Positions 1 to 64,000 of a stretch of DNA of 64,000 bases are shown piece by piece (the first letter of the stretch is position 1; each line of letters begins with the position of its first letter). Below the pieces are notes generated by a model. The model saw nothing but the letters and a program-made list of their open reading frames with translations. It was not told the DNA's origin and searched no databases. Origin of the DNA: a bacterium (GTDB lineage: Bacteria; Patescibacteriota; Minisyncoccia; Phycocordibacterales; UBA5272); contig JAYUJP010000027.1 of NCBI GenBank assembly GCA_043765155.1, forward strand, positions 1,349 to 65,348, written 5' to 3'. The position numbers and the translations under genes were made by a program.

Positions 1-6
1 CCATCT

Positions 7-675
7 GTGGTAGGAGGTATAGCATTTATACCTGGTCAAAGTGTTAATAATAACCCCATAAAAAATGTATTAGGTCTAAACCCAGAATCTAATCAAAATA
101 CTAATATCAAAAATTGTGAACCACTTTTAACAAAAGATATAATTTTAGGAGGTAATAATGACAGCATACAGGTTAATAATATTATTAGATATTTAAATGA
201 ATACCACCTAGAAAAATTAGCAGTGGATGGTACTTATGACAAAGATGACTTTGATGCGGTTAAGCGTTTTCAGGCAAAGTATATAAAGACAGTAATAAAT
301 GTATGGGGTGGTGAGGCACCAACAGGAATAGTGTCTATATATACAAGGGGACAGATAAATGTACTCAGATGCGCACAGACTACCAGCTGCCCATATTTTA
401 CCGAGTATGTAAAATTAGGCACAGTTAGTCTAGAAGTTTCTAGAATTAAGAATTATCTTAACTTACTTATGGGCGAGTCATTGGTTGTGAATAATACTTT
501 TGATAAAAATCTATTTGAAGCTGTCAAAAAGTATCAAGCAGTATATGGCACAGAAGTTCTAAGTCCATGGGGATTAAAAGAGTCTACAGGTTACTGGTAT
601 AAGACGACGCGTTATGCAGCTAATATTATTGTTAACTGTAAAGAAAAATCTTTTCCAGTTTTAGAGGGGAGATAG
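7..675 (+). CDS. Secreted protein with two peptidoglycan-binding (PG_binding_1-like) repeats. The true start may lie upstream of the window.
   Basis: Two copies of the L..DG.F..xT..AVK.FQ motif (VDGTYDKDDFDAVKRFQAKY and VVNNTFDKNLFEAVKKYQAVYG). The ORF begins at the window edge. Confidence 0.5.
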   Translation: MVGGIAFIPGQSVNNNPIKNVLGLNPESNQNTNIKNCEPLLTKDIILGGNNDSIQVNNIIRYLNEYHLEKLAVDGTYDKDDFDAVKRFQAKYIKTVINVWGGEAPTGIVSIYTRGQINVLRCAQTTSCPYFTEYVKLGTVSLEVSRIKNYLNLLMGESLVVNNTFDKNLFEAVKKYQAVYGTEVLSPWGLKESTGYWYKTTRYAANIIVNCKEKSFPVLEGR

Positions 676-718
676 GATACGAGAGGTGAAATAAATAAGT
701 TAAGATCATAAAAGTCAT

Positions 719-1198
719 ATGCAAAGTAAAAATATAAAAATAAATAAAGTAAATAAAATAAAAACTTTGGAAACTAAAAAATCCAAAGTTACAAAAAGAA
801 GAAAAGTTAGCATGCTAAAACTTTTTGGATTGTTTGCTATTATTTGTATTATATTATTTTGCATATATAAGAGCACTACCTTTATGTACGGTGAGACCAG
901 TAATTATATATCAAGCATAAAAGATAAATATCTCGCAAATAAAAATCAAAACATAATATCTACTAATATCACAAAGCAAGAGGACAAAGACATAATAAAA
1001 GATATATCTGAAAAGATAGATTTGCCGACCGAGGAGATAACTTTATTTGCTCGTATCAAAAACCCAGAAATATTAAGATCCAAGTCGACATTCTACTCAG
1101 CAATAAAAGAAAATGATTACTTGGTAGTGTACCCGTCCCTTGCTATTATATACGACGCCAAGAGTAATACTGTATTAAAATCGTCACCAATAAGATGA
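719..1198 (+). CDS. Hypothetical membrane-anchored protein with a Lys-rich N-terminus and one TM segment
   Basis: ORF track. Hydrophobic segment LKLFGLFAIICIILFCIY. No recognisable domain. Confidence 0.4.
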   Translation: MQSKNIKINKVNKIKTLETKKSKVTKRRKVSMLKLFGLFAIICIILFCIYKSTTFMYGETSNYISSIKDKYLANKNQNIISTNITKQEDKDIIKDISEKIDLPTEEITLFARIKNPEILRSKSTFYSAIKENDYLVVYPSLAIIYDAKSNTVLKSSPIR

Positions 1199-1226
1199 TT
1201 CTAGAATAATAATAAAAATTAACAAA

Positions 1227-4200
1227 ATGAAAACAAATACTCCTCAAAACTCAATACATCTCAAACCATCTCTCACCCAGATATATTTTAAGGTATTTGC
1301 TTTTGTAATCATCGTCTCTACTTTATTCTCTGGAATCTCCCCCGCTTTTGCCGCCCTCCCCCAGTCCCTCTCCTACACCGCCGTCCTCCGCGACTCCACT
1401 GGCACCCCCCTCACCGGCACCAACGACTTTAAAGTGCGCTATTACGACGCTAGTACAGCAGGTATACTAATGTATGAAGAAGAATTCTTAGCAACCACTA
1501 TAAACACAGGAGGTACCTTCTTTCTCCCTCTAGGTACAGGATTACCAATAAGTGGTACCTTCTCTAGTATTAACTTCAATTCTCCTGTATTCATTACTCT
1601 AAATACTAGAATAAACTTAACTCCTACCTATGACGGAGAGATGAACCCTCGTATACCACTAAGATCAGTCCCCTACGCCCTTAACTCACAAAAGCTAGAT
1701 GGTAGAATAGTCGGAGGAGCAAATGGTGTAGTAGCCTATGATGCGTCATCCACCATTAACACTAATGGGCTGAATGCGAGCGGCACCATTAACGCTCTTG
1801 GTAATGTAAACATAGCGGGGACCACAACTGCTAGTAGTATATTTTCTACACTGATTAATTCTATTACAGGGATATTTTCTAATTTGTTTTTGACGAGTGT
1901 AGCGACTGGTACAGCTTCTGACTCAGTACTGGTAAGGGATACAGTAACAGGAGAAGTAAAGCAAGATACATTTGCTAACCTACTATCATCAGCTATTACT
2001 AATACTATATCTTTTGCGACGAGTACTAATGTGCTGACGAGTAATGTGGGAGGGGTGATCTCTACAACAGCTATTCCAGCTGGTGCATCATGTATACCAG
2101 GGGGGTCTTCTCCACTAACCAATGAATGCCAGGGTACTAGTGCCTTACAAGCTAATACAACAGGCGTACGTAATTCTGCTTTTGGAGATCTTACTCTTGC
2201 TTCGAATACAGTAGGAGTTTCAAATACGGCCTTGGGTTATTCTGCGCTCGCTGCTAATGTATCAGGAAGTAACAACGGAGCATTTGGAGGATTCTCATTA
2301 TTTAAAAATGTTAGCGGTAACGGTAACTTGGCTAATGGTATTAGCTCACTTTTTAATAATGTAAGCGGGTCACGTAATACTGGAGTTGGTAATTTTTCGC
2401 TTACTAAACTTGTAACCGGAGTAGAAAATATAGCTATTGGATTCAACGCTGGGTTTAGCCAGCTTGGAGGTGACAGCAATATAATAATAGGTTCAAATCT
2501 TGATGTCCCAGATCTTAATGGATCTAATCAGTTAAATATTGGAGACATAATATATGGTGTTGGTGTATCGACTAGCGGTGGAGGAAATATTGGTATAGGT
2601 ACAACCACACCAAACGCGCAGTTCACAACAACAGGCTCAGTGCAATTTGCGGGAATTGGAAATAGCGCCACCAACACAAATATATTAACCGTTGACGCGG
2701 CTGGTAATGTAGAGACAAGAAGCATAGTCTCTCTGCTTGCTGCTTCAGCCAGCACAACAAATATAGTTAGCTTTGCAACCTCTACTAATATATTTACCAG
2801 TAATGTTAATGGGGTAGTGAGTACTACAAGTTTGGCGGGGTTAGTAAAAAACACAAAATGGTACTCTGAAAACTTAGCTGCACCTATAATTGCACCTGTT
2901 GCCACTGGGCTAGCATCTATCGCGGTTGGAGATGGAGCGGCTGCAACAGGACGAAATATATATGCATTTGGTGATGAGGCAGGTAGAGGTAGTAATAGTT
3001 CATATTCTAACTTTTTTGGATGGAGGGCTGGTAAAAATTCTGGCAATGGTGGTACATCCGAGAATAATTTCTTTGGTATAGCGGCAGGAGAAGGAGCAAC
3101 AAATGTTGCGGGTGGAAACTTTTTTGGAAGTAGGTCTGGAGGAGACGCTATAAATGCCAGCTTCTCAAATTTCTTTGGGGAAAGTGCAGGAGAGCTTGCG
3201 ATAAGGGCCAGCTTCTCAAATTTCTTTGGACGGGCTGCAGGATCTGGAGCAATTAACGCCAACAATTCGAACTTCTTTGGACTTGAAGCTGGTCGTAACG
3301 CGTCAAATGCATATGGTTCAAATTTTTATGGAGTAGGCGCAGGATATGAAGCAATTAATGCCAACAACTCTAATTTCCTTGGTACAGGTGCTGGTAATTT
3401 TGCTACAAATGCCGCTAACTCTATATTTATAGGTACCAATGCTGGAACAAGTGACCTCGTAGATAATACTACTGGTGGTACAAGTATACTCATAGGAAGA
3501 AATACAAACACTGGAGGATTTTCAAACTCTATCGCAATAGGTGAGAGTGCGATAAATGATAGGGTTAATCAATTCTTAGTGGGACCTAATTATTCCGACT
3601 TTTCATTTAGAGGAGTTAACTATGTCTTTCCTGCTAGTCAGGGAGCGACTGGTACAACCCTTGTGAATGATGGCTCAGGAGTATTAAGCTGGGCAGCTGC
3701 TGGAGCTAGCACTTCCACAAATGCCTGGAGTCTACTTGGCAATGCTGGGACTAACCCCGCAGTTAATTTTATAGGAACAACAGATGCGCAAGACTTTATC
3801 ATAAGGACAGATAATGTGCAGACAGGTAAAATAAGTGCAGATGGCACAGTTATATCTTTTGGGATAAATGCTGGAGTCGGCACCACTAATGCACTAAGCT
3901 CAAGTTTTATTGGCGTAAATTCTGGAAGCGGAGCAATAAACGCCTTTTTTTCAAACTTCTTTGGCCAAAATGCTGGTGCTAATGTTATTAACGCTAACAG
4001 ATCAAACTTTATTGGAATAAATGCCGGCAATGGTGCATCTGCTGCTCAGTACTCTAACTTGTTTGGATTTAACGCTGGAGTTGACGCCACTAATGCTATC
4101 CATTCTAACTTTATTGGTACTGGATCTGGACAAGATGCAATCAACTCGCAACGTTCTAACTTTATAGGATTTGATGCTGGTGCAGGAGCTCCAGCTGCAT

Positions 4201-7200
4201 CCAATTCAAACTTCTTTGGATCCAGTGCTGGATTTAATGCTTTTAACGCAAGTAGTTCTAACTTTATTGGTAATAGTGCTGGATTTGCAGCATCTAACGC
4301 TAACGCCTCAAACTTCTTTGGACCTGCTGCTGGATTTGGCGCGACTGGCGCAGATAACTCAAATTTTATCGGTGCTCAATCTGGACAGGACGCAATTAAT
4401 TCAAGATTTTCTAATTTTGTAGGGTATGCAGCCGGCTCGGGAGCTTTGAACGCAGATAATTCCAACTTTTTTGGCCAAAATGCGGGGTCTAATACAAATG
4501 GTGCGGCTAGTTCAAACTTCTTTGGATCCAGTGCTGGATTTGGTGCGACTGGCGCTGCTAATTCTAACTTTTTTGGTACCAATGCTGGAAATAGTTCTGC
4601 TAATGCTGGCAACTCTAACTTCTTTGGTCTGAGTGCTGGATTTTTTGCAATTAACGCAAATAATTCCAATTTCTTTGGTGCAAATGCTGGACTTGCTGCT
4701 GCTGACGCCGCCAACTCGAACTTCTTTGGACTTGAAGCTGGTAGTTACGCATCAAATGCATATGGTTCAAATTTTTATGGAGTAAGCGCAGGATACGGAG
4801 CCGTTAATGCTAATAATTCTAACTTCTTTGGTACTGGTGCTGGTAATATTGCTACAAATGCCGCTAATTCTATATTTATAGGTACCAATGCTGGAGCGAG
4901 TGACATTGTAGATAATACTGCTGGTGGTACAAGCATATTAATAGGTAGTGGCAGTAATACTGGCGGCTTCTCAAACTCTATTGCTCTCGGCGCTAATGCA
5001 GTTAATACCAAAACAAATCAATTCTTAGTCGGACCAGATTATTCTGACTTTTCATTCCGTGGAATTAATTACACTTTTCCAAGTGTTCAAGGAAATGCCG
5101 GTGATACATTGACCAATGATGGTACGGGAGTATTAAGCTGGTCAACTTTAACCGGTGGAGGAAGGCCGATTACCGCATCAAATGGTCTTACATTATTAGG
5201 GGTAGACGTGAAGCTGGGGGGAGCGCTTAGTCAGGATACTTCTATAACACAAGGCGCTTTTGATTTAAGTTTCGCTAGAAATGGTTATGAGCTTCAAAAT
5301 TCTAATGCGGCCCCATATCTTGGTATTGGCGGAGCTATAACTGCTAATAATTTTGTTGGTGCTCGTTATACTGATGCTACTAGCGACGTTCAAAATGGTG
5401 TAATACAATTTGGCGGTCCGCGCCTTGCGAGCTTAAGAAGTTATAATAATAGTTTTGGGTATGAGACCGACTCCTCAATTTATGCTTCTCAGTCTGGTCT
5501 AAATTTACTTTTTAATGATAGTAACTCGGTAAATACAAGCGCAAATGTTGATGTGAATGGTCTGATCGTAAGTACTAGTGATGTTACAAGTAGCAATACG
5601 GGATTTCTTGGTCTTACAAATTCGGGTACAGCAAATTTTACAGTATCTGGTCCTAGCATATCTAGCGGACTATCGCTCAATAATGTCTCCGGCTCAGTGA
5701 GGCTATCTCAGCAGATTTTTGGCACAACACAGTCTATGAACATAGTCTCTGGAGGTATAGAATTTGATACACAGTCTACAAATAGATTTCGTATAGAAAA
5801 TAACGGAGACTTAAAAGCATTTGCATATGGATCTGGCAGAAATGATACAAGTGTCAGTACGCCATTTAACTTTTTATATACTGACTCAACAGGAGTCTTA
5901 TCGTCAGCACCTATTTCACTACTCGGGGGTAATGCCAGCAGCAGTATTATAGCAAGTAACGGACTTAACGCATCTGGCACAAATATAAAACTCGGTGGTG
6001 TGCTAACTCAAAATACAAATATAAACTTTGCTACAAATACTCTCACCTTTGACCAGAGTAACTTAAATTCTCGTTTTAAAATAAAAGGAGCGAGTGGATA
6101 TTCTACCCCATCAAATAGAACCCAATCTCTTTTTGAGGCTGAGCATTATGCAAATGCTGGATTCTCGATAGAAAGTTTTGAAAGTGGCCCACTCCTCGCA
6201 AATAAACATGGGACCAAATTAAATTTTACCAATAATCTATCTAACCCCTCTCTTGATCCTCTGGGCTCGTATATTAGAGGTGATAATCTTACAGGTGACT
6301 TTGAGTTTGGCACTAATGCGGGAGAGTCCGTAACATTAGGATCAGGTGGAGTTAGCGTTAATTCAAATAGTTTTATTTATCTATTTGGTAGTGATATACA
6401 ATTATACTCGCCAATAGTAAATTTTAGTCAATTTGGTAGCACTAGAGATGATAGTGCCTCTACTACACCGTCTAATTTTCTATATACAGATATTAACGGC
6501 TCTTTAAAATCTGCGCCAGTATCACTACTCGGTGGTAACTCGACTAGCTCATGGTCTCTGCTTGGCAATGCTGGCACTAATCCTGCAACTACCTTTTTAG
6601 GTACTACAGATGCACAAGACTTATCTATCAGAACTAATAATACAGAAGTTGCAAGGTTTGGGCAAAATAATAATTTTGCATTTGGTGTTGGTGCTCAGGC
6701 TGTTAACTCAGATAGCATAGCTATGGGAGCAGGAGCAGGAGCAGGAGCAACTAATGCACCATTTTCTAACTTCTTTGGGTCTGGTGCTGGATTTGGAGCT
6801 ATAAATGCAGCTAACTCTATATTTATAGGTACAAATGCTGGTGCAAATGACGCAGTAAATAATACTCTTGGTGCCGATACAAGTATACTCATAGGTAACA
6901 ATACAAACACAGGAGGATTTTCAAATTCTATCGCACTCGGTGAGGGAGCGGTAAACACATCTGCAAATCAGCTTTACATTAGGAACGCGATTACTAATTT
7001 TAATCTAGCTGGAGTAAATTACAGTTTTCCAACTGTGCAAGGCGCTCTTAATACTACTCTGAGTAACGATGGAAATGGAAACTTAACCTGGGTTGCACCC
7101 GGAGCAGGATCTATCACAGCATCAAATGGACTTAACGCTGTCGGAGTAGATGTAAGACTGGGTGGTGCTTTAAACACCCCAACTACAATAAACGCAACTG

Positions 7201-9785
7201 GAACAAACGACTTAACCATTTCCGGTACGTCGTATTCAAATAGTACGGGACTGTTTTCGGTCAACAGATTTGCAGGCACCTCAAACGCTGGAGCTGCAAT
7301 ACAAGCCAATTCTACCGCTGGTGCTGGACTTAATATGCTACAAAATGTAGGAGGTAGATTTGATGCTGTTAGTTTTGCTAATGGAGCGGGTACTAATTAT
7401 GGAACCCTGAACACAGCTAGCTTGGGACAGTCTGATACCTTTGCTACAAATGTGGGATCTAGAAGTGTGGCATCTATGAGTATAGGTGGTGGTAGCGTAG
7501 GCCAGTTACGCGGAGCTGAGAATGTTTCTAGTATCACAAATGGATCCGCTGGTAGAGCTTTTGGATCTTTGAATGAAGTAAATTTACAAAATGGTACAAG
7601 TGTAAATGAAGCATATGGTGTATTTACTGCTCTGAGTAAGCCAAGTGGTGCAACAGTAGGTAGATACTCAGGCTTTATTATGGAGGATAATAATACTGGT
7701 GTCGCTAATAGAGCAGGTCTTGCCTTGGTCTCACTTTCTAGTGTAAATTATACTGGCGAATGGGGTATATATAATGCTCTGAATAGAAATAATGCAATTA
7801 ATGGATCACTGATGGTGGGATCTACCACAGCACCAACAGAAAGACTAGACGTAGCGGGTAATCTCAGACTAAGAGGTGCCTTTATGCCGGGCAATCAGGC
7901 TGGTGGAGTGGGGTCACTACTCATATCTCAGGGTCCTAACGTTGCGCCAATATGGTCCAGTACTTCTACACTCGGATTATTGTCTAGTGCAAATAATGGC
8001 CTAACAGTAAACCCGGCAGGCAATGCGCAGCTTGGTGGTGGTCTATTACAAGACACAACTATTATCAATAATAACTTTGCGCTAGATATTGGTACAGGTA
8101 TAAATGGTCTTAAGGTAGCAGCTAATGGGCAAGTGGGTATTGGAAATAATATTGGAGCTATTCCAGGTGCAACTCTCTTAGTAAAAGATACAGTGGCGGG
8201 ATTTGCCTCACTCAATGTAGTCGGAGGGACTTCTGGAGGAGGAGCAATTACTAGATTTATAAATGACACTGGAGCGACTTACTTAACTGGTCTATCAGGT
8301 TCAAATAATAGTGCGCTTGGACTAGGTAATTATATTATACGCGATCAAAATGCAGGATTAAACAGATTGGTAGTAGCCTCAAATGGTAATGTAGGAATAG
8401 GAGATTTTACAAATGTGAATCCAGTAGAAAAGCTATCTGTAGCTGGAAATATAAACATATCTTCTGGTAGTGCTTATATGCTTAATGGTGTGAATGTGTT
8501 AAGATCACAAACCGCTTTGAATAATATTTATGCTGGTCCAGCTGGAAATCTAACTGGTACAGGTCAATACAATACCGCTATAGGATATGATTCATTTAAT
8601 GTAAACACTACTGGACAGCAAAACACTGCGACCGGTTTTCATTCTATGAATGGTAACACCACAGGTTCATTTAACACTGCAAATGGTCTAAATTCACTGT
8701 ATTTCAACTCTACAGGGAGTAACAATAACGCATTTGGATATAATGCTCTCTTTAGAACAACTTCATCTGGAAATAATGCATTCGGTAATGCTGCTTTGCA
8801 AGAAAATGTAAGTGGGATAGATAATGTGGCTATGGGTAATTCAACATTATCATTTTCATTAGGAAATACTAACTCAGCTTTTGGTTCGGCAGCCGGCGCA
8901 CTTTTAGTAAACGGTAATAATAATACCTTCAGTGGCTACAAAGCTGGTTTTGCTCAAACAGCAGGTAGCAACAACTTGGTGCTTGGCGCAAATACGGATC
9001 TTGCAAACCTTACAGGTTCTAATCAGTTAAATATTGCAAATATTATTTTTGGTACAGGACTCACTGGTTCAGTTAGCGCACCGCTAGGTAATATAGGCCT
9101 CGGCACCACCACCCCCGCCGAGCGCCTTCAAGTCCTCGGCGACATCCGTATAGGTACAAGTGGTGTTAACGGCTGTCTCCAGAACTTTGCAGGTACGGCT
9201 ATAGCTGGTGTATGTAGTTCAGATGAAAACCTAAAGATAAATATACAAGATCTAGCTACTAGCACAATGGACAAATTCTCAAAATTAAGATTCGTCTCAT
9301 ATAACTGGAACAACACAGCAGGTGAATTATACAAAAAGGATACTACTGCCACCAATACGGGTATATTAGCGCAACAAGTAGAAGGTATATTCCCAGAACT
9401 AGTAACTACAGATAATAAAGGATACAAGGTAGTAGATATCTCAACTCTGTTTATGTATAGTATGCAAGTAACCAGAGACCTAATAAATAGATTAGACGCA
9501 GAAGTCATTAATCTTAAGAATATAGTAGCGAGCTCCCTCACCGCTGAGCGTATATATGTAAAGAGGGTAGAGGCGGAGGAGGTAATAACACAAAAGTTAT
9601 GTGTTAAAAGCGCGTGCGTGACCGAAACAGAATTTTTAGAAATTATAAATAATAGAAACAACACAAGCGCTAACAATAATATAAATACAAATACAAATAC
9701 AAATACAAATACAACAACAGATACTATGAGCACAAGTACTCAAGATGTACCAGCAGCTACTAGTACAGAAATAGTAATACCTTAA
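1227..9785 (+). CDS. Giant (2852 aa) secreted glycine-rich repeat fibre protein with a C-terminal intramolecular-chaperone (Peptidase S74 / endosialidase-chaperone-like) domain
   Basis: N-terminal signal peptide. About 30 tandem ~20-aa units of type SNFFGxxAGxxAxNAxx. Tail-fibre-like motifs WSLLGNAGTNPAVNFIGTTDAQD and NIGIGTTTPxxxLxVxG. C-terminal CSSDENLKINIQDL...LRFVSYNWNN...GILAQQVEGIFPELV...GYKVVDISTLFMYSMQ matches the S74 auto-cleaving chaperone (Ser-x4-Lys). Ends in an NTNTNT tail. Confidence 0.8.
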   Translation: MKTNTPQNSIHLKPSLTQIYFKVFAFVIIVSTLFSGISPAFAALPQSLSYTAVLRDSTGTPLTGTNDFKVRYYDASTAGILMYEEEFLATTINTGGTFFLPLGTGLPISGTFSSINFNSPVFITLNTRINLTPTYDGEMNPRIPLRSVPYALNSQKLDGRIVGGANGVVAYDASSTINTNGLNASGTINALGNVNIAGTTTASSIFSTLINSITGIFSNLFLTSVATGTASDSVLVRDTVTGEVKQDTFANLLSSAITNTISFATSTNVLTSNVGGVISTTAIPAGASCIPGGSSPLTNECQGTSALQANTTGVRNSAFGDLTLASNTVGVSNTALGYSALAANVSGSNNGAFGGFSLFKNVSGNGNLANGISSLFNNVSGSRNTGVGNFSLTKLVTGVENIAIGFNAGFSQLGGDSNIIIGSNLDVPDLNGSNQLNIGDIIYGVGVSTSGGGNIGIGTTTPNAQFTTTGSVQFAGIGNSATNTNILTVDAAGNVETRSIVSLLAASASTTNIVSFATSTNIFTSNVNGVVSTTSLAGLVKNTKWYSENLAAPIIAPVATGLASIAVGDGAAATGRNIYAFGDEAGRGSNSSYSNFFGWRAGKNSGNGGTSENNFFGIAAGEGATNVAGGNFFGSRSGGDAINASFSNFFGESAGELAIRASFSNFFGRAAGSGAINANNSNFFGLEAGRNASNAYGSNFYGVGAGYEAINANNSNFLGTGAGNFATNAANSIFIGTNAGTSDLVDNTTGGTSILIGRNTNTGGFSNSIAIGESAINDRVNQFLVGPNYSDFSFRGVNYVFPASQGATGTTLVNDGSGVLSWAAAGASTSTNAWSLLGNAGTNPAVNFIGTTDAQDFIIRTDNVQTGKISADGTVISFGINAGVGTTNALSSSFIGVNSGSGAINAFFSNFFGQNAGANVINANRSNFIGINAGNGASAAQYSNLFGFNAGVDATNAIHSNFIGTGSGQDAINSQRSNFIGFDAGAGAPAASNSNFFGSSAGFNAFNASSSNFIGNSAGFAASNANASNFFGPAAGFGATGADNSNFIGAQSGQDAINSRFSNFVGYAAGSGALNADNSNFFGQNAGSNTNGAASSNFFGSSAGFGATGAANSNFFGTNAGNSSANAGNSNFFGLSAGFFAINANNSNFFGANAGLAAADAANSNFFGLEAGSYASNAYGSNFYGVSAGYGAVNANNSNFFGTGAGNIATNAANSIFIGTNAGASDIVDNTAGGTSILIGSGSNTGGFSNSIALGANAVNTKTNQFLVGPDYSDFSFRGINYTFPSVQGNAGDTLTNDGTGVLSWSTLTGGGRPITASNGLTLLGVDVKLGGALSQDTSITQGAFDLSFARNGYELQNSNAAPYLGIGGAITANNFVGARYTDATSDVQNGVIQFGGPRLASLRSYNNSFGYETDSSIYASQSGLNLLFNDSNSVNTSANVDVNGLIVSTSDVTSSNTGFLGLTNSGTANFTVSGPSISSGLSLNNVSGSVRLSQQIFGTTQSMNIVSGGIEFDTQSTNRFRIENNGDLKAFAYGSGRNDTSVSTPFNFLYTDSTGVLSSAPISLLGGNASSSIIASNGLNASGTNIKLGGVLTQNTNINFATNTLTFDQSNLNSRFKIKGASGYSTPSNRTQSLFEAEHYANAGFSIESFESGPLLANKHGTKLNFTNNLSNPSLDPLGSYIRGDNLTGDFEFGTNAGESVTLGSGGVSVNSNSFIYLFGSDIQLYSPIVNFSQFGSTRDDSASTTPSNFLYTDINGSLKSAPVSLLGGNSTSSWSLLGNAGTNPATTFLGTTDAQDLSIRTNNTEVARFGQNNNFAFGVGAQAVNSDSIAMGAGAGAGATNAPFSNFFGSGAGFGAINAANSIFIGTNAGANDAVNNTLGADTSILIGNNTNTGGFSNSIALGEGAVNTSANQLYIRNAITNFNLAGVNYSFPTVQGALNTTLSNDGNGNLTWVAPGAGSITASNGLNAVGVDVRLGGALNTPTTINATGTNDLTISGTSYSNSTGLFSVNRFAGTSNAGAAIQANSTAGAGLNMLQNVGGRFDAVSFANGAGTNYGTLNTASLGQSDTFATNVGSRSVASMSIGGGSVGQLRGAENVSSITNGSAGRAFGSLNEVNLQNGTSVNEAYGVFTALSKPSGATVGRYSGFIMEDNNTGVANRAGLALVSLSSVNYTGEWGIYNALNRNNAINGSLMVGSTTAPTERLDVAGNLRLRGAFMPGNQAGGVGSLLISQGPNVAPIWSSTSTLGLLSSANNGLTVNPAGNAQLGGGLLQDTTIINNNFALDIGTGINGLKVAANGQVGIGNNIGAIPGATLLVKDTVAGFASLNVVGGTSGGGAITRFINDTGATYLTGLSGSNNSALGLGNYIIRDQNAGLNRLVVASNGNVGIGDFTNVNPVEKLSVAGNINISSGSAYMLNGVNVLRSQTALNNIYAGPAGNLTGTGQYNTAIGYDSFNVNTTGQQNTATGFHSMNGNTTGSFNTANGLNSLYFNSTGSNNNAFGYNALFRTTSSGNNAFGNAALQENVSGIDNVAMGNSTLSFSLGNTNSAFGSAAGALLVNGNNNTFSGYKAGFAQTAGSNNLVLGANTDLANLTGSNQLNIANIIFGTGLTGSVSAPLGNIGLGTTTPAERLQVLGDIRIGTSGVNGCLQNFAGTAIAGVCSSDENLKINIQDLATSTMDKFSKLRFVSYNWNNTAGELYKKDTTATNTGILAQQVEGIFPELVTTDNKGYKVVDISTLFMYSMQVTRDLINRLDAEVINLKNIVASSLTAERIYVKRVEAEEVITQKLCVKSACVTETEFLEIINNRNNTSANNNINTNTNTNTNTTTDTMSTSTQDVPAATSTEIVIP

Positions 9786-9787
9786 AT

Positions 9788-10450
9788 TTATATCATCAAG
9801 CTTTTTGGATCAATAGGTGTGTCATTATAGGCAACGATAGACCAAGGATTTGAGAAAAAGTTAAGAGGATTATATTCGAGTACTGTCAGCCCTGCATTGC
9901 TGGCTGGATTAAATATAGATAGCTTGACGTATTTTTCTACGCTCAGCTCCTTGCCGTATATAAGTACACACAAAAACATTTTTAAAAATATACCGTGAGT
10001 TATACATAGCGTCCTGTCGCTACTATTTTTAGCTAGAAAGTCTTTTAATCTTAAGGCTCTGTCTTTTAGCTCCGCAAAGTTCTCCTCGTCATCCCACCTC
10101 GCATCTTCAGCGTGAAAGCTTTTATCCATAAAGTTTATAGCCTCTGTTGTTATAGGGTCAAAGTATTTGTGTCCTATTATTTTGGTAGGATTTTTGCGTT
10201 CACCTAGTAGCGGTACATACTCGATATTTTTAATATTTAGGCTTTTGTTAACTTCATCACAGGTCTCCACAGCGCGCTGAAATGGACTACAAAATATTTT
10301 CTTTATATTAAAAGAGAGTAGTCTCTCACCTACTTTTTTGGCTTGGGCTATACCATTCACGCTTAGGCCACCAGCCTCACCCTGCCTTATCATGGCGGCA
10401 TTAAGCATAGTCTCACCGTGACGTATTATATAAATATTTCTAGTCAGCAT
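9788..10450 (-). CDS. Histidine phosphatase family protein (phosphoglycerate-mutase-like)
   Basis: N-terminal IIRHGET catalytic motif (RHG) and downstream conserved His. Confidence 0.7.
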   Translation of the reverse strand: MLTRNIYIIRHGETMLNAAMIRQGEAGGLSVNGIAQAKKVGERLLSFNIKKIFCSPFQRAVETCDEVNKSLNIKNIEYVPLLGERKNPTKIIGHKYFDPITTEAINFMDKSFHAEDARWDDEENFAELKDRALRLKDFLAKNSSDRTLCITHGIFLKMFLCVLIYGKELSVEKYVKLSIFNPASNAGLTVLEYNPLNFFSNPWSIVAYNDTPIDPKSLMI

Positions 10451-10624
10451 ATGTATCTATTTTTATAATTATCTCAGATACACTATTTTGCCCCATATGT
10501 AAAGTATAGATAGTATTATTATAATCAGTAGTAGGGCAGAGGAGATGAGTAAGTTTTTATTTTTCATGCTTTTGTTTATATTTGTATTATACTATAAATA
10601 AGACAAAATTAATTTCCTATTATT

Positions 10625-11881
10625 TTGTTCTCATGTGTTTTTGTGGATAAGACAAAGTTTTATATGTCTTTTATAATGTATAATATGAGTATGAATAAAA
10701 GTAAGAAACAGATATCTTTAAATAATTTTTTAAAAGTATTATTTGCTTTTTCAGTCTCTTTTTCTTTTGTATCTTTTGTAACTGCTCAGCAGACTCAGAA
10801 TGTCAATTCTAATTTTATATATTCACCTAGAACTCAGAATCTAAATGTTGTAGATAGTCTAGCCCTCAATATATACTGTAGCCTTTCTAAGGCTATTAGC
10901 CCAGCAAAAAGAGAAAAATGTTTTGTGTCTAATCAGAGTCAAAATACAAATCAAAATTTAAGTCAGCCCAATTCTAATAATCAAAATTTTGATATTTTAA
11001 ATAAAAACTTAGAAAATCAAGCAAGAGAAATACAAGAACTTAAAAACGCGCAAGTTAGTCAAGCAGAAGAGTTAAATAAAAAATTAGTAGAGTCTAATAA
11101 AAATAGTAAGCCCCTTAACTCAGTCGCGGGCAATACTATTATAAGATATGTCACTGATCCAAATTTTTCAAAAATAGGCAGATACAATACGGTAGTAGGA
11201 CAAAATAGCTTTGCTATTGGTAGCTATAATACCATAACAAGAGAGGCGTCTAATTCTGTTGTGATAGGCAGTAATATAATCAACACTACAGCAGGCTCGG
11301 TACAAATAGGAACAAATAATAAGACCAAGCTTTTTATCGGACGTGATGGATTTGTCTCAGTCGCAAATGGCAGCAGTAGCTTAGCCACAACTTCAGTTTC
11401 TGGTGAGCAGTTAAATGTTGCCGGCAAAGTGAGAGCAAGCGGCCTCGATGTATATTCGGCTTACGATATATCAGACACATTCCCAGCTGATGAGGCAGAT
11501 ATATTAGCGGGGCATATAGTGCAGTTTTCAGGCACCTCATATCCTTGGAATGGATATGAGCTTAATGGTATTATCAAGGCGACTAATCCAAAGAAAATAA
11601 TAGGGGTAGTCTCGGCTAGACCGGCGATAAATCTTGGAGTGGAGACAAAGGGGTTACCAGTAGCTTCAGCTGGACGCGCTCCAGTAAAGGTATCAGACGA
11701 AAACGGTAAAGTATTAAGGGGTGACAGAGTTACGTTATCAGCTACTAAGCCTGGACTTGGAGCCAAGCTTATTTCTGCAGGGCAAAGTGTCGGTATAGCG
11801 CTCTCAGATGCGAATGCAGAAGGTAATGTACTTATATTAGTTAAAAGCGAATACATAAATAATCCAGAATTTTATAAATAA
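10625..11881 (+). CDS. Secreted N/Q-rich coiled-coil plus beta-repeat protein (fibre/adhesin-like). The true start is probably the internal Met near 10688.
   Basis: Signal peptide (MSMNKSKKQISLNNFLKVLFAFSVSFSFVSFVTA). Low-complexity Q/N region. Gly/Ser/Thr-rich repeats resembling the neighbouring giant protein. Confidence 0.5.
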   Translation: MFSCVFVDKTKFYMSFIMYNMSMNKSKKQISLNNFLKVLFAFSVSFSFVSFVTAQQTQNVNSNFIYSPRTQNLNVVDSLALNIYCSLSKAISPAKREKCFVSNQSQNTNQNLSQPNSNNQNFDILNKNLENQAREIQELKNAQVSQAEELNKKLVESNKNSKPLNSVAGNTIIRYVTDPNFSKIGRYNTVVGQNSFAIGSYNTITREASNSVVIGSNIINTTAGSVQIGTNNKTKLFIGRDGFVSVANGSSSLATTSVSGEQLNVAGKVRASGLDVYSAYDISDTFPADEADILAGHIVQFSGTSYPWNGYELNGIIKATNPKKIIGVVSARPAINLGVETKGLPVASAGRAPVKVSDENGKVLRGDRVTLSATKPGLGAKLISAGQSVGIALSDANAEGNVLILVKSEYINNPEFYK

Positions 11882-11946
11882 TATATAAGATTTTATATTT
11901 TACAATTTACTCAAATATTTATAATATATTAATTATACAAACCAAT

Positions 11947-12777
11947 ATGAAGCCTATTATCTCAAGTATAATTTCCATCTCACTTTTGACTGGCTTTGTC
12001 TCTGCATTTTTTTCATATAGGGCGTCAGCTATATTTTTCTTATTTATTATCCTTATTAGCATTATTTCTATAATTATTTTTAGAAAGTCTATAAAAGAAA
12101 ATCAAAACAAGAATTTGTATTATCTTATATTTATCTCTATTTTGGCTATTATAATCTTGGCCATGCTTGCAAATATAAAAGCAGACAAAGAAAAAATGTT
12201 AGCGCAGCAAAATTCTCAAGACATAAGTCAGAATACAAATAATAACCAAAATCTAAATCCAAATGTAAACTTAAATATTAGTAGCCAAGATCTAAATGTA
12301 AATAGTAGCAATATAGAAAGTATATTAGTAGCAGATAAAAGCAGGGTAGATATAGATATTTTTATGCGTATACTTAAAAGTAAAATAGATAATAGATCTG
12401 GCAGTGACAAAAATAATAATGAACAAGATATACTCGAATATTTTTTATTAGTAGAAAAGTTAGCAGCCGAAAAAGTTAATGCTCAAAATCCGATAACATA
12501 TATAGATATGGGTAAAATTTATGAGGCAGCTTATGCTGCTGAGCTAACCCAAAATACAAATCTGGCTATTTCTAATTACAAAGAATATATAAAGCTAAAA
12601 CCAAAAGACTCTATGGGATATGCGACTATGGCCAAGTTTTTGGCGCTAGACACAAGCTTTAAATCTTTTAGCAAAAAGGAGGTTACAAACTATGCCCAAA
12701 AAGCTTATGATTTGGCCAGATCTCAAGCAGAAAAAGATGAATACAAAAACTTACTCTCATATATAAAGAGTTTATAG
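11947..12777 (+). CDS. Membrane protein with three N-terminal TM segments and an N/Q-rich linker
   Basis: Hydrophobic N-terminus. No clear domain. Confidence 0.4.
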   Translation: MKPIISSIISISLLTGFVSAFFSYRASAIFFLFIILISIISIIIFRKSIKENQNKNLYYLIFISILAIIILAMLANIKADKEKMLAQQNSQDISQNTNNNQNLNPNVNLNISSQDLNVNSSNIESILVADKSRVDIDIFMRILKSKIDNRSGSDKNNNEQDILEYFLLVEKLAAEKVNAQNPITYIDMGKIYEAAYAAELTQNTNLAISNYKEYIKLKPKDSMGYATMAKFLALDTSFKSFSKKEVTNYAQKAYDLARSQAEKDEYKNLLSYIKSL

Positions 12778-12928
12778 TAGTCTGGGATTATTGCTTTTAC
12801 ATTTTAAATATAAAAAATATGAGTAATAAGTATGTCACAAATAGTATTGCATTCTGTTATATATGCTATAATATAATTATACAAATAAATAAAAAATACC
12901 CAGTAGATAATTCTACTAAATTAAAAAT

Positions 12929-13741
12929 ATGCAAGATTTAAAGTTAAACAAAAATTTAGAAAATCTTTACAAAGTTAGTTCAATACTCGTTATTATATTA
13001 TCAATAGTTGGATTACTATACGCTGTTAATATTTTTAGAGAAGGTAGGCTCATAGGAGCTAATGCTTCTAATACAATATCATTATCAGGTACTGGCAAGG
13101 TCACAGCTAAGCCGGACACAGCAACAATAACTTTTTCTGTGCGTGAACAGACTAAGCAGGCAAAGAAAACTGAATATGCTGATGAGGAAGATACCAAAGA
13201 GGTAAAAGAAAGTAAGGACAGAATTACAAAAAAGATAAATGTAGCATTAACAGATTTAAGCAAAATAGTAGACAAAAAAGATATAACAACCGAGACCTAC
13301 AATTCATACCCAAGATACTTTTATTATACAAATGGAGCGTCTGGCTTAATTGAAGGTTATGATGTATCACAAACAGTAAGTGTAAAAGTTATTGACATAA
13401 AAAACACTTCTAAAATTCTGGATATAATAAATAAAGCCGGTATAAGTGAGGTGTCAGGTCCAGATTACTACATTGAGAAAGACGAAGTTTTTAAAGATAA
13501 AGCAAGAGAAGATGCTATAAGTGAAGCAAAAAGAAAAGCTAATATTTTGGCCAAGCAATTGGGGGTCAGCGTACTGCGTATAGTTAGCTTTACAGAAGAT
13601 TCTAGTTATGCGCCAGTATTATACAGTGTGGAAAAATCAGACATCACAGGGAATGCCCAAGCTGCGTCAACAGAGCCATATTTACCAGAGGGAGAAAATG
13701 AAATCACTTCAAGCGTTACTATAACTTTTGAAATAAAATAA
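12929..13741 (+). CDS. SIMPL-domain (DUF541/BP26-like) periplasmic protein
   Basis: N-terminal TM/signal, then ISLSGTGKVTAKPDTATITFSV typical of SIMPL/BP26. Tandem paralog of the next gene. Confidence 0.65.
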   Translation: MQDLKLNKNLENLYKVSSILVIILSIVGLLYAVNIFREGRLIGANASNTISLSGTGKVTAKPDTATITFSVREQTKQAKKTEYADEEDTKEVKESKDRITKKINVALTDLSKIVDKKDITTETYNSYPRYFYYTNGASGLIEGYDVSQTVSVKVIDIKNTSKILDIINKAGISEVSGPDYYIEKDEVFKDKAREDAISEAKRKANILAKQLGVSVLRIVSFTEDSSYAPVLYSVEKSDITGNAQAASTEPYLPEGENEITSSVTITFEIK

Positions 13742-13764
13742 CCTAAATAATAAATAATAAAAAT

Positions 13765-14526
13765 ATGCAAGAAAAATTAAACAAAAACCTAAGTATAGTA
13801 TATTCAACAGCAGCAATGTTAATGATCACTCTTTGTGTGGTAGGGGTATTATACGCTATCAATCTTTTTAGAGAGGGTAGACTAATAGGGTCAAGTGCTT
13901 CTAACACTATCTCAGTGTCAGGTACTGGTAAGGTCACAGCCAAGCCTGATATTTCAAATATAACATTCACTGTGCGTGAGCAGGCCAAAGATAACAAAGA
14001 GGGACAAGATAAAATAGCCAAGAAAATTAGTATTGCACTCACTGATCTTAAAAAGATAATTGACAAAAAAGATATTAAGACCAATACTTATAATTCTTAT
14101 CCTAGATATTCATATCCTCTTAATGCAGCGGCCAAGCTAGACGGTTATGATGTAACTCAGAACGTAACAGTAAAAGTTAGAAATGTAGATGATGTAGCCA
14201 AAGTTTTGGATATAATAAGCAAAGCTGGTATTAATGAGGTATCAGGACCAGAATATTCTGTTGATAATGATAACAAGTACAAAGATGAAGCTAGAGAAAT
14301 GGCTATCAAGGATGCAAAAAGTAAAGCAGAAAAATTGGCTTCTCAGCTCGGTGTTAATCTTGTTCGTATAGTTAGCTTCTCAGAGAATGCTGGTGGGTAC
14401 GTACAGCCTATGTATATGATGAAGGCAGAGGGTAAAGTTATGTCCGACTCAGCCGTAGCACCTCAGTTACCAGTAGGTGAAAATGAGATAAGTTCAAATA
14501 TTAATATAATATTTGAGATAAAGTAA
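13765..14526 (+). CDS. SIMPL-domain (DUF541/BP26-like) periplasmic protein, paralog
   Basis: ISVSGTGKVTAKPDISNITFTV. Colinear similarity to 12929..13741 throughout. Confidence 0.65.
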   Translation: MQEKLNKNLSIVYSTAAMLMITLCVVGVLYAINLFREGRLIGSSASNTISVSGTGKVTAKPDISNITFTVREQAKDNKEGQDKIAKKISIALTDLKKIIDKKDIKTNTYNSYPRYSYPLNAAAKLDGYDVTQNVTVKVRNVDDVAKVLDIISKAGINEVSGPEYSVDNDNKYKDEAREMAIKDAKSKAEKLASQLGVNLVRIVSFSENAGGYVQPMYMMKAEGKVMSDSAVAPQLPVGENEISSNINIIFEIK

Positions 14527-14574
14527 TAATGTGTTAAAATGGTATTTGTAAATGCTTAAAAAGCAGCTACAAAT

Positions 14575-14656
14575 GCCCAGGTGGCGAAATTGGTAGACGC
14601 ACTACCTTGAGGTGGTAGCGAGGCAACTCGTGCAAGTTCAACTCTTGTCTTGGGCA
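14575..14656 (+). tRNA. tRNA-Leu (anticodon GAG)
   Basis: GCCCAGG acceptor. Anticodon loop TTGAGGT. Long variable arm. T-arm GCAAG-TTCAACT-CTTGT. No encoded CCA. Confidence 0.8.
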
Positions 14657-14844
14657 CACGATACAAAATAAAATCTGTAGCTATGCTGCAGATTTTATTT
14701 TACTTTGTACACTTTTTATGTTATTATGTATATCTAAATAAGTAGTTCACATACTTGTTTACAAATATATTTAGCTTTGTTTTTGATTGTATATTTTATT
14801 TAAATTAAAATATATTTGATCGAGAATCAAAAGTTAAATTAGAC

Positions 14845-14920
14845 GGTGGCTATAGTGTAATGGTTAGCACTAGGGTTTGTGGAACCCTCAGTTCGGGTTC
14901 AAATCCCGATAGCCACACCA
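14845..14920 (+). tRNA. tRNA-His (anticodon GTG) with encoded G-1 and CCA
   Basis: Extra 5' G before GTGGCTA acceptor. Anticodon loop TTGTGGA. T-loop TTCAAAT. 3' end ACCA. Confidence 0.8.
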
Positions 14921-15061
14921 GACGAGAATAGATTTTTATAAGCGTTATGGCCTATTCTTGTGCAAATACATATTGCTTATTTTTTGTTTTCCAAGTATTA
15001 TATAGATATGAGAAATTATTAAATATTAAAAGTATTTTTAATTTAAATAAAAAATAAAATC

Positions 15062-15682
15062 ATGACCATAGAAACAATAAAAGACGTATTAGCGCGCATA
15101 TTAACTATTAATAAAAACTTAACGACTGAGTCATTAAGGACTCTACTTGATGCTAGTGGGTGGGATTCTAACGATATAAAAGAGGGCATGCGCATATATG
15201 CAGATTATGTCTCAGCTGGTAATGACATGACAAAAGTCTCAACTCAGAAATTAACTCAAGATACAAATCAGATTCAAAATGAGTCTATAAGTATAGTTCC
15301 AAAATTTGGAAATGAAAACAAATTAGAAATAGAAGGTAATAAAAAAGCAGACGAAGTAAAAATAACCGACAGTACCGGATCTTTTAATATTTCAAATATA
15401 ATAGACTTAACCCAAGATAAAGAGCAAGCTCAAACTCTAGACCTGACACAAAAAGTACCTGATCTAGAAATTAAAAAAGAGTATGTTATGCCAGCTACAA
15501 TAAGTCCAAGTGTTGGCATGCCTGTGACCCCAATATCAGCGCAAATGCACAAGATGACTATGGAAGAGGAGGTGCATGAGATAGATGAGTACATACATGA
15601 AAAGCCATGGGGACTTATAACATTTAATGTTATATTATTTATGGTTACTTTTTCTCTTCTTGTGTATATCCTTCTTAACTAG
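15062..15682 (+). CDS. Hypothetical C-terminally membrane-anchored protein
   Basis: ORF track. C-terminal TM (LITFNVILFMVTFSLLVYILL). Confidence 0.35.
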   Translation: MTIETIKDVLARILTINKNLTTESLRTLLDASGWDSNDIKEGMRIYADYVSAGNDMTKVSTQKLTQDTNQIQNESISIVPKFGNENKLEIEGNKKADEVKITDSTGSFNISNIIDLTQDKEQAQTLDLTQKVPDLEIKKEYVMPATISPSVGMPVTPISAQMHKMTMEEEVHEIDEYIHEKPWGLITFNVILFMVTFSLLVYILLN

Positions 15683-15705
15683 TAATTATTTTGTGATATA
15701 CTAAT

Positions 15706-17253
15706 ATGTATATGCAAAAGACATTTAATAATATTTCAAGTTACATTTTATTAGCGACCCCAGTACTAGTTAGTAGTTTATTTATTTATAAGTCACAATT
15801 TCCAGCTTGGGCCAATACTTTATTCTTGTCTCTATTGCTAGCTTTTCTAATTTCTGTTTTGAATTTAAAAAATATTAGAAATAAAAAAGAAGTTAACTTA
15901 CTAAGTTTAGCTATTATAGCTTTGGGTGTTATAGCGTCAGCTGTTTTTGTAATTTTAGATTCTCAGAAGATTAGCTTTGCTCTTTTTGGAAAGGGCTTAA
16001 CTGAGTGGACAGGGATAAGTATATTATCCCTTTTCGTATTCGCAGCTTATTTTATAAATATAAAATCTAAAAAAATTATAGCCATAGCAGCAGCCTCTAT
16101 CGCTATAATTTATACAGTTATAAATTTTATTTTTATAAAGTATTTACCAAGCGTGGCTCAGTATACAGGATATCTAAACATACCAATGGTATCTTTTTCA
16201 AAGCTACTTAATTACGCATTTATACTATGTGTCATTATATTAGCCGCCTCGCTTGTTAATTACTTTATGGAGAAAAAGGGTTATGTTTTTGCTAATATAA
16301 AATCTAGCATTTATGTCTTATCTCTATACATAATAGTACCAGTTATTTTATTTGTAGCAATATGTTCTTATACTTTAAGATACATAGCTGCTTATAATTA
16401 TATACAAGCAGGACAAGAGTACTCAGCTGGTAATTATGTAAAAGCCCGAGAGTCTATAAATAGAGCCATAACAATATCACCGTTTGATGTATATTATGCA
16501 GGCCGTATAGAGATGATAAGTACCGAGATACAGACCCTACTTAATTCTACCTCTACTGATAAGCAGGCTCTAGAGAAAAAGTATAAAGAATTAGTCGAGT
16601 ATCAAATCAGCGATGCCAAAAAAGCAGTCGCCTATGACTCTAAGAATCCTTCTAATTATATGGCACTAGGTCTCGCATATGAGAGATCAATGCTACTTAC
16701 AAAAGAAGGTGGATACAAATTAGCAGCAGAAGCCTATGAGCAAGCACGTGCCATTGCTGAGGATAAGGACTATGTTGATGTGGTAAAGGCTAAGCTATCA
16801 TTCTCGGCTGATAAGGAGCAGGATGCTCTGGTATCATTGGATAGAGCTCTTAATTATAATGCATCATCAGCGCCAGCATTATACATATCTTCTCAGTATT
16901 ATGCTCTCAAGAAAAATCTTAAATCAGCTATAGATTATGGTGAGAAAACAGTAGCAGTAGCACCAAATGCGGTAGATGCCAGAATGCATCTAGGATTATT
17001 ATATCTTGAAAATAATAACATAGACGGAGCCATACAGCTATTTGGTTCAGCTTTTGTACTATCTGAGCAGAGAGATAACGCAGCTCTTTATTATTTGGGG
17101 CTAGCTTACAAAGAGAAAAAAGATATTGCTAATCTTAAATTAGTTCTTAGTGAATTAGAAAAGAGAGTAGACCCAAATCTAAAAGAAGTAAAAGATCTTA
17201 GATCTTTTCTGGATTCAAATACAGCAGAAGTAAAAGTTGAAAAGAAAAAGTAA
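15706..17253 (+). CDS. Polytopic membrane protein with C-terminal TPR repeats (possibly a PMT/DUF2723-like glycosyltransferase)
   Basis: About 9 predicted TM helices followed by TPR-like helical repeats. Confidence 0.4.
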   Translation: MYMQKTFNNISSYILLATPVLVSSLFIYKSQFPAWANTLFLSLLLAFLISVLNLKNIRNKKEVNLLSLAIIALGVIASAVFVILDSQKISFALFGKGLTEWTGISILSLFVFAAYFINIKSKKIIAIAAASIAIIYTVINFIFIKYLPSVAQYTGYLNIPMVSFSKLLNYAFILCVIILAASLVNYFMEKKGYVFANIKSSIYVLSLYIIVPVILFVAICSYTLRYIAAYNYIQAGQEYSAGNYVKARESINRAITISPFDVYYAGRIEMISTEIQTLLNSTSTDKQALEKKYKELVEYQISDAKKAVAYDSKNPSNYMALGLAYERSMLLTKEGGYKLAAEAYEQARAIAEDKDYVDVVKAKLSFSADKEQDALVSLDRALNYNASSAPALYISSQYYALKKNLKSAIDYGEKTVAVAPNAVDARMHLGLLYLENNNIDGAIQLFGSAFVLSEQRDNAALYYLGLAYKEKKDIANLKLVLSELEKRVDPNLKEVKDLRSFLDSNTAEVKVEKKK

Positions 17254-17273
17254 ACAGATTATAAATAAATACT

Positions 17274-17303
17274 AAAAGGCGCCCGCGTAGCGGGCGCCTT
17301 TTA
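17274..17303. terminator. Bidirectional rho-independent terminator between convergent genes
   Basis: AAAAGGCGCCCGC-GTA-GCGGGCGCCTTTT, a perfect GC-rich hairpin flanked by an A-run and a T-run. Confidence 0.7.
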
Positions 17304-17352
17304 GTATTTAGACAATGCATTTACACAAATATTTATTCTTATTTTTGTATTA

Positions 17353-18225
17353 TTACTTCTCCAAAATAGCTAACACTTTTTCGTTTATAACTATTTGCTC
17401 AGCGTAGTTTTTAATTCTAGCCTCATCTAGATTATTTTTATTTATCTCTTCTGGGTTCATATACATCATTACGCGCATCATTTCGGCCTCTACCTCTTCT
17501 TTTGTAACTTCTATTTTCTCAGCCCTTGCTATTTCTAATATTATTATCTGGGCTTTGTCTTTTTCTGTAAATCCTTCTGGCCACACTTCTTTTGCTTTTT
17601 CAGCATCAGTTCCTTGTATGCTAGTTATGATATTTTCTAATATGACGCTTCTAATTTTAGATTTTATCATCATTTCTTTTTCTAATTTTAGATTCTCTTT
17701 TATTTTACTTTCTATATCTGGAGTCTCTGTCTTCACTTTTTCATCAAGCTTTTCCATTATTTCCGCTACTTGCTCAGCTTCTGTTTTGATTTCCTTTTCT
17801 TCTCCGATTTTTGCTGCAGCTTCTTTTACGCTAGCGGCACTTATTTTTTTATAATCAGGCATTGTAAATTCTGGATATACAGCAACATGCGCGTGATAGA
17901 CAAAGTCTGCGTCTTTTTCAAGCTTAACTACATGTATATGTGGCTCGGCTATTGGCTTAATATTATTTTTGCTATGCTCCTCTATCATTATCTTTGGATA
18001 TGACTCATTGATGGCCACGTTCGCCATCTCTTCTAATATCGCTGACTGACCATATTTTGCAATCACTGCATCCTCAGGAGCCATACCTTTTCTAAATCCG
18101 CTTATTTCTATTTCGGCCTGTACGGCTTTAAATGCTTTACTCCATAGCTTGGCAAAATCTGCCGCTAATATTGTTACTTCTAATTCTACTTTACTATTTT
18201 TCTCTTTAGTTATTTTGTGTGTCAT
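17353..18225 (-). CDS. tig: Trigger factor, short form lacking a PPIase domain
   Basis: N-terminal ribosome-binding signature GFRKGMAP (GFRxGxxP). N-domain similarity to Tig. Only 290 aa. Confidence 0.65.
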   Translation of the reverse strand: MTHKITKEKNSKVELEVTILAADFAKLWSKAFKAVQAEIEISGFRKGMAPEDAVIAKYGQSAILEEMANVAINESYPKIMIEEHSKNNIKPIAEPHIHVVKLEKDADFVYHAHVAVYPEFTMPDYKKISAASVKEAAAKIGEEKEIKTEAEQVAEIMEKLDEKVKTETPDIESKIKENLKLEKEMMIKSKIRSVILENIITSIQGTDAEKAKEVWPEGFTEKDKAQIIILEIARAEKIEVTKEEVEAEMMRVMMYMNPEEINKNNLDEARIKNYAEQIVINEKVLAILEK

Positions 18226-18271
18226 ATACTTTTTGTTTCTTTGCTTGTCTATTTTAATTTTTGCTATCCCT

Positions 18272-18796
18272 TTAATTACTTTTTGCGAACATCGCTATAC
18301 TTGCCTTTATCGATGCGTGAGCATCAGCTACGTCCAGTATCGCATCTATTTTAACTTCCTTACCTTGTATCATTTTATATGTCTCCATAAAATGTTTAAC
18401 TTCTTTTACAAAGTGAGCTGGGAAAGTCGCGAGGTCCACCATCTCTTTTAATCTTGGGTCATTAACAGCTACGGCTAGTATTTTATCATCAGCTTCGCCT
18501 CCGTCTATCATTTTGATAACTCCAACAGGACGAGCTTGTAGTAGTATGCCAGGCATAAGTGGATAGGTAGTATATAGTACTACGTCTAGCGGGTCACCAT
18601 CCTCGCATAATGTATTAGGTATAAATCCATAGTCAAAAGGGTAGTCTTGACCTGTATGCATAACACGGTCTAGCATTATTAGTCCAGACTCTTTATCCAG
18701 CTCGTATTTATTTTTAGAACCTTTTTGTATTTCTATTATTACATTTATATTATTCTCAGCTGTTAGTGGTTGTATATTTTTTAGTATTTCTTTCAT
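18272..18796 (-). CDS. ppa: Inorganic pyrophosphatase (family I)
   Basis: DYPFDYGFIPNTLCEDGDPLDVVL and other family-I PPase motifs. Confidence 0.85.
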   Translation of the reverse strand: MKEILKNIQPLTAENNINVIIEIQKGSKNKYELDKESGLIMLDRVMHTGQDYPFDYGFIPNTLCEDGDPLDVVLYTTYPLMPGILLQARPVGVIKMIDGGEADDKILAVAVNDPRLKEMVDLATFPAHFVKEVKHFMETYKMIQGKEVKIDAILDVADAHASIKASIAMFAKSN

Positions 18797-18832
18797 ATTC
18801 CTAGTTTTTATTTTTCTAAAATTATTTTACAA

Positions 18833-20062
18833 TTATGATTGTAATTTTATATCAGCTTCGTTAACTGGGTTATTCTCAGCCATAGACTCTGTGTACTCAT
18901 CGGTAGTATCAAAGTCAGAGCTCTCTTCCTTTGATTCGTCGTTACTAGCCATATCGTTTTCACTACCTTCTGAGACTATATCTAATCTGTAGCCTGTTAA
19001 TCTTGCCGCTAGCCTTACATTTTGTCCTCCTTTACCTATGGCTAGTGATTGCTCCTCGGGTAATACTATAACTTTTGCTTTTTTCTCTTCCTCATTTATT
19101 TCTATTGAGATTGGTCTTGCTGGTGAAAGAGCTTTTTTAATAAATTCGCCTGGGTCTGCGTCATATACAATAATATCAATACGTTCGCCGTGCAGCTCCT
19201 GAGTTACTGCGTTTATTCTAGCCCCTCTTTGTCCTACACATGCACCTATTGGGTCTATTTTCTCGTCATTTGTTTTGACAGCTATTTTGGATCTTGATCC
19301 TGGCTCGCGAGCAACATGCACTATTTCGACTATGCCATCCTCTATCTCTGTAGATTCTATTTTAAAAAGTTCAACCAAAAATTGTGGATGTGTTCTAGAT
19401 AGCTTGATATTTAGTCCGCGCATACCGTCTTCTATACTTACAAGATACGCTCTTATACGTGATCCTGGTATTAATCTCTCGCTGCTTATCTGCTCCTCAT
19501 AAGGTAATATGGCGCTACTTTTATTGATCTCAACAAAAGTTAGTCCACGCTCAACACGCTCGACTACGCCGCTCACAACAGTATGTACTTTGTCTGCAAA
19601 TTCAGCACTTGTTATCTCACGCTCTGCCTCACGCACTGACTGCATTATAACCTGCTTAGCAGTTTGGAGTGCTATACGCCCAAAGTCATCTTTGTCATCA
19701 AGGGGGAATGATAACTCCTCACCTATTTCAGCATTCTTTTTAAGTAGTCTGGCATTCTCCACCATGATGTGACGTTCCTCATTATATTTTGGAAGTATAG
19801 CCCTGGGGTCATTATCTTCAAAGTCTCCTTCTTCTTCACCGCGTACACTGTCATTATCAACCACTATTTTGTTCTGTACAAAATGCATACTAGCATCATC
19901 AAAATTGATAGAGCATTTTATAAGTTGCCCCTTCTCACCATATTCTTTCTGATATGCAGCTGCGAGCGCCCGCTCCATAGCCTCAGTCACACGCTCCATA
20001 GGTATGCGTCTTGCTTCTACTAATTCCTCCAGACCCTGCTTCATTAATTTTATATCTATCAT
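18833..20062 (-). CDS. nusA: Transcription termination/antitermination factor NusA
   Basis: S1 and tandem KH domains (IGKGGQNVRLAARLTGYRLDIVS). Acidic C-terminal tail. Confidence 0.85.
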   Translation of the reverse strand: MIDIKLMKQGLEELVEARRIPMERVTEAMERALAAAYQKEYGEKGQLIKCSINFDDASMHFVQNKIVVDNDSVRGEEEGDFEDNDPRAILPKYNEERHIMVENARLLKKNAEIGEELSFPLDDKDDFGRIALQTAKQVIMQSVREAEREITSAEFADKVHTVVSGVVERVERGLTFVEINKSSAILPYEEQISSERLIPGSRIRAYLVSIEDGMRGLNIKLSRTHPQFLVELFKIESTEIEDGIVEIVHVAREPGSRSKIAVKTNDEKIDPIGACVGQRGARINAVTQELHGERIDIIVYDADPGEFIKKALSPARPISIEINEEEKKAKVIVLPEEQSLAIGKGGQNVRLAARLTGYRLDIVSEGSENDMASNDESKEESSDFDTTDEYTESMAENNPVNEADIKLQS

Positions 20063-20271
20063 ATTTTTATTTTTTAATTATCTTTGTAAGACTTATTTGT
20101 TTTTGTAATTTTTTAAAAAAGAAACCCCAGACTTTCGTCTGAGCTAACTACTAACCACTTAACTGTTACTGTGTCAGTAACTTCCTAACTATGATTGTAT
20201 TATAACATAGTTTATATTTTCCGCAAAGTTGTGGTATCATTATAAATAAGAAAAACTAAATCTCTAATTAT

Positions 20272-20790
20272 ATGGTAATAAGAAATGTATATATCGATGG
20301 AGCTAATTTAAAGCAAGGACTTTTGTTGGAAGGTAAAGAGATAGACTATAAAGAGTTATATTTATGGCTTAACAAGAAATATAAAGTCTCTAAAGTTTTT
20401 ATTTTCCTTGGGTATATAAACAAGCTAAAAGATTTTTATACAGAATTAGAGCTAATAGGTTATAAGATTATTTTTAAAGAAACTTTTTTTGAGAATAATA
20501 TATTAAAAGCAAATTGTGACGCTGAGCTAATTTTAAACTGTGTTTCTGATTTTTATTTAAAAGATTATAATGAGTCGATAGTTATAAGCGGTGATGGTGA
20601 CTTCTCTTGTCTTATAAAATTTTTAGAAAAAAATAACTCCTTACACAGATTAATAGCCCCAAATATTAGTAGATGCTCAATATTCTTGAAAAGATCAACA
20701 CAAAAGATAGTTTATCTAAATAGCGTGAGTAGTATTTTAAAAGAAAAAGCCCCTGATGAGGGCGCGCCTGTATCAGGGTCTTTTTCGTAG
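20272..20790 (+). CDS. NYN/LabA-like domain protein (predicted RNase)
   Basis: VYIDGANL near the N-terminus and ISGDGDF, characteristic of NYN/DUF88. Confidence 0.5.
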   Translation: MVIRNVYIDGANLKQGLLLEGKEIDYKELYLWLNKKYKVSKVFIFLGYINKLKDFYTELELIGYKIIFKETFFENNILKANCDAELILNCVSDFYLKDYNESIVISGDGDFSCLIKFLEKNNSLHRLIAPNISRCSIFLKRSTQKIVYLNSVSSILKEKAPDEGAPVSGSFS

Positions 20791-20850
20791 TTATGTTATA
20801 ATTATAACAAAAGTAAAATAAAAGTCAAGCACTCTCACCAAAAGAAAAGT

Positions 20851-21441
20851 ATGAATAATATAGAAAATAAAATTCAAAACGAAAACAAAGAACCTGCTCA
20901 AAGCAAAAGCCAGATTAGGAGTATAGCCCTTTACGTTTTTTCTCTTGGTAATCCTGGAGCAGAGTATCAGCACACCCGTCACAATGCAGGGCGTATAGTT
21001 TGCGATGAGATGGTAAGTAAAAATATTTTTGAAAATATAGAAATAGAAGCAAAAAAAATATTAAATACAAGCCTAAGTATAAAATACTTCGAACCTACAA
21101 CTTTTATGAATAATACTGGTAAGTATATAAGGGATAAGATGCGTAATACAAAAGATGGTAGCGTTGTGGTTATAATTTATGATGACATAGATTTAGAATT
21201 AGCCGAGGTCAAGCTCTCACATGGGCGTAGTAGCGGTGGCCATAACGGAGTGCAAAGTGTTATAGATGAGCTGGGTACAAAAGATTTTTATAGGATTAGA
21301 ATCGGTATTGGTGGCAAGCCGATAAAAGAAATGCTGCTGCAGGATTATGTATTATCTAAATTAAAACAGAGCGAGATAAATCTTTTAAAAGAAAGTGTGG
21401 AAAAGTTGACAGAGAAAATTTTAGAAATAGTAAAGAAGTAA
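20851..21441 (+). CDS. pth: Peptidyl-tRNA hydrolase
   Basis: LGNPGAEYQHTRHNAG signature. Confidence 0.8.
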   Translation: MNNIENKIQNENKEPAQSKSQIRSIALYVFSLGNPGAEYQHTRHNAGRIVCDEMVSKNIFENIEIEAKKILNTSLSIKYFEPTTFMNNTGKYIRDKMRNTKDGSVVVIIYDDIDLELAEVKLSHGRSSGGHNGVQSVIDELGTKDFYRIRIGIGGKPIKEMLLQDYVLSKLKQSEINLLKESVEKLTEKILEIVKK

Positions 21442-21651
21442 TTTTAAAATATAAATAAGCAAAAAATATTTCTAAAATAGTTATAAAATAAAAAAGCATA
21501 AACAAGAAATAAGTGGCTAAAAAGCTTACAAAATAAAGGTTAAATATAGCTTGACAAATGTAATATATTATGTAATAATAGTAGAATCATTAACCCAGAG
21601 CCAAATCGTTGGCCAGTTGGTCAATGAAGCTCGTTCACAAGGAGATTATCC

Positions 21652-21933
21652 GTGAAAAAAACAATTGCTCTAATGCTGGCCGTTTCTGTTATTCTTGCTG
21701 GCTGTGGCAAGCCGATGACAACCAGCAAAAAAGAATATCCAACATACGGCCTATTCAACGAAAGCTCTGCGAAGAGCAAAGACGTGTGCTACGAGATATC
21801 GGTCGGAAACATCGTCTGGTCAATTGTTTTGGTTGAAACTCTCATTGCTCCGATTTATTTTGTCGGATGGAGTTTGTATAACCCTGTGCGTATGAAAAAA
21901 GACGCAAACGATCAATGTACGATTGACAGCTAA
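21652..21933 (+). CDS. Small lipoprotein, YceK/DUF1375-like, on a GC-rich (foreign-looking) island. GTG start.
   Basis: AAGGAG SD 7 nt before GTG. Lipobox LAGC. SIVLVETLIAPIYFVGW resembles YceK SLVFDTLLLPIDI. Local GC about 45-50% versus about 28% in the flanks. Confidence 0.55.
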   Translation: MKKTIALMLAVSVILAGCGKPMTTSKKEYPTYGLFNESSAKSKDVCYEISVGNIVWSIVLVETLIAPIYFVGWSLYNPVRMKKDANDQCTIDS

Positions 21934-21935
21934 AC

Positions 21936-21982
21936 CCCGCCACACTCACGGAAAACCCGTTGCAGTTGTGGCGGGTTTTTTA
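21936..21982 (+). terminator. Rho-independent terminator of the island lipoprotein gene
   Basis: CCCGCCACA...TGTGGCGGG followed by TTTTTTAT. Confidence 0.7.
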
Positions 21983-21997
21983 TTGTAATTTTTATTC

Positions 21998-22051
21998 TAT
22001 AATATATTTAAGAAATTAACTATTATTTTAATATTAATTAATTTAAATTTT
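21998..22051. repeat. 54-bp direct repeat, copy A (partner at 22739..22793). Contains a CTATAAT -10-like box.
   Basis: CTATAATATATTTAAGAAATTAACTATTATTTTAATATTAATTAATTTAAATTTT versus copy B, 2 mismatches. Confidence 0.8.
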
Positions 22052-22178
22052 CATAAATTATTGATGCTTCTCTGTTTGTTTTACAGTTGACTTTTGTGTG
22101 TACAAAATATATACTGTGTATATACAAATTATAAGTATTAAATTAACACTTAATAAATGATTCTACTTAATCAAATAT

Positions 22179-22451
22179 ATGCAAGCAGTTATAAATATAA
22201 AAACAGATTTAAGCTTAAAATTAGAAGCCAAGCAGTTAGCCCAAGATATGGGGTTAACTCTATCCTCTGTGATCAACAACTCATTAAAAGACTTTGTTAG
22301 GGCAAGGGCTATTTCTTTTGACAACAATTATGAACCTACAGAAAGACTTAAAAAATCAATTAGGCAAGCCGAACAAGATTTTGCTAAAAATAAAAACATA
22401 AGTAAGTCCGGTAAAGTCACAGATCTAAAAAAGCATTTGATGAGCCTATAG
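22179..22451 (+). CDS. Type II antitoxin, RelB/DinJ family
   Basis: Small ORF immediately upstream of and nearly abutting a RelE/YafQ-like toxin. DinJ-like N-terminus. Confidence 0.6.
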   Translation: MQAVINIKTDLSLKLEAKQLAQDMGLTLSSVINNSLKDFVRARAISFDNNYEPTERLKKSIRQAEQDFAKNKNISKSGKVTDLKKHLMSL

Positions 22452-22455
22452 GTTT

Positions 22456-22716
22456 ATGTTAATTTTTACAAATAAAAACTTTGACAAAAGTTTTGCTAAG
22501 CTCTCACCAAAAATCAAGGAATCTTTTATTAACAGATTAGATATTTTTGTAGCCGATAATTTTGACCCAGTCCTTAATAATCACTCCTTAAAAGGAGAGT
22601 ATTTTGGATATAGAAGCATAAATGTAACAGGAGATTATCGTGCTGTATATAAAATTGTGGCCACTCACGAAGTCTGCTTTATAGATATAGGTACTCACAG
22701 TCAATTATATAAGTAG
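22456..22716 (+). CDS. Type II toxin, RelE/YafQ-family mRNA interferase
   Basis: 86-aa ORF with a RelE/ParE-fold-like sequence (..GDYRAVYKIVATHEVCFIDIGTHSQLY). 4-nt gap to the antitoxin. Confidence 0.6.
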   Translation: MLIFTNKNFDKSFAKLSPKIKESFINRLDIFVADNFDPVLNNHSLKGEYFGYRSINVTGDYRAVYKIVATHEVCFIDIGTHSQLYK

Positions 22717-22738
22717 TCTCATAGCATGACTTTTTATG

Positions 22739-22793
22739 CTATAATATATTTAAGAAATTAATTATTATTTTAATATTATTTAATTTAAATTTT
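22739..22793. repeat. 54-bp direct repeat, copy B. Contains TGCTATAAT, the probable promoter of the ABC transporter operon.
   Basis: Near-identical to 21998..22051. Confidence 0.8.
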
Positions 22794-22801
22794 AACATAT
22801 A

Positions 22802-24100
22802 ATGAACTCACTTAAACTCGGATTTTTCTTAGCTAAAAAAAGTTTACAACACAGTAGCAAGTGGATATCTGTGTCTACTATTACCATAATATTGCTGCTA
22901 TTTTTGGCGGTGATGGTAATATCAGGTATACTAGTCGGCCTTATACAGGGTAGCGAGGTTGCGTTTAAGGGGAAATATTTTGGTGACGTCATAGTCTCTA
23001 CCTTAGAGAAAAAGAAAAATATACAGAGGGCGGATGAGATCATGGCTACGCTTAACGGTATACCCGAAGTCAAAGGATATGCGCCGCGCTACCTGACTGG
23101 TGGTAGTATAGAGGCTAATTATAAGACTCGTGGTAGTGACGCTATCGCTAACAAAAAGCAAGTTAGCATAAGAGGTATTAGCCCAGAAGATGAAGAGATA
23201 GTCACCACGCTCTCAGATAATATACTTGAGGGTGAATATTTAAAAAGAGAAGATGCGAGTAAGTATATACTTGTCGGTAAGGATATACTTGCCAAGTATA
23301 GTATAGTTGCTGATGTGGACTCATCGGCGCTGCGTGATGTGGAGCCGGGCACAGTAGTTAGGCTACAAGTTAACGGAGTTGAGGCTCTGCGCGGCGAGTC
23401 AGGTATAAAGGCAGCTGACGATAATATAACCCCGACCAATGAGTATATAGTTAAGGGTATAGTTAAAATAAAAGCAGGTGACCTATCTAGCTCAGTATTT
23501 ATGGTGGATAGTCAGCTGCGAAAATTATCAGGTAAAAATATAGCGGATGTGGATGAGATAGCTATTAGGCTTAATCCTGGAGCAGATAGCGCAAAAGTTA
23601 GAGATATTATAAAAGGCAATGGATTCGAAGATAGTGCCAAGATAGAAACCTTTGAGCAGGGGACGCCGGCATTTGTTATCAATCTTAAAAACTTGTTTGG
23701 ATTCCTCGGTAATTTCTTTGGGGCTATACTTATGGTGGTCGCGACTATTGCGCTATTTATAGTTATATTTATTAATGCTCTAACCAAGAGGAGACAAATA
23801 GGAATACTAAAGGGTATAGGCATCAAGAGAGCGACCATACTTTGGAGTTATGTATTTCAGTCGATATTTTACGCTGCTATCGGCGCTGGCCTCGGCCTTG
23901 TGATTGTATTTTTTGGGCTTAAGCCGCTATTTGTAAAGTACCCGATAGACTTTCCATTTTCAGACGGCATACTTGTAGCCGAGCCATTTCCGACTTTTGT
24001 ACGAGTTAGTATATTTATGATAGCTGCTGTATTTGCTGGCCTCGTGCCTGCTTGGATGGTGGTGAGGCGTAATACTCTTAATGCGATACTAGGAAGATAA
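22802..24100 (+). CDS. ABC transporter permease, FtsX/MacB/LolCE-like
   Basis: N-terminal TM, large extracytoplasmic domain and three C-terminal TM helices. Confidence 0.7.
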   Translation: MNSLKLGFFLAKKSLQHSSKWISVSTITIILLLFLAVMVISGILVGLIQGSEVAFKGKYFGDVIVSTLEKKKNIQRADEIMATLNGIPEVKGYAPRYLTGGSIEANYKTRGSDAIANKKQVSIRGISPEDEEIVTTLSDNILEGEYLKREDASKYILVGKDILAKYSIVADVDSSALRDVEPGTVVRLQVNGVEALRGESGIKAADDNITPTNEYIVKGIVKIKAGDLSSSVFMVDSQLRKLSGKNIADVDEIAIRLNPGADSAKVRDIIKGNGFEDSAKIETFEQGTPAFVINLKNLFGFLGNFFGAILMVVATIALFIVIFINALTKRRQIGILKGIGIKRATILWSYVFQSIFYAAIGAGLGLVIVFFGLKPLFVKYPIDFPFSDGILVAEPFPTFVRVSIFMIAAVFAGLVPAWMVVRRNTLNAILGR

Positions 24101-24141
24101 AAATTATAGCACAAATTAATTTGCAAAAATAATATAAAAAT

Positions 24142-24813
24142 ATGACAACAATAATACAAGCCAAAAAGTTAATCAAATCATTCAAAGATGGCGATAAGGA
24201 GACATTTGTGCTAAAAGGTGTCGACCTAGAAGTAAAAGAGGGTGAGTTTATAGCGATAATGGGCAGGTCAGGAGCTGGCAAAAGTACCTGCATGTATCAG
24301 CTGTCATTACTCGACGAGCCAACTGGGGGTGAGATACTTATAGATGGTCATGATACCCACAATATGGACGAATATGCCAGGACAGATTTTAGGCTTAGGA
24401 AATTAGGCTATGTCTTTCAAGACTATTCACTAATACCCGAGTTGTCAGCAGTAGAAAATGTAGCCCTACCGCAAGTGCAACAAGGTATAGATTTTAAAAC
24501 AGCTAGAAAGAATGCAGAAAAGTCACTTGAGTCAGTTGGTCTCGGTAATAAATTTACCAATCTCCCTGGTGAGCTATCGGGAGGTGAGCAGCAGAGAGTA
24601 GCAGTAGCTAGGGCAATATCACATAATCCAAAAATACTATTTGCTGATGAGCCGACAGCTAATCTTGATATAGAGAATAGTACACGCGTAATAGAAATTT
24701 TTAAAAAGCTTAATAAAGAAAGTGGGTTAACCGTAGTCATGGTAACTCATGAAGAAGAATACGGCAAAATGGCTGATAGAGTAATCAGGATGAGCGATGG
24801 GTTGGTGGTGTAA
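24142..24813 (+). CDS. ABC transporter ATP-binding protein (MacB/LolD-like)
   Basis: Walker A GRSGAGKST. Signature LSGGEQQRVAVARA. Walker B ILFADEPT. Confidence 0.85.
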   Translation: MTTIIQAKKLIKSFKDGDKETFVLKGVDLEVKEGEFIAIMGRSGAGKSTCMYQLSLLDEPTGGEILIDGHDTHNMDEYARTDFRLRKLGYVFQDYSLIPELSAVENVALPQVQQGIDFKTARKNAEKSLESVGLGNKFTNLPGELSGGEQQRVAVARAISHNPKILFADEPTANLDIENSTRVIEIFKKLNKESGLTVVMVTHEEEYGKMADRVIRMSDGLVV

Positions 24814-24891
24814 GTGCAAAATTTTCACTATTTTGTTTGTTAAGGGGGTAGGTACATGCTATAATTATATTATTAAAATAATAAAATAAAT

Positions 24892-25746
24892 ATGCTATTA
24901 AAAGAATTTGTGATTAGTATTAAAAATATAGCTGCACCACTATACGAGACCCTATTTCTGGTTGGAGTAGTTTTTATAATAATTGGGCTGTATAAAATAA
25001 TATTTAAAAATACAAATGATATAGATAAAAAAGCGGCCAAGAAATGTATAACCTGCGGCTTAGCTTCATTTTTAGCGATAATTATAATTGTGGGTACTAT
25101 CACATTCATATCGCCTCTTGTTGGTATTGGTTTACTTGGTGATATACCATACGAACCCCCTGTAAAAAAAACGGGGGAGTACAATAAGATTAGCTATAAT
25201 GCTAGCTTAAAAACTAGGGACATGCAAAGTGTTTACGATAAGACTAATAAGCTTGTACTGGTTGCTGGGGGAAGAGTATTTATAGCCAGACAAGCAGAAG
25301 ATTATTCAAGAATTGGTTTTATAGTATCAAGGTCAAATTTTGACAGTTTTAAAAAAGACATAAAGAAACTGGTATCTGAAAAATTATATGCAGAAAACAT
25401 AAATGAAATCAGCTCACCAGATAAAAAAAGATTAGAATTACAGCAGACAGATAATTTAGAAATAGTTATGGGTTATATCGAAATACTGCACCTATCAATG
25501 TGGAATATGGCAATAATATATTTACCTGTACACCCCGCGATAATAATCAGCATATTACTTTTTTCAACAATCGCCTGGTTTATGTATTCTAAGTATAAAA
25601 AAGATAAGCGACATAGAGAAATGCATCCAGAGTCTGCTAATATTACCACTAATTCAACCGGATTTTTTAGGGACATGACAGTGGGATTATTTTTCCTGAT
25701 GCTGTTAATCGCATTTCCAATTTTATTTTTTATTAATAGTTACTAG
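24892..25746 (+). CDS. Hypothetical membrane protein
   Basis: ORF track. Several TM segments. Confidence 0.4.
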   Translation: MLLKEFVISIKNIAAPLYETLFLVGVVFIIIGLYKIIFKNTNDIDKKAAKKCITCGLASFLAIIIIVGTITFISPLVGIGLLGDIPYEPPVKKTGEYNKISYNASLKTRDMQSVYDKTNKLVLVAGGRVFIARQAEDYSRIGFIVSRSNFDSFKKDIKKLVSEKLYAENINEISSPDKKRLELQQTDNLEIVMGYIEILHLSMWNMAIIYLPVHPAIIISILLFSTIAWFMYSKYKKDKRHREMHPESANITTNSTGFFRDMTVGLFFLMLLIAFPILFFINSY

Positions 25747-25836
25747 GAATTATTTATCGGTATTTTTACCTGTTACACTCTAATTCAGAAAACAAAAAAT
25801 CATCTAGTTAAACATTCTAGATAATTTTTGTTTCTT

Positions 25837-25912
25837 TGGTGCGTGATCCAAGATTTGAACTTGGGACCGCTCGAGTATCAGTCGAGTGCTCTACCAGCTG
25901 AGCTAATCACGC
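25837..25912 (-). tRNA. tRNA-Ile (anticodon GAT), CCA encoded
   Basis: The reverse complement gives GCGTGAT acceptor, D-arm GCTCAGCTGGTAGAGC, anticodon loop CTGATAC, T-arm CCAAG-TTCAAAT-CTTGG, and ACCA. Confidence 0.85.
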
Positions 25913-26005
25913 ATATTCACTATATTTTTTACTTCATAATATTAGCATATTTTTGAGTAAAAGTATACGCTTGACATATATATATTATAATGTTAGTATC
26001 TTTGA

Positions 26006-26551
26006 ATGAAAAAGATATTGACAAAAAATATAAAAGTACTTATTATTGTGCTTTTTATATTGTTTTTGATGGGTATAACAAAAACTTTTGCTAACACTAC
26101 GTCTGAATATAATCCCAGCAATAACTGGAGTAATAAAAAGTTTTTAGAAAATATAAATAGCGAAAGATCTAAAAAAAGCTTAACTAAGTTAATAGAAAAC
26201 AAAGAATTAAATAGGTTAGCCCAAGAGAGATTGGGCGATATGATAAAAAGTAATTACTTTTCACACTTCTCACCTAACAAAAAAAGTCTAGATGATATAT
26301 TGCCTGCTAGCGATTACAAGTATGTAGCAAGAGGGGAAAATCTAGCCTACGGTGAATTTGAGGATGAGGCAGATATTATAAATTCTTGGATGCAAAGTGA
26401 AGGTCATAAGTATAATATTTTATACAAAAAGTTCAAAGACATCGGTGTTGCTTATGCAATAGTTGACAATTATCAAGGTGGCAAATACATTGTAGTAGTC
26501 AATGTATTTGGATCGCAAAAAGTTGATAGCAAAATATTAGCCAAAAAATAA
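26006..26551 (+). CDS. Secreted CAP/SCP (YkwD-like) domain protein
   Basis: Signal peptide. GENLAYG...W..SEGHKYNIL...F.DIGVAYA, typical of the CAP domain. Confidence 0.6.
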   Translation: MKKILTKNIKVLIIVLFILFLMGITKTFANTTSEYNPSNNWSNKKFLENINSERSKKSLTKLIENKELNRLAQERLGDMIKSNYFSHFSPNKKSLDDILPASDYKYVARGENLAYGEFEDEADIINSWMQSEGHKYNILYKKFKDIGVAYAIVDNYQGGKYIVVVNVFGSQKVDSKILAKK

Positions 26552-26630
26552 TAAATTGTAGCTGATATAAATTAAAAAACTTAATTTATATCAGGTTGTA
26601 AGTCTCTAAAAATTATTATATAATACATTT

Positions 26631-26798
26631 ATGAACAAAAACATAATAAGAATATTTGCAGTCATAATGTTGCTAAGTCCATGGATATATATTGGGGAGA
26701 CGTTAAGAAGTGTTTTGATTATAGCAGCTAGTATTGTAATATTACTCGCTACTGTAGATATAAGTAACAAAAAGAAAAAAGAAGAGGTGATAAATTAA
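26631..26798 (+). CDS. Small (about 55 aa) membrane protein, not in the ORF track
   Basis: ATG preceded by TATATAAT. Two hydrophobic helices. Followed by a GC-rich terminator hairpin at about 26837..26870. Confidence 0.3.
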   Translation: MNKNIIRIFAVIMLLSPWIYIGETLRSVLIIAASIVILLATVDISNKKKKEEVIN

Positions 26799-26881
26799 TT
26801 TATATTTTTTTTAGAGTATAACTGATGTGCACAGATACAGGGCCGCCCGCAGGGCGGTCCTGTTATTTTTACATATTTTTA

Positions 26882-26890
26882 TGATATAAT
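26882..26890 (+). promoter_or_regulatory. Extended -10 promoter element TGATATAAT, about 16 nt upstream of the ATG (short leader)
   Basis: The same TTTATGATATAATCAT 16-mer recurs at 53427..53435. Related aTGATATAAT boxes are at 33051, 54452 and 62838. Confidence 0.45.
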
Positions 26891-26906
26891 CATTTGTAAG
26901 AAGTAT

Positions 26907-28604
26907 ATGCTAAGCCCACAAGAATTAGAAGACAAAAATAGAATCACATATTTTGGTGTGACTGACTTTCGCGGCATACAGGAAAAATTTGGCATTAAGG
27001 CAGAAGACAGAACGCGTCACATGTACGTGATAGGCAAGACTGGTATGGGTAAAAGTACCATGCTCGAGAATATGGCCATACAAGATATTCAGAACGGCGA
27101 AGGTATATGCTTTATTGATCCGCATGGTACCACCGCCGAAAAACTTTTAAAATATGTACCCGCTGATCGTATACACGATGTAGTCTACTTTGCGCCATTT
27201 GATACAAAGTATCCAATGGGTTTAAATATATTGGAGCATGTTGATGAGGATTATAGGCACCTTGTAGCTTCTGGGCTTATGGATACATTTAAAAAAGTTT
27301 TCGGTGAGGATGTATTTTCAGGGCGTATGGTGTATTTGCTCAATAACGCTATATTGTCACTACTTGAAAATGAAGGCGAGAGTATGATGGGTATTAACAG
27401 AATATATGCGGACAAAGATTATAGAAAAAAGATAATAAGTAATGTTAAGGACCCAGCATTGCTCGCCTTTTGGAATGAAGAGTTCGCAAAGTATGAGGAC
27501 AAATATGTAAAAGAGGCCAGCGCTGCAATACAAAATAAAATAGGGCAATTTATAATGACGCCAATAGTTAGAAATATTGTCGGACAAAAACATACAAGCT
27601 TTGACATACGTAAAATGATGGACGAGAGGAAAATATTAATATGTAACTTTTCAATAGGGCAGACAGGTTCTGAAAATGTTAACCTGATCGGGTCATTACT
27701 AATAACAAAGATATACTTAGCGGCTATGAGTCGGGCTAATTTAAAAGAGGATGAGCTTAAAAATAGCCCGCCGTTCTATTTTTATGTGGACGAATTTCAA
27801 AATTTTGTTAATGATAGCTTTGCCCAGATATTGTCACAGTCAAGAAAGTATAATCTTGGCCTAGTCATAGCTCATCAATATGTCGAGCAGCTGAGCGACA
27901 CTGTAAAGGCGGCTGTATTTGGTAATGTTGGATCTATGATATCTTTTAGAGTTGGCGCTACTGATGCTGAGCTGCTTGAAAAGGAGTATGCGCCGCAGTT
28001 CACAGCTGACGATATTGTTAATCTTGGAGCTAGGCAGATATATCTTAGGTTATCAATTGACGGCGTCGGGTCCAAGCCATTTTCAGGCCGTACTATGCCG
28101 CCAATCGAGAATCCAGAAGATAATTATGTACCAGCTGTTGTCGCTACTAGTAGGGCAATATATGCAAGGTCCAAGCCTGACGTCCAAGAAGAAGTTAAAA
28201 ATTGGTATGAGCCTGTTGTAAAAAGAGTATCGCCAAATGAAAATATAAATAACACAAATACAAACTTTGCAGAAAAAAGAATACAAGATAAAACAGAATT
28301 TAAAAAAAGTGATGTAAGTGAGTACAAGAAAGAGGAATATAAAAAAGAAAGTAAAATAAAAGAAGAAGTAAAAGTCTCTTACCCGCAAACTTTTGTTGAG
28401 AAAAAACAAGATAATAAAAGTAGCCCACTTCGTGAAGCATTGCAGTCAGCTATGAAAGTAGATGTAAAAAAAGAGAAAGAAAACGAAGAAGTAAAAAAAG
28501 TTAAAATTAATATAGACGAAGCCAAGAACACGTATACTGATATATTTGGAGATATAAAATTAGATCAAGAAAAGTTTAAAAAATTACTAGATCTACAAGA
28601 ATAG
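26907..28604 (+). CDS. VirD4/TraG-type (T4SS coupling protein-like, DUF87/TraM-recognition) P-loop ATPase, soluble form with a K/E-rich C-terminal tail
   Basis: Walker A IGKTGMGKST. Walker B FYFYVDEFQNF. Conserved HQ motif (LVIAHQY) downstream of Walker B. No N-terminal TM. Confidence 0.55.
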   Translation: MLSPQELEDKNRITYFGVTDFRGIQEKFGIKAEDRTRHMYVIGKTGMGKSTMLENMAIQDIQNGEGICFIDPHGTTAEKLLKYVPADRIHDVVYFAPFDTKYPMGLNILEHVDEDYRHLVASGLMDTFKKVFGEDVFSGRMVYLLNNAILSLLENEGESMMGINRIYADKDYRKKIISNVKDPALLAFWNEEFAKYEDKYVKEASAAIQNKIGQFIMTPIVRNIVGQKHTSFDIRKMMDERKILICNFSIGQTGSENVNLIGSLLITKIYLAAMSRANLKEDELKNSPPFYFYVDEFQNFVNDSFAQILSQSRKYNLGLVIAHQYVEQLSDTVKAAVFGNVGSMISFRVGATDAELLEKEYAPQFTADDIVNLGARQIYLRLSIDGVGSKPFSGRTMPPIENPEDNYVPAVVATSRAIYARSKPDVQEEVKNWYEPVVKRVSPNENINNTNTNFAEKRIQDKTEFKKSDVSEYKKEEYKKESKIKEEVKVSYPQTFVEKKQDNKSSPLREALQSAMKVDVKKEKENEEVKKVKINIDEAKNTYTDIFGDIKLDQEKFKKLLDLQE

Positions 28605-28665
28605 TATTTAAAAATTATTAGAGAAATTAATCCTCCTGCGCTAAAGCTTCGGAGGATAAGAAATT

Positions 28666-30075
28666 ATGAAAAAGAATTTATTATTTATTTTAGTGGGCAT
28701 ATTTTTTATAAATATTATTTTTGTAAAAAGTATTTTCGCTTTGCAGATTAGCGAGATTATGTATGACCCCGCGGGTAGCGACACCGGTAATGAGTGGATA
28801 GAGTTATATAATGATACGGGTAGCAGTATTAACCTAACCACTTATAAATTTTTTGAAAATAATGTTAATCACGGCATAACTGCAAATCAAGGAGGTAGTA
28901 GTATTAGTGCTGGCGAATATGTAGTGTTAGCTGATAATCCTACTAACTTTCTGGCGCAGCATGCAGGATATGTTGGTAAAATATTTGACAGTGCTTTTTC
29001 ACTTTCAAATAGCGGCGAATATTTAGAGATGCGAGACGCTAGTAATATTAACTTGTTTTCTGTAACCTATATTACAAATAACGACGCAAATGGTACCGGA
29101 GGAACTTTAAATTATATTGCAGGAGCTACCTCGACCTGGCAAGTTTTTATAGAGTCTCCAGGAGTAGTGTCACCGCAAAACGCTGTACAAAATAATTCTG
29201 CTAATGCTACCAGCAGCAACTCTACCTCTACGCCTAGCGCTACAACTACTAGCTCAAGCGCTACAAATACAACAACAAATACAGGTGCTACTAATTTTTA
29301 CAGCTCAGGTTATACAAATAAGACTTATACCCTTGGTGATCTTAATATGCTAACCCCAAAAGAAATATGGACTGTGGCTGGTGCCAATACCTACTTTTTT
29401 GTTAAGCCTATAGATTCAAAAAAGAATACAGTGCCTAGTAATACTTATTGGTCATTTGGTGATGGGGCAGAAGGTCTTGGCTCTACTACCACCCACAGAT
29501 ATTATAATGCGGGGTATTATACTGCTTTTGTCGAGAGTGAGATTAGTAATGCCTATGGTATTGAGCGTATAGCGGTAAATGTAGCAAGTCCGGACATATC
29601 AATAAGTGAAATTGGGGATAATTATATTATTATCAAAAATAATAGTAGCACAGAATTAAATATTGGAGGATTTATTATTGGTAGCGATCAGGGATTTTTT
29701 AAGCTATCGCGTCACCTTATTTTAAAAGAAAATTCTGAGCTAAAAATAGACGGTAGAGTAATGGGATTTACAAATCTTACCAACCCTAAAATATTATCTT
29801 CTGATATGGCTAACATATCTGTATATAAGAATAAAGCTAATATAAATCAAGAAATAAAATCAGAAATCCCTAATGCCACTTCTACCTTACAGATAAATAA
29901 AAAAGTCATATTGTCTAAAAATTATCTTTATAAAAATAATCAGTACAAAAAAGACTTAAACCCAAAAGAAAAATCTACAAGCTCTGTAGCATCACTCGCC
30001 GCTAATATAACTCCACCTGTGGACATTACACCTATCAAAAAGGTGAAAAATTGGTTATACTGGTTATATGAATAA
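28666..30075 (+). CDS. Secreted lamin-tail-domain (LTD) protein with a PKD-like domain
   Basis: Signal peptide. LTD motif ISEIMYDPAGSDTGNEWIELYN, and a second LTD-like copy. PKD-like WSFGDGAEGLGSTTTHRYYNAGYYTAFV. Confidence 0.65.
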   Translation: MKKNLLFILVGIFFINIIFVKSIFALQISEIMYDPAGSDTGNEWIELYNDTGSSINLTTYKFFENNVNHGITANQGGSSISAGEYVVLADNPTNFLAQHAGYVGKIFDSAFSLSNSGEYLEMRDASNINLFSVTYITNNDANGTGGTLNYIAGATSTWQVFIESPGVVSPQNAVQNNSANATSSNSTSTPSATTTSSSATNTTTNTGATNFYSSGYTNKTYTLGDLNMLTPKEIWTVAGANTYFFVKPIDSKKNTVPSNTYWSFGDGAEGLGSTTTHRYYNAGYYTAFVESEISNAYGIERIAVNVASPDISISEIGDNYIIIKNNSSTELNIGGFIIGSDQGFFKLSRHLILKENSELKIDGRVMGFTNLTNPKILSSDMANISVYKNKANINQEIKSEIPNATSTLQINKKVILSKNYLYKNNQYKKDLNPKEKSTSSVASLAANITPPVDITPIKKVKNWLYWLYE

Positions 30076-31480
30076 AATTAAATTAAGCCTATTTTGCTTG
30101 TGTCTTTTTACAGCAGCTTTTTCTTATAATGCGTATGCTGCTAATTGGTGGGATGTTGGATACTCGCAGGGAGTTACTGTGCAGAGTAGTACTCAGAGTC
30201 AAGTTATAATACCTGAGACTAATATATCTACTAATCCTAGCACCTCCAATAATTCAAATACAAATTCTACTACAAATATAAGTACGACCCCTCTAAAAAT
30301 TATAAGTTATGATGTAGAGGGTGACGCTAATGGTAACAATATAAGAGATGAGGTTGATGGTATAATATCAAGTCTAGTATCTCAATATAATTTTGACCTA
30401 AAGCAAAAAAGGTCTTTGGAGCAGATAGCTAGGTCCTATCAGTATGTGCTTATATTTGCTCCTAATAGTGTGAGCTCTGCTTTTCAAGTTAATATAAGAG
30501 ATGTGGCCGCTACAAAGTGTGCTGAGCAGAGGCTACCTGCCAGCACACTTGACCTTGTTGTAGAAAAAATAGAAGCAGCAACCCTTAATACTCCTCAAAA
30601 GAGAGCGGCATACGATGTTTATACAAACTTTTTAGATGAAAATAGTCAGGGAGTTAGCAGCAATTCTTCTTGTGAGGACGAATTTTCTGGGTCTGGTGCA
30701 AACCCTAATAATGGAGGACCTATTACTTTGGGTGAGCAGTCTTTGCCTTGCCTAGTACTGAACCAGTTTATGGAAATAGGTAGCTCAGGTCAGCAAGTTA
30801 TCAAGCTTCAGACCTTTCTAGTATTATCAGGTAATATGTCAGTGTGGCCAACTGGATATTTTGGAGGTAATACAGCCTTTGCTGTCAAAAATTTCCAAAA
30901 CAAATACGGCATAGATAGCAGCAGATCATGGGTTGGTCCTAGTACTAGGGCAAAAGTAGCTGAGACAACCTGTAACGGAGACCCTAGTGCAATAGCTTCA
31001 GCTCGTAATGGTTTTAGTGTTAAAAAGTATGTAGCCCCTAAAAAAGTAGTATACAAAAAGCCAGCAATTAAGACTGTGTCTGAGACTACAACAATAGAGA
31101 TAGCAACTACAACTATTGAGACATCAACTATTTTTGTAGATAATACTAGCCTCGCTGTACTATCTAATACGTCTGGGACTTTTGATACAAGAAGAAACCC
31201 GATCAATGCACTTTACTTTACAGTAAAAGCCGACACAAAAAGAGACGAGTTATATGTATGTACCGAGAGTAAGTTAAATTCAAATTGTTTTGATCAAAGT
31301 TCATATACACTAGTTAGGCAAAAGTATGACAGTACTACCTACGACAGTATAGCTAGCAACGATAGATGGATATTTAATATATATTATAATCAAAATACTT
31401 GGGGTAATACAGGAGGAAAAATATATTTTAAAAATGGCACCGGCGGAGTCCCGAGTGTATATAGTGTGAACGTAAGATAA
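30068..31480 (+). CDS. Secreted protein with a peptidoglycan-binding (PG_binding_1) domain
   Basis: Signal peptide. GQQVIKLQTFLVLSG...GYFGGNTAFAVKNFQNKYGI. 8-nt overlap with the upstream gene. Confidence 0.55.
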   Translation: MNKIKLSLFCLCLFTAAFSYNAYAANWWDVGYSQGVTVQSSTQSQVIIPETNISTNPSTSNNSNTNSTTNISTTPLKIISYDVEGDANGNNIRDEVDGIISSLVSQYNFDLKQKRSLEQIARSYQYVLIFAPNSVSSAFQVNIRDVAATKCAEQRLPASTLDLVVEKIEAATLNTPQKRAAYDVYTNFLDENSQGVSSNSSCEDEFSGSGANPNNGGPITLGEQSLPCLVLNQFMEIGSSGQQVIKLQTFLVLSGNMSVWPTGYFGGNTAFAVKNFQNKYGIDSSRSWVGPSTRAKVAETTCNGDPSAIASARNGFSVKKYVAPKKVVYKKPAIKTVSETTTIEIATTTIETSTIFVDNTSLAVLSNTSGTFDTRRNPINALYFTVKADTKRDELYVCTESKLNSNCFDQSSYTLVRQKYDSTTYDSIASNDRWIFNIYYNQNTWGNTGGKIYFKNGTGGVPSVYSVNVR

Positions 31481-31635
31481 GTCATATTTTTTAAATTTAA
31501 GAAAAAATAACTTAAAAATATATATCTGAAATTTTAAATCAAGAGTTAAATAAACAAGAAATAAATGTTAAAAAATTCTCTTTTTTCAGAAGCTCATATT
31601 TTGTAATCTCCCTACCCTTAATAATATTAACATGT

Positions 31636-31866
31636 TTGATATTTTATAATTATATTATCCATCCTTGTGGCAATGATTGGGGGTGTAACTTGTATTTTGC
31701 TCTTGCTTTCATGCTCACGCTGCCTGTACTTATAGTAACTTCTTTTTTAATACTCTTTAATTTTCTTTTTAGAAGAAGTGTACAGAGTAAGTGGGCCAGA
31801 TTCTTTTTAGTCATATTCCTTTTCACACTAATAGTTTTATTCTTAGTTTCCTATTTTCTATTTTAA
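31636..31866 (+). CDS. Small hypothetical membrane protein
   Basis: ORF track. Two hydrophobic helices. Confidence 0.25.
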   Translation: MIFYNYIIHPCGNDWGCNLYFALAFMLTLPVLIVTSFLILFNFLFRRSVQSKWARFFLVIFLFTLIVLFLVSYFLF

Positions 31867-31949
31867 TGGCTTCCGAGTATTAAAATTGTGTTATTGGTTA
31901 TAGGCCTAAACCACTTTACATTAGACTATGAATAGGTTATAATTAGACC

Positions 31950-33005
31950 ATGTTAAAACCAGTATTTAGCCTAAATACAGAGCTGTTAGATAATATAGTA
32001 AAGATTAAAAATATTGTAAGTGAGTTAAATAATCAAAAGTTTTCAGGCTTGGTATTGTTAGACTTGGAAAAAAATAGTTATGCGCTATCCGCTTTTGCCT
32101 CTACTAGTATAGAAGGAAACCCCCTACCCTTAACAGACGTAAAAAGACTTTTAAAACAAAAGCCAGAAAAAATTAGAGATACAGAAAGAGAGGTGCTAAA
32201 TTATAATAAGGCTCTTGAATTTTTAAATACTGAAACATCCAGAGACCTAAAGGTAAAAGTAAATACAGATAAAAGCAAAAAATTAGAATCAAAAATAAAT
32301 AATGATTTTATTTGCAAGATACAGTCTATTGTAATAGAGGGGCTATTAGATAAAAGTAATATTGGGAAATTTAGGAAAAATCCTGTCATAGTCAACGACC
32401 CTAAAAAAAGAAAAGTAGCATATATACCGGCAGATGCAAAAGACGTAGAAAGACTAATGAGTGAGCTCACGAATTTTATACATTCAGAAGCCAAAAATGT
32501 CGACCCTTTAATTTTGGCTGGGATTTTCCATAAGCAATTTGTTATAATTCATCCGTTTATGGATGGTAACGGTAGGACAACTAGACTGGTGACAAAGTAT
32601 TTATTGGCTAGTATGGGACTAGACACTTTTAAGCTTTTTAGTTTTGAGAATTACTATAATAAAAATGTGACTAATTATTTTTCAAAAGTAGGTGTGCTGG
32701 GTGATTATTATGAGATAAAAGATAAAATTGATTTTACTGACTGGCTAGTTTATTTTACAGGAGGTATTATTGATGAGCTTCTAAGAGTTCAGAAAATACT
32801 TGAGAGCACTAATATAAAAAGAACAGAACCTTATGAGCAGATAATTCTTGATTTTATTAAAAAGAACAAATCTATCTCTAAAAGTGAATATGAAAAAATT
32901 ACAGACAGAAAAAGATCTACCCAAATTTTAGATTTTAAAAGATTGGTAGATAAAGGTATGATAAAAAGAGAAAATAAAGGCAAGGCCACTTATTATACTA
33001 TCTAA
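31950..33005 (+). CDS. Fic family protein (class II, N-terminal inhibitory helix) with a C-terminal winged HTH
   Basis: Fic motif HPFMDGNGRTTRL. Inhibitory motif (S/T)xxxE(G/N) = STSIEGN upstream of the core. C-terminal wHTH. Confidence 0.8.
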   Translation: MLKPVFSLNTELLDNIVKIKNIVSELNNQKFSGLVLLDLEKNSYALSAFASTSIEGNPLPLTDVKRLLKQKPEKIRDTEREVLNYNKALEFLNTETSRDLKVKVNTDKSKKLESKINNDFICKIQSIVIEGLLDKSNIGKFRKNPVIVNDPKKRKVAYIPADAKDVERLMSELTNFIHSEAKNVDPLILAGIFHKQFVIIHPFMDGNGRTTRLVTKYLLASMGLDTFKLFSFENYYNKNVTNYFSKVGVLGDYYEIKDKIDFTDWLVYFTGGIIDELLRVQKILESTNIKRTEPYEQIILDFIKKNKSISKSEYEKITDRKRSTQILDFKRLVDKGMIKRENKGKATYYTI

Positions 33006-33040
33006 AATAGGATATAGTACAAAAGCCTATTGCTTATATA

Positions 33041-33050
33041 GGGGGGGGGG
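33041..33050 (+). repeat. G10 homopolymer directly abutting a TGATATAAT -10 box. Candidate phase-variable promoter.
   Basis: gggggggggg then tgatataat (33051..33059), 31 nt before the ATG at 33090. Confidence 0.6.
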
Positions 33051-33089
33051 TGATATAATTGACTTAGTAAAAATTAAATAATAATAAAA

Positions 33090-34346
33090 ATGCAACAAAA
33101 TAAAATCTTAAAAAAAATTAGCATAAGCATACTAATATTAGTAGGAATATTTAACATAAGTCATGCGCAGATTCCAAGTAATGATGTAGACAGATGCATA
33201 AAAATAAAGAAAAATATCCGCTTTTTAAGTCGTGATAGCAGTAGATCAAATGACGTTACACGGCTTCAGATTTTTCTAAAAAATGAAGGGTATCTAAAAT
33301 CACAGGCGGATGGAGTATTTAGAGTTAGTACTCGCTCAGCTGTGATTACATTCCAGAAAGATAATGGATTTGGCGCGGCTGCCAAAGGTAATGTTGGCCC
33401 AACTACTCGCACAAAAATACAAGAGCTAACTTGCAATAATGCCGATGTTACTGTTAAGCCAGTGAATACTAACATTATCACATCAGGACAAATAAATACT
33501 GCAGTCTCAACAGTAACAGTAAATAAAGTTCAACCATATCTGGAATCATATATAGATTATGTAGACTCTAAGAGAGATGCATTTGTCATGAATTGGAAAG
33601 CCTCTAGTCCCGTTGGTGTTAAGCTTATTGTGGATTGTCGCCCAGGAATTAATATAATATCTGACCAGAGTAATGGTAAAAATATCTGTGATAGTAACGG
33701 CACTGTTGGAGTGTGGGAGAATGTAGACTCTGGTTCTGTTATTATAAGATCGAAAGGCAATGTATCTAGTTTTGGAGTGGGGGCAACTTTAGGAATTCTT
33801 GATAAAAATGGAGAATTCGTAAAGAATAGTAATATTTCTGATGGAAAAGGGAGACTTATGATGCAAAATGAGGTATTTGTTATAACTTTTCCAGCTGATG
33901 CAGCTGCTGTAGCAAGTGCTGCCATTAATACACAAGTTCCGTCAGTATTTTCTAACGGAGTAGAGTCTATTAATGGCATCGCTGTGCCTCCTATGCCAAG
34001 TGCCCCTAATTTGAATATCGCTGGTATAGATACAAATAATAACGGTATGCGCGACGATGTAGACCGAGCATTAGCTAGCCGCACTGGGGCTAATTCAGAG
34101 ATTTATAATTTTGCTGTTAAGTCTGCCAAAAATTTGCAACTAGCCATAACTTCGGTTAGTGCAACTACAGCAAGTAGGGCGATATTTGAAGATACAAATC
34201 AGCAAGCTTGCGGTAGTGCGTCAGCAAAAGAGGGCGCTAAAATTTCTAATGAGGAGACGCTGAATACCAGAGAAAGACAGGGCGCTGCTGTAGCAGCTTA
34301 TTTTAGTGGTCTTACTGCAGAAAATGCTGTTATTAGTTGTCAATAA
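33090..34346 (+). CDS. Secreted protein with an N-terminal peptidoglycan-binding domain
   Basis: Signal peptide. VTRLQIFLKNEGYL...DGVFRVSTRSAVITFQKDNGF. Confidence 0.55.
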   Translation: MQQNKILKKISISILILVGIFNISHAQIPSNDVDRCIKIKKNIRFLSRDSSRSNDVTRLQIFLKNEGYLKSQADGVFRVSTRSAVITFQKDNGFGAAAKGNVGPTTRTKIQELTCNNADVTVKPVNTNIITSGQINTAVSTVTVNKVQPYLESYIDYVDSKRDAFVMNWKASSPVGVKLIVDCRPGINIISDQSNGKNICDSNGTVGVWENVDSGSVIIRSKGNVSSFGVGATLGILDKNGEFVKNSNISDGKGRLMMQNEVFVITFPADAAAVASAAINTQVPSVFSNGVESINGIAVPPMPSAPNLNIAGIDTNNNGMRDDVDRALASRTGANSEIYNFAVKSAKNLQLAITSVSATTASRAIFEDTNQQACGSASAKEGAKISNEETLNTRERQGAAVAAYFSGLTAENAVISCQ

Positions 34347-34372
34347 TAAATTCGCTATAACTTTAACTAAAA

Positions 34373-35431
34373 ATGAAGAAAATCATTACTAAAATATTTA
34401 ATTATTTAAAATATGTTATATGTATAATTATATTTTTAGTTCTATGTTTTTTTCTATATAGCGTATATATAAAGTTTTTTGTTGAAAGTAAAAGTTTAGA
34501 AAATATTAAGCCTCAAAATACAGAAATCATTCAGATTAATATTAACGGTAATCAAGAGGAGGTAGCTTCTCAGGAATATAATAGTAGCTCAGGTGAAGTG
34601 GTTATATTTGTTGGTGGACTATCTGGCTGGGGAGACACATGGTCTAGATCTATTTTAGAATTTAATAAAAATACAAAAAATAGATACAGAGTCATAGTGA
34701 TAGATATACCACCTTTTGGATTTTCAGAAAAGTCAAAAGAAAATAATTATAACAGAGTATCTCAAGCTAAAAGGATAAATACTTTTATAGAAAATAAAAA
34801 CCTTAAAGATGTAATCTTTGTTGCGCATTCTTATGGAGCAGGACTAGCTGCCGAGGCTATTTTGCAAAATAAAAGTTATTATAAAAAGTTTATTATAATT
34901 GACGGAGCCTTGTCTATAAAAAGTCTAGAAATTAAACTTGTTAATAATGTTGATAGCAATAATAATTTCTCTTTAGACGTAAAAGAAAAATATAATTTTT
35001 TAGAAAATATAAAAAAATCACTGTTGTCATCTATAATAAGGGTTGTAGTTCATACAGATTTTATCGCTAAAAATAGATTAGAGTCTTTTGTTAATATAAC
35101 TTCAAATATAGATAAGAGTCTGGTTGATAAATATGTTTTCCCGACTTATAAAAAAGAGTCATCAAATAAGCTAGGCGATTGGGCCAATCAATACGTGTCA
35201 GAAAGTAAGAATAATATGAGTAACAATATTGAGAATTATAAGAGCTTAAGTATACCTGTTCGCTTAATATGGGGTGAAGAAGATACTTTAACTCCAATAA
35301 AAGAAACAGAAATACTTTTGAAAAATGTATCTGACATAAAAATTAGAAAGTTGAAAGGTGTTGGACATATACCAATGATAGAAGATTATAAAAATTTTGA
35401 CGAGGCCCTTATTAATTCAATTAATAATTAA
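34373..35431 (+). CDS. Alpha/beta hydrolase fold protein, membrane-anchored
   Basis: N-terminal TM. Nucleophile elbow AHSYGAG (GxSxG-type). C-terminal GHIPM (catalytic His). Confidence 0.6.
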   Translation: MKKIITKIFNYLKYVICIIIFLVLCFFLYSVYIKFFVESKSLENIKPQNTEIIQININGNQEEVASQEYNSSSGEVVIFVGGLSGWGDTWSRSILEFNKNTKNRYRVIVIDIPPFGFSEKSKENNYNRVSQAKRINTFIENKNLKDVIFVAHSYGAGLAAEAILQNKSYYKKFIIIDGALSIKSLEIKLVNNVDSNNNFSLDVKEKYNFLENIKKSLLSSIIRVVVHTDFIAKNRLESFVNITSNIDKSLVDKYVFPTYKKESSNKLGDWANQYVSESKNNMSNNIENYKSLSIPVRLIWGEEDTLTPIKETEILLKNVSDIKIRKLKGVGHIPMIEDYKNFDEALINSINN

Positions 35432-35506
35432 AAAATGTGCTATAATTATATTAATTAAAATTTAAAAGTATTAAGTAGATAATTCTACAAAATCAAAATC
35501 AAAAAT

Positions 35507-35926
35507 ATGCAAAAAGCAAATAAAATAGTAAAGTTAATAACCCTTTTTCTAACAGTGTTGTTTGTAGGTATAGTGTTAATGGAGCGTATACCAGGAGTGA
35601 TGATAGCTACAGCTGACAAGTATGAGAGTCTTATGTTTGGGTTATTTAAAATATCACTACTTGACGATATAACTCACGGCTTGTCTGGATTGCTGGGGCT
35701 GTATGCACTCATAAAAGGTTATAGATATAGTGTATATTTTTTAATGTTTATTGGCGGGTATTATTCTCTTGATGCCACCTTTTTTATAATAAATGGATTT
35801 ATAACCGGTCAGGGATTTATTGAAAATATAATGTTAAATGGCCCTCATATCGGTATCACTGCACTTATTATCTTTGCGCTATTTAAATCCCTTAAGAAAA
35901 TTGAGCTTAATCAAGACATCAAATAA
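35507..35926 (+). CDS. Small integral membrane protein
   Basis: Four predicted TM helices. Confidence 0.4.
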   Translation: MQKANKIVKLITLFLTVLFVGIVLMERIPGVMIATADKYESLMFGLFKISLLDDITHGLSGLLGLYALIKGYRYSVYFLMFIGGYYSLDATFFIINGFITGQGFIENIMLNGPHIGITALIIFALFKSLKKIELNQDIK

Positions 35927-35961
35927 TATAGAGTATAAATTTATATTTTTAAATAATATAT

Positions 35962-38493
35962 ATGCTTAAGAAAATAAATAAAATTAGTCTTAAAAATATT
36001 AAGCCATTTAAAGTTGCGGTATTTTTATGCGTGCTTACTTTTATTATTTTGATTTTGTCACAGACTATTTATACAAAAAATAACCCAAGGCAAGATAAAC
36101 TTAATAGAGAGCTAGAAAATACTAAAAATAAAATAGTGAATGAAGTAACAGAATTGTACCCTATAAAAGTCGTAGACATAGTGGTGCCGCATAGTACAGA
36201 GGAGATATCTGAGTATGTTAAAAAGTATGACCATATATCGATTGGAGGTGGACGTAATAGTATGGGTGGGCAGACTGCAAGCGAGAAAGCGGTGCAGATA
36301 GACATGCGGGAATTTAATAAAATACTTAACCTATCAACCACTACAAAAGAAATAACCGTACAGACTGGTGCAAGATGGAGAGATGTGCAAGATTATATCG
36401 ACCCATATAACCTCTCTGTAAAAATAATGCAGACTTATTCTAACTTTACTGTAGGGGGGTCACTGTCTGTTAACGTACACGGTAGATACGTAGGACTCGG
36501 GCCTATAATATTATCTGTTAAAAGTATAAAAGTAGTGCTAGCGAGCGGTGAAGTTGTAATAGCGAGCCCAATAGAAAACCAAGAGATATTTTTCTCAGCT
36601 ATTGGTGGTTATGGGGGTATAGGAGTTATAACAGAGGCAACTTTGGAGTTAGCTGATAATGTGAGTGTAGAGCGATCAAGGGTTAAGATGCCAATAGGTG
36701 AGTATGCTAATTATTTTAAAAATATAATAAAAGCTAGTAGTTCAAAAATACTTTTTCATAATGGTGATATATATCCGATGGATTTTGATAGTGTGAGCGG
36801 TGTTAGTTGGATTGTTACTGATAAGACACCTACAACAAAAGATAAATTAATACCAAGATCTCAAGATTATTGGCTTGAGCGTTTTGTCTGGGTGACTATG
36901 AGCGAATGGCCTCTAGGCAAGTGGATACGTGAATATATCTTAGAACCTGTTTTATACAGCGGCACTCAGCCAGTACATACTAGAAATTATGAGGCAAGCT
37001 ATGATATTATGGAGCTAGAGCCAGAAAGCAGAGCGTCTAGTACTTATGTGTTACAAGAATACTTTGTACCTGTGGAAAATTTTGATGTATGGATACCAAA
37101 GATGAAAAAAGTTTTTGTTGATAATAATGTAAATCTTTTGAATGTTTCTATACGTCACGCCCTCCCTGATCCAGGGTCAAAACTTGCTTGGGCAAAAGGT
37201 GAGAGCTTTGCTTTTGTTATATATTATAAACAAGGTACTGATGAAAAATCAAAACAAGAAGTTGCTAATTGGACAAGGCAAATGATAGATCAGGTGTTAA
37301 TGGTTGACGGAGGTTATTATCTACCTTATCAGCCACATGCGACCGACGAGCAATTTTATGCTGCGTATCCAAAGTGGCAAGAGTATTTTGAAATTAAAAA
37401 TAAGTATGACTCTACAGGTAAATTCACAAATAAGCTTTGGGATAAATATTATAATAAAAACAAAATAGAAAATTATAAAAATAAACAAGAAATTATAAGT
37501 ATATCCAGTAGCACAAAAGACTATTTTAGACCCGCTGATAATATGTACTTGTCTATACCTGAGTGGTATATAGTTTATAGTGCAGGCGAATATGCAAGTG
37601 TACTCAAAAATAATATGCCCAGCAGTTTTAATTACTCACAAGCTATAAAAAATTACTGGGAACAATTTGATATAGTAAATAAAAAAGTTGCGACAAGTAC
37701 AACCAGTAACTTAGATTATATTAATATACTAAAAGTTATAGGAGTCAGCTTTACCGCAGAAAATATTGTAAAGGTCCTGTATGAAAATACTATAGGTAGA
37801 GTGTCAGAATATTTAGCTGGAAATGTACAAGTGGCAGAGGATAAATTAGCCTATGAGGGGGCAAAAAGTTACGCAGACTTTATTTATGACTACCCTTGGT
37901 ATGACTTTAACTATGGATTTTATTTTAAAAAAGTGTGGACTGTAAGTGATTATGAAGCTACGCGAGGAGTAGAAAAAAAATATACTATCGGGCAAAATAC
38001 AAGAAGAGTAGAGAGGAAAATGTTCCTGAGTTTAGAGTACGGCATAAAGTATTTGTATGCAAAAGCTATTGCTTATGCTACCCACACAAAGTTTGGAGTT
38101 CAGAATGATATAATAAGCGCAGTAGTCATAAAAAATTATACAGAAAAAGAGAGTAATAAAAATATAAAAGAAATAATTAGTGCTGCGCATTATCAGCCGT
38201 TTACTAAAAAGTTAATAGAAGATTTTGATTACGCATACAAAAATAATTATGAGTATAAAATTTTAGATATAGCTGGAAATAGCCTAATAACTTTTTCTTA
38301 TATAGATAGCGTAGGTGCAATTATCTCAGATAACACAAAAGAGATTTTGCGTGATGAAGAAAACATAGATGTAGATGGAGTACTAATTAAAAAAGATAGA
38401 ATAACTGTTGAGACTGGTGTCAGTAATCTATTTGCAATTTATAAAGAGTTAAAAAATAAAAATATAGTAATAGACCATCTATATGATTACTAG
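35962..38493 (+). CDS. FAD-binding (PCMH-type) oxidase, D-arabinono-1,4-lactone/gulonolactone-oxidase-like, with an N-terminal TM and a long C-terminal extension
   Basis: FAD_binding_4-like VVPHSTEEISEYVKKYDHISIGGGRNSMGGQ. ALO-like middle region. About 350 aa unassigned C-terminal. Confidence 0.55.
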   Translation: MLKKINKISLKNIKPFKVAVFLCVLTFIILILSQTIYTKNNPRQDKLNRELENTKNKIVNEVTELYPIKVVDIVVPHSTEEISEYVKKYDHISIGGGRNSMGGQTASEKAVQIDMREFNKILNLSTTTKEITVQTGARWRDVQDYIDPYNLSVKIMQTYSNFTVGGSLSVNVHGRYVGLGPIILSVKSIKVVLASGEVVIASPIENQEIFFSAIGGYGGIGVITEATLELADNVSVERSRVKMPIGEYANYFKNIIKASSSKILFHNGDIYPMDFDSVSGVSWIVTDKTPTTKDKLIPRSQDYWLERFVWVTMSEWPLGKWIREYILEPVLYSGTQPVHTRNYEASYDIMELEPESRASSTYVLQEYFVPVENFDVWIPKMKKVFVDNNVNLLNVSIRHALPDPGSKLAWAKGESFAFVIYYKQGTDEKSKQEVANWTRQMIDQVLMVDGGYYLPYQPHATDEQFYAAYPKWQEYFEIKNKYDSTGKFTNKLWDKYYNKNKIENYKNKQEIISISSSTKDYFRPADNMYLSIPEWYIVYSAGEYASVLKNNMPSSFNYSQAIKNYWEQFDIVNKKVATSTTSNLDYINILKVIGVSFTAENIVKVLYENTIGRVSEYLAGNVQVAEDKLAYEGAKSYADFIYDYPWYDFNYGFYFKKVWTVSDYEATRGVEKKYTIGQNTRRVERKMFLSLEYGIKYLYAKAIAYATHTKFGVQNDIISAVVIKNYTEKESNKNIKEIISAAHYQPFTKKLIEDFDYAYKNNYEYKILDIAGNSLITFSYIDSVGAIISDNTKEILRDEENIDVDGVLIKKDRITVETGVSNLFAIYKELKNKNIVIDHLYDY

Positions 38494-38532
38494 TCTAAAA
38501 AAATAATATACACAATATATAAATAATTTTTA

Positions 38533-39048
38533 TTATTTCTTCTCAATAACTATACCGTAACCTCTTGGCATTTTTTTGAGTGGCTCGGCTATCTTATATT
38601 CGCAGGGGATGATGGCAAGCACGCGGTTAAGCCTTTCTTTTAAAAAGCTCTCCTCCATAAATTTACCTCTACCTTTTAATTGTAGTTCAAATTTTACTCT
38701 GTGTCCCTCTTTTATCCACTCAGCTGACTGATTAGTTTTGACTGCTATGTCATGATCGCTAATACCAACACTCAGCTGTACATTTTTGGTCTCAGTTGAG
38801 TTAGATTTTGCTTTTACGTCTTTTAACTTTTTAGATAATTCGTATTGATATTTGCCATAATCAGCTATACGCGCTACTGGTATACCCTCACCACCACCTG
38901 AGACCTCGATAAGGTCTAGTCCGGATTTTTTTGCAGCGGCCATAGCATCTTCACGCCTTAGCACTCCTAAGTTAGATCCGTTCTGGTCTATTACGCGTAG
39001 CTCAGGTGAGCGTATCGCGTTGTTTATCATTGTTCTTGGTGGATGCAC
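38533..39048 (-). CDS. infC: Translation initiation factor IF-3. The true start may be internal or non-ATG.
   Basis: INNAIRSPELRVIDQNGSNLGVL...PVARIADYGKYQYE, both IF-3 domains. Confidence 0.8.
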   Translation of the reverse strand: MHPPRTMINNAIRSPELRVIDQNGSNLGVLRREDAMAAAKKSGLDLIEVSGGGEGIPVARIADYGKYQYELSKKLKDVKAKSNSTETKNVQLSVGISDHDIAVKTNQSAEWIKEGHRVKFELQLKGRGKFMEESFLKERLNRVLAIIPCEYKIAEPLKKMPRGYGIVIEKK

Positions 39049-39180
39049 AGTTGTATATTTAAATTATTATATTAAGTTAGAATTTTGTAATTTCTTATAT
39101 ATATAATAACATATATTTTTATTTTTACAAATTATAAATATAGTGGTATAATTAAAATAATAAAAATACAGTAAAATATC

Positions 39181-40257
39181 ATGAACAAAATAATAAATTA
39201 TAGGATAACCAATGACTCAATTATAAGAATAATATTATGGGCCGGACTCGCTTATTGCATGTTCTATTTTAGAGACTTGATACTTACTCTCCTCGTTGGT
39301 CTTGTCTTAGCTTCTACTATTGACCCAGTGGCTAAATTTTTTAAAAAATATAAAATACCAAGAGTGGTTACCGTTTCCAGCATATTTATTATTATGACGG
39401 CTATTGTCGCTGTGTCTATATCTTTTGTTATACCAGCTCTTGCTGATGACTTTGTTAGACTTATCGCCAAGCTCCCAATACTTTTAAATGAGATAAATAT
39501 TTTTGGAAAAGATTTAGGATTAAAAGAATTATCTGTTTATGTCACTGACTTGTCACGCGATATTTCAAAAGGTCAGATATTAACAGTACTCAAGAATTCT
39601 GTTATTGGTGCAGGCTCAGCACTTAATGCGACTGGCGCTGTGATTTCTAGTGTGGTTAATTTTTTGCTTACATTAGTATTTACCTTTTATTTGGCGGCTC
39701 AAGAAGATGGTATTAAGAAATTTCTCAAGCTCATTACACCCAAATTTTACGAGTTATATATTTTAGATCTATGGAATAGAAGTGAGAGGAAAATAGGGTC
39801 TTGGGCTGAAGGTCAGATACTGGCTGGTATTATTATGGGTGTACTCGTATATATACCTCTAAAGTTTATAGATATGCCGTACGCTTCTACATTTGCATTT
39901 TTATCATTTTTGGGTGAGATGATACCGATGGTAGGATTATTATTATCGTCTATACCAGCTATATTAGTTGCTTATTTTACTCATGATATGACTTATGCCC
40001 TCATAGTTGCGGCCATATTTGTCGTACTTGCTCAGCTTGAAAATTATGTTATATACCCAAAGATTATGAATAAGGTTATCGGTGTACCGGCCATAATAAT
40101 ACTTATATCTTTTATTGTAGGAGCAAAAGTCGCGGGTTTTTGGGGGGTAGTATTAGCTGTACCACTTGCAGCTATAATGATGGAGTTTGTTAATGACGTA
40201 TTACAAGAAAAGATACCCTCCAGACATAAAGAGCTAGAGACTATTGTGTATGAGTAA
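39181..40257 (+). CDS. AI-2E family (PerM/UPF0118) transporter
   Basis: Eight TM helices and the family-typical C-terminal region. Confidence 0.6.
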   Translation: MNKIINYRITNDSIIRIILWAGLAYCMFYFRDLILTLLVGLVLASTIDPVAKFFKKYKIPRVVTVSSIFIIMTAIVAVSISFVIPALADDFVRLIAKLPILLNEINIFGKDLGLKELSVYVTDLSRDISKGQILTVLKNSVIGAGSALNATGAVISSVVNFLLTLVFTFYLAAQEDGIKKFLKLITPKFYELYILDLWNRSERKIGSWAEGQILAGIIMGVLVYIPLKFIDMPYASTFAFLSFLGEMIPMVGLLLSSIPAILVAYFTHDMTYALIVAAIFVVLAQLENYVIYPKIMNKVIGVPAIIILISFIVGAKVAGFWGVVLAVPLAAIMMEFVNDVLQEKIPSRHKELETIVYE

Positions 40258-40290
40258 AAACTAAATGATCAAGTAAGACAGAATTTATAT

Positions 40291-41862
40291 ATGCAAAAAG
40301 AAGATAAATTAAATAAGCCAAAATTTTATATAACCACTACGCTGCCATACGTTAACGCTGACCCGCATATTGGATTTGCTATGGAGATAATTAGGGCTGA
40401 CGTGATAGCGCGCGCGAAGCGCGCGCTAGGGTATGAAGTATTTTTTAATACGGGTACTGATGAGCATGGTAGCAAAATTCACGAAGGAGGAGTAAAAGAA
40501 AACCTAACTACTCAGGAGTATGTAGATAAGTATTCAAATAGATTTAGGGACTTTTTAAAATTAGCCAATATTTCTAATAATGCTTTTATCAGAACTACAG
40601 ATAATAATCATAAATTAGCAGCCCAGAAAATGTGGAATATCTGCCTAGCAAAAGGTGATATATACAAAGCTAAACAGGTTATAAAATACTGCATCGGCTG
40701 CGAGATGGAAAAGACAGACAGTGAGCTGGACGATAATGGTAAATGCGGAGATCATCCAGGTAGAGATATAGTAATAAGTGAGGAGGAGAATTATTTTTTT
40801 AGATTTTCAAAATACGAAAAAGATTTACTCGCTCTGTATGATGCTGGATTAGTTAAGCCTGACTTTAGGGGTAAAGAGATATATAACTTTGTCGCTGGGG
40901 GTTTGCATGATTTTTCAGTATCAAGGCTTAAGAGCAAAATGCCATGGGGCGTAGACGTGCCAGGTGATGATGAGCATGTTATGTATGTGTGGTTTGATGC
41001 GCTAACTAGTTATATTTCAACTCTTGGCTGGGGAGTAGAAAAAAAAGATGAAAACAAAAGAGAAGATAGTGTAGAAAATAATTTTGAAAAATTCTGGCAG
41101 CAGAGCAGTCAAGAAAAAAGAGAAGTGGTGCAGTATTGTGGTAAGGACAATAACAAGGCGCAGTCAGCAATATGGCAGGCGATGTTACTCTCGGCTGAAA
41201 TCAAAAATACAACTACTATAAATATCAATGGACACATAATAAGTAATGGGGTAAAAATGAGTAAGAGTATTGGTAATGTGATTAGCCCATTTGACGTGAT
41301 AGAAAAGTATAAAGATGTTACAGATTATGCAGAAGAGGTGTTAAGATTTGTGCTTTGTCACGAGGTATCCACTTATGAGGATAGTGATGTTACCAATGAA
41401 AGTATAGAGATAGCCTATAAGTCATATTTACAGAATGGTATTGGTAATCAAGTTAACAGAATATTAAAGCTCTCAAGTACGCACTTAACGCTAGATGATA
41501 TAAAAAATATTTTGACAAAAGCAGAAGAGGGTAAGCTTGATCAAGACTATATAGAATATCTAAATAATTTTAAAATTAATGAAGCCATACATTTGGTAAC
41601 AGATAAAATAAAATCTTTGGACGAATATATACAAAGTAGCGAACCATTTAAACTTATCAAAAGTGATGGGGGCGGCAATAATGTAAAGGCAACAGAGGAT
41701 AGGCAAAAAGGTATAGAAATAATAAAAGAGTCTATCTTAAAATTATGCGAAATAGGGCATCACCTCTATTTCTTTATGCCTCGCCTTTCTATAGATATTT
41801 ATAATCACATAAAAGAAAACAAAATGCCAGAGAAACCTTTCTTTGCGAGGTTAGAAAAGTGA
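40291..41862 (+). CDS. metG: Methionyl-tRNA synthetase
   Basis: PYVNADPHIGFA (HIGH region), NTGTDEHGSKI, zinc knuckle CIGC...CGDH, and VKMSKSIGN (KMSKS). Confidence 0.8.
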   Translation: MQKEDKLNKPKFYITTTLPYVNADPHIGFAMEIIRADVIARAKRALGYEVFFNTGTDEHGSKIHEGGVKENLTTQEYVDKYSNRFRDFLKLANISNNAFIRTTDNNHKLAAQKMWNICLAKGDIYKAKQVIKYCIGCEMEKTDSELDDNGKCGDHPGRDIVISEEENYFFRFSKYEKDLLALYDAGLVKPDFRGKEIYNFVAGGLHDFSVSRLKSKMPWGVDVPGDDEHVMYVWFDALTSYISTLGWGVEKKDENKREDSVENNFEKFWQQSSQEKREVVQYCGKDNNKAQSAIWQAMLLSAEIKNTTTININGHIISNGVKMSKSIGNVISPFDVIEKYKDVTDYAEEVLRFVLCHEVSTYEDSDVTNESIEIAYKSYLQNGIGNQVNRILKLSSTHLTLDDIKNILTKAEEGKLDQDYIEYLNNFKINEAIHLVTDKIKSLDEYIQSSEPFKLIKSDGGGNNVKATEDRQKGIEIIKESILKLCEIGHHLYFFMPRLSIDIYNHIKENKMPEKPFFARLEK

Positions 41863-41999
41863 CAAACTAGAGAAGTAGATAAGATAAAAAATAGTACAGA
41901 GAACATAATAGCGCCGCCCGGAGGGCGGCGCTATTATGTTTACACAAAAGATATTCAAGTTTTACCCTTCATTTTTTATTCTATCAGTTTAGTTAGTAT

Positions 42000-42434
42000 T
42001 TACTTCCACACACCTAGCCATATTCCGATATACTCTACTACGCCGTATAAGAATATTATATAAAATATTATGCCGGCTATTAGTGCTAGCGCTAGCTTGT
42101 TTATGATTTCATTTCTACGCTTTTTGACATCGTCTAGGGTGCATACCCCAGCTCTTTTCATATAAAAGTAAAAAGCTACAAGCAATGCTATTAGTCCCAA
42201 AGCGCGGAATGCCCACTTATAAGTCCCGTAAAATATATTAGCAATATCACCGGCAATGCTAACACTAACTAACCCGAGAGAAAGTAGTATTATTGGTGAC
42301 AGGCAGCATAGCGAGGCTATAACTGCAGGTACGCTTGCTATCTTAAAAGCTTCTTTTAATTTTACAGATATTGGCCTAGTATCTTTAATTTGATCAGCTC
42401 TTATTATATTATATTTTGGTTTTGTTTTTTGCAT
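42000..42434 (-). CDS. Small membrane protein with an intramembrane CC motif, last gene of the msrAB operon
   Basis: SLCCLSPIILL in the first TM. Four TM helices. Function unknown, possibly thiol/redox- or metal-related. Confidence 0.35.
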   Translation of the reverse strand: MQKTKPKYNIIRADQIKDTRPISVKLKEAFKIASVPAVIASLCCLSPIILLSLGLVSVSIAGDIANIFYGTYKWAFRALGLIALLVAFYFYMKRAGVCTLDDVKKRRNEIINKLALALIAGIIFYIIFLYGVVEYIGIWLGVWK

Positions 42435-42476
42435 ACTTTTGATTAAGTGTAATCACCACTTAAGTATTTTTTTGTA

Positions 42477-43724
42477 TTATTTTAATAAGCTAGTATACTC
42501 ACCATAAGCCCCCTTCTCCATATCAGTTAAAGGTATAAATTTCATCGCAGCTCCGTTCATACAATATCTTTTGCCTCCTCTATCACTTGGTCCATCTTCA
42601 AATACATGACCTAGATGTGAGTCGGCTATCTTACTTCTAACCTCTGTTCTGGTTGAGAATATTCCATCATCAACGTGAAATGTCACAGCGTATTCAGATA
42701 TAGGCTTTACAAAGCTTGGCCAGCCTGTGCCGCTATTATATTTATCTTTTGATAAAAATAGTGGCTCACCAGAAACTATGTCTACGTATAGGCCCACCTC
42801 TTTGTTATCATTATAATTACCATTTGAAAATGGTTTTTCGGTACCACTATCTTGAGTTACTTTTAGGCTAATAGCGCTCAAAGTTTTTAATTTTTCATTT
42901 TTAATTTGCGGAGCAAAATTCTCCCAGCTTTTTACATTTTTGTTTTCGTTCAAATTGCTTGATACATTCTCGACTCTATTTACTTTTGTAGTAGATCCAT
43001 CTTGCCAGTGTAATTTGATAAAGTCATTACGCCCCGAGCCGTCACGATACAGCTCATATCTGACTGGATTCTTATCCTTATAATCTTGATGATACTCCTC
43101 GGCAGGATAAAAATTATTATAGGGTAATATTTCGGTTACTATTTTTTTAGTTAAAAATTTTGGATTATTATCTATATAATCTTGCGTTTCTAGTTTTGAT
43201 TTTTCTATTGCCAGCTTTTGCTCATCATTTGTATAGTATATAGCAGTAGTATATTGATAACCCTGATCTGCAAATTGCCCATACGCATCGGTCGGGTCTA
43301 TATGACGCCAGTATTTTGCAAGTAGATTATTAAGAGTGGTACTAGCACTATTATAATATACAAGTACCGCCTCACGCGCCCTCACATCACCACTACCAAC
43401 TTCAGCGTAGCTTGGATTTTCTTTTGCGCTATCAGCATATCCAGATATAGCAGTTACTACGCCTTCAAGATGATTAAATTCTGACTCGGTGCACCAGAAA
43501 CACCCACCAGCAAAAACTATTTTGCTATAATTTTTCTCTAATTCTTCTTGTGTTAAGTTTTCTTTGTTCATACTTTTGTTTTGTTTAAGATTTATAGCTT
43601 GCTCTAGTGTTAGATTTTTGGATGTATATTTTTGATATATTATAGTTGATAAATAGATGGCTATTACTAGTATTATACTATATATTATTGGAGTTGGTAT
43701 TTTTAGATTTAAGATTTTTTGCAT
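42477..43724 (-). CDS. msrAB: Membrane-anchored bifunctional peptide-methionine (S)/(R)-sulfoxide reductase MsrA-MsrB
   Basis: N-terminal TM anchor. MsrA GCFWCTE. MsrB HLGHVFEDGP...RYCMN. Confidence 0.85.
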   Translation of the reverse strand: MQKILNLKIPTPIIYSIILVIAIYLSTIIYQKYTSKNLTLEQAINLKQNKSMNKENLTQEELEKNYSKIVFAGGCFWCTESEFNHLEGVVTAISGYADSAKENPSYAEVGSGDVRAREAVLVYYNSASTTLNNLLAKYWRHIDPTDAYGQFADQGYQYTTAIYYTNDEQKLAIEKSKLETQDYIDNNPKFLTKKIVTEILPYNNFYPAEEYHQDYKDKNPVRYELYRDGSGRNDFIKLHWQDGSTTKVNRVENVSSNLNENKNVKSWENFAPQIKNEKLKTLSAISLKVTQDSGTEKPFSNGNYNDNKEVGLYVDIVSGEPLFLSKDKYNSGTGWPSFVKPISEYAVTFHVDDGIFSTRTEVRSKIADSHLGHVFEDGPSDRGGKRYCMNGAAMKFIPLTDMEKGAYGEYTSLLK

Positions 43725-43733
43725 ACTTTTTTG

Positions 43734-44117
43734 TTAATGTGTACTCTTTATTATTTTAGACAAAATAATTTTACCTATAGATAGGACACAAAGTATAAGC
43801 ATATTACTTATATAACTCGTGTGCGTAAAAGTTTTGTACACTATGTCTACAGTAAGCACAAGTATAGTTATGATATACAAGTATCTGTCCACTTTTGATC
43901 TTATATATTCGTCACGCTCATCATATATCTTTTCTTGCCATATGAGGAGGGCATACATAGCAGCTATTAAAGTTATAAATCCAGACACCATCATGCCATC
44001 ATTTAGTACATCAAAATAGTAGACAAAAAATAGAGTAACCAAAGATAACCCTAGGATCAATTCTTTTACTTTGTTTGAGATGCCCTGCAAAGCTTTTACT
44101 AATTTTAACTTTTTCAT
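43734..44117 (-). CDS. Small membrane protein partnered with the YozG-like regulator
   Basis: Four TM helices. Starts 39 nt after the HTH gene, which is the typical regulator-membrane protein pair. Confidence 0.4.
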   Translation of the reverse strand: MKKLKLVKALQGISNKVKELILGLSLVTLFFVYYFDVLNDGMMVSGFITLIAAMYALLIWQEKIYDERDEYIRSKVDRYLYIITILVLTVDIVYKTFTHTSYISNMLILCVLSIGKIILSKIIKSTH

Positions 44118-44155
44118 ATTATATTTTTTTATTTATAAGTTGATAATTTTATGTT

Positions 44156-44356
44156 TTATTTTTCTAAATAAAACAAATCTTCTACTTGCATCTTTAAAAA
44201 CTTAGCCAGCTTTAGAGCAAGAGTAATTGATGGCTGATATACAGACTTTTCTATTGATATAATAGTCTGCCTACTAACAGAAACACTCTCGGCAAGTTGT
44301 TCTTGTGAGAGCGATTTCTGCAACCTGTATTCTTTTAGATTATTTTTAAGAGTCAC
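44156..44356 (-). CDS. XRE-family HTH transcriptional regulator (YozG-like)
   Basis: 66 aa. LSQEQLAESVSVSRQTIISIEKSVYQPSITLALKLAKFL aligns with YozG-type Cro/CI HTH. Confidence 0.75.
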   Translation of the reverse strand: MTLKNNLKEYRLQKSLSQEQLAESVSVSRQTIISIEKSVYQPSITLALKLAKFLKMQVEDLFYLEK

Positions 44357-44389
44357 TATTATAAATGTTTATTTTTTAATAATATGAAA

Positions 44390-44842
44390 TTAGTTCTGTT
44401 TGATCATCTTATCGTCTTTCATCATAGTTCCAGATGCCATAGTATCTTTTTTCATCTCGTCCTTCATCATCATTTTTGCAGCCTTATATTTCATTACTGC
44501 CTTTTTAGTAAGATTACCATAATAACCTTTAGTTGAACCTTTTGGCATTTTAAGATATCCTTTTTCAATTAGCATCATTTGCAATTTCTCTATATCAGCT
44601 TTTTTAGATTTAGAATTTGTAGACTCGTACATCATTTCCATCTTCATAGCCTCCTCAGTCATTTTCATTTTATCATCCATTTTCTTGTCCATCATCTTAT
44701 CGTCTTTCATCATAGTTACAGATGCCATAGTATCTTTTTTCATCTCGTCTCTCATCATTGTTGTTGTAGGGGTCATTTCCATAGCGCTAGTAAGTGTTAT
44801 CGCTAGAGCAGCTGCTCCTAAAGTTGTTATTATTTTATTCAT
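44390..44842 (-). CDS. Secreted methionine-rich (about 20% Met) protein with a central PG-binding-like domain
   Basis: Signal peptide. 30 Met in 150 aa. Duplicated MMKDEMKKDTMAS-TMMKDDKM modules flanking ADIEKLQMMLIEKGYL...GYYGNLTKKAVMKYK. Confidence 0.6.
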   Translation of the reverse strand: MNKIITTLGAAALAITLTSAMEMTPTTTMMRDEMKKDTMASVTMMKDDKMMDKKMDDKMKMTEEAMKMEMMYESTNSKSKKADIEKLQMMLIEKGYLKMPKGSTKGYYGNLTKKAVMKYKAAKMMMKDEMKKDTMASGTMMKDDKMIKQN

Positions 44843-45344
44843 ATTTTTTTATTTTCTAAAGCCTTAGCCTTAAAGAGTTAATTTATTTTGTAATTTGTAT
44901 GCAAAGCCATCTTCACATATGTAAAGTATACTTTACTTTAATTTAAAAGTCAACAAGTTATTTCTAACAAATAGAAATGATGGGGATAAGTCTTGTGTAT
45001 AGTAAATTAAAACTAATAAATATAAAGTAGATATTAAGTACTTTACTTTTATATATATATGTGCTATAATATTATGATCTTTAAATTATCATTTGTATTA
45101 TTTCAATTTTTCGAGCTAACGATTTCTATAGCAGTAAGGTCTTATAAATACAATTGGGTACTGGCAAAAATAAAATAATTTTTAAAATTTACAAATTTTA
45201 CTTAATTTATTTTTGTAGCAACGAGTACGTGGTGATGATTATGAGATTAGAAATAATTAACAAATAATAATTATAAAATATTTTTTATTAATTCTCTATT
45301 TATTATATATAGAGATATTTTAAATATTTTTACAAAAACAAAAT

Positions 45345-46676
45345 ATGTATAACAGCAGAAATGGTGGAGGTAGAGACGGGGGTAGTCGTGAAGGGGGAAG
45401 TAGAGAGGGCGGATCAAGAGGAGGATTTTCTTCTGGATCACGTGGCGGCTTTGGAGGTGGACGCGGATCTTTTGGTGGTAGTCGCGGCGGTTCACGCGGA
45501 GGATCAAGAGGTGGCAATGGAGGTGGCTTTGCTCGCCCATTTGATCCAAAGAGAAGTTTTAAAAAAGACAATATAGACACAAAATTATTTATAAATAAGG
45601 CGGTAGTAGTAAAGGATGTTGACGTATACATACCAAAACATTCTTATGCTGATTTTGACCTTTCAGAAAAGTTACAGGCAAATGTAGCTCATATGGGTAT
45701 CAATCACCCAAGCCCAATCCAGGATCAGGCTATACCAGTAGTTATGACTGGTAAGGACGTGATAGGTATAGCATCGACTGGTACTGGTAAGACTGCAGCA
45801 TTTTTGGTCCCAATGATCAAAAATCTAGAAGCTAATTACAAAGACAAAGTGATGGTCATGTGTCCAACACGTGAGCTTGCTGAGCAGGTTGAGGGTCACT
45901 TTAGAAAAATGACAAAAGATATGAAGCTATATTCATTTCCAATTGTTGGTGGATCGCCAATATTTAAGCAAATTCATGAGCTTAAAAATGGACTAGATAT
46001 GGTCATAGGAACTCCAGGTCGTATCAAGGATCTTATCGAGAGAGGTAAGATAGACATGGGAGACTTTAAATATGTAATCCTAGACGAGGCTGACAGAATG
46101 TTAGATATGGGATTCATCGGGGACATGCGTGAGATACTAGGTAAGATGCGCGCTGACAAGCAGGCATTATTCTTCTCAGCGACATTTTCAGATGACATAA
46201 AGAGACTCTGTAAAGACTTTCTAAAAGATCCTACAACCATTACTATCAAGTCAAGAGATACAAGTGCCAATGTGAATCAAGACGTTATCAAGTTCTCAGG
46301 ACGTGATGACAAGCTAAGGAAACTGCGTGAGTTACTAGATAGAAAAGATGTTAGCAAAGTTATAATATTCCGCGAGACTAAGCGTGATACTGACGGACTT
46401 GCTGATGATCTTCGTGATGCTGGATATGCTGCGAATGCAATACATGGTGACATGCGTAATAGCGAGCGTAAAAGAGCGCTAGCTGACCTTGCATCTGGCA
46501 AGGCTCAAGTAGTTATTGCTACTGACGTCGCAGCGCGTGGTATAGATATTAGTGATATTACTCACGTTATCAATTATGATATCCCAAATAATTATGAGAC
46601 ATATGTACATCGTATCGGTCGTACAGGACGCGCTGGTAAAACCGGCGAGGCTTATACTTTTATCGGAGGTAGATAA
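45345..46676 (+). CDS. DEAD-box ATP-dependent RNA helicase with an N-terminal RGG/Gly-Arg-rich region
   Basis: Q-motif. Walker A ASTGTGKT. VILDEADRMLDMGF. SAT-like and HRIGRTGRAG. About 60 aa of (S/G)RGG repeats at the N-terminus. Confidence 0.85.
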   Translation: MYNSRNGGGRDGGSREGGSREGGSRGGFSSGSRGGFGGGRGSFGGSRGGSRGGSRGGNGGGFARPFDPKRSFKKDNIDTKLFINKAVVVKDVDVYIPKHSYADFDLSEKLQANVAHMGINHPSPIQDQAIPVVMTGKDVIGIASTGTGKTAAFLVPMIKNLEANYKDKVMVMCPTRELAEQVEGHFRKMTKDMKLYSFPIVGGSPIFKQIHELKNGLDMVIGTPGRIKDLIERGKIDMGDFKYVILDEADRMLDMGFIGDMREILGKMRADKQALFFSATFSDDIKRLCKDFLKDPTTITIKSRDTSANVNQDVIKFSGRDDKLRKLRELLDRKDVSKVIIFRETKRDTDGLADDLRDAGYAANAIHGDMRNSERKRALADLASGKAQVVIATDVAARGIDISDITHVINYDIPNNYETYVHRIGRTGRAGKTGEAYTFIGGR

Positions 46677-46741
46677 TCTATAATACTCTAAGTAATAATT
46701 TTAAAAATTTGCAGTTAATGGTAACTACAAAATAAATAAAA

Positions 46742-46778
46742 CAATAGCGCCGGCGTAGCCGGCGCTATTGTTTTATTT
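46742..46778 (+). terminator. Rho-independent terminator of the GCGCCGGC-GTA-GCCGGCGC family
   Basis: CAATAGCGCCGGCGTAGCCGGCGCTATTGTTTTATTT. Confidence 0.7.
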
Positions 46779-46810
46779 AACACATTTTGCAAAAAGTCGC
46801 AAAATGTGTT
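46779..46810 (+). promoter_or_regulatory. 12-bp perfect inverted repeat (AACACATTTTGC-N8-GCAAAATGTGTT) overlapping the rpsF promoter/leader. Candidate operator or leader hairpin.
   Basis: Read directly. Immediately upstream of TTAATATATAAATCT-ATG of rpsF. Confidence 0.4.
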
Positions 46811-47306
46811 AATATATAAATCTATGAACAAAGAAAATGAAACCATAGTAGATTCAGAAGAGTCTATTAAAAGAGTATATGAAGTATCGTACATTTTAGT
46901 ACCTACGATCTCAGAAGACTCTGCGACTGCAAAAGCAGAAGCATTTAAAAAATCTATTGCTGACCTTGATGCCAGCTTCATTTCTGAGGAGACTCCATAC
47001 ATGAGAGATCTCGCTTACGAAATGGTGCGTGTTATCAAGAATGCCAACAACAGATTTGACACAGGATATTTTGGCTGGGTAAAATTTGAAATAGATCCAA
47101 AGAATTTGGCATCTTTTGAAAAGGCTATCAAGCTGGATGAAGAGGTGATAAGATACCTTGTAGTAAAAGCCGACCGCGATATAAATGTATATACCAAAAA
47201 GTCTATGCAAGCAAAATCAATAGAAAGCGATGAGGCAAATATCGACACAGCTAATCAAGACGCTAAGACTGAAGTAAAATCAGACGCAGTAGAAGTAGTA
47301 GCATAA
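46806..47306 (+). CDS. rpsF: 30S ribosomal protein S6 with an acidic C-terminal extension
   Basis: S6 fold sequence (YEVSYILVP...GYFGWVKFEIDP...IRYLVVKAD). rpsF-ssb-rpsR synteny. Confidence 0.75.
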   Translation: MLIYKSMNKENETIVDSEESIKRVYEVSYILVPTISEDSATAKAEAFKKSIADLDASFISEETPYMRDLAYEMVRVIKNANNRFDTGYFGWVKFEIDPKNLASFEKAIKLDEEVIRYLVVKADRDINVYTKKSMQAKSIESDEANIDTANQDAKTEVKSDAVEVVA

Positions 47307-47408
47307 TACTAGCGATAGTAGTACCTAAAAGTATTCGCAACTTTTGCCTTAATATAGTATAATGTATTTATTAAAAATAAATTAAATTTAAATTTTCAAA
47401 TATAATAT

Positions 47409-47882
47409 ATGTATCTTAACAAAGTTGTGATAATAGGTAATCTTACCAAGGACCCAGAGTTAAAGTCTCTTCCAAATGGAAACAAAGTGTGCTCATTTTC
47501 AGTTGCTACCAACAGAACATTTAAAGATGCTGCAGGTAACAAAAAAGAGGAGGTAGAGTATCACAATGTAGTAGTATTTGGGCGAGTTGCTGAGACATCA
47601 GGACAATATCTTAAAAAAGGTCAGCAAGCAATGATAGAGGGACGCATAGTTACAAGGTCTTGGGATGATGCTAATGGAGGCGGTAAAAAATATCGCACCG
47701 AGATAGTCGCAGACAGTGTACAATTTGGTCCAAAAGCTGGAGGTATGAGTAGTGGAAATAGCTCAGACTCAAGTAATATGAGTAACAGCTCAGCTCCGTC
47801 ATCAGCTAGCAACAAAGACTCTTCAGAGCTAGATACAATAGACTACGGAGAGGTGATAAACCCAGACGATATACCATTTTAA
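47409..47882 (+). CDS. ssb: Single-stranded DNA-binding protein
   Basis: OB-fold N-terminus. Gly/Ser-rich linker. C-terminal DDIPF tip. Confidence 0.85.
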   Translation: MYLNKVVIIGNLTKDPELKSLPNGNKVCSFSVATNRTFKDAAGNKKEEVEYHNVVVFGRVAETSGQYLKKGQQAMIEGRIVTRSWDDANGGGKKYRTEIVADSVQFGPKAGGMSSGNSSDSSNMSNSSAPSSASNKDSSELDTIDYGEVINPDDIPF

Positions 47883-47955
47883 TTAATTAAAATGATAGCT
47901 AAAAATAAATTAATTACTAATTAAAACTTAGAAAATAATTTATAAAAATATTAAT

Positions 47956-48144
47956 ATGAAAAACAAACAAGTAATTAAAAATATAGACTACAAGGACATA
48001 GATACTTTGAAAAAAGCTATCAATCCAAATGCACGTATATTAGGTAGACGCAAGACTAGTCTTTCTGCTAATCAGCAAAAGACTCTTGCAGCAGCTATCA
48101 AGCGCGCTAGATTCATGGGTCTACTTCCATATATCGCAAGATAA
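47956..48144 (+). CDS. rpsR: 30S ribosomal protein S18
   Basis: IDYKDIDTLKKAI...RILGRRKT..S...QKTLAAAIKRARFMGLLPY. Confidence 0.8.
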   Translation: MKNKQVIKNIDYKDIDTLKKAINPNARILGRRKTSLSANQQKTLAAAIKRARFMGLLPYIAR

Positions 48145-48145
48145 C

Positions 48146-48176
48146 AAAAAAGCGCCGGCGTAGCCGGCGCTTTTTT
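48146..48176 (+). terminator. Rho-independent terminator of the GCGCCGGC-GTA-GCCGGCGC family
   Basis: AAAAAGCGCCGGCGTAGCCGGCGCTTTTTT. Confidence 0.75.
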
Positions 48177-48283
48177 GTTATCTGTGATATTTTGTGTTAC
48201 AATGTAAAAGTTAAAAATAATCTAAACAACTAAAAATTTTAAATAAAATAATACCCAGTAGGTAATTCTACTGAATCAAATAT

Positions 48284-48895
48284 ATGCATCCAAAAAAAGA
48301 AAAAACATTTGTAATATTAAAGCCTGACGCAGTACAGCGCGGACTGGTCGGAGAAGTGACAACAAGATTTGAGCGTATTGGCCTCAAAATAGCTGCTATG
48401 AAAATGGTAGTACCAACCGAGGAGCAATGCTGGAGCCATTATCAAAAAGATGATGCTTGGTATCTTAAAAAGGGTACAAAGCTTATCGAGAACAAGGGTA
48501 AACTAGGACTACCTGTAGAAAAAGAGGCGCTAGAATATGGTAAGGATATTATCCGCGCAGTAGTGAGCTACATGACTGCAGGACCAGTAGTATGTATGGT
48601 GATAGAGGGTAATTACTCAGGCGCAGTAGTCAAAAGATTAGTAGGTAGTACTGAGCCGGCTACTGCTGATACTGGTACTATACGCGGCGACTATGCACTG
48701 GACTCATACTTCCTTTGTGACGCTGACGGGTCACGTGGTATGCGTAACCTAGTGCATTGTACTGATCCAGAAGACGGAGCAGAGGCGTACGGGCGTGAAG
48801 TTGCTATCTGGTTCACAGAGTCTGAGATTATAAATTATAGGCTAGTTAGCGAGGCCATGATGTATGATGTTAACCTTGATGGGATATTAGAATAA
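48284..48895 (+). CDS. ndk: Nucleoside diphosphate kinase, long form with insertions
   Basis: TFVILKPDAVQRGLVGEV..RFERIGLKI, NLVHCTDP (active-site His), and EVAIWF. Confidence 0.7.
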   Translation: MHPKKEKTFVILKPDAVQRGLVGEVTTRFERIGLKIAAMKMVVPTEEQCWSHYQKDDAWYLKKGTKLIENKGKLGLPVEKEALEYGKDIIRAVVSYMTAGPVVCMVIEGNYSGAVVKRLVGSTEPATADTGTIRGDYALDSYFLCDADGSRGMRNLVHCTDPEDGAEAYGREVAIWFTESEIINYRLVSEAMMYDVNLDGILE

Positions 48896-48926
48896 TTTGC
48901 AAAAAGTAAATTAAAAAATAAAACTT

Positions 48927-49445
48927 ATGAACATGAGTCAAACACTAACAAATAATAGTTCTACTTTAGAGACCAATAAACATAATGAGACTAATCCTGG
49001 AGTATCAGAACCGGCAGTAGTTAAAAATTTTGACCTACCAAAGATGGTAAGTTCTGCCCCAGAAAAGATTGTATCAGTAAGTGATTTTCCAGAATTACAA
49101 AAATCGCGAGACGCAGCAGCTGCTGTAATAAAAAGACAGCAAGAGGACTCTTTGAAAATAGCTTTACCGCCACAAAAATTTAGAGCTAGTTGGAGCGAGT
49201 ATCAATCGGGATTAGAAACAAAATCAGTTGGAACTAGAAATGCTCTGGTGTCTACTGCTATTCTTATGGGAACCGGATTAGCAACAGCGGGTCTTGTTAC
49301 TTCAGGATTAGTTGCAGCTACTTCAGGCTTTTTGGCTCTACCTGTTCTGGCTGGGGGTGTAGGTGTTTATGCTCTTTATAAAGCTTTTAAAAAGAGAAGA
49401 GAGGGTAAAAAAATAACAGAGGAATACGAGAGTTATGACAAGTAA
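48927..49445 (+). CDS. Hypothetical protein with C-terminal Gly/Ala-rich TM segments
   Basis: ORF track only. Confidence 0.35.
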   Translation: MNMSQTLTNNSSTLETNKHNETNPGVSEPAVVKNFDLPKMVSSAPEKIVSVSDFPELQKSRDAAAAVIKRQQEDSLKIALPPQKFRASWSEYQSGLETKSVGTRNALVSTAILMGTGLATAGLVTSGLVAATSGFLALPVLAGGVGVYALYKAFKKRREGKKITEEYESYDK

Positions 49446-49550
49446 AATGTATTTAAATTAGTAAAACAAAAAGTGTATAGAAATATACGCTTTTTGTTTT
49501 CATAAATAATTTGCAAAAAATAAAATGGAGTAGTATACTATAAGTAGATT

Positions 49551-49663
49551 TGAGGCATATTATCTGAATATTAATTTTTAGGGTTATGACGTTATTGTGA
49601 GATATTCCGAGGAACTTCTCTTACGCTACCCACTTTACTGAAAGGTAAAGGTAATATGCCTCA
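49551..49663 (+). ncRNA. Candidate structured small RNA or leader element upstream of secY
   Basis: 12-bp closing helix TGAGGCATATTA / TAATATGCCTCA enclosing about 88 nt, with internal helices (CTTTAC-TGAAAG-GTAAAG). Preceded by a TATACT -10-like box. Followed by the hairpin at 49672..49724. Confidence 0.3.
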
Positions 49664-49671
49664 GTCTAAAT

Positions 49672-49724
49672 AAAAACCCTATTTTATAACAAGCTTTGCT
49701 TGTTTTGGAAATAGGGTTTTTATG
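49672..49724 (+). terminator. Hairpin plus T-run (terminator/attenuator) between the candidate sRNA and secY
   Basis: AAACCCTATTT ... AAATAGGGTTTTTATG. Confidence 0.4.
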
Positions 49725-49754
49725 TTATAATATGTAGCATAATAATATAAATAC

Positions 49755-51017
49755 ATGTTTAAATATATAAAAAATGTTTTTTCTGAAAAGACAATAAGAG
49801 ACAGAATCTTTTTTGTAATAGCGATGCTAGCGCTGACCCGCGTGCTGTCAGTTATACCAATACCATCTATTAGCGGCGAGCAGGTAGCCAAATTTGTTAA
49901 TGATAATCAGTTCCTCGGCCTACTTAACATATTTGCTGGAGGAGGATTATCGACACTGTCTATAGTGATGCTAGGTGTGCAGCCATATATTACAGCTAGT
50001 ATTATAACTCAGCTTATGACTGTGCTTTTCCCAAAGCTTAAAAAGATGCAAAAGGAAGAAGGTGAAGCAGGTAGGAGAAAATTTGCTCAGTATACAAGAT
50101 GGTTAACTCCGCCGCTTGCTGTACTACAGGCATTTGGACTACTTACTCTTTTTGTAAAGCAGAATATTATACCGGCAATGTCTAGCTCACAGATGCTCAT
50201 GAATATACTTATAATAACAGCTGGATCTATGCTTATGATGTGGATCGGTGAAGTAATAAATGAAAAGGGTGTAGGTAATGGTATATCACTTGTTATATTT
50301 TCAGGTATTATAGCGACATTACCTTCTACTCTTGTTAACTTGGTTAAAACTGTAGACCCATCTCAATATCCACTTTACGGCGCCCTGTTTGTAACATTCA
50401 TACTTGTACTTATGGGCATAGTAGCAGTAACCGAGGCTGAGAGGCCGCTCGAGGTTACTTATGCAAAGCAGTCACGCGGCTACGCAGATCAGACCATGGT
50501 AACTAGTTATATACCTATGCGCCTAACTATGGCTGGGGTTGTACCTGTTATATTTGCGGTGTCATTACTTATGTTCCCACAATTAATGTCGCAGCTATTA
50601 GCGAGTAGCTCATCATCAATAGGTCAGCTCATAGCGAGTAAGATAAGTCTATTCTTGGGTAATACTTGGATATATTCTCTTGTCTACTTTTCACTTATAG
50701 TTATGTTCACATTCTTTTATACAGTTGTTACTTTTGACCCGATCAAAACTGCTGAGGATCTTCAAAAAGGAGGAGCATTTATACCAGGACATAGACCGGG
50801 CGAGGATACCACTAACTACATGTCAGACGTACTTACGCGTGTAACCACAGTAGGTGCTATATTCTTAGGACTTGTCGCCCTGCTCCCAATTATACTCGGA
50901 GGTATAACAGGCATACAGACACTTTCAGTTGGAGGCACCTCATTACTTATCGCGGTATCAGTAGTCATAGATCTACTCAAAAAGATCGACGCTCAGATGA
51001 CAATGAGGGAGTATTAG
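49755..51017 (+). CDS. secY: Preprotein translocase subunit SecY
   Basis: Ten TM helices. Conserved SecY motifs (GISLVIFSGI, plug/hinge regions). Confidence 0.85.
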   Translation: MFKYIKNVFSEKTIRDRIFFVIAMLALTRVLSVIPIPSISGEQVAKFVNDNQFLGLLNIFAGGGLSTLSIVMLGVQPYITASIITQLMTVLFPKLKKMQKEEGEAGRRKFAQYTRWLTPPLAVLQAFGLLTLFVKQNIIPAMSSSQMLMNILIITAGSMLMMWIGEVINEKGVGNGISLVIFSGIIATLPSTLVNLVKTVDPSQYPLYGALFVTFILVLMGIVAVTEAERPLEVTYAKQSRGYADQTMVTSYIPMRLTMAGVVPVIFAVSLLMFPQLMSQLLASSSSSIGQLIASKISLFLGNTWIYSLVYFSLIVMFTFFYTVVTFDPIKTAEDLQKGGAFIPGHRPGEDTTNYMSDVLTRVTTVGAIFLGLVALLPIILGGITGIQTLSVGGTSLLIAVSVVIDLLKKIDAQMTMREY

Positions 51018-51065
51018 GATAAAAATTATTTTAGCTTAATTTTTAAATAAAAACTTAATATAACT

Positions 51066-51094
51066 AAAAACACTTTTAACTAGAAAGTGTTTTT
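51066..51094 (+). terminator. Rho-independent terminator after secY
   Basis: AAAAACACTTT-TAACTAG-AAAGTGTTTTT. Confidence 0.65.
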
Positions 51095-51145
51095 AGTTTA
51101 TGTATTTTATGCTATAATTACTTTAAGATAATTTTAAATTAAAAT

Positions 51146-52255
51146 ATGGAAAATAGCTTTGTATTATATGGACTTTTTGGGGTAATTGTTTTGGTTTTAT
51201 TTGTGGTTTTATTCTTTCTTCTTAAAATTTTAAATAAAAATAGCGGAGAAGAAATGTCGACTATGATGGATGAGATATATGTTTATAATGAAAAGTTAAA
51301 AGAGGAGATAAAATACTTAAAAGATGAAATGCGTCACAGTCATAAGAGCATAGATCAAAAGGTCTCGGACAATGCACGTGACATGACTGAGAATATCAAG
51401 TATCAGATGAACAAATCTCAAGAGCTTATAAGCGATATCACTCGTGAGCTAACCGAGGTAAAGGAGGGCAATAAGCAAGTATTTAGTATGACTGAGCAGC
51501 TGAGTAACCTAGAAAAAGTTTTGACCAATCAAAAACAGAGAGGTAATTGGGGTGAGTCATCACTTGAATTAATTTTGTCTAATATTATTGGCGGTAATTA
51601 TAGCATGCAGTACAGATTTGAAAATGGTGAGGCTGTGGATGCTGTGGTTAACATCAAAGACAAAGTCCTGCCCATAGACTCAAAGTTTTCACTTGAAAAT
51701 TATCAGCGCTGTATAGATGCTGAGAGTGATGAGGATAGAAAATTTTACGCAGAAGAATTTAAAAAAGACCTAAAAGTACGTATCACCGAGACTGCAAAGT
51801 ACATAAGGGAAAAAGAAAATACGCTACCTATCGCTTTTATGTTTATACCTAGCGAGGCTATATATTATGACTTACTCGCTGGTGAAAATAGTAGAATCAA
51901 GGTGAATACTCAAAAACTTATCGAGTACGCACAGAGTCAAAAGGTGTTTATAGTGTCGCCAACTAGTATACTCGCTTATCTGCACCTCGTGTTATCAGGC
52001 ATCAAAGCTTTTACAATAGAAGAGGGGGCAAAGCAAATACAAAAGAAAGTTGAGGAGTTGGGTAAGCATATAAATGCCTATGAGGATTATTATAAAAAGC
52101 TAGGCAATACGCTCAGCACGACAGTTAATCATTATAATGCCGGCTACAAAGAATTAAAGAAAATAGACAAGGATGTATACAAGATAACCGAGGGGGTGAG
52201 CGGCGGTGATATGGAGGTCCTGAGCATAGACAAGCCAAAAGCAGATGAGGAGTAG
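51146..52255 (+). CDS. rmuC: DNA recombination protein RmuC
   Basis: N-terminal TM. Coiled coil. QRGNWGE motif and RmuC C-terminal nuclease-like region. Confidence 0.75.
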   Translation: MENSFVLYGLFGVIVLVLFVVLFFLLKILNKNSGEEMSTMMDEIYVYNEKLKEEIKYLKDEMRHSHKSIDQKVSDNARDMTENIKYQMNKSQELISDITRELTEVKEGNKQVFSMTEQLSNLEKVLTNQKQRGNWGESSLELILSNIIGGNYSMQYRFENGEAVDAVVNIKDKVLPIDSKFSLENYQRCIDAESDEDRKFYAEEFKKDLKVRITETAKYIREKENTLPIAFMFIPSEAIYYDLLAGENSRIKVNTQKLIEYAQSQKVFIVSPTSILAYLHLVLSGIKAFTIEEGAKQIQKKVEELGKHINAYEDYYKKLGNTLSTTVNHYNAGYKELKKIDKDVYKITEGVSGGDMEVLSIDKPKADEE

Positions 52256-52256
52256 G

Positions 52257-52739
52257 TTAACTTTTATTTAAAATGTCTTTTATCCATAATTCTACCTTAT
52301 CCATGACGTTAGATATATCAGAAGGACTAGATTCAGCTATGTAAATAGTCATGTTGGCGGTTTCTCTAAATAGATTAATTTTGGTGTATATATCAACAGC
52401 ATTTTTAGTCTCATATGATTGGTATATCGCTAAAAGTGTTATAAATATCTGCGCCCCAGTTCTTTTATTTCCGTTACTAAGAAAATGAGACTTTACTATT
52501 GTGTATAAAATAAACGATAGCTTGTTGGCTACCTCTTTATATAAATATTTATCAGAACACACAGTAACAGATCTTTGAAGCACACCAGTTAGATCACCCA
52601 ACTCTTTTTCATTTAATAAGTCCAGAGGTTCCTCGTCTTTGTAGTTTTCAACCAAATTTTTATTTATAGTTTTTATAAAAAATTCTAAATCAAACTCCTC
52701 TACAAATAAAGTAAGATTATCTTTTCTTATCATATTCAA
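52257..52739 (-). CDS. Doc (death-on-curing)/Fic-family toxin-like protein. No convincing Phd antitoxin.
   Basis: HFLSNGNKRTG matches the Doc motif HxFx(D/N)GNKR. Confidence 0.55.
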   Translation of the reverse strand: MNMIRKDNLTLFVEEFDLEFFIKTINKNLVENYKDEEPLDLLNEKELGDLTGVLQRSVTVCSDKYLYKEVANKLSFILYTIVKSHFLSNGNKRTGAQIFITLLAIYQSYETKNAVDIYTKINLFRETANMTIYIAESSPSDISNVMDKVELWIKDILNKS

Positions 52740-52970
52740 ATAAGATGGTATTCATTTCTTTTACGCCTTTAATAAACAATGGGTTATTATTTATGTTATT
52801 GAACTGTCTCATCTTATTATTTTTTGTAAAAAGACTTATTATTTTTTTCATATTTTTATTATACCACCTTTTTTGTAATAGTTGCAACTGTTTAGCTAAT
52901 AAGTGAAAATATTGCAAAATGTTAGAAAATGTAGTATAATAGCAGGACTTTAAATATAAAACATAAATAT

Positions 52971-53372
52971 ATGGCAGACAATACAGAAGAAATCAAAACA
53001 GTAGAGACAAAAGCAAAAACAGTAAAGGCTAAAGTTGTAGTAGAAAAAGCTGAAGAAAAGCTTACTGATTATAGCGTTATCAAAACTGGAGGCAAGCAAT
53101 ATGTAGCAACAAAAGGCATCAAGCTAAGAATAGAGAAGCTAATAGGTGAGCACAAAGAGGGAGATACTATTTCATTTGACGAGGTATTACTTACTTGTGT
53201 TGGCGGCAAATACACAATAGGTGCGCCATTTGTAGCAGGAGCCAAAGTATCTGCAAAGATCATAGATATTACTCGTGATCCAAAGCTTATAGTACTCAGA
53301 TACAGAGCTAAGAGTAGATATCACAAAAAGAATGGTCACAAGCAACCAAAGTTTATAGTTGAGATATTATAA
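52971..53372 (+). CDS. rplU: 50S ribosomal protein L21 with an N-terminal extension
   Basis: YSVIKTGGKQYVATKG...VGGKY...KIIDITRDPKLIVLRYRAKSRYHKK. Confidence 0.8.
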   Translation: MADNTEEIKTVETKAKTVKAKVVVEKAEEKLTDYSVIKTGGKQYVATKGIKLRIEKLIGEHKEGDTISFDEVLLTCVGGKYTIGAPFVAGAKVSAKIIDITRDPKLIVLRYRAKSRYHKKNGHKQPKFIVEIL

Positions 53373-53382
53373 TAAAAATCTA

Positions 53383-53412
53383 AAAGTGCGCACCGCAGGT
53401 GCGCACTTTTAA
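53383..53412 (+). terminator. Rho-independent terminator after rplU
   Basis: AAAAGTGCGCAC-CGCAG-GTGCGCACTTTTAATTT. Confidence 0.75.
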
Positions 53413-53553
53413 TTTGTCATTATTTATGATATAATCATGCTTAAGATAAAGTATAGATATAGCTTAAAACCCTAAAAAGTTGAGCTATGTTGAAAATCCG
53501 TTCTGTGCTGATTAGGTAGGAATAGGAAATGGACCCGACTTTATTTTCTTTAA

Positions 53554-53590
53554 GCCCAGGTGGTGCCAAGTTCAGTAGAGGTAGACACGC
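53554..53590 (+). pseudogene. Degenerate 5' fragment of tRNA-Leu (duplicate of the first about 28-37 nt of the downstream tRNA-Leu)
   Basis: TTTAAGCCCAGGTGGTG and GGTAGACACGC shared with 53631..53660. No T-arm or acceptor 3' half follows. Confidence 0.5.
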
Positions 53591-53633
53591 TTTGTGTTAA
53601 CTAAAACTTTATTAGCAGCATTTGGCAATTTAA

Positions 53634-53718
53634 GCCCAGGTGGTGAAATTGGTAGACACGCTTGCCTTAGGAGCATGTGGAGCAATCCGTGAAGGTTCAA
53701 GTCCTTTCCTGGGCACCA
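53634..53718 (+). tRNA. tRNA-Leu (anticodon TAG), CCA encoded
   Basis: GCCCAGG acceptor. D-arm GTG-AAATTGGTAGA-CAC. Anticodon loop CTTAGGA. Long variable arm. T-arm GAAGG-TTCAAGT-CCTTT. There is one T:T mismatch in the anticodon stem. Confidence 0.7.
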
Positions 53719-53775
53719 AGTCGCGACAGTACGAGGTTCGTCAAAATACCTAATATTACATTAAATTAAAAAATT

Positions 53776-54111
53776 ATGACACCAGATTATATAGATTACG
53801 AAGAAATGTTAGAAATTGATGATTCAAGTGATTTTATTAATTTATTGACTGAGAGAACGTCAACCTTTGGAAAATTATTTGATCTGCTAGATGAAATGAT
53901 TTCTTGGGAAGAAATAAACACTACTATCTCAATTTCTGACTCTGAAGATGGATCAGGAGCAATGATAAAAAGACTGTTTTCAGATAAAACAAAAGCTTTT
54001 GAAATATTATCTTTCATGAAAAAACTCGATAAGATTACTGGATCAAGTACTTTACAAGAAGCAATAATTGCTAAAACTGCAATGGATAGAGTTTACCTTG
54101 GTAAAATTTAA
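53776..54111 (+). CDS. Small acidic hypothetical protein, sole cargo of the tRNA-Leu-flanked segment
   Basis: ORF track. pI strongly acidic. No recognisable domain. Confidence 0.35.
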   Translation: MTPDYIDYEEMLEIDDSSDFINLLTERTSTFGKLFDLLDEMISWEEINTTISISDSEDGSGAMIKRLFSDKTKAFEILSFMKKLDKITGSSTLQEAIIAKTAMDRVYLGKI

Positions 54112-54359
54112 TCAAATAAATCAGAGATGTATTAAAATCTTTGTATATTGTAATTAGATAAAAATATGATGGATACTTTACTTAATAGTGAGTTTTTATG
54201 GTTCTGTTACGATGTGGGGAACATAAAAAAATATAACCCATACGCGAAGAGCGTGTGGGTTTTATTTTTCTGACCAAGAAAGGATCTTGAATACGGGGTC
54301 GAGGAGCAATGTTTTATTGGAGTGCGATAGCACGAACAAGAAAATATGTGCGAGGTGAC

Positions 54360-54378
54360 CAAGTCCTTTCCTGGGCAC
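54360..54378 (+). repeat. Direct repeat of the tRNA-Leu 3' end (CAAGTCCTTTCCTGGGCAC), attR-like
   Basis: 19/19 identity with 53696..53714. No 5' half of a tRNA upstream of it. Confidence 0.6.
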
Positions 54379-54460
54379 ATCAAAATAATGAACGCGATAC
54401 GATAAGTATCGCGTGATTTATTTCTGGCGATACTTTAAACATCATATTATATGATATAAT

Positions 54461-54883
54461 GTGGTTATGAAAATAAAGGTAGAAACAAACATAAATGTAG
54501 CTGTAGAAAAAGCTTGGGAGCACTGGAGCTCACCAGAAAGCATCAAAGGCTGGGCATTTGCAAGTGATGATTGGGAATGTCCTTATGCAGAGAACGACTT
54601 GAGGGTTGGGGGTAGATTTTTAACTAGAATGTCAGCGAAAGATAAATCTATGAGTTTTGACTTTACCGGGATTTATCTCGAAATAGAAGAATACAAATAT
54701 ATCAAATATATTTGTGACGGCGACGATAAAAGGTTAGTTCAAATTACCTTTGAAAAAATAAGCGAAGATGAGACTAAAGTTGTTGAAGAATTTGACCCTG
54801 AAAATATAAACCCAAGTGAGATGCAAAAAGCTGGTTGGCAATCTATTCTAGATAATTTTAAAAAGTGCGTAGAAAATAATTAA
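54461..54883 (+). CDS. SRPBCC (AHSA1/activator-of-Hsp90-ATPase-like) domain protein. The annotated GTG start may be replaced by the ATG at 54467 (possibly leaderless).
   Basis: WEHWSSPESIKGW...RVGGRF...F.G.YLEIEE, AHSA1-like. TGATATAAT -10 ends at 54460. Confidence 0.5.
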   Translation: MVMKIKVETNINVAVEKAWEHWSSPESIKGWAFASDDWECPYAENDLRVGGRFLTRMSAKDKSMSFDFTGIYLEIEEYKYIKYICDGDDKRLVQITFEKISEDETKVVEEFDPENINPSEMQKAGWQSILDNFKKCVENN

Positions 54884-54905
54884 AAATACCAAAATAAACA
54901 ATAAT

Positions 54906-55118
54906 ATGAAAACCTTAAAATGTGACATGTGTGACTTTGTAGAAAAAGGAGACACTTTTGAAAATTGGATGAGTAATCTGAAATCTCATTATGGAGAAAA
55001 ACATATGGATTTTATGATGCAAAAGTCTAACCTAACAGACGAAGAAAAAATGGCAGGTATGCAAAAATGGATGTCAGACAACAGAGCGAGATTTGAATCT
55101 GAACCAGGTAAGAATTAA
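54906..55118 (+). CDS. Small DUF1059-like C-x2-C/His protein
   Basis: MKTLKCDMCDF...HYGEKH pattern. Confidence 0.35.
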   Translation: MKTLKCDMCDFVEKGDTFENWMSNLKSHYGEKHMDFMMQKSNLTDEEKMAGMQKWMSDNRARFESEPGKN

Positions 55119-55128
55119 AGCATAAGAT

Positions 55129-55716
55129 ATGACAATCTTTTACAAGTCACCGATAGGACATTTAAAAATAGAGTTAGAGGAAAACATAAAACAAGAACTC
55201 AAAATAATTTCTTGTATTTTTGTTGATGAAAAAAATGAAAACAAAAACATAGAAGAAGAATTAAAATTAGAAAAACAGAACGATAAAAAAGAATTAGCTA
55301 AAAATATAAGTTTAGAAAAACAAAAAGAAATTTTTGCAGAATTAGATAATTACTTTTTACACAAAAAAGATTTTTCAAAAAAATTTTTAAAAAAGTACAT
55401 CAACATGAGTGAACTATTAAATGCAGACGGTAAAAAAGCGACAGATTTTCAAAAAGATATTTGGGGCGTTATAAATAAAGTTAAAATAGGTCAGGTCATA
55501 AACTATACAGAAATGTCTGAAAGGGCGGGTAGGCCGCACGCTACGCGTGCGGCTGGTAGCGCTTGCGGTCAGAACCCTCTCGCCCTACTTATACCATGTC
55601 ACAGAGTGCTACGTAAAGATGGTGAGATTAATTATAAAGATAGGGGTTATAGCTGGGGACCAGAGAGGAAAACCTGGCTACTAGAACACGAAGGTCACGT
55701 GTTTAAGAAGCTTTAA
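55129..55716 (+). CDS. ogt: Methylated-DNA-protein-cysteine methyltransferase with a K/E-rich N-terminal extension
   Basis: Active site LIPCHRVL (PCHRV). HTH-like ...TEMSERAGRPHATRAAGSACGQNP. Confidence 0.8.
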   Translation: MTIFYKSPIGHLKIELEENIKQELKIISCIFVDEKNENKNIEEELKLEKQNDKKELAKNISLEKQKEIFAELDNYFLHKKDFSKKFLKKYINMSELLNADGKKATDFQKDIWGVINKVKIGQVINYTEMSERAGRPHATRAAGSACGQNPLALLIPCHRVLRKDGEINYKDRGYSWGPERKTWLLEHEGHVFKKL

Positions 55717-55743
55717 AAATGTTATAATTATCCTAAATAAATT

Positions 55744-56463
55744 ATGTCAGAAGAATCAAGAATCAAGAATCAAGATTTTAATAATCTAAATCATAAGCTT
55801 AATGATGCTAATTTCCTTTTAGAATATAAAAGTAAATATGATAACTATCAAGTGTCGCTAGTACCCAAAATATTAGGAGGATTTTTAGTCTGGAGCGGCA
55901 ATATATTTTACGGCGCTGCGCCGTCATATTTAAAGTTTAGAGCGATAGAGGTGATAGCGCGCGTACCTTATCAGTCTTGGGTCTCGGGCGCATATACGTT
56001 ACTCACATTATTTTATACTGATGAGAAAAAGGCGATAGACCTAGCTGACGCAAAATTATTTGCTAGGCATGCTAATGATAATGAGACAATGCATGTCGTT
56101 GTCATATCACATATTGTGAACGTAGAGCATAAAAATATAAATATATTTACTCACAGCATAATACCGATAATATTCTCTTTCTTTTACTTTTGGGTCTCAT
56201 ATCTATTATTTTTGATAAATAGAAAGTGGAGCTATGAGCTCAATTATCTTTTTGAAGATCATTCGTATCATCAGTATAATACCTTTATAAATAGATATGA
56301 GGAAAAGCTAAAAGCCAAAGAGGTATGCAGTGAATTTCTCAATTGGTATGGTCGGGGATGCAGTAACCAGTACGAATTCTTCTTATCGGTCCGTAATGAT
56401 GAGCTTATACATAGAAATTACAGTATCGAGGAATTAGAAAAATTTGAGAGAAATAATAAATAA
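55744..56463 (+). CDS. Alternative-oxidase-like membrane-bound di-iron carboxylate protein
   Basis: All four AOX iron-ligand motifs are present in order: IEVIARVP (cf. LETVAGVP), NDNETMHVV (NERMHL), LFEDHSYHQY (LEEEAIHSY), RNDELIHRN (RADEAHHRD). Hydrophobic membrane-binding segment between motifs 2 and 3. Confidence 0.55.
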   Translation: MSEESRIKNQDFNNLNHKLNDANFLLEYKSKYDNYQVSLVPKILGGFLVWSGNIFYGAAPSYLKFRAIEVIARVPYQSWVSGAYTLLTLFYTDEKKAIDLADAKLFARHANDNETMHVVVISHIVNVEHKNINIFTHSIIPIIFSFFYFWVSYLLFLINRKWSYELNYLFEDHSYHQYNTFINRYEEKLKAKEVCSEFLNWYGRGCSNQYEFFLSVRNDELIHRNYSIEELEKFERNNK

Positions 56464-56469
56464 AAAGAA

Positions 56470-56508
56470 AACCCGCCAAAACGAATTTTCTTCGTTGGCG
56501 GGTTTATT
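56470..56508. terminator. Bidirectional rho-independent terminator (AOX-like gene and island lipoprotein)
   Basis: AAAACCCGCCAA...TTGGCGGGTTTATTT. Confidence 0.7.
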
Positions 56509-56734
56509 TGCTACAGGTAGCAATTTGACCGTCGTTCCGGTACCTTACGCTTGCTCCTCCATTTGGGAACATAAGGTAAGCTATGCCGTCTATACAAATC
56601 GGTTTTGTCATAGGAACAATTTTCTGCTTTTCTGCTTCGTTGCTTACAACGGGAACGCTTTTTTGTCCTAATAAGTCGCAACCAGCGAGTGCGATAAACG
56701 TTACAAATACAGCGGTAATTTTAATAACTTTCAT
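56504..56734 (-). CDS. Small lipoprotein on the second GC-rich (foreign-looking) island
   Basis: AGGAGG SD 6 nt before ATG. Lipobox LAGC. Local GC about 45-50%. No close family recognised by eye. Confidence 0.5.
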   Translation of the reverse strand: MKVIKITAVFVTFIALAGCDLLGQKSVPVVSNEAEKQKIVPMTKPICIDGIAYLMFPNGGASVRYRNDGQIATCSK

Positions 56735-56897
56735 TTTGGCCTCCTTAGCCTGAATCTGGATTGACGAATATCAATCTCTGTGTTTTATTATATCAGATAT
56801 AAATAATTTTGTCAATAGCTATAAAGTCTTTTGTTTTCTTGACTTTGAGTACTACTTTTGCTATAAATAATAGTAAGAAAAATACTAATTTAAAAAT

Positions 56898-57542
56898 ATG
56901 AAAAATAAAGAAATAAATGAGATAGATATAGAAGATTTGGAAAGTCCAGAAGTAAATAGTGGAAGTTCAGCTGACGCTAATAGTAATAGCGATAGTGCAG
57001 AATCAGAATTTGTAGAGCTGGGTGATGATGGTGAGGAGTTGTCAGGAAAAGATGTGACAAAGAAATTAAGAGAGAGAATTAAAAAATTAGAAAGTGAAAA
57101 GCAGGACTATTTAAATAGTTGGCAGCGCGCTCTGGCTGATTATAAAAATAGGGAGATGCAGATTGAGAAAGAAAAGAAGGAGTGGGGGGGTTATGCTGTC
57201 AAAAGATTCACAGAAGAATTATTGGTAGTCATGGACACTTATGATGCTGCGAAAAGCAATAAGGCAGCCTGGGAGAAAGTTGATCAGAACTGGAGAGTAG
57301 GTATAGAATATATATTTATGACTTTTGAGAGTAAGCTAGCCGAGCAAGGTTTTGAAAAATTTGGAAAAGTTGGGGAGACCTATAATCCAGAACTTCATGA
57401 GGCATTAGCGACAGAAACTGCAACAGAAAATACAACAGCAAGTGAGAGCCAAAAATCAGACACAATTTCTCAAATAATAATGAGCGGTTATAATCATAAA
57501 GGTAAGCTATTCCGCGCTGCCAAGGTCAAGGTGTGGGGGTAA
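56898..57542 (+). CDS. grpE: Nucleotide exchange factor GrpE
   Basis: Coiled-coil N-terminus with ...QRALADYKNRE... (GrpE AE(F/Y)xNxRKR-like). C-terminal beta-domain. Confidence 0.75.
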   Translation: MKNKEINEIDIEDLESPEVNSGSSADANSNSDSAESEFVELGDDGEELSGKDVTKKLRERIKKLESEKQDYLNSWQRALADYKNREMQIEKEKKEWGGYAVKRFTEELLVVMDTYDAAKSNKAAWEKVDQNWRVGIEYIFMTFESKLAEQGFEKFGKVGETYNPELHEALATETATENTTASESQKSDTISQIIMSGYNHKGKLFRAAKVKVWG

Positions 57543-57638
57543 TCAAGAGGCAGAAAAAGCCTAAGCCCTACTTGCATTAAAAAATTATTTGTGGTACAAA
57601 TAATCTAGATGGTAAGATAAAAAAAACTTGATAAAATT

Positions 57639-57941
57639 ATGCAAATAACAATACAAAAAAAGTTTTTAATATTGTACGAAATAGCAGAAAATGTATATGC
57701 TATGTTTTTGGTTATAGTTAACTTTGTATTTGAATTTGCTAGTCAAAGTGTAGAAGTGGTAAAAAGAGAGTTTAATAATTTTGTAGAAAAAACACATAAT
57801 TTTATACGCGCGCTATTTGGATTTAATATTTATAAGCTAAAATCTATAAAAATAGAAACGAAAACAAATAGTAAAAATATTAGCTTTAAAAATAATGACT
57901 TTTTGATATATTCTAACCTGTTAGCCCCACCAGTCTTATAA
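57639..57941 (+). CDS. Hypothetical protein (possibly spurious)
   Basis: ORF track only, between grpE and dnaK. Confidence 0.2.
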   Translation: MQITIQKKFLILYEIAENVYAMFLVIVNFVFEFASQSVEVVKREFNNFVEKTHNFIRALFGFNIYKLKSIKIETKTNSKNISFKNNDFLIYSNLLAPPVL

Positions 57942-58112
57942 AATATAAAATTTATTAAAACACAATTTTTATATTCTGCGGAACCCGGCTAACGCCTCAA
58001 ACAGTCCTCAAAAATAAAAATAGTTTTTGTTAAATTTTACCTGTAACACTTTTAAAAATATAAAACTAACAACCCAGTAGGTGATTCTACTGAGTCAAAC
58101 AAAAACAAATAT

Positions 58113-60011
58113 ATGGCGAAAATAATAGGAATAGACTTGGGTACTACTAACTCAGCGGTTGCGATTATGGAGGGAGGTGTACCAAAAATTATCGAAAATC
58201 TAGAAGGTGCCCGCACTACACCATCAGTAGTGAGCGTATCTAAAAATGGAGACAGGACAGTAGGCGCTGTCGCAAAAAGACAGGCTGTGATGAATCCAAA
58301 AGATACAATATATGGAGTAAAGAGATATATGGGTCATGACTTTACAGACAAAGAAGTTGCTGATGACATTGGTAAGGTCTCATACGGAGTTAAGAAAAGC
58401 GAGACTGGCGGAGTGCTGGTAAATATCGGAGGCAAAGATATGCGACCTGAAGAAATATCAGCAATGATATTACAAAAGATAAAAGCTGATGTCGAAGCTA
58501 AGACTGGTGAGAAAATAACTGAGGCGGTTATCACTGTGCCTGCTTATTTTAATGACGCGCAAAGGCAAGCAACCAAGGACGCAGGAGCAATTGCTGGCCT
58601 AGACGTAAAACGTATTATCAATGAGCCGACAGCGGCAGCGCTCGCTTACGGTTTTGATAAAAAGACTAATGAAAAATTAGCGGTGTATGACTTTGGAGGG
58701 GGAACATTTGATATATCTATACTCGAAGTCGGTGATGGTGTTGTCGAGGTAAAGTCAACAGGAGGTGACTCACATCTTGGTGGACGTGATATTGATAATG
58801 AGATAGTTAGATATATCGCCGGAGAATTTAAAAAGGAGACTGGCCTAGATCTATCAAGTGACTCACTAGCTATGCAAAGACTAGACGAAGCCGCAGAAAA
58901 AGCTAAGCATGAATTATCAACCCAAGTTGAGAGTAAAATATTTTTACCTTATATCTCAGTCGGAGCTGAGGGTCCAAAGAATTTGGATGTTACGCTAACT
59001 CGCGCGCAACTAGAAAATATTGCGAGATCATTTGTCGAGAGGTCAATCAAGATAACAGAGCAGACCCTCAAAGATAGTGGATTTGCAAAGTCAGATATAT
59101 CAGAAATAATAATGGTAGGAGGACAGACAAGAATGCCGATGATAGTCGAAGCTGTCAAAAACTTATTTGGCAAGGAGCCAAATAGATCTGTGAACCCTGA
59201 TGAGGTGGTAGCGCTTGGCGCCGCTGTGCAGGCTGGTGTACTTCAAGGTGATGTAAAAGATCTGCTGCTACTAGACGTTATACCATTATCACTTGGTATT
59301 GAGACTATGGGCGGAGTACTGACTCACTTGGTCGAAAAGAATACAACAATACCAACACAAAGGTCACAGGTGTTCTCAACCGCTGCTGATAATCAGACTA
59401 GCGTCGAGATACATATAGCCCAAGGTGAGAGACCAATGGCAGCTGATAATAAGTCACTGGGCAGATTTATCCTAGATGGTATACCGCCATCACCAAGAGG
59501 AGTACCACAAGTTGAGGTGACTTTTGACGTGGACGCTAATGGTATACTTAATGTAAAAGCAAAGGATAAGACTAGCGGCAAAGAGCAATCTATAAGAATA
59601 GAAGCAAGCTCAGGACTAAGCAAAGAAGAGATAGCTAAAATGCAAGCCGATGCGGAGGCTAATGCCGGTGAAGATGCTAAGAAAAAGGAACTCGCCGAAG
59701 TTAAAAATCACGCAGACCAGACTATTGCTACCGCCGAAAAGTCACTCACTGATGCAGGTGATAAAGTTACCCCTGATCTTAAAAAAGAAATAATGGATAA
59801 GGTAGCTGATGTAAAATCTGCAAAAGATTCTAATGACTTAGAAAAATTAACCAAAGCAAATAGTGAGCTAAATACTGCGATGTATAAAATCGGTGAAGCT
59901 ATGAAAACTGGAAATGACGCAGCAGCTAGTCAAGAAGCGGGCCAAGAAAATAACCAAGACTCTTCTGAGCAAAACGAAAACAAAACAGAAGATGCTCCAG
60001 AAAATAAATAA
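58113..60011 (+). CDS. dnaK: Molecular chaperone DnaK (Hsp70)
   Basis: [18 protein letters not shown], and full-length Hsp70 architecture. Confidence 0.95.
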
Positions 60012-60050
60012 CTATTAATTAAAAACTAAATTAATAAAAAGTATAAAATT

Positions 60051-62750
60051 ATGAATCCTTCATTTAATAACTTTACCACTAAATCAAAAGAAGCAATCAG
60101 AAGGGCGCATGAGCTAGCTGTTGAGGCTGGGCAGTCAAATGTTAGTCCTGTGCATATGATGGGGGCGTTACTTTCTGACGAAGAGAGTATTGTATACTCT
60201 ATACTTGAAAAGTTACAAATAGATACCATACTATTTTCAGATACAATATCAGAGGCGATACATGTGTCAGGTAGTGGTAGTACTATGGCGCCAAGTTATC
60301 AGATGTATCTGACGGCTGAGCTTGCTGGCGCCCTAGAAAAATGCGGACAAGTGGCGCAAATGCTACATGATGAATTCATAGCGCCTGAGCATATATTTAT
60401 ATCATTACTCGACGTAGCGGGTCAGCTACGTGAGATTATTAATAGGTTCAGAATTGACCGTGATCAGGTTACCCGCGTATTATCACAAGCCAGGACTCAG
60501 GTCTATACTCAAAATGGAGCTGCTAAGAAAAACAAAACCTTGCTCAAGTATACTAGGAGCTTTACTCAGATGGCGCGCGAGGACAAGCTTGATCCAGTTA
60601 TTGGCCGTGACACCGAGATAATGCGCTTGATGCAGATAATCTCAAGACGTAGCAAAAATAATCCGATACTAATCGGAGAGGCTGGTGTGGGTAAGACTGC
60701 GGTAGTGGAGGGGTTAGCTTCACGCATAGCCAAAGGGGATGTACCTGACTCACTCAAAGATAAGGAGTTAGTCTCACTCGACCTGGGTATGCTTATAGCG
60801 GGTACAAAGTATAGAGGAGAATTTGAAGAGAGGCTTAAGAACATTATGAAAGAGATAACCGAGAGTCAAGGTAAGATAATACTATTCATAGATGAGCTGC
60901 ATACCATAGTTGGAGCTGGCGCTGCTGAGGGGGCTGCTGATGCGGCTAATCTTCTCAAGCCTGCGCTCGCTCGTGGTGAGGTACGCGTAATAGGGGCGAC
61001 GACATTAAAAGAATATCAAAAGCATATAGAAAAAGATCCGGCATTATCAAGAAGATTCCAGCCGGTATATGTAGAGGAGCCGTCAACTGATGACGCTATA
61101 ACTATATTACGCGGCCTCAAAGAAAAATATGAAGTCTTTCATGGGGTGCGTATTACTGACGAGGCGATACTTGCAAGCGTTAACCTATCAAGTAGGTATA
61201 TAACTTCAAGATATTTACCAGACAAAGCTGTAGACCTTATTGATGAGGCTGCTTCATCACTACGTATATCACTTGAAAATAAACCTCAAGAATTAGATAT
61301 AGCTCATAGGAAAATTCAAAGATTAGAAATAGAAAGATCTGCTATGGATACAGAGCTAATATCTAGCGTAGCCACATCAGACATTAATATCAAAAACAAT
61401 CTTACCAAAAGATTAACAGAAATAGATATAGAAATAGCAGATATAAAAGATAGTATACGAGACCTAGAAGTTAGATACAATAATGAAAAGGACTTGGTTG
61501 CCAAAATGCGCGACTATAAGAAAACTCTTGAGTCGCTTCGCCTAGAAGCTGACAATGCGCAGTTAAGGTCAGACCTAGCAAAAGTGGCTGAGATCAGATA
61601 TGTGAATATACCAAAGCTAGAATTAGACTTGGCTGAAGTTAACACAAGACTTGAAAAACTTCAGAAAAATAGAAGAGTGTTAAAAGAAGAAATAACTGAA
61701 GAGGACATAGCCAAAGTTGTATCGGGCTGGACAGGTATACCATTGCATAAAATGATGGCTGAGGAAAAAGAAAAGTTAGCAAGTATGGAGTCTTACTTAA
61801 AAGAGAGGGTAATAGGTCAAGATGACGCTATCAAAAGAATCTCGGACGCAGTACGTAGGTCGAGAATTGGAATCTCAGATCCAAATAGACCAATAGGATC
61901 ATTCTTATTTTTAGGCCCAACAGGTGTGGGTAAGACTGAGCTGACCAAGGCGCTAGCTGAGTTTATGTTTAACGATGAGAAGGCTCTGATTAAAATAGAC
62001 ATGAGCGAGTATATGGAAAAGCATAGTAGTAGTAAGCTTATAGGGTCGCCAGCTGGATACGTAGGTTATGATGAGAGTGGTATGCTGACTGAGGCAGTGC
62101 GTCACAGGCCATACGCGGTGATACTGCTCGACGAAGTCGAGAAGGCGCATCCGGACGTGTTTAACCTTATGCTCCAAGTCTTGGACGAGGGTAAGCTAAC
62201 CGATAATAAGGGGCGCGTTGCTAACTTTAAAAATACTATTATTATAATGACTAGTAATATAGGTAGTAATCATATACAAAAGATGCAGAGCTATGGATTC
62301 TCATCGGGACTACCCGGCGATGAGTATGCAAATGTAAAAGAAAAAGTTCAGGACTCGCTCAAAGAATTCTTTCGTCCAGAATTTCTAAATAGGCTAGATG
62401 ATATTATTATTTTTGATATCTTATCAAAACAAAATATAGAAAAGATAGTAAGATTATCACTGATAGAAATAGAAAAGAGATTAGTAGAAAAAGATATAAA
62501 TCTAAACGTGAGTGATGAGGCAGTTACGCATATAGCCGAAAAGTCTTATGATCCAAAATATGGAGCAAGGCCAATACGCAGATATTTGCAGAGCAATATA
62601 CTTAACAAAGTCGCGAGCATGATGATAGACAAAGTCTTTGACAAAGGTGGAATGGTATCTGTAGATATTAAAAAGGGGGAATTGATAGTAGAGAGTAAAA
62701 AGAAAGTAAGATTAAGCCTAGACAAAGCATTACTTAATTCTTCTTTATAA
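60051..62750 (+). CDS. clpB: ATP-dependent chaperone ClpB
   Basis: Clp N-domain. Two AAA modules ([18 protein letters not shown]). Long coiled-coil middle domain. Confidence 0.9.
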
Positions 62751-62788
62751 GATTAAAAATAACTTTAAAGTTAGACAATAACTAAAAC

Positions 62789-62816
62789 AAAAGCGCCGGC
62801 GTAGCCGGCGCTTTTG
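62789..62816 (+). terminator. Rho-independent terminator of the GCGCCGGC-GTA-GCCGGCGC family
   Basis: AAAAGCGCCGGCGTAGCCGGCGCTTTTGTT. Confidence 0.75.
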
Positions 62817-62937
62817 TTGCGAGTAACTCAGAAATGTGATATAATAATTCTCCAGGAGAAGCCTAGCATTAAGACGGAGCTCATAGCTTACAAGCGAAAG
62901 ATGCAGACTTATTGGCAAAGCTTTTTCTGGAACTTTT

Positions 62938-63024
62938 GCGTCGGTGGTAGAGTGGTCAATTACAACAGACTGTAAATCTGTCGCGCTTCGCGCTTCGCTG
63001 GTTCAAATCCAGCCCGACGCACCA
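62938..63024 (+). tRNA. tRNA-Tyr (anticodon GTA), long variable arm, CCA encoded
   Basis: GCGTCGG acceptor. Anticodon stem-loop ACAGA-CTGTAAA-TCTGT. T-arm GCTGG-TTCAAAT-CCAGC. The hairpin AATACTCGC-TAA-GCGAGTATTTTT follows. Confidence 0.8.
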
Positions 63025-63065
63025 AAATAAAAATACTCGCTAAGCGAGTATTTTTGATTATAAAT

Positions 63066-63410
63066 CTATTTTTTAATATATAAATTAAATAGCTGATCTA
63101 TATTAGCGTCTGATGAAGCAATCAACTTAATCTTTTCTTTAAAAAATTTTCTAGCTTCAGCGTCTGATGTATAACCATATAAAAGAGCGGGAATTGCCTC
63201 TAGACTTATTAACACTTCTGGCTGTGTGTTTTTGACGGCAACGGTAACTAGTTCTGATGATTTTATAATATTCTCTATTGAGTGTGGGAGCTTAGATTCT
63301 GGGAATTGCCCACCAAACAAAACATATTCAATACTAGATTTTTTATTTTGTAGCTCTACTCCAAAATCCTGGATGACCTTAAATGCTTCAGCGAATAAAT
63401 CTTCTTTCAT
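63066..63410 (-). CDS. Hypothetical protein
   Basis: ORF track only. Confidence 0.35.
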   Translation of the reverse strand: MKEDLFAEAFKVIQDFGVELQNKKSSIEYVLFGGQFPESKLPHSIENIIKSSELVTVAVKNTQPEVLISLEAIPALLYGYTSDAEARKFFKEKIKLIASSDANIDQLFNLYIKK

Positions 63411-63411
63411 A

Positions 63412-63585
63412 TTATTTAAGTTTACAGTAAGATCTATGGCAGTGATATTGACCAGTAGTTAGTCCATGTTTTGAACATTTTTTTCTACAATAATGACCCC
63501 CATTTTGATCCAAGCCACCAGAATGGGCTGAAGCCAAGCTAAGAGTAAAGAGTGTTATTATTAATATTGATAAAGTTTTTTTCAT
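63412..63585 (-). CDS. Small secreted YHYH-motif protein (about 57 aa, not in the ORF track)
   Basis: The reverse strand encodes MKKTLSILIITLFTLSLASA-HSGGLDQNGGHYCRKKCSKHGLTTGQYHCHRSYCKLK. Signal peptide plus GGH..C...G.YHCH. Confidence 0.35.
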   Translation of the reverse strand: MKKTLSILIITLFTLSLASAHSGGLDQNGGHYCRKKCSKHGLTTGQYHCHRSYCKLK

Positions 63586-63663
63586 ATTTTAATATCCTGT
63601 TTGTTTGGCTACTTGTTATCTGTATATTATATTACCATAAAAATATTTTTGTGGCAAGTTAAG

Positions 63664-64000
63664 CTACAACTTCATATTTGGCTCTGCCCTTATGCTTTCT
63701 ATATTTTTAGCTTGCTCATTTTTGTGATTTTTAAGATCTGGATACATGGGAGCATGTCCAGCTTGCACCTTTGCAAAAGCTATAGCCGCTATCATGAGTG
63801 CATTGTCAGTACTATTTTTCTTGTCACCTAGATAAATATCAACACTGTCAGTCTCGCATATTTTAGAGAGAGAGTTTCTTATATTATTATTAGCGCTGAC
63901 GCCGCCGCCGACTATTAAGGAGGCGGCGTTATAGAGATACATAGCTTCACGAGTCTTTTTACTCAAGACATCAGTAACGGCATTCTCAAACTCCATACAA
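63664..64000 (-). CDS. tsaD: tRNA N6-adenosine threonylcarbamoyltransferase TsaD, C-terminal part. The N-terminus lies beyond the window end.
   Basis: LIVGGGVSANNNIRNSL...DNALMIAAIAF matches the TsaD/Kae1 C-terminal region. Confidence 0.65.
   Translation of the reverse strand, partial: CMEFENAVTDVLSKKTREAMYLYNAASLIVGGGVSANNNIRNSLSKICETDSVDIYLGDKKNSTDNALMIAAIAFAKVQAGHAPMYPDLKNHKNEQAKNIESIRAEPNMKL

Follow-up and report, generated by a model that had tools for sequence, protein, structure and literature searches.

A predicted self-contained lipoprotein gene of a phage protein family beside grpE in a Patescibacteria chromosome, probably acquired horizontally

Between the AOX-like gene (55744..56463) and grpE (start at 56898) of an AT-rich Patescibacteria genome lies a small lipoprotein gene, here called lipo76, which is read in the opposite direction to both of these genes (minus strand, interval 56464-56897). 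This arrangement raises the question of what the gene encodes and how it came to be there. The stretch of DNA analysed, referred to as the window, comprises 64 kb. A first-pass annotation had described the locus as the second of two GC-rich, foreign-looking mini-islands in the window, both carrying the same kind of cargo, and had considered repeated transfer from one donor type as well as contamination or chimerism. The analysis presented here favours, with reasonable but not high confidence, that lipo76 is a horizontally acquired, moron-like unit encoding a phage-type surface lipoprotein, which is kept under purifying selection.

The open reading frame is located at 56504..56734 on the minus strand (stop codon 56504-56506) and encodes a prolipoprotein of 76 residues starting with MKVIKITAVFVTFIALAGC, in agreement with the small minus-strand lipoprotein gene with LAGC lipobox that had been annotated. 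Its N-terminus (M-K-V-I-K...FIA-L-A-G-C19) has the K-rich n-region, the hydrophobic core and the lipobox that characterise a lipoprotein signal; signal peptide and lipobox span M1-C19 (56678..56734, minus strand), with the lipobox L16-A17-G18-C19 and an Asp at the +2 position. Cleavage by signal peptidase II at L-A-G|C19 and lipidation would yield a lipid-anchored peptide of 58 residues, in which a flexible linker of about 27 residues would bear a β-hairpin mini-domain of 28 residues. This Cys-bracketed mini-domain, C47-IDGIAYLMFPNGGASVRYRNDGQIAT-C74 (56513..56596, minus strand), is supported by alignments and by an AF2 model, which is confident for residues 45-76 only and gives the mini-domain a pLDDT of 76-90 and three short strands; a disulfide between C47 and C74 probably closes it. 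Neither Lgt nor LspA is present among the window genes with a recorded or scanned Pfam annotation.

Upstream of the gene, the promoter TTGACA-17-TGnTATAAT (56815..56787, minus strand) is the sole 12/12 match to the sigma-70 consensus within the 64 kb, comprising the -35 hexamer TTGACA (56810..56815) and the extended -10 element TGATATAAT (56787..56795, with TG at 56795-56794 and TATAAT at 56792-56787). This promoter is absent from the first-pass annotation. Judged from the position of the -10 element, the transcript would have a 5′ UTR of about 45 nt (56735..56780, minus strand), in which the hairpin GAUUGA-UAUUCG-UCAAUC folds with -11.1 kcal/mol, a weak signal (z = -2.3), and no Rfam RNA family was matched in the interval. 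The Shine-Dalgarno (SD) sequence AAGGAGG (56740..56746, minus strand) is located 5 nt before the ATG. On the downstream side, the 40 nt that separate lipo76 from the convergent AOX-like gene are wholly occupied by a bidirectional intrinsic terminator hairpin AACCCGCCAA...TTGGCGGGTT (56469..56505, both senses), which begins within the lipo76 stop codon and, with its flanking tract, overlaps the stop codons of both genes. Its stem CCCGCCAA...TTGGCGGG folds with -21.4 kcal/mol in the minus sense (z = -6.3) and with -21.0 kcal/mol in the plus sense (z = -5.6), bearing out the GC-rich terminator common to both genes that had been noted before. In the sense of lipo76 the run UUUUCUUUUU follows directly 3′ of the hairpin, and the U-tract UUUUCUUUUUAUUU (56455..56468, minus strand) overlaps the AOX-like stop codon (56461-56463). 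The plus-sense U-tract UUUAUUUG is weaker and the terminator therefore suits lipo76 better than the AOX-like gene. As far as can be read from the sequence, lipo76 is a complete, self-contained expression unit with predicted promoter, leader, SD, 76 codons and terminator.

The GC content of this unit is not exceptional. The first-pass annotation had assigned 45-50% GC to the island, but the interval has 40.1% and the ORF 40.7%, whereas the window averages 35.3% (with an sd of 6.4% among segments of equal size), i.e., the 77th percentile of the window, and dnaK and clpB exceed the interval in GC. The GC3 value of lipo76 is 0.364 versus 0.298 ± 0.053 (+1.25 sd), and a GC island was rejected as neither sliding-window GC nor GC3 showed a significant excess. 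GC-rich terminators are also found after the native genes rplU, clpB and 15706..17253, and near-consensus promoters also occur at native genes such as grpE. The truly anomalous signals are limited to the SD and the synonymous codon usage. With -12.0 kcal/mol, the pairing of the lipo76 SD with the anti-SD is the strongest of the 55 genes tested, which substantiates the strong AGGAGG motif noted earlier; in 52 of these 55 genes the pairing is weaker than -4.3 kcal/mol (median +0.7), and the three clear SD-bearing exceptions in the 64 kb are all accessory genes. Two close relatives, L007 and L008, are also nearly SD-less, one exception being an accessory ORF that has been inserted before grpE in L008. 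The codon-usage score of lipo76 (z = -2.66) is below that of every whole native gene, and 0.4% of length-matched native fragments score as low. The foreign appearance of the gene is supported by SD, codon usage, the perfect promoter match and its absence next to grpE in 51 relatives, while GC and GC3 show no marked deviation. Since the host's own genes lack an SD, the lipo76 unit most likely came by horizontal transfer; the native genes being essentially SD-less and the three exceptions accessory, an SD may mark recent imports in such genomes. A literature search on SD use in CPR bacteria yielded nothing usable.

The relatives of lipo76 come mainly from phage genomes and from viral or metagenome contigs. 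By its sequence, lipo76 is a divergent member of the family phrog_7772, whose HMM matches residues 5-76 with E = 6.9e-9 (36.8 bits) and also matches all small lipo76 homologues. The family consists of uncharacterised phage lipoproteins of about 60 aa with the motif C-[IV]-D-G-V-x-Y-L-x-F...D-G...C. Its members include gp67 of the Pseudomonas phage pf16 (YP_009595520) and XDJ15171 of the jumbo phage HRDY3, both lipoproteins with the C-[IV]-D-G-V-x-Y-L motif as in lipo76, as well as CPT_0003 of the Campylobacter phage CP220 and its relatives, with 15 Campylobacter T4-like phage records carrying a member. Moreover, phrog_7772-type genes were found on 23 IMG/VR contigs and at 76 metagenome loci, i.e., about 100 viral or metagenomic loci, nearly all of them encoding lipoproteins of 58-70 aa preceded by an SD, and the GC content of the member genes follows that of their contigs from 25 to 74%. 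In the family alignments C47, D49, Y53, G69 and C74 are invariant and G50, F56 and G60 near-invariant, and most members have the lipobox at the equivalent position. Common to lipo76 and the family are the lipobox signal peptide, the C-terminal Cys-bracketed mini-domain, the size (most members 57-89 aa) and the setting as an SD-led small gene amid unrelated genes. In contrast to most members, in which the mature segment reads C-G-x-F-D-R-x-V-A-x-x-T-G-Y, lipo76 has a longer unrelated linker, CDLLGQKSVPVVSNEAEKQKIVPMTKPI, and its P-N-G-G-A contains an insertion of one Gly compared to the prevailing P-S-G-A; this insertion defines a minority subtype comprising only lipo76, P0005, P0011, P0008 and the second paralogue of L062. 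Furthermore, the +2 residue of lipo76 is Asp rather than Gly, the CP220-type proteins, with 138 aa, carry an additional C-terminal half compared to the 76 aa of lipo76, and the named members reside in phages whereas lipo76 sits in a Patescibacteria chromosome.

In a full HMMER scan covering 1.84 billion representatives, just four small relatives were credible (P0001, P0005, P0008, P0011), and a word-indexed search across 5.8 billion clusters gave these four again together with P0012; none of them is annotated as Patescibacteria except P0001, which is the 97% strain variant. The phmmer matches P0002-P0004, P0006, P0007, P0009 and P0010 are Ig-like, CARDB or DUF7930 repeat proteins, whose scores add up from 4-9 weak stretches and which were therefore judged as motif-level noise. 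Outside its own species, the relatives of lipo76 are located in phage genomes, on IMG/VR viral contigs, on uncharacterised metagenome contigs and at one chromosomal locus, the latter on a 1.34-Mb contig with 70% GC, showing that the family is not strictly viral. Moron-like settings also occur elsewhere in the family: the CP220 homologue is a lone opposite-strand ORF between a topoisomerase gene and baseplate and terminase genes, and the homologue at locus L061 adjoins a tyrosine integrase gene. A conserved neighbourhood was not detected: when 493 ORFs surrounding family members at 55 loci were clustered, no cluster recurred at more than six of these loci, and the neighbours on the AT-rich family contigs L133 and L116 were not assignable to Patescibacteria or their phages. 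Searches for function and fold gave no family match for lipo76 in Pfam and NCBIfam, including PF24052 (Phage_lipoprotein, gathering threshold 27 bits), to which typical family members align with 14.8-16.8 bits (E = 0.007-0.03), below the gathering threshold. Foldseek against PDB and BFVD gave no match at E ≤ 0.001, and PDB sequence searches none below E = 0.03; the weak profile matches to the CPAP/SAS-4 G-box β-hairpin repeats (E = 0.03-0.5) were treated as convergent. A DNA-level donor of lipo76 was not found in the phage collection, and the protein search of the plasmid collection gave no credible match.

The explanations that compete with horizontal acquisition differ in what they predict for the junctions, the relatives and the neighbouring genes. 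An assembly chimera, in which a higher-GC fragment was spliced into a Patescibacteria contig, was suggested by the first impression of a compositional jump and by an SD and a codon usage unlike those of the surrounding genes. However, a 124.5-kb scaffold matches the window with 100% identity, the grpE-lipo76-AOX junctions recur in ENA, Logan and MEGAHIT-style assemblies made independently from further samples, strain variants with 99.8, 99.3, 99.1, 96.6 and 93.8% identity span both junctions, and the gap to the AOX-like gene is formed by the shared terminator. Furthermore, the lipo76 protein is present, exact or 97% identical, in at least eight further contigs. The junctions are real, a chimera is extremely improbable and the contamination worry raised for the contig is closed. 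That lipo76 could instead be a native, vertically inherited Patescibacteria lipoprotein, with the phage proteins being host-derived or the motif convergent and the unusual signals reflecting high expression, is suggested by its GC content lying within the range of the window, by the promoters and terminators of similar quality at native genes and by its conservation in all strains found; moreover, a second lipoprotein family, that of lipo93 described below, occurs in Paceibacterota MAGs, showing that lipoproteins exist in the clade. Against this, a homologue beside grpE is absent in 51 of 51 related Patescibacteria loci, no Patescibacteria homologue was found outside the species among the clusters and representatives searched, the about 100 relatives are found on IMG/VR and metagenome contigs of widely differing GC with the annotated ones being Pseudomonas and Campylobacter phage genes, and SD and codon usage are outliers in an SD-less lineage. 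The first-pass annotation had named orthologues with comparable GC in AT-rich relatives as evidence against its own view; none were found for this island. We regard a native origin as quite unlikely.

The surroundings of lipo76 are cellular, with AOX-like/ogt on one side and grpE-dnaK-clpB on the other; GrpE and DnaK are 64-66% and 80% identical to Patescibacteria MAG proteins, and the genome encodes the core proteins SecY, L21, S6, SSB, IF3, trigger factor, DnaK and ClpB. The possibility was considered that everything between tRNA-Leu and grpE (hyp111, AHSA1, hyp70, ogt, AOX-like, lipo76) forms a single accessory island with lipo76 as its last gene. In the relatives the vicinity of grpE contains none of these genes, the nearest relatives also lacking neighbouring AOX-like, ogt and AHSA1 genes, and in L007 and L008 grpE comes after the rpsI ribosomal operon. 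The block begins at a tRNA gene with att-like repeats, and a tract of low divergence between strains joins the ogt 3′ end, the AOX-like gene and lipo76. This reading is nevertheless doubtful, as the other genes of the block lack an SD and are native-like in codon usage and orientation, and among them only lipo76 is read in the opposite direction, from a promoter of its own to its own terminator. The direct repeats of tRNA-Leu (53698-53716 and 54360-54378) end upstream of AHSA1, and lipo76 lies 2.1 kb past the second copy, i.e., it is not enclosed between the tRNA and the 3′-end repeat as a gene of a tRNA-integrated island would be. The same repeats, 2-3 kb off, show past integration events and could be seen together with the conserved cysteines of a small phage-family lipoprotein as traces of a decayed prophage, from which an o-spanin-like (Rz1-type) outer-membrane lipoprotein would remain as remnant of a lysis cassette. 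This is very unlikely: no holin, endolysin or i-spanin gene is adjacent to lipo76 or to its relatives in pf16, CP220, HRDY3 and the viral contigs, the mature peptide is not rich in proline, the gene stands alone between its own promoter and terminator, and it shows intact signals as well as purifying selection. In addition, a Patescibacteria host is expected to have no outer membrane.

Under the favoured explanation, horizontal acquisition, the unit would have entered the chromosome of a Paceibacteria-like member of the Patescibacteria, with a phage or an SD-using donor as its source. An empty site was not found, every recovered strain having lipo76. Between strains that are 93.8% identical overall, lipo76 has four synonymous and two non-synonymous changes, none of them in the mini-domain, and the promoter/UTR interval (163 nt) has a single substitution, which we read as purifying selection retaining the gene in the species. 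A strain-specific sweep of the unit was rejected, since the low-divergence tract also takes in the ogt 3′ end and the AOX-like gene and is therefore not specific for lipo76.

A phage moron is an autonomous promoter-gene-terminator unit located between unrelated genes, with lambda bor as an example. lipo76 resembles morons in its own predicted promoter and terminator, its orientation opposite to the neighbours and its small lipoprotein product. In nucleotide composition the picture is mixed, the codon usage being atypical and GC and GC3 lying close to those of the surrounding genes. Unlike morons, it is flanked by cellular genes outside a recognisable prophage, no phage genes being present within ±6 kb, and it has no match to Pfam Bor; the analogy is architectural only. 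As to the function, phage lipoproteins such as T5 Llp, those of the Rtp45/Cor type and Ltp of TP-J34 act on envelope receptors of the host, with the Rtp45/Cor type binding LptDE and Ltp acting in Gram-positives, and mature Llp and Rtp45 have a size of about 6-7 kDa (bioRxiv 10.1101/2025.07.07.663478; PMC3952083). lipo76 is comparable in size to Llp and Rtp45 and has a conserved Cys pair; a sequence or fold similarity to Llp, Rtp45/Cor or Ltp is not detectable, and at the loci examined, including pf16 and CP220, family members are beside neither lysis genes nor genes for receptor-binding proteins, which was weighed against the likeness to superinfection-exclusion lipoproteins. By analogy, we would guess that superinfection exclusion or receptor blocking is the most likely role, with lipo76 exposed on the outside of the cell membrane, where it might bind or mask a surface component. 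Taken alone, lipo76 is a small accessory gene with a candidate function suggested by analogy.

A more far-reaching, and in our view unlikely, scenario is that a phage-type lipoprotein from phages of SD-using, probably Gram-negative hosts was passed to an SD-less Patescibacteria episymbiont, where it would serve as a constitutive surface shield or adhesin. If true, the retained SD would be a sequence tag for recent imports into an SD-less lineage, lipo76 could hint at the host or the virus network of the symbiont, and it would be a test case for whether anti-SD pairing is still used by these ribosomes. The SD-less transcripts raise the question of the translation mode in this Patescibacteria lineage. 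Independent of this, the about 100 loci define a compact, previously uncharacterised phage lipoprotein family with a β-hairpin motif bracketed by a predicted disulfide, and its members in the cultured phages pf16, CP220/CPt10 and HRDY3 make the function directly testable.

Finally, the proposal that both islands carry the same cargo from one donor type did not hold. The lipoprotein of island 1, lipo93 (21652..21933, 93 aa), resembles lipo76 in having a lipobox, its own promoter (11/12 consensus with TG), an SD (AAGGAG), a strong CCCGCCA.../...TGGCGGG terminator and an atypical codon usage (z = -4.7). The two proteins are unrelated (BLASTP E = 2.2) and their homologue sets differ, and a common origin of the islands was rejected. 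The lipo93 family is a different one that is found in Paceibacterota MAGs, and a shared donor is therefore not supported. The CCCGCCA/TGGCGGG stem was discarded as a mark of shared origin, as it is a generic GC-rich terminator with similar ones at native genes. Among the 54 homologues of lipo93 are proteins from MAGs of Paceibacterota and Patescibacteria and one from a phage-like contig of 85 kb, whereas lipo76 has almost no cellular relatives; to PHROG, lipo93 shows a weak match of its N-terminal ~50 residues only (E 0.014-0.067).

The interval 56464-56800 holds a single minus-strand ORF of 76 codons (56504..56734), whose product, a lipoprotein here called lipo76 (MKVIKITAVFVTFIALAGCDLLGQKSVPVVSNEAEKQKIVPMTKPICIDGIAYLMFPNGGASVRYRNDGQIATCSK), comprises an n-region with lysine, a hydrophobic core and the lipobox L-A-G-C19. 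Scanning the six frames of the window for lipoboxes returned lipo76, the 93-aa lipoprotein of a second unit named island 1 (lipo93; 21652..21933), one implausible antisense ORF and no others. The SD AAGGAGG (56746..56740, minus strand) is located 5 nt 5' of the ATG, and the promoter TTGACA-17 nt-TATAAT with TG extension (56815..56787, minus strand) is the sole 12/12 consensus match in the 64-kb window, in which five matches with at most one mismatch compare to 1.27 expected. The 40 nt between the stop codons of lipo76 and the convergent AOX-like gene (55744..56463, plus strand; PF01786, 30.9 bits, cut-off 22.7) consist entirely of one hairpin that folds in both senses, with -21.4 kcal/mol (z = -6.3) followed by UUUUCUUUUU in the lipo76 sense and with -21.0 kcal/mol and a poorer U-tract in the AOX-like sense; no Rfam family was matched in the interval 56464-56800. 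On the other side, grpE (PF01025) starts at 56898 on the plus strand and is preceded by its own promoter, TTGACT-17-TATAAA. This shows that the locus is a complete promoter-SD-ORF-terminator unit whose flanking cellular genes lie on the other strand, and the lipoprotein gene, strong SD, lipobox, terminator and position between the AOX-like gene and grpE, as described in the first-pass annotation, are all real.

Contamination or chimerism had been raised as an explanation for the unit. The window is identical to the ENA scaffold BUSI22-1_SAMN19433750_METAG-scaffold_9 (124.5 kb), and nine contigs, which derive from several samples and were built by several assemblers, encode the exact lipo76 protein, with two more encoding a 97% variant. 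At the DNA level, the identity of these contigs to the window is 100, 99.8, 99.3, 99.1, 96.6 or 93.8%, and those with 99.1 and 93.8% span both junctions of the unit. As the junctions recur in independent assemblies and in divergent strains, chimerism and contamination are excluded. Relative to the 93.8% strain, the lipo76 ORF has four synonymous changes and two that are non-synonymous (A17S, A34G), all of them outside the C-terminal 44 codons, and the 163 nt of the promoter/UTR interval have one change, a pattern which fits purifying selection; the low-divergence tract also takes in the 3' end of ogt and the AOX-like gene and is thus not specific to the unit.

Based on its gene content, the window is assigned to a Patescibacteria chromosome. 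GrpE is 64-66% identical to proteins of two unclassified MAGs and 34-49% identical to those of about 50 MAGs labelled Paceibacteria, Nomurabacteria, Parcubacteria or "Saccharibacteria", DnaK is 80% identical to that of L008, one of the two closest relatives' grpE loci (L007 and L008), and further genes encode SecY, L21, S6, SSB, IF3, trigger factor, pyrophosphatase and ClpB. In L007 and L008, an rpsM-...-rpsI operon precedes grpE, and this differing upstream content indicates that the region is variable in the clade. The lipoprotein, AOX-like, Ogt, AHSA1 and 70-aa proteins are each absent from all 51 related grpE loci, and an empty site that would delimit the insertion was not found among the recovered strains, all of which carry lipo76. 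The AOX-like (alternative-oxidase-like) product is a di-iron protein in a Patescibacteria genome, with ogt, a 70-aa ORF and an AHSA1/START-like gene as 5' neighbours. Between grpE and dnaK, an AT-rich ORF (57639..57941, plus strand; 24% GC, 100 aa) encodes a protein of no Pfam family that is 41% identical to that of the same-position ORF in L008.

The GC content of the unit, put at 45-50% in the first-pass annotation, was overstated: it amounts to 40.1% for the interval and 40.7% for the ORF, compared to a window mean of 35.3% (sd 6.4%, windows of ORF length), so that the ORF ranks at the 77th percentile, with dnaK and clpB being higher. Its GC3 is 0.364 compared to 0.298 +/- 0.053 for 57 ORFs. 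Native genes also have GC-rich intrinsic terminators (rplU, clpB, 15706..17253) and use near-consensus promoters. The two features that do stand out are the SD and the synonymous codon usage. Duplex energies with the anti-SD, calculated for the 20 nt 5' of each start codon of 55 genes, have a median of +0.7 kcal/mol, and 52 of the 55 are weaker than -4.3 kcal/mol; lipo76 has the strongest SD (-12.0 kcal/mol), followed by 28666..30075, encoding an LTD domain (-9.5), and the island-1 lipoprotein (-8.5). The upstream regions of the SD-less window genes are A/T-rich. L007 and L008 are as SD-poor as the window, including ribosomal-protein genes, grpE and dnaK; among the exceptions is, in L008, an accessory 120-aa ORF (4272-4634; -7.9 kcal/mol) inserted between rpsI and grpE. 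The lineage is essentially SD-less, and the three exceptions in the window are accessory genes, namely the two lipoprotein genes and the LTD-domain gene. Moreover, the synonymous codon score of lipo76 is -0.014 compared to 0.147 +/- 0.060 for native fragments of equal length (z = -2.66); only 0.4% of these score as low, and all whole native genes score higher.

Lipo76 matched no Pfam or NCBIfam family. Of 5.8 billion clusters, a word-indexed search returned only the 97% variant; phmmer, run in full against 1.84 billion representatives, added three further small proteins, i.e., P0005 (an 82-aa lipoprotein, 40% identical), P0011 (a 57-aa lipoprotein) and P0008 (125 aa, locus L061), which carries the domain twice in one protein, and a profile search added P0012, which has a tandem paralogue. 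Together with lipo76 they share the motif C-[IVY]-D-G-[VI]-x-Y-[LA]-x-F-x-x-G-G-x-x-[VI]...[DN]-G-x-[VI]-x-x-C. Their contigs have 46-55% GC, and an SD precedes their genes; P0008 adjoins a tyrosine integrase, and two others lie amid tightly packed small ORFs. At the locus L062 (198-708), two tandem family paralogues of 73 and 71 aa have a membrane anchor without a lipobox. Lipo76 (E = 6.9e-9) and all four homologues match phrog_7772, a family of small phage lipoproteins. A tblastn search of 50,697 phage genomes identified as members gp67 of Pseudomonas phage pf16 (60 aa, lipobox LAGC, ...CVDGVTYLQFTSGVTVKYTPEGKVATCK) and XDJ15171 of jumbo phage HRDY3, and a typical member as query added 15 records of Campylobacter T4-like phages (CP220, CPt10, CP21 and others), some of which bear the annotation of a PROSITE lipoprotein site. 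Pattern scans yielded 23 IMG/VR contigs and 76 metagenome loci, nearly all encoding 58-70-aa lipoproteins of the consensus L-x-G-C-G-x-F-D-R-x-V-A-x-x-T-G-Y-x-x-x-C-V-D-G-V-x-Y-L-Q-F-x-S-G-x-x-V-x-Y-x-x-D-G-x-[IV]-x-T-C; an SD precedes every one of these genes, whose GC tracks that of the contig from 25 to 74%. Lipo76 belongs to a minority subtype, in which the linker differs from that of most members and an inserted Gly residue gives G-G instead of a single G. It adds a divergent member, found in an unusual host lineage, to a phage protein family that has been catalogued but is uncharacterised.

A neighbourhood comparison found no conserved gene neighbours of the family. The pf16 member lies amid small ORFs and tRNA genes, the CP220 member is a lone opposite-strand ORF with a topoisomerase gene on one side and baseplate and terminase genes on the other, and one clearly chromosomal member (1.34-Mb contig, 70% GC) is flanked by an RND adaptor gene and by uspA/cobT/cobQ. 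AlphaFold2, run on a six-sequence alignment, gave a confident model of residues 45-76 alone, with a pLDDT of 76-90 and three short strands. Foldseek found no match to this model in BFVD or PDB at E <= 0.001, and PDB profile searches gave nothing but a weak resemblance to the G-box hairpin repeats of CPAP/SAS-4, which is probably convergent.

The foreign origin proposed for the unit is likely, as SD and codon usage are atypical and the gene is absent from the relatives. We infer that it was acquired horizontally, much as phage morons are, and came either from a phage or from a donor that uses SDs; the phage collection contained no donor at the DNA level and the plasmid collection no credible protein match. 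The island-1 unit (21551..21985, plus strand) had been ascribed the same signature, which holds for the architecture of promoter (11/12 with TG), SD (AAGGAG), terminator (-24.2 kcal/mol) and lipobox, whereas the encoded proteins are unrelated. Its lipoprotein (GC3 0.468, codon usage z = -4.7) has 54 homologues of 44-82% identity, some from Paceibacterota/Patescibacteria MAGs and one labelled YceK-like; one lies beside a zeta toxin on a 46%-GC Paceibacterota contig and another on an 85-kb contig (57% GC) that is phage-like. As cargo and homologue distributions of the two units differ, the suggested single donor is not supported. Regarding function, the lack of a nearby partner or lysis gene and of a proline-rich sequence makes an o-spanin role unlikely. 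Small phage lipoproteins such as T5 Llp act on envelope receptors. By analogy with such proteins, including Rtp45, which acts on LptDE (bioRxiv 10.1101/2025.07.07.663478), and Ltp of phages in Gram-positives (PMC3952083), receptor masking or superinfection exclusion would, as a guess, be the most likely role of lipo76; the homology searches and the gene context gave no sign of it.

Elsewhere in the window, RelB/YafQ, FtsX/ABC, CAP, TrwB-like and LTD genes follow 3' of island 1, suggestive of a mobile region. The 3'-terminal 19 nt of tRNA-Leu(tag), CAAGTCCTTTCCTGGGCAC, are repeated exactly 662 nt downstream (54360-54378), the pair flanking a 111-aa ORF (53776..54111), and pieces of the tRNA's 5' part (17 nt, 13 nt) are duplicated just upstream of the tRNA; these repeats (regions 53549-53592, 53634-53718 and 54360-54378) resemble att-type scars left by integration or excision at the tRNA. 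The ORF 1227..9785 (plus strand) encodes 2852 aa with a GC content of 40.9% and a position-2 GC of 0.51. Finally, the neighbouring ORFs 12929..13741 and 13765..14526 (plus strand) encode two SIMPL/DUF541 paralogues (PF04402, E = 3e-35 and 3e-49) and lie directly 5' of tRNA-Leu(gag) and tRNA-His.
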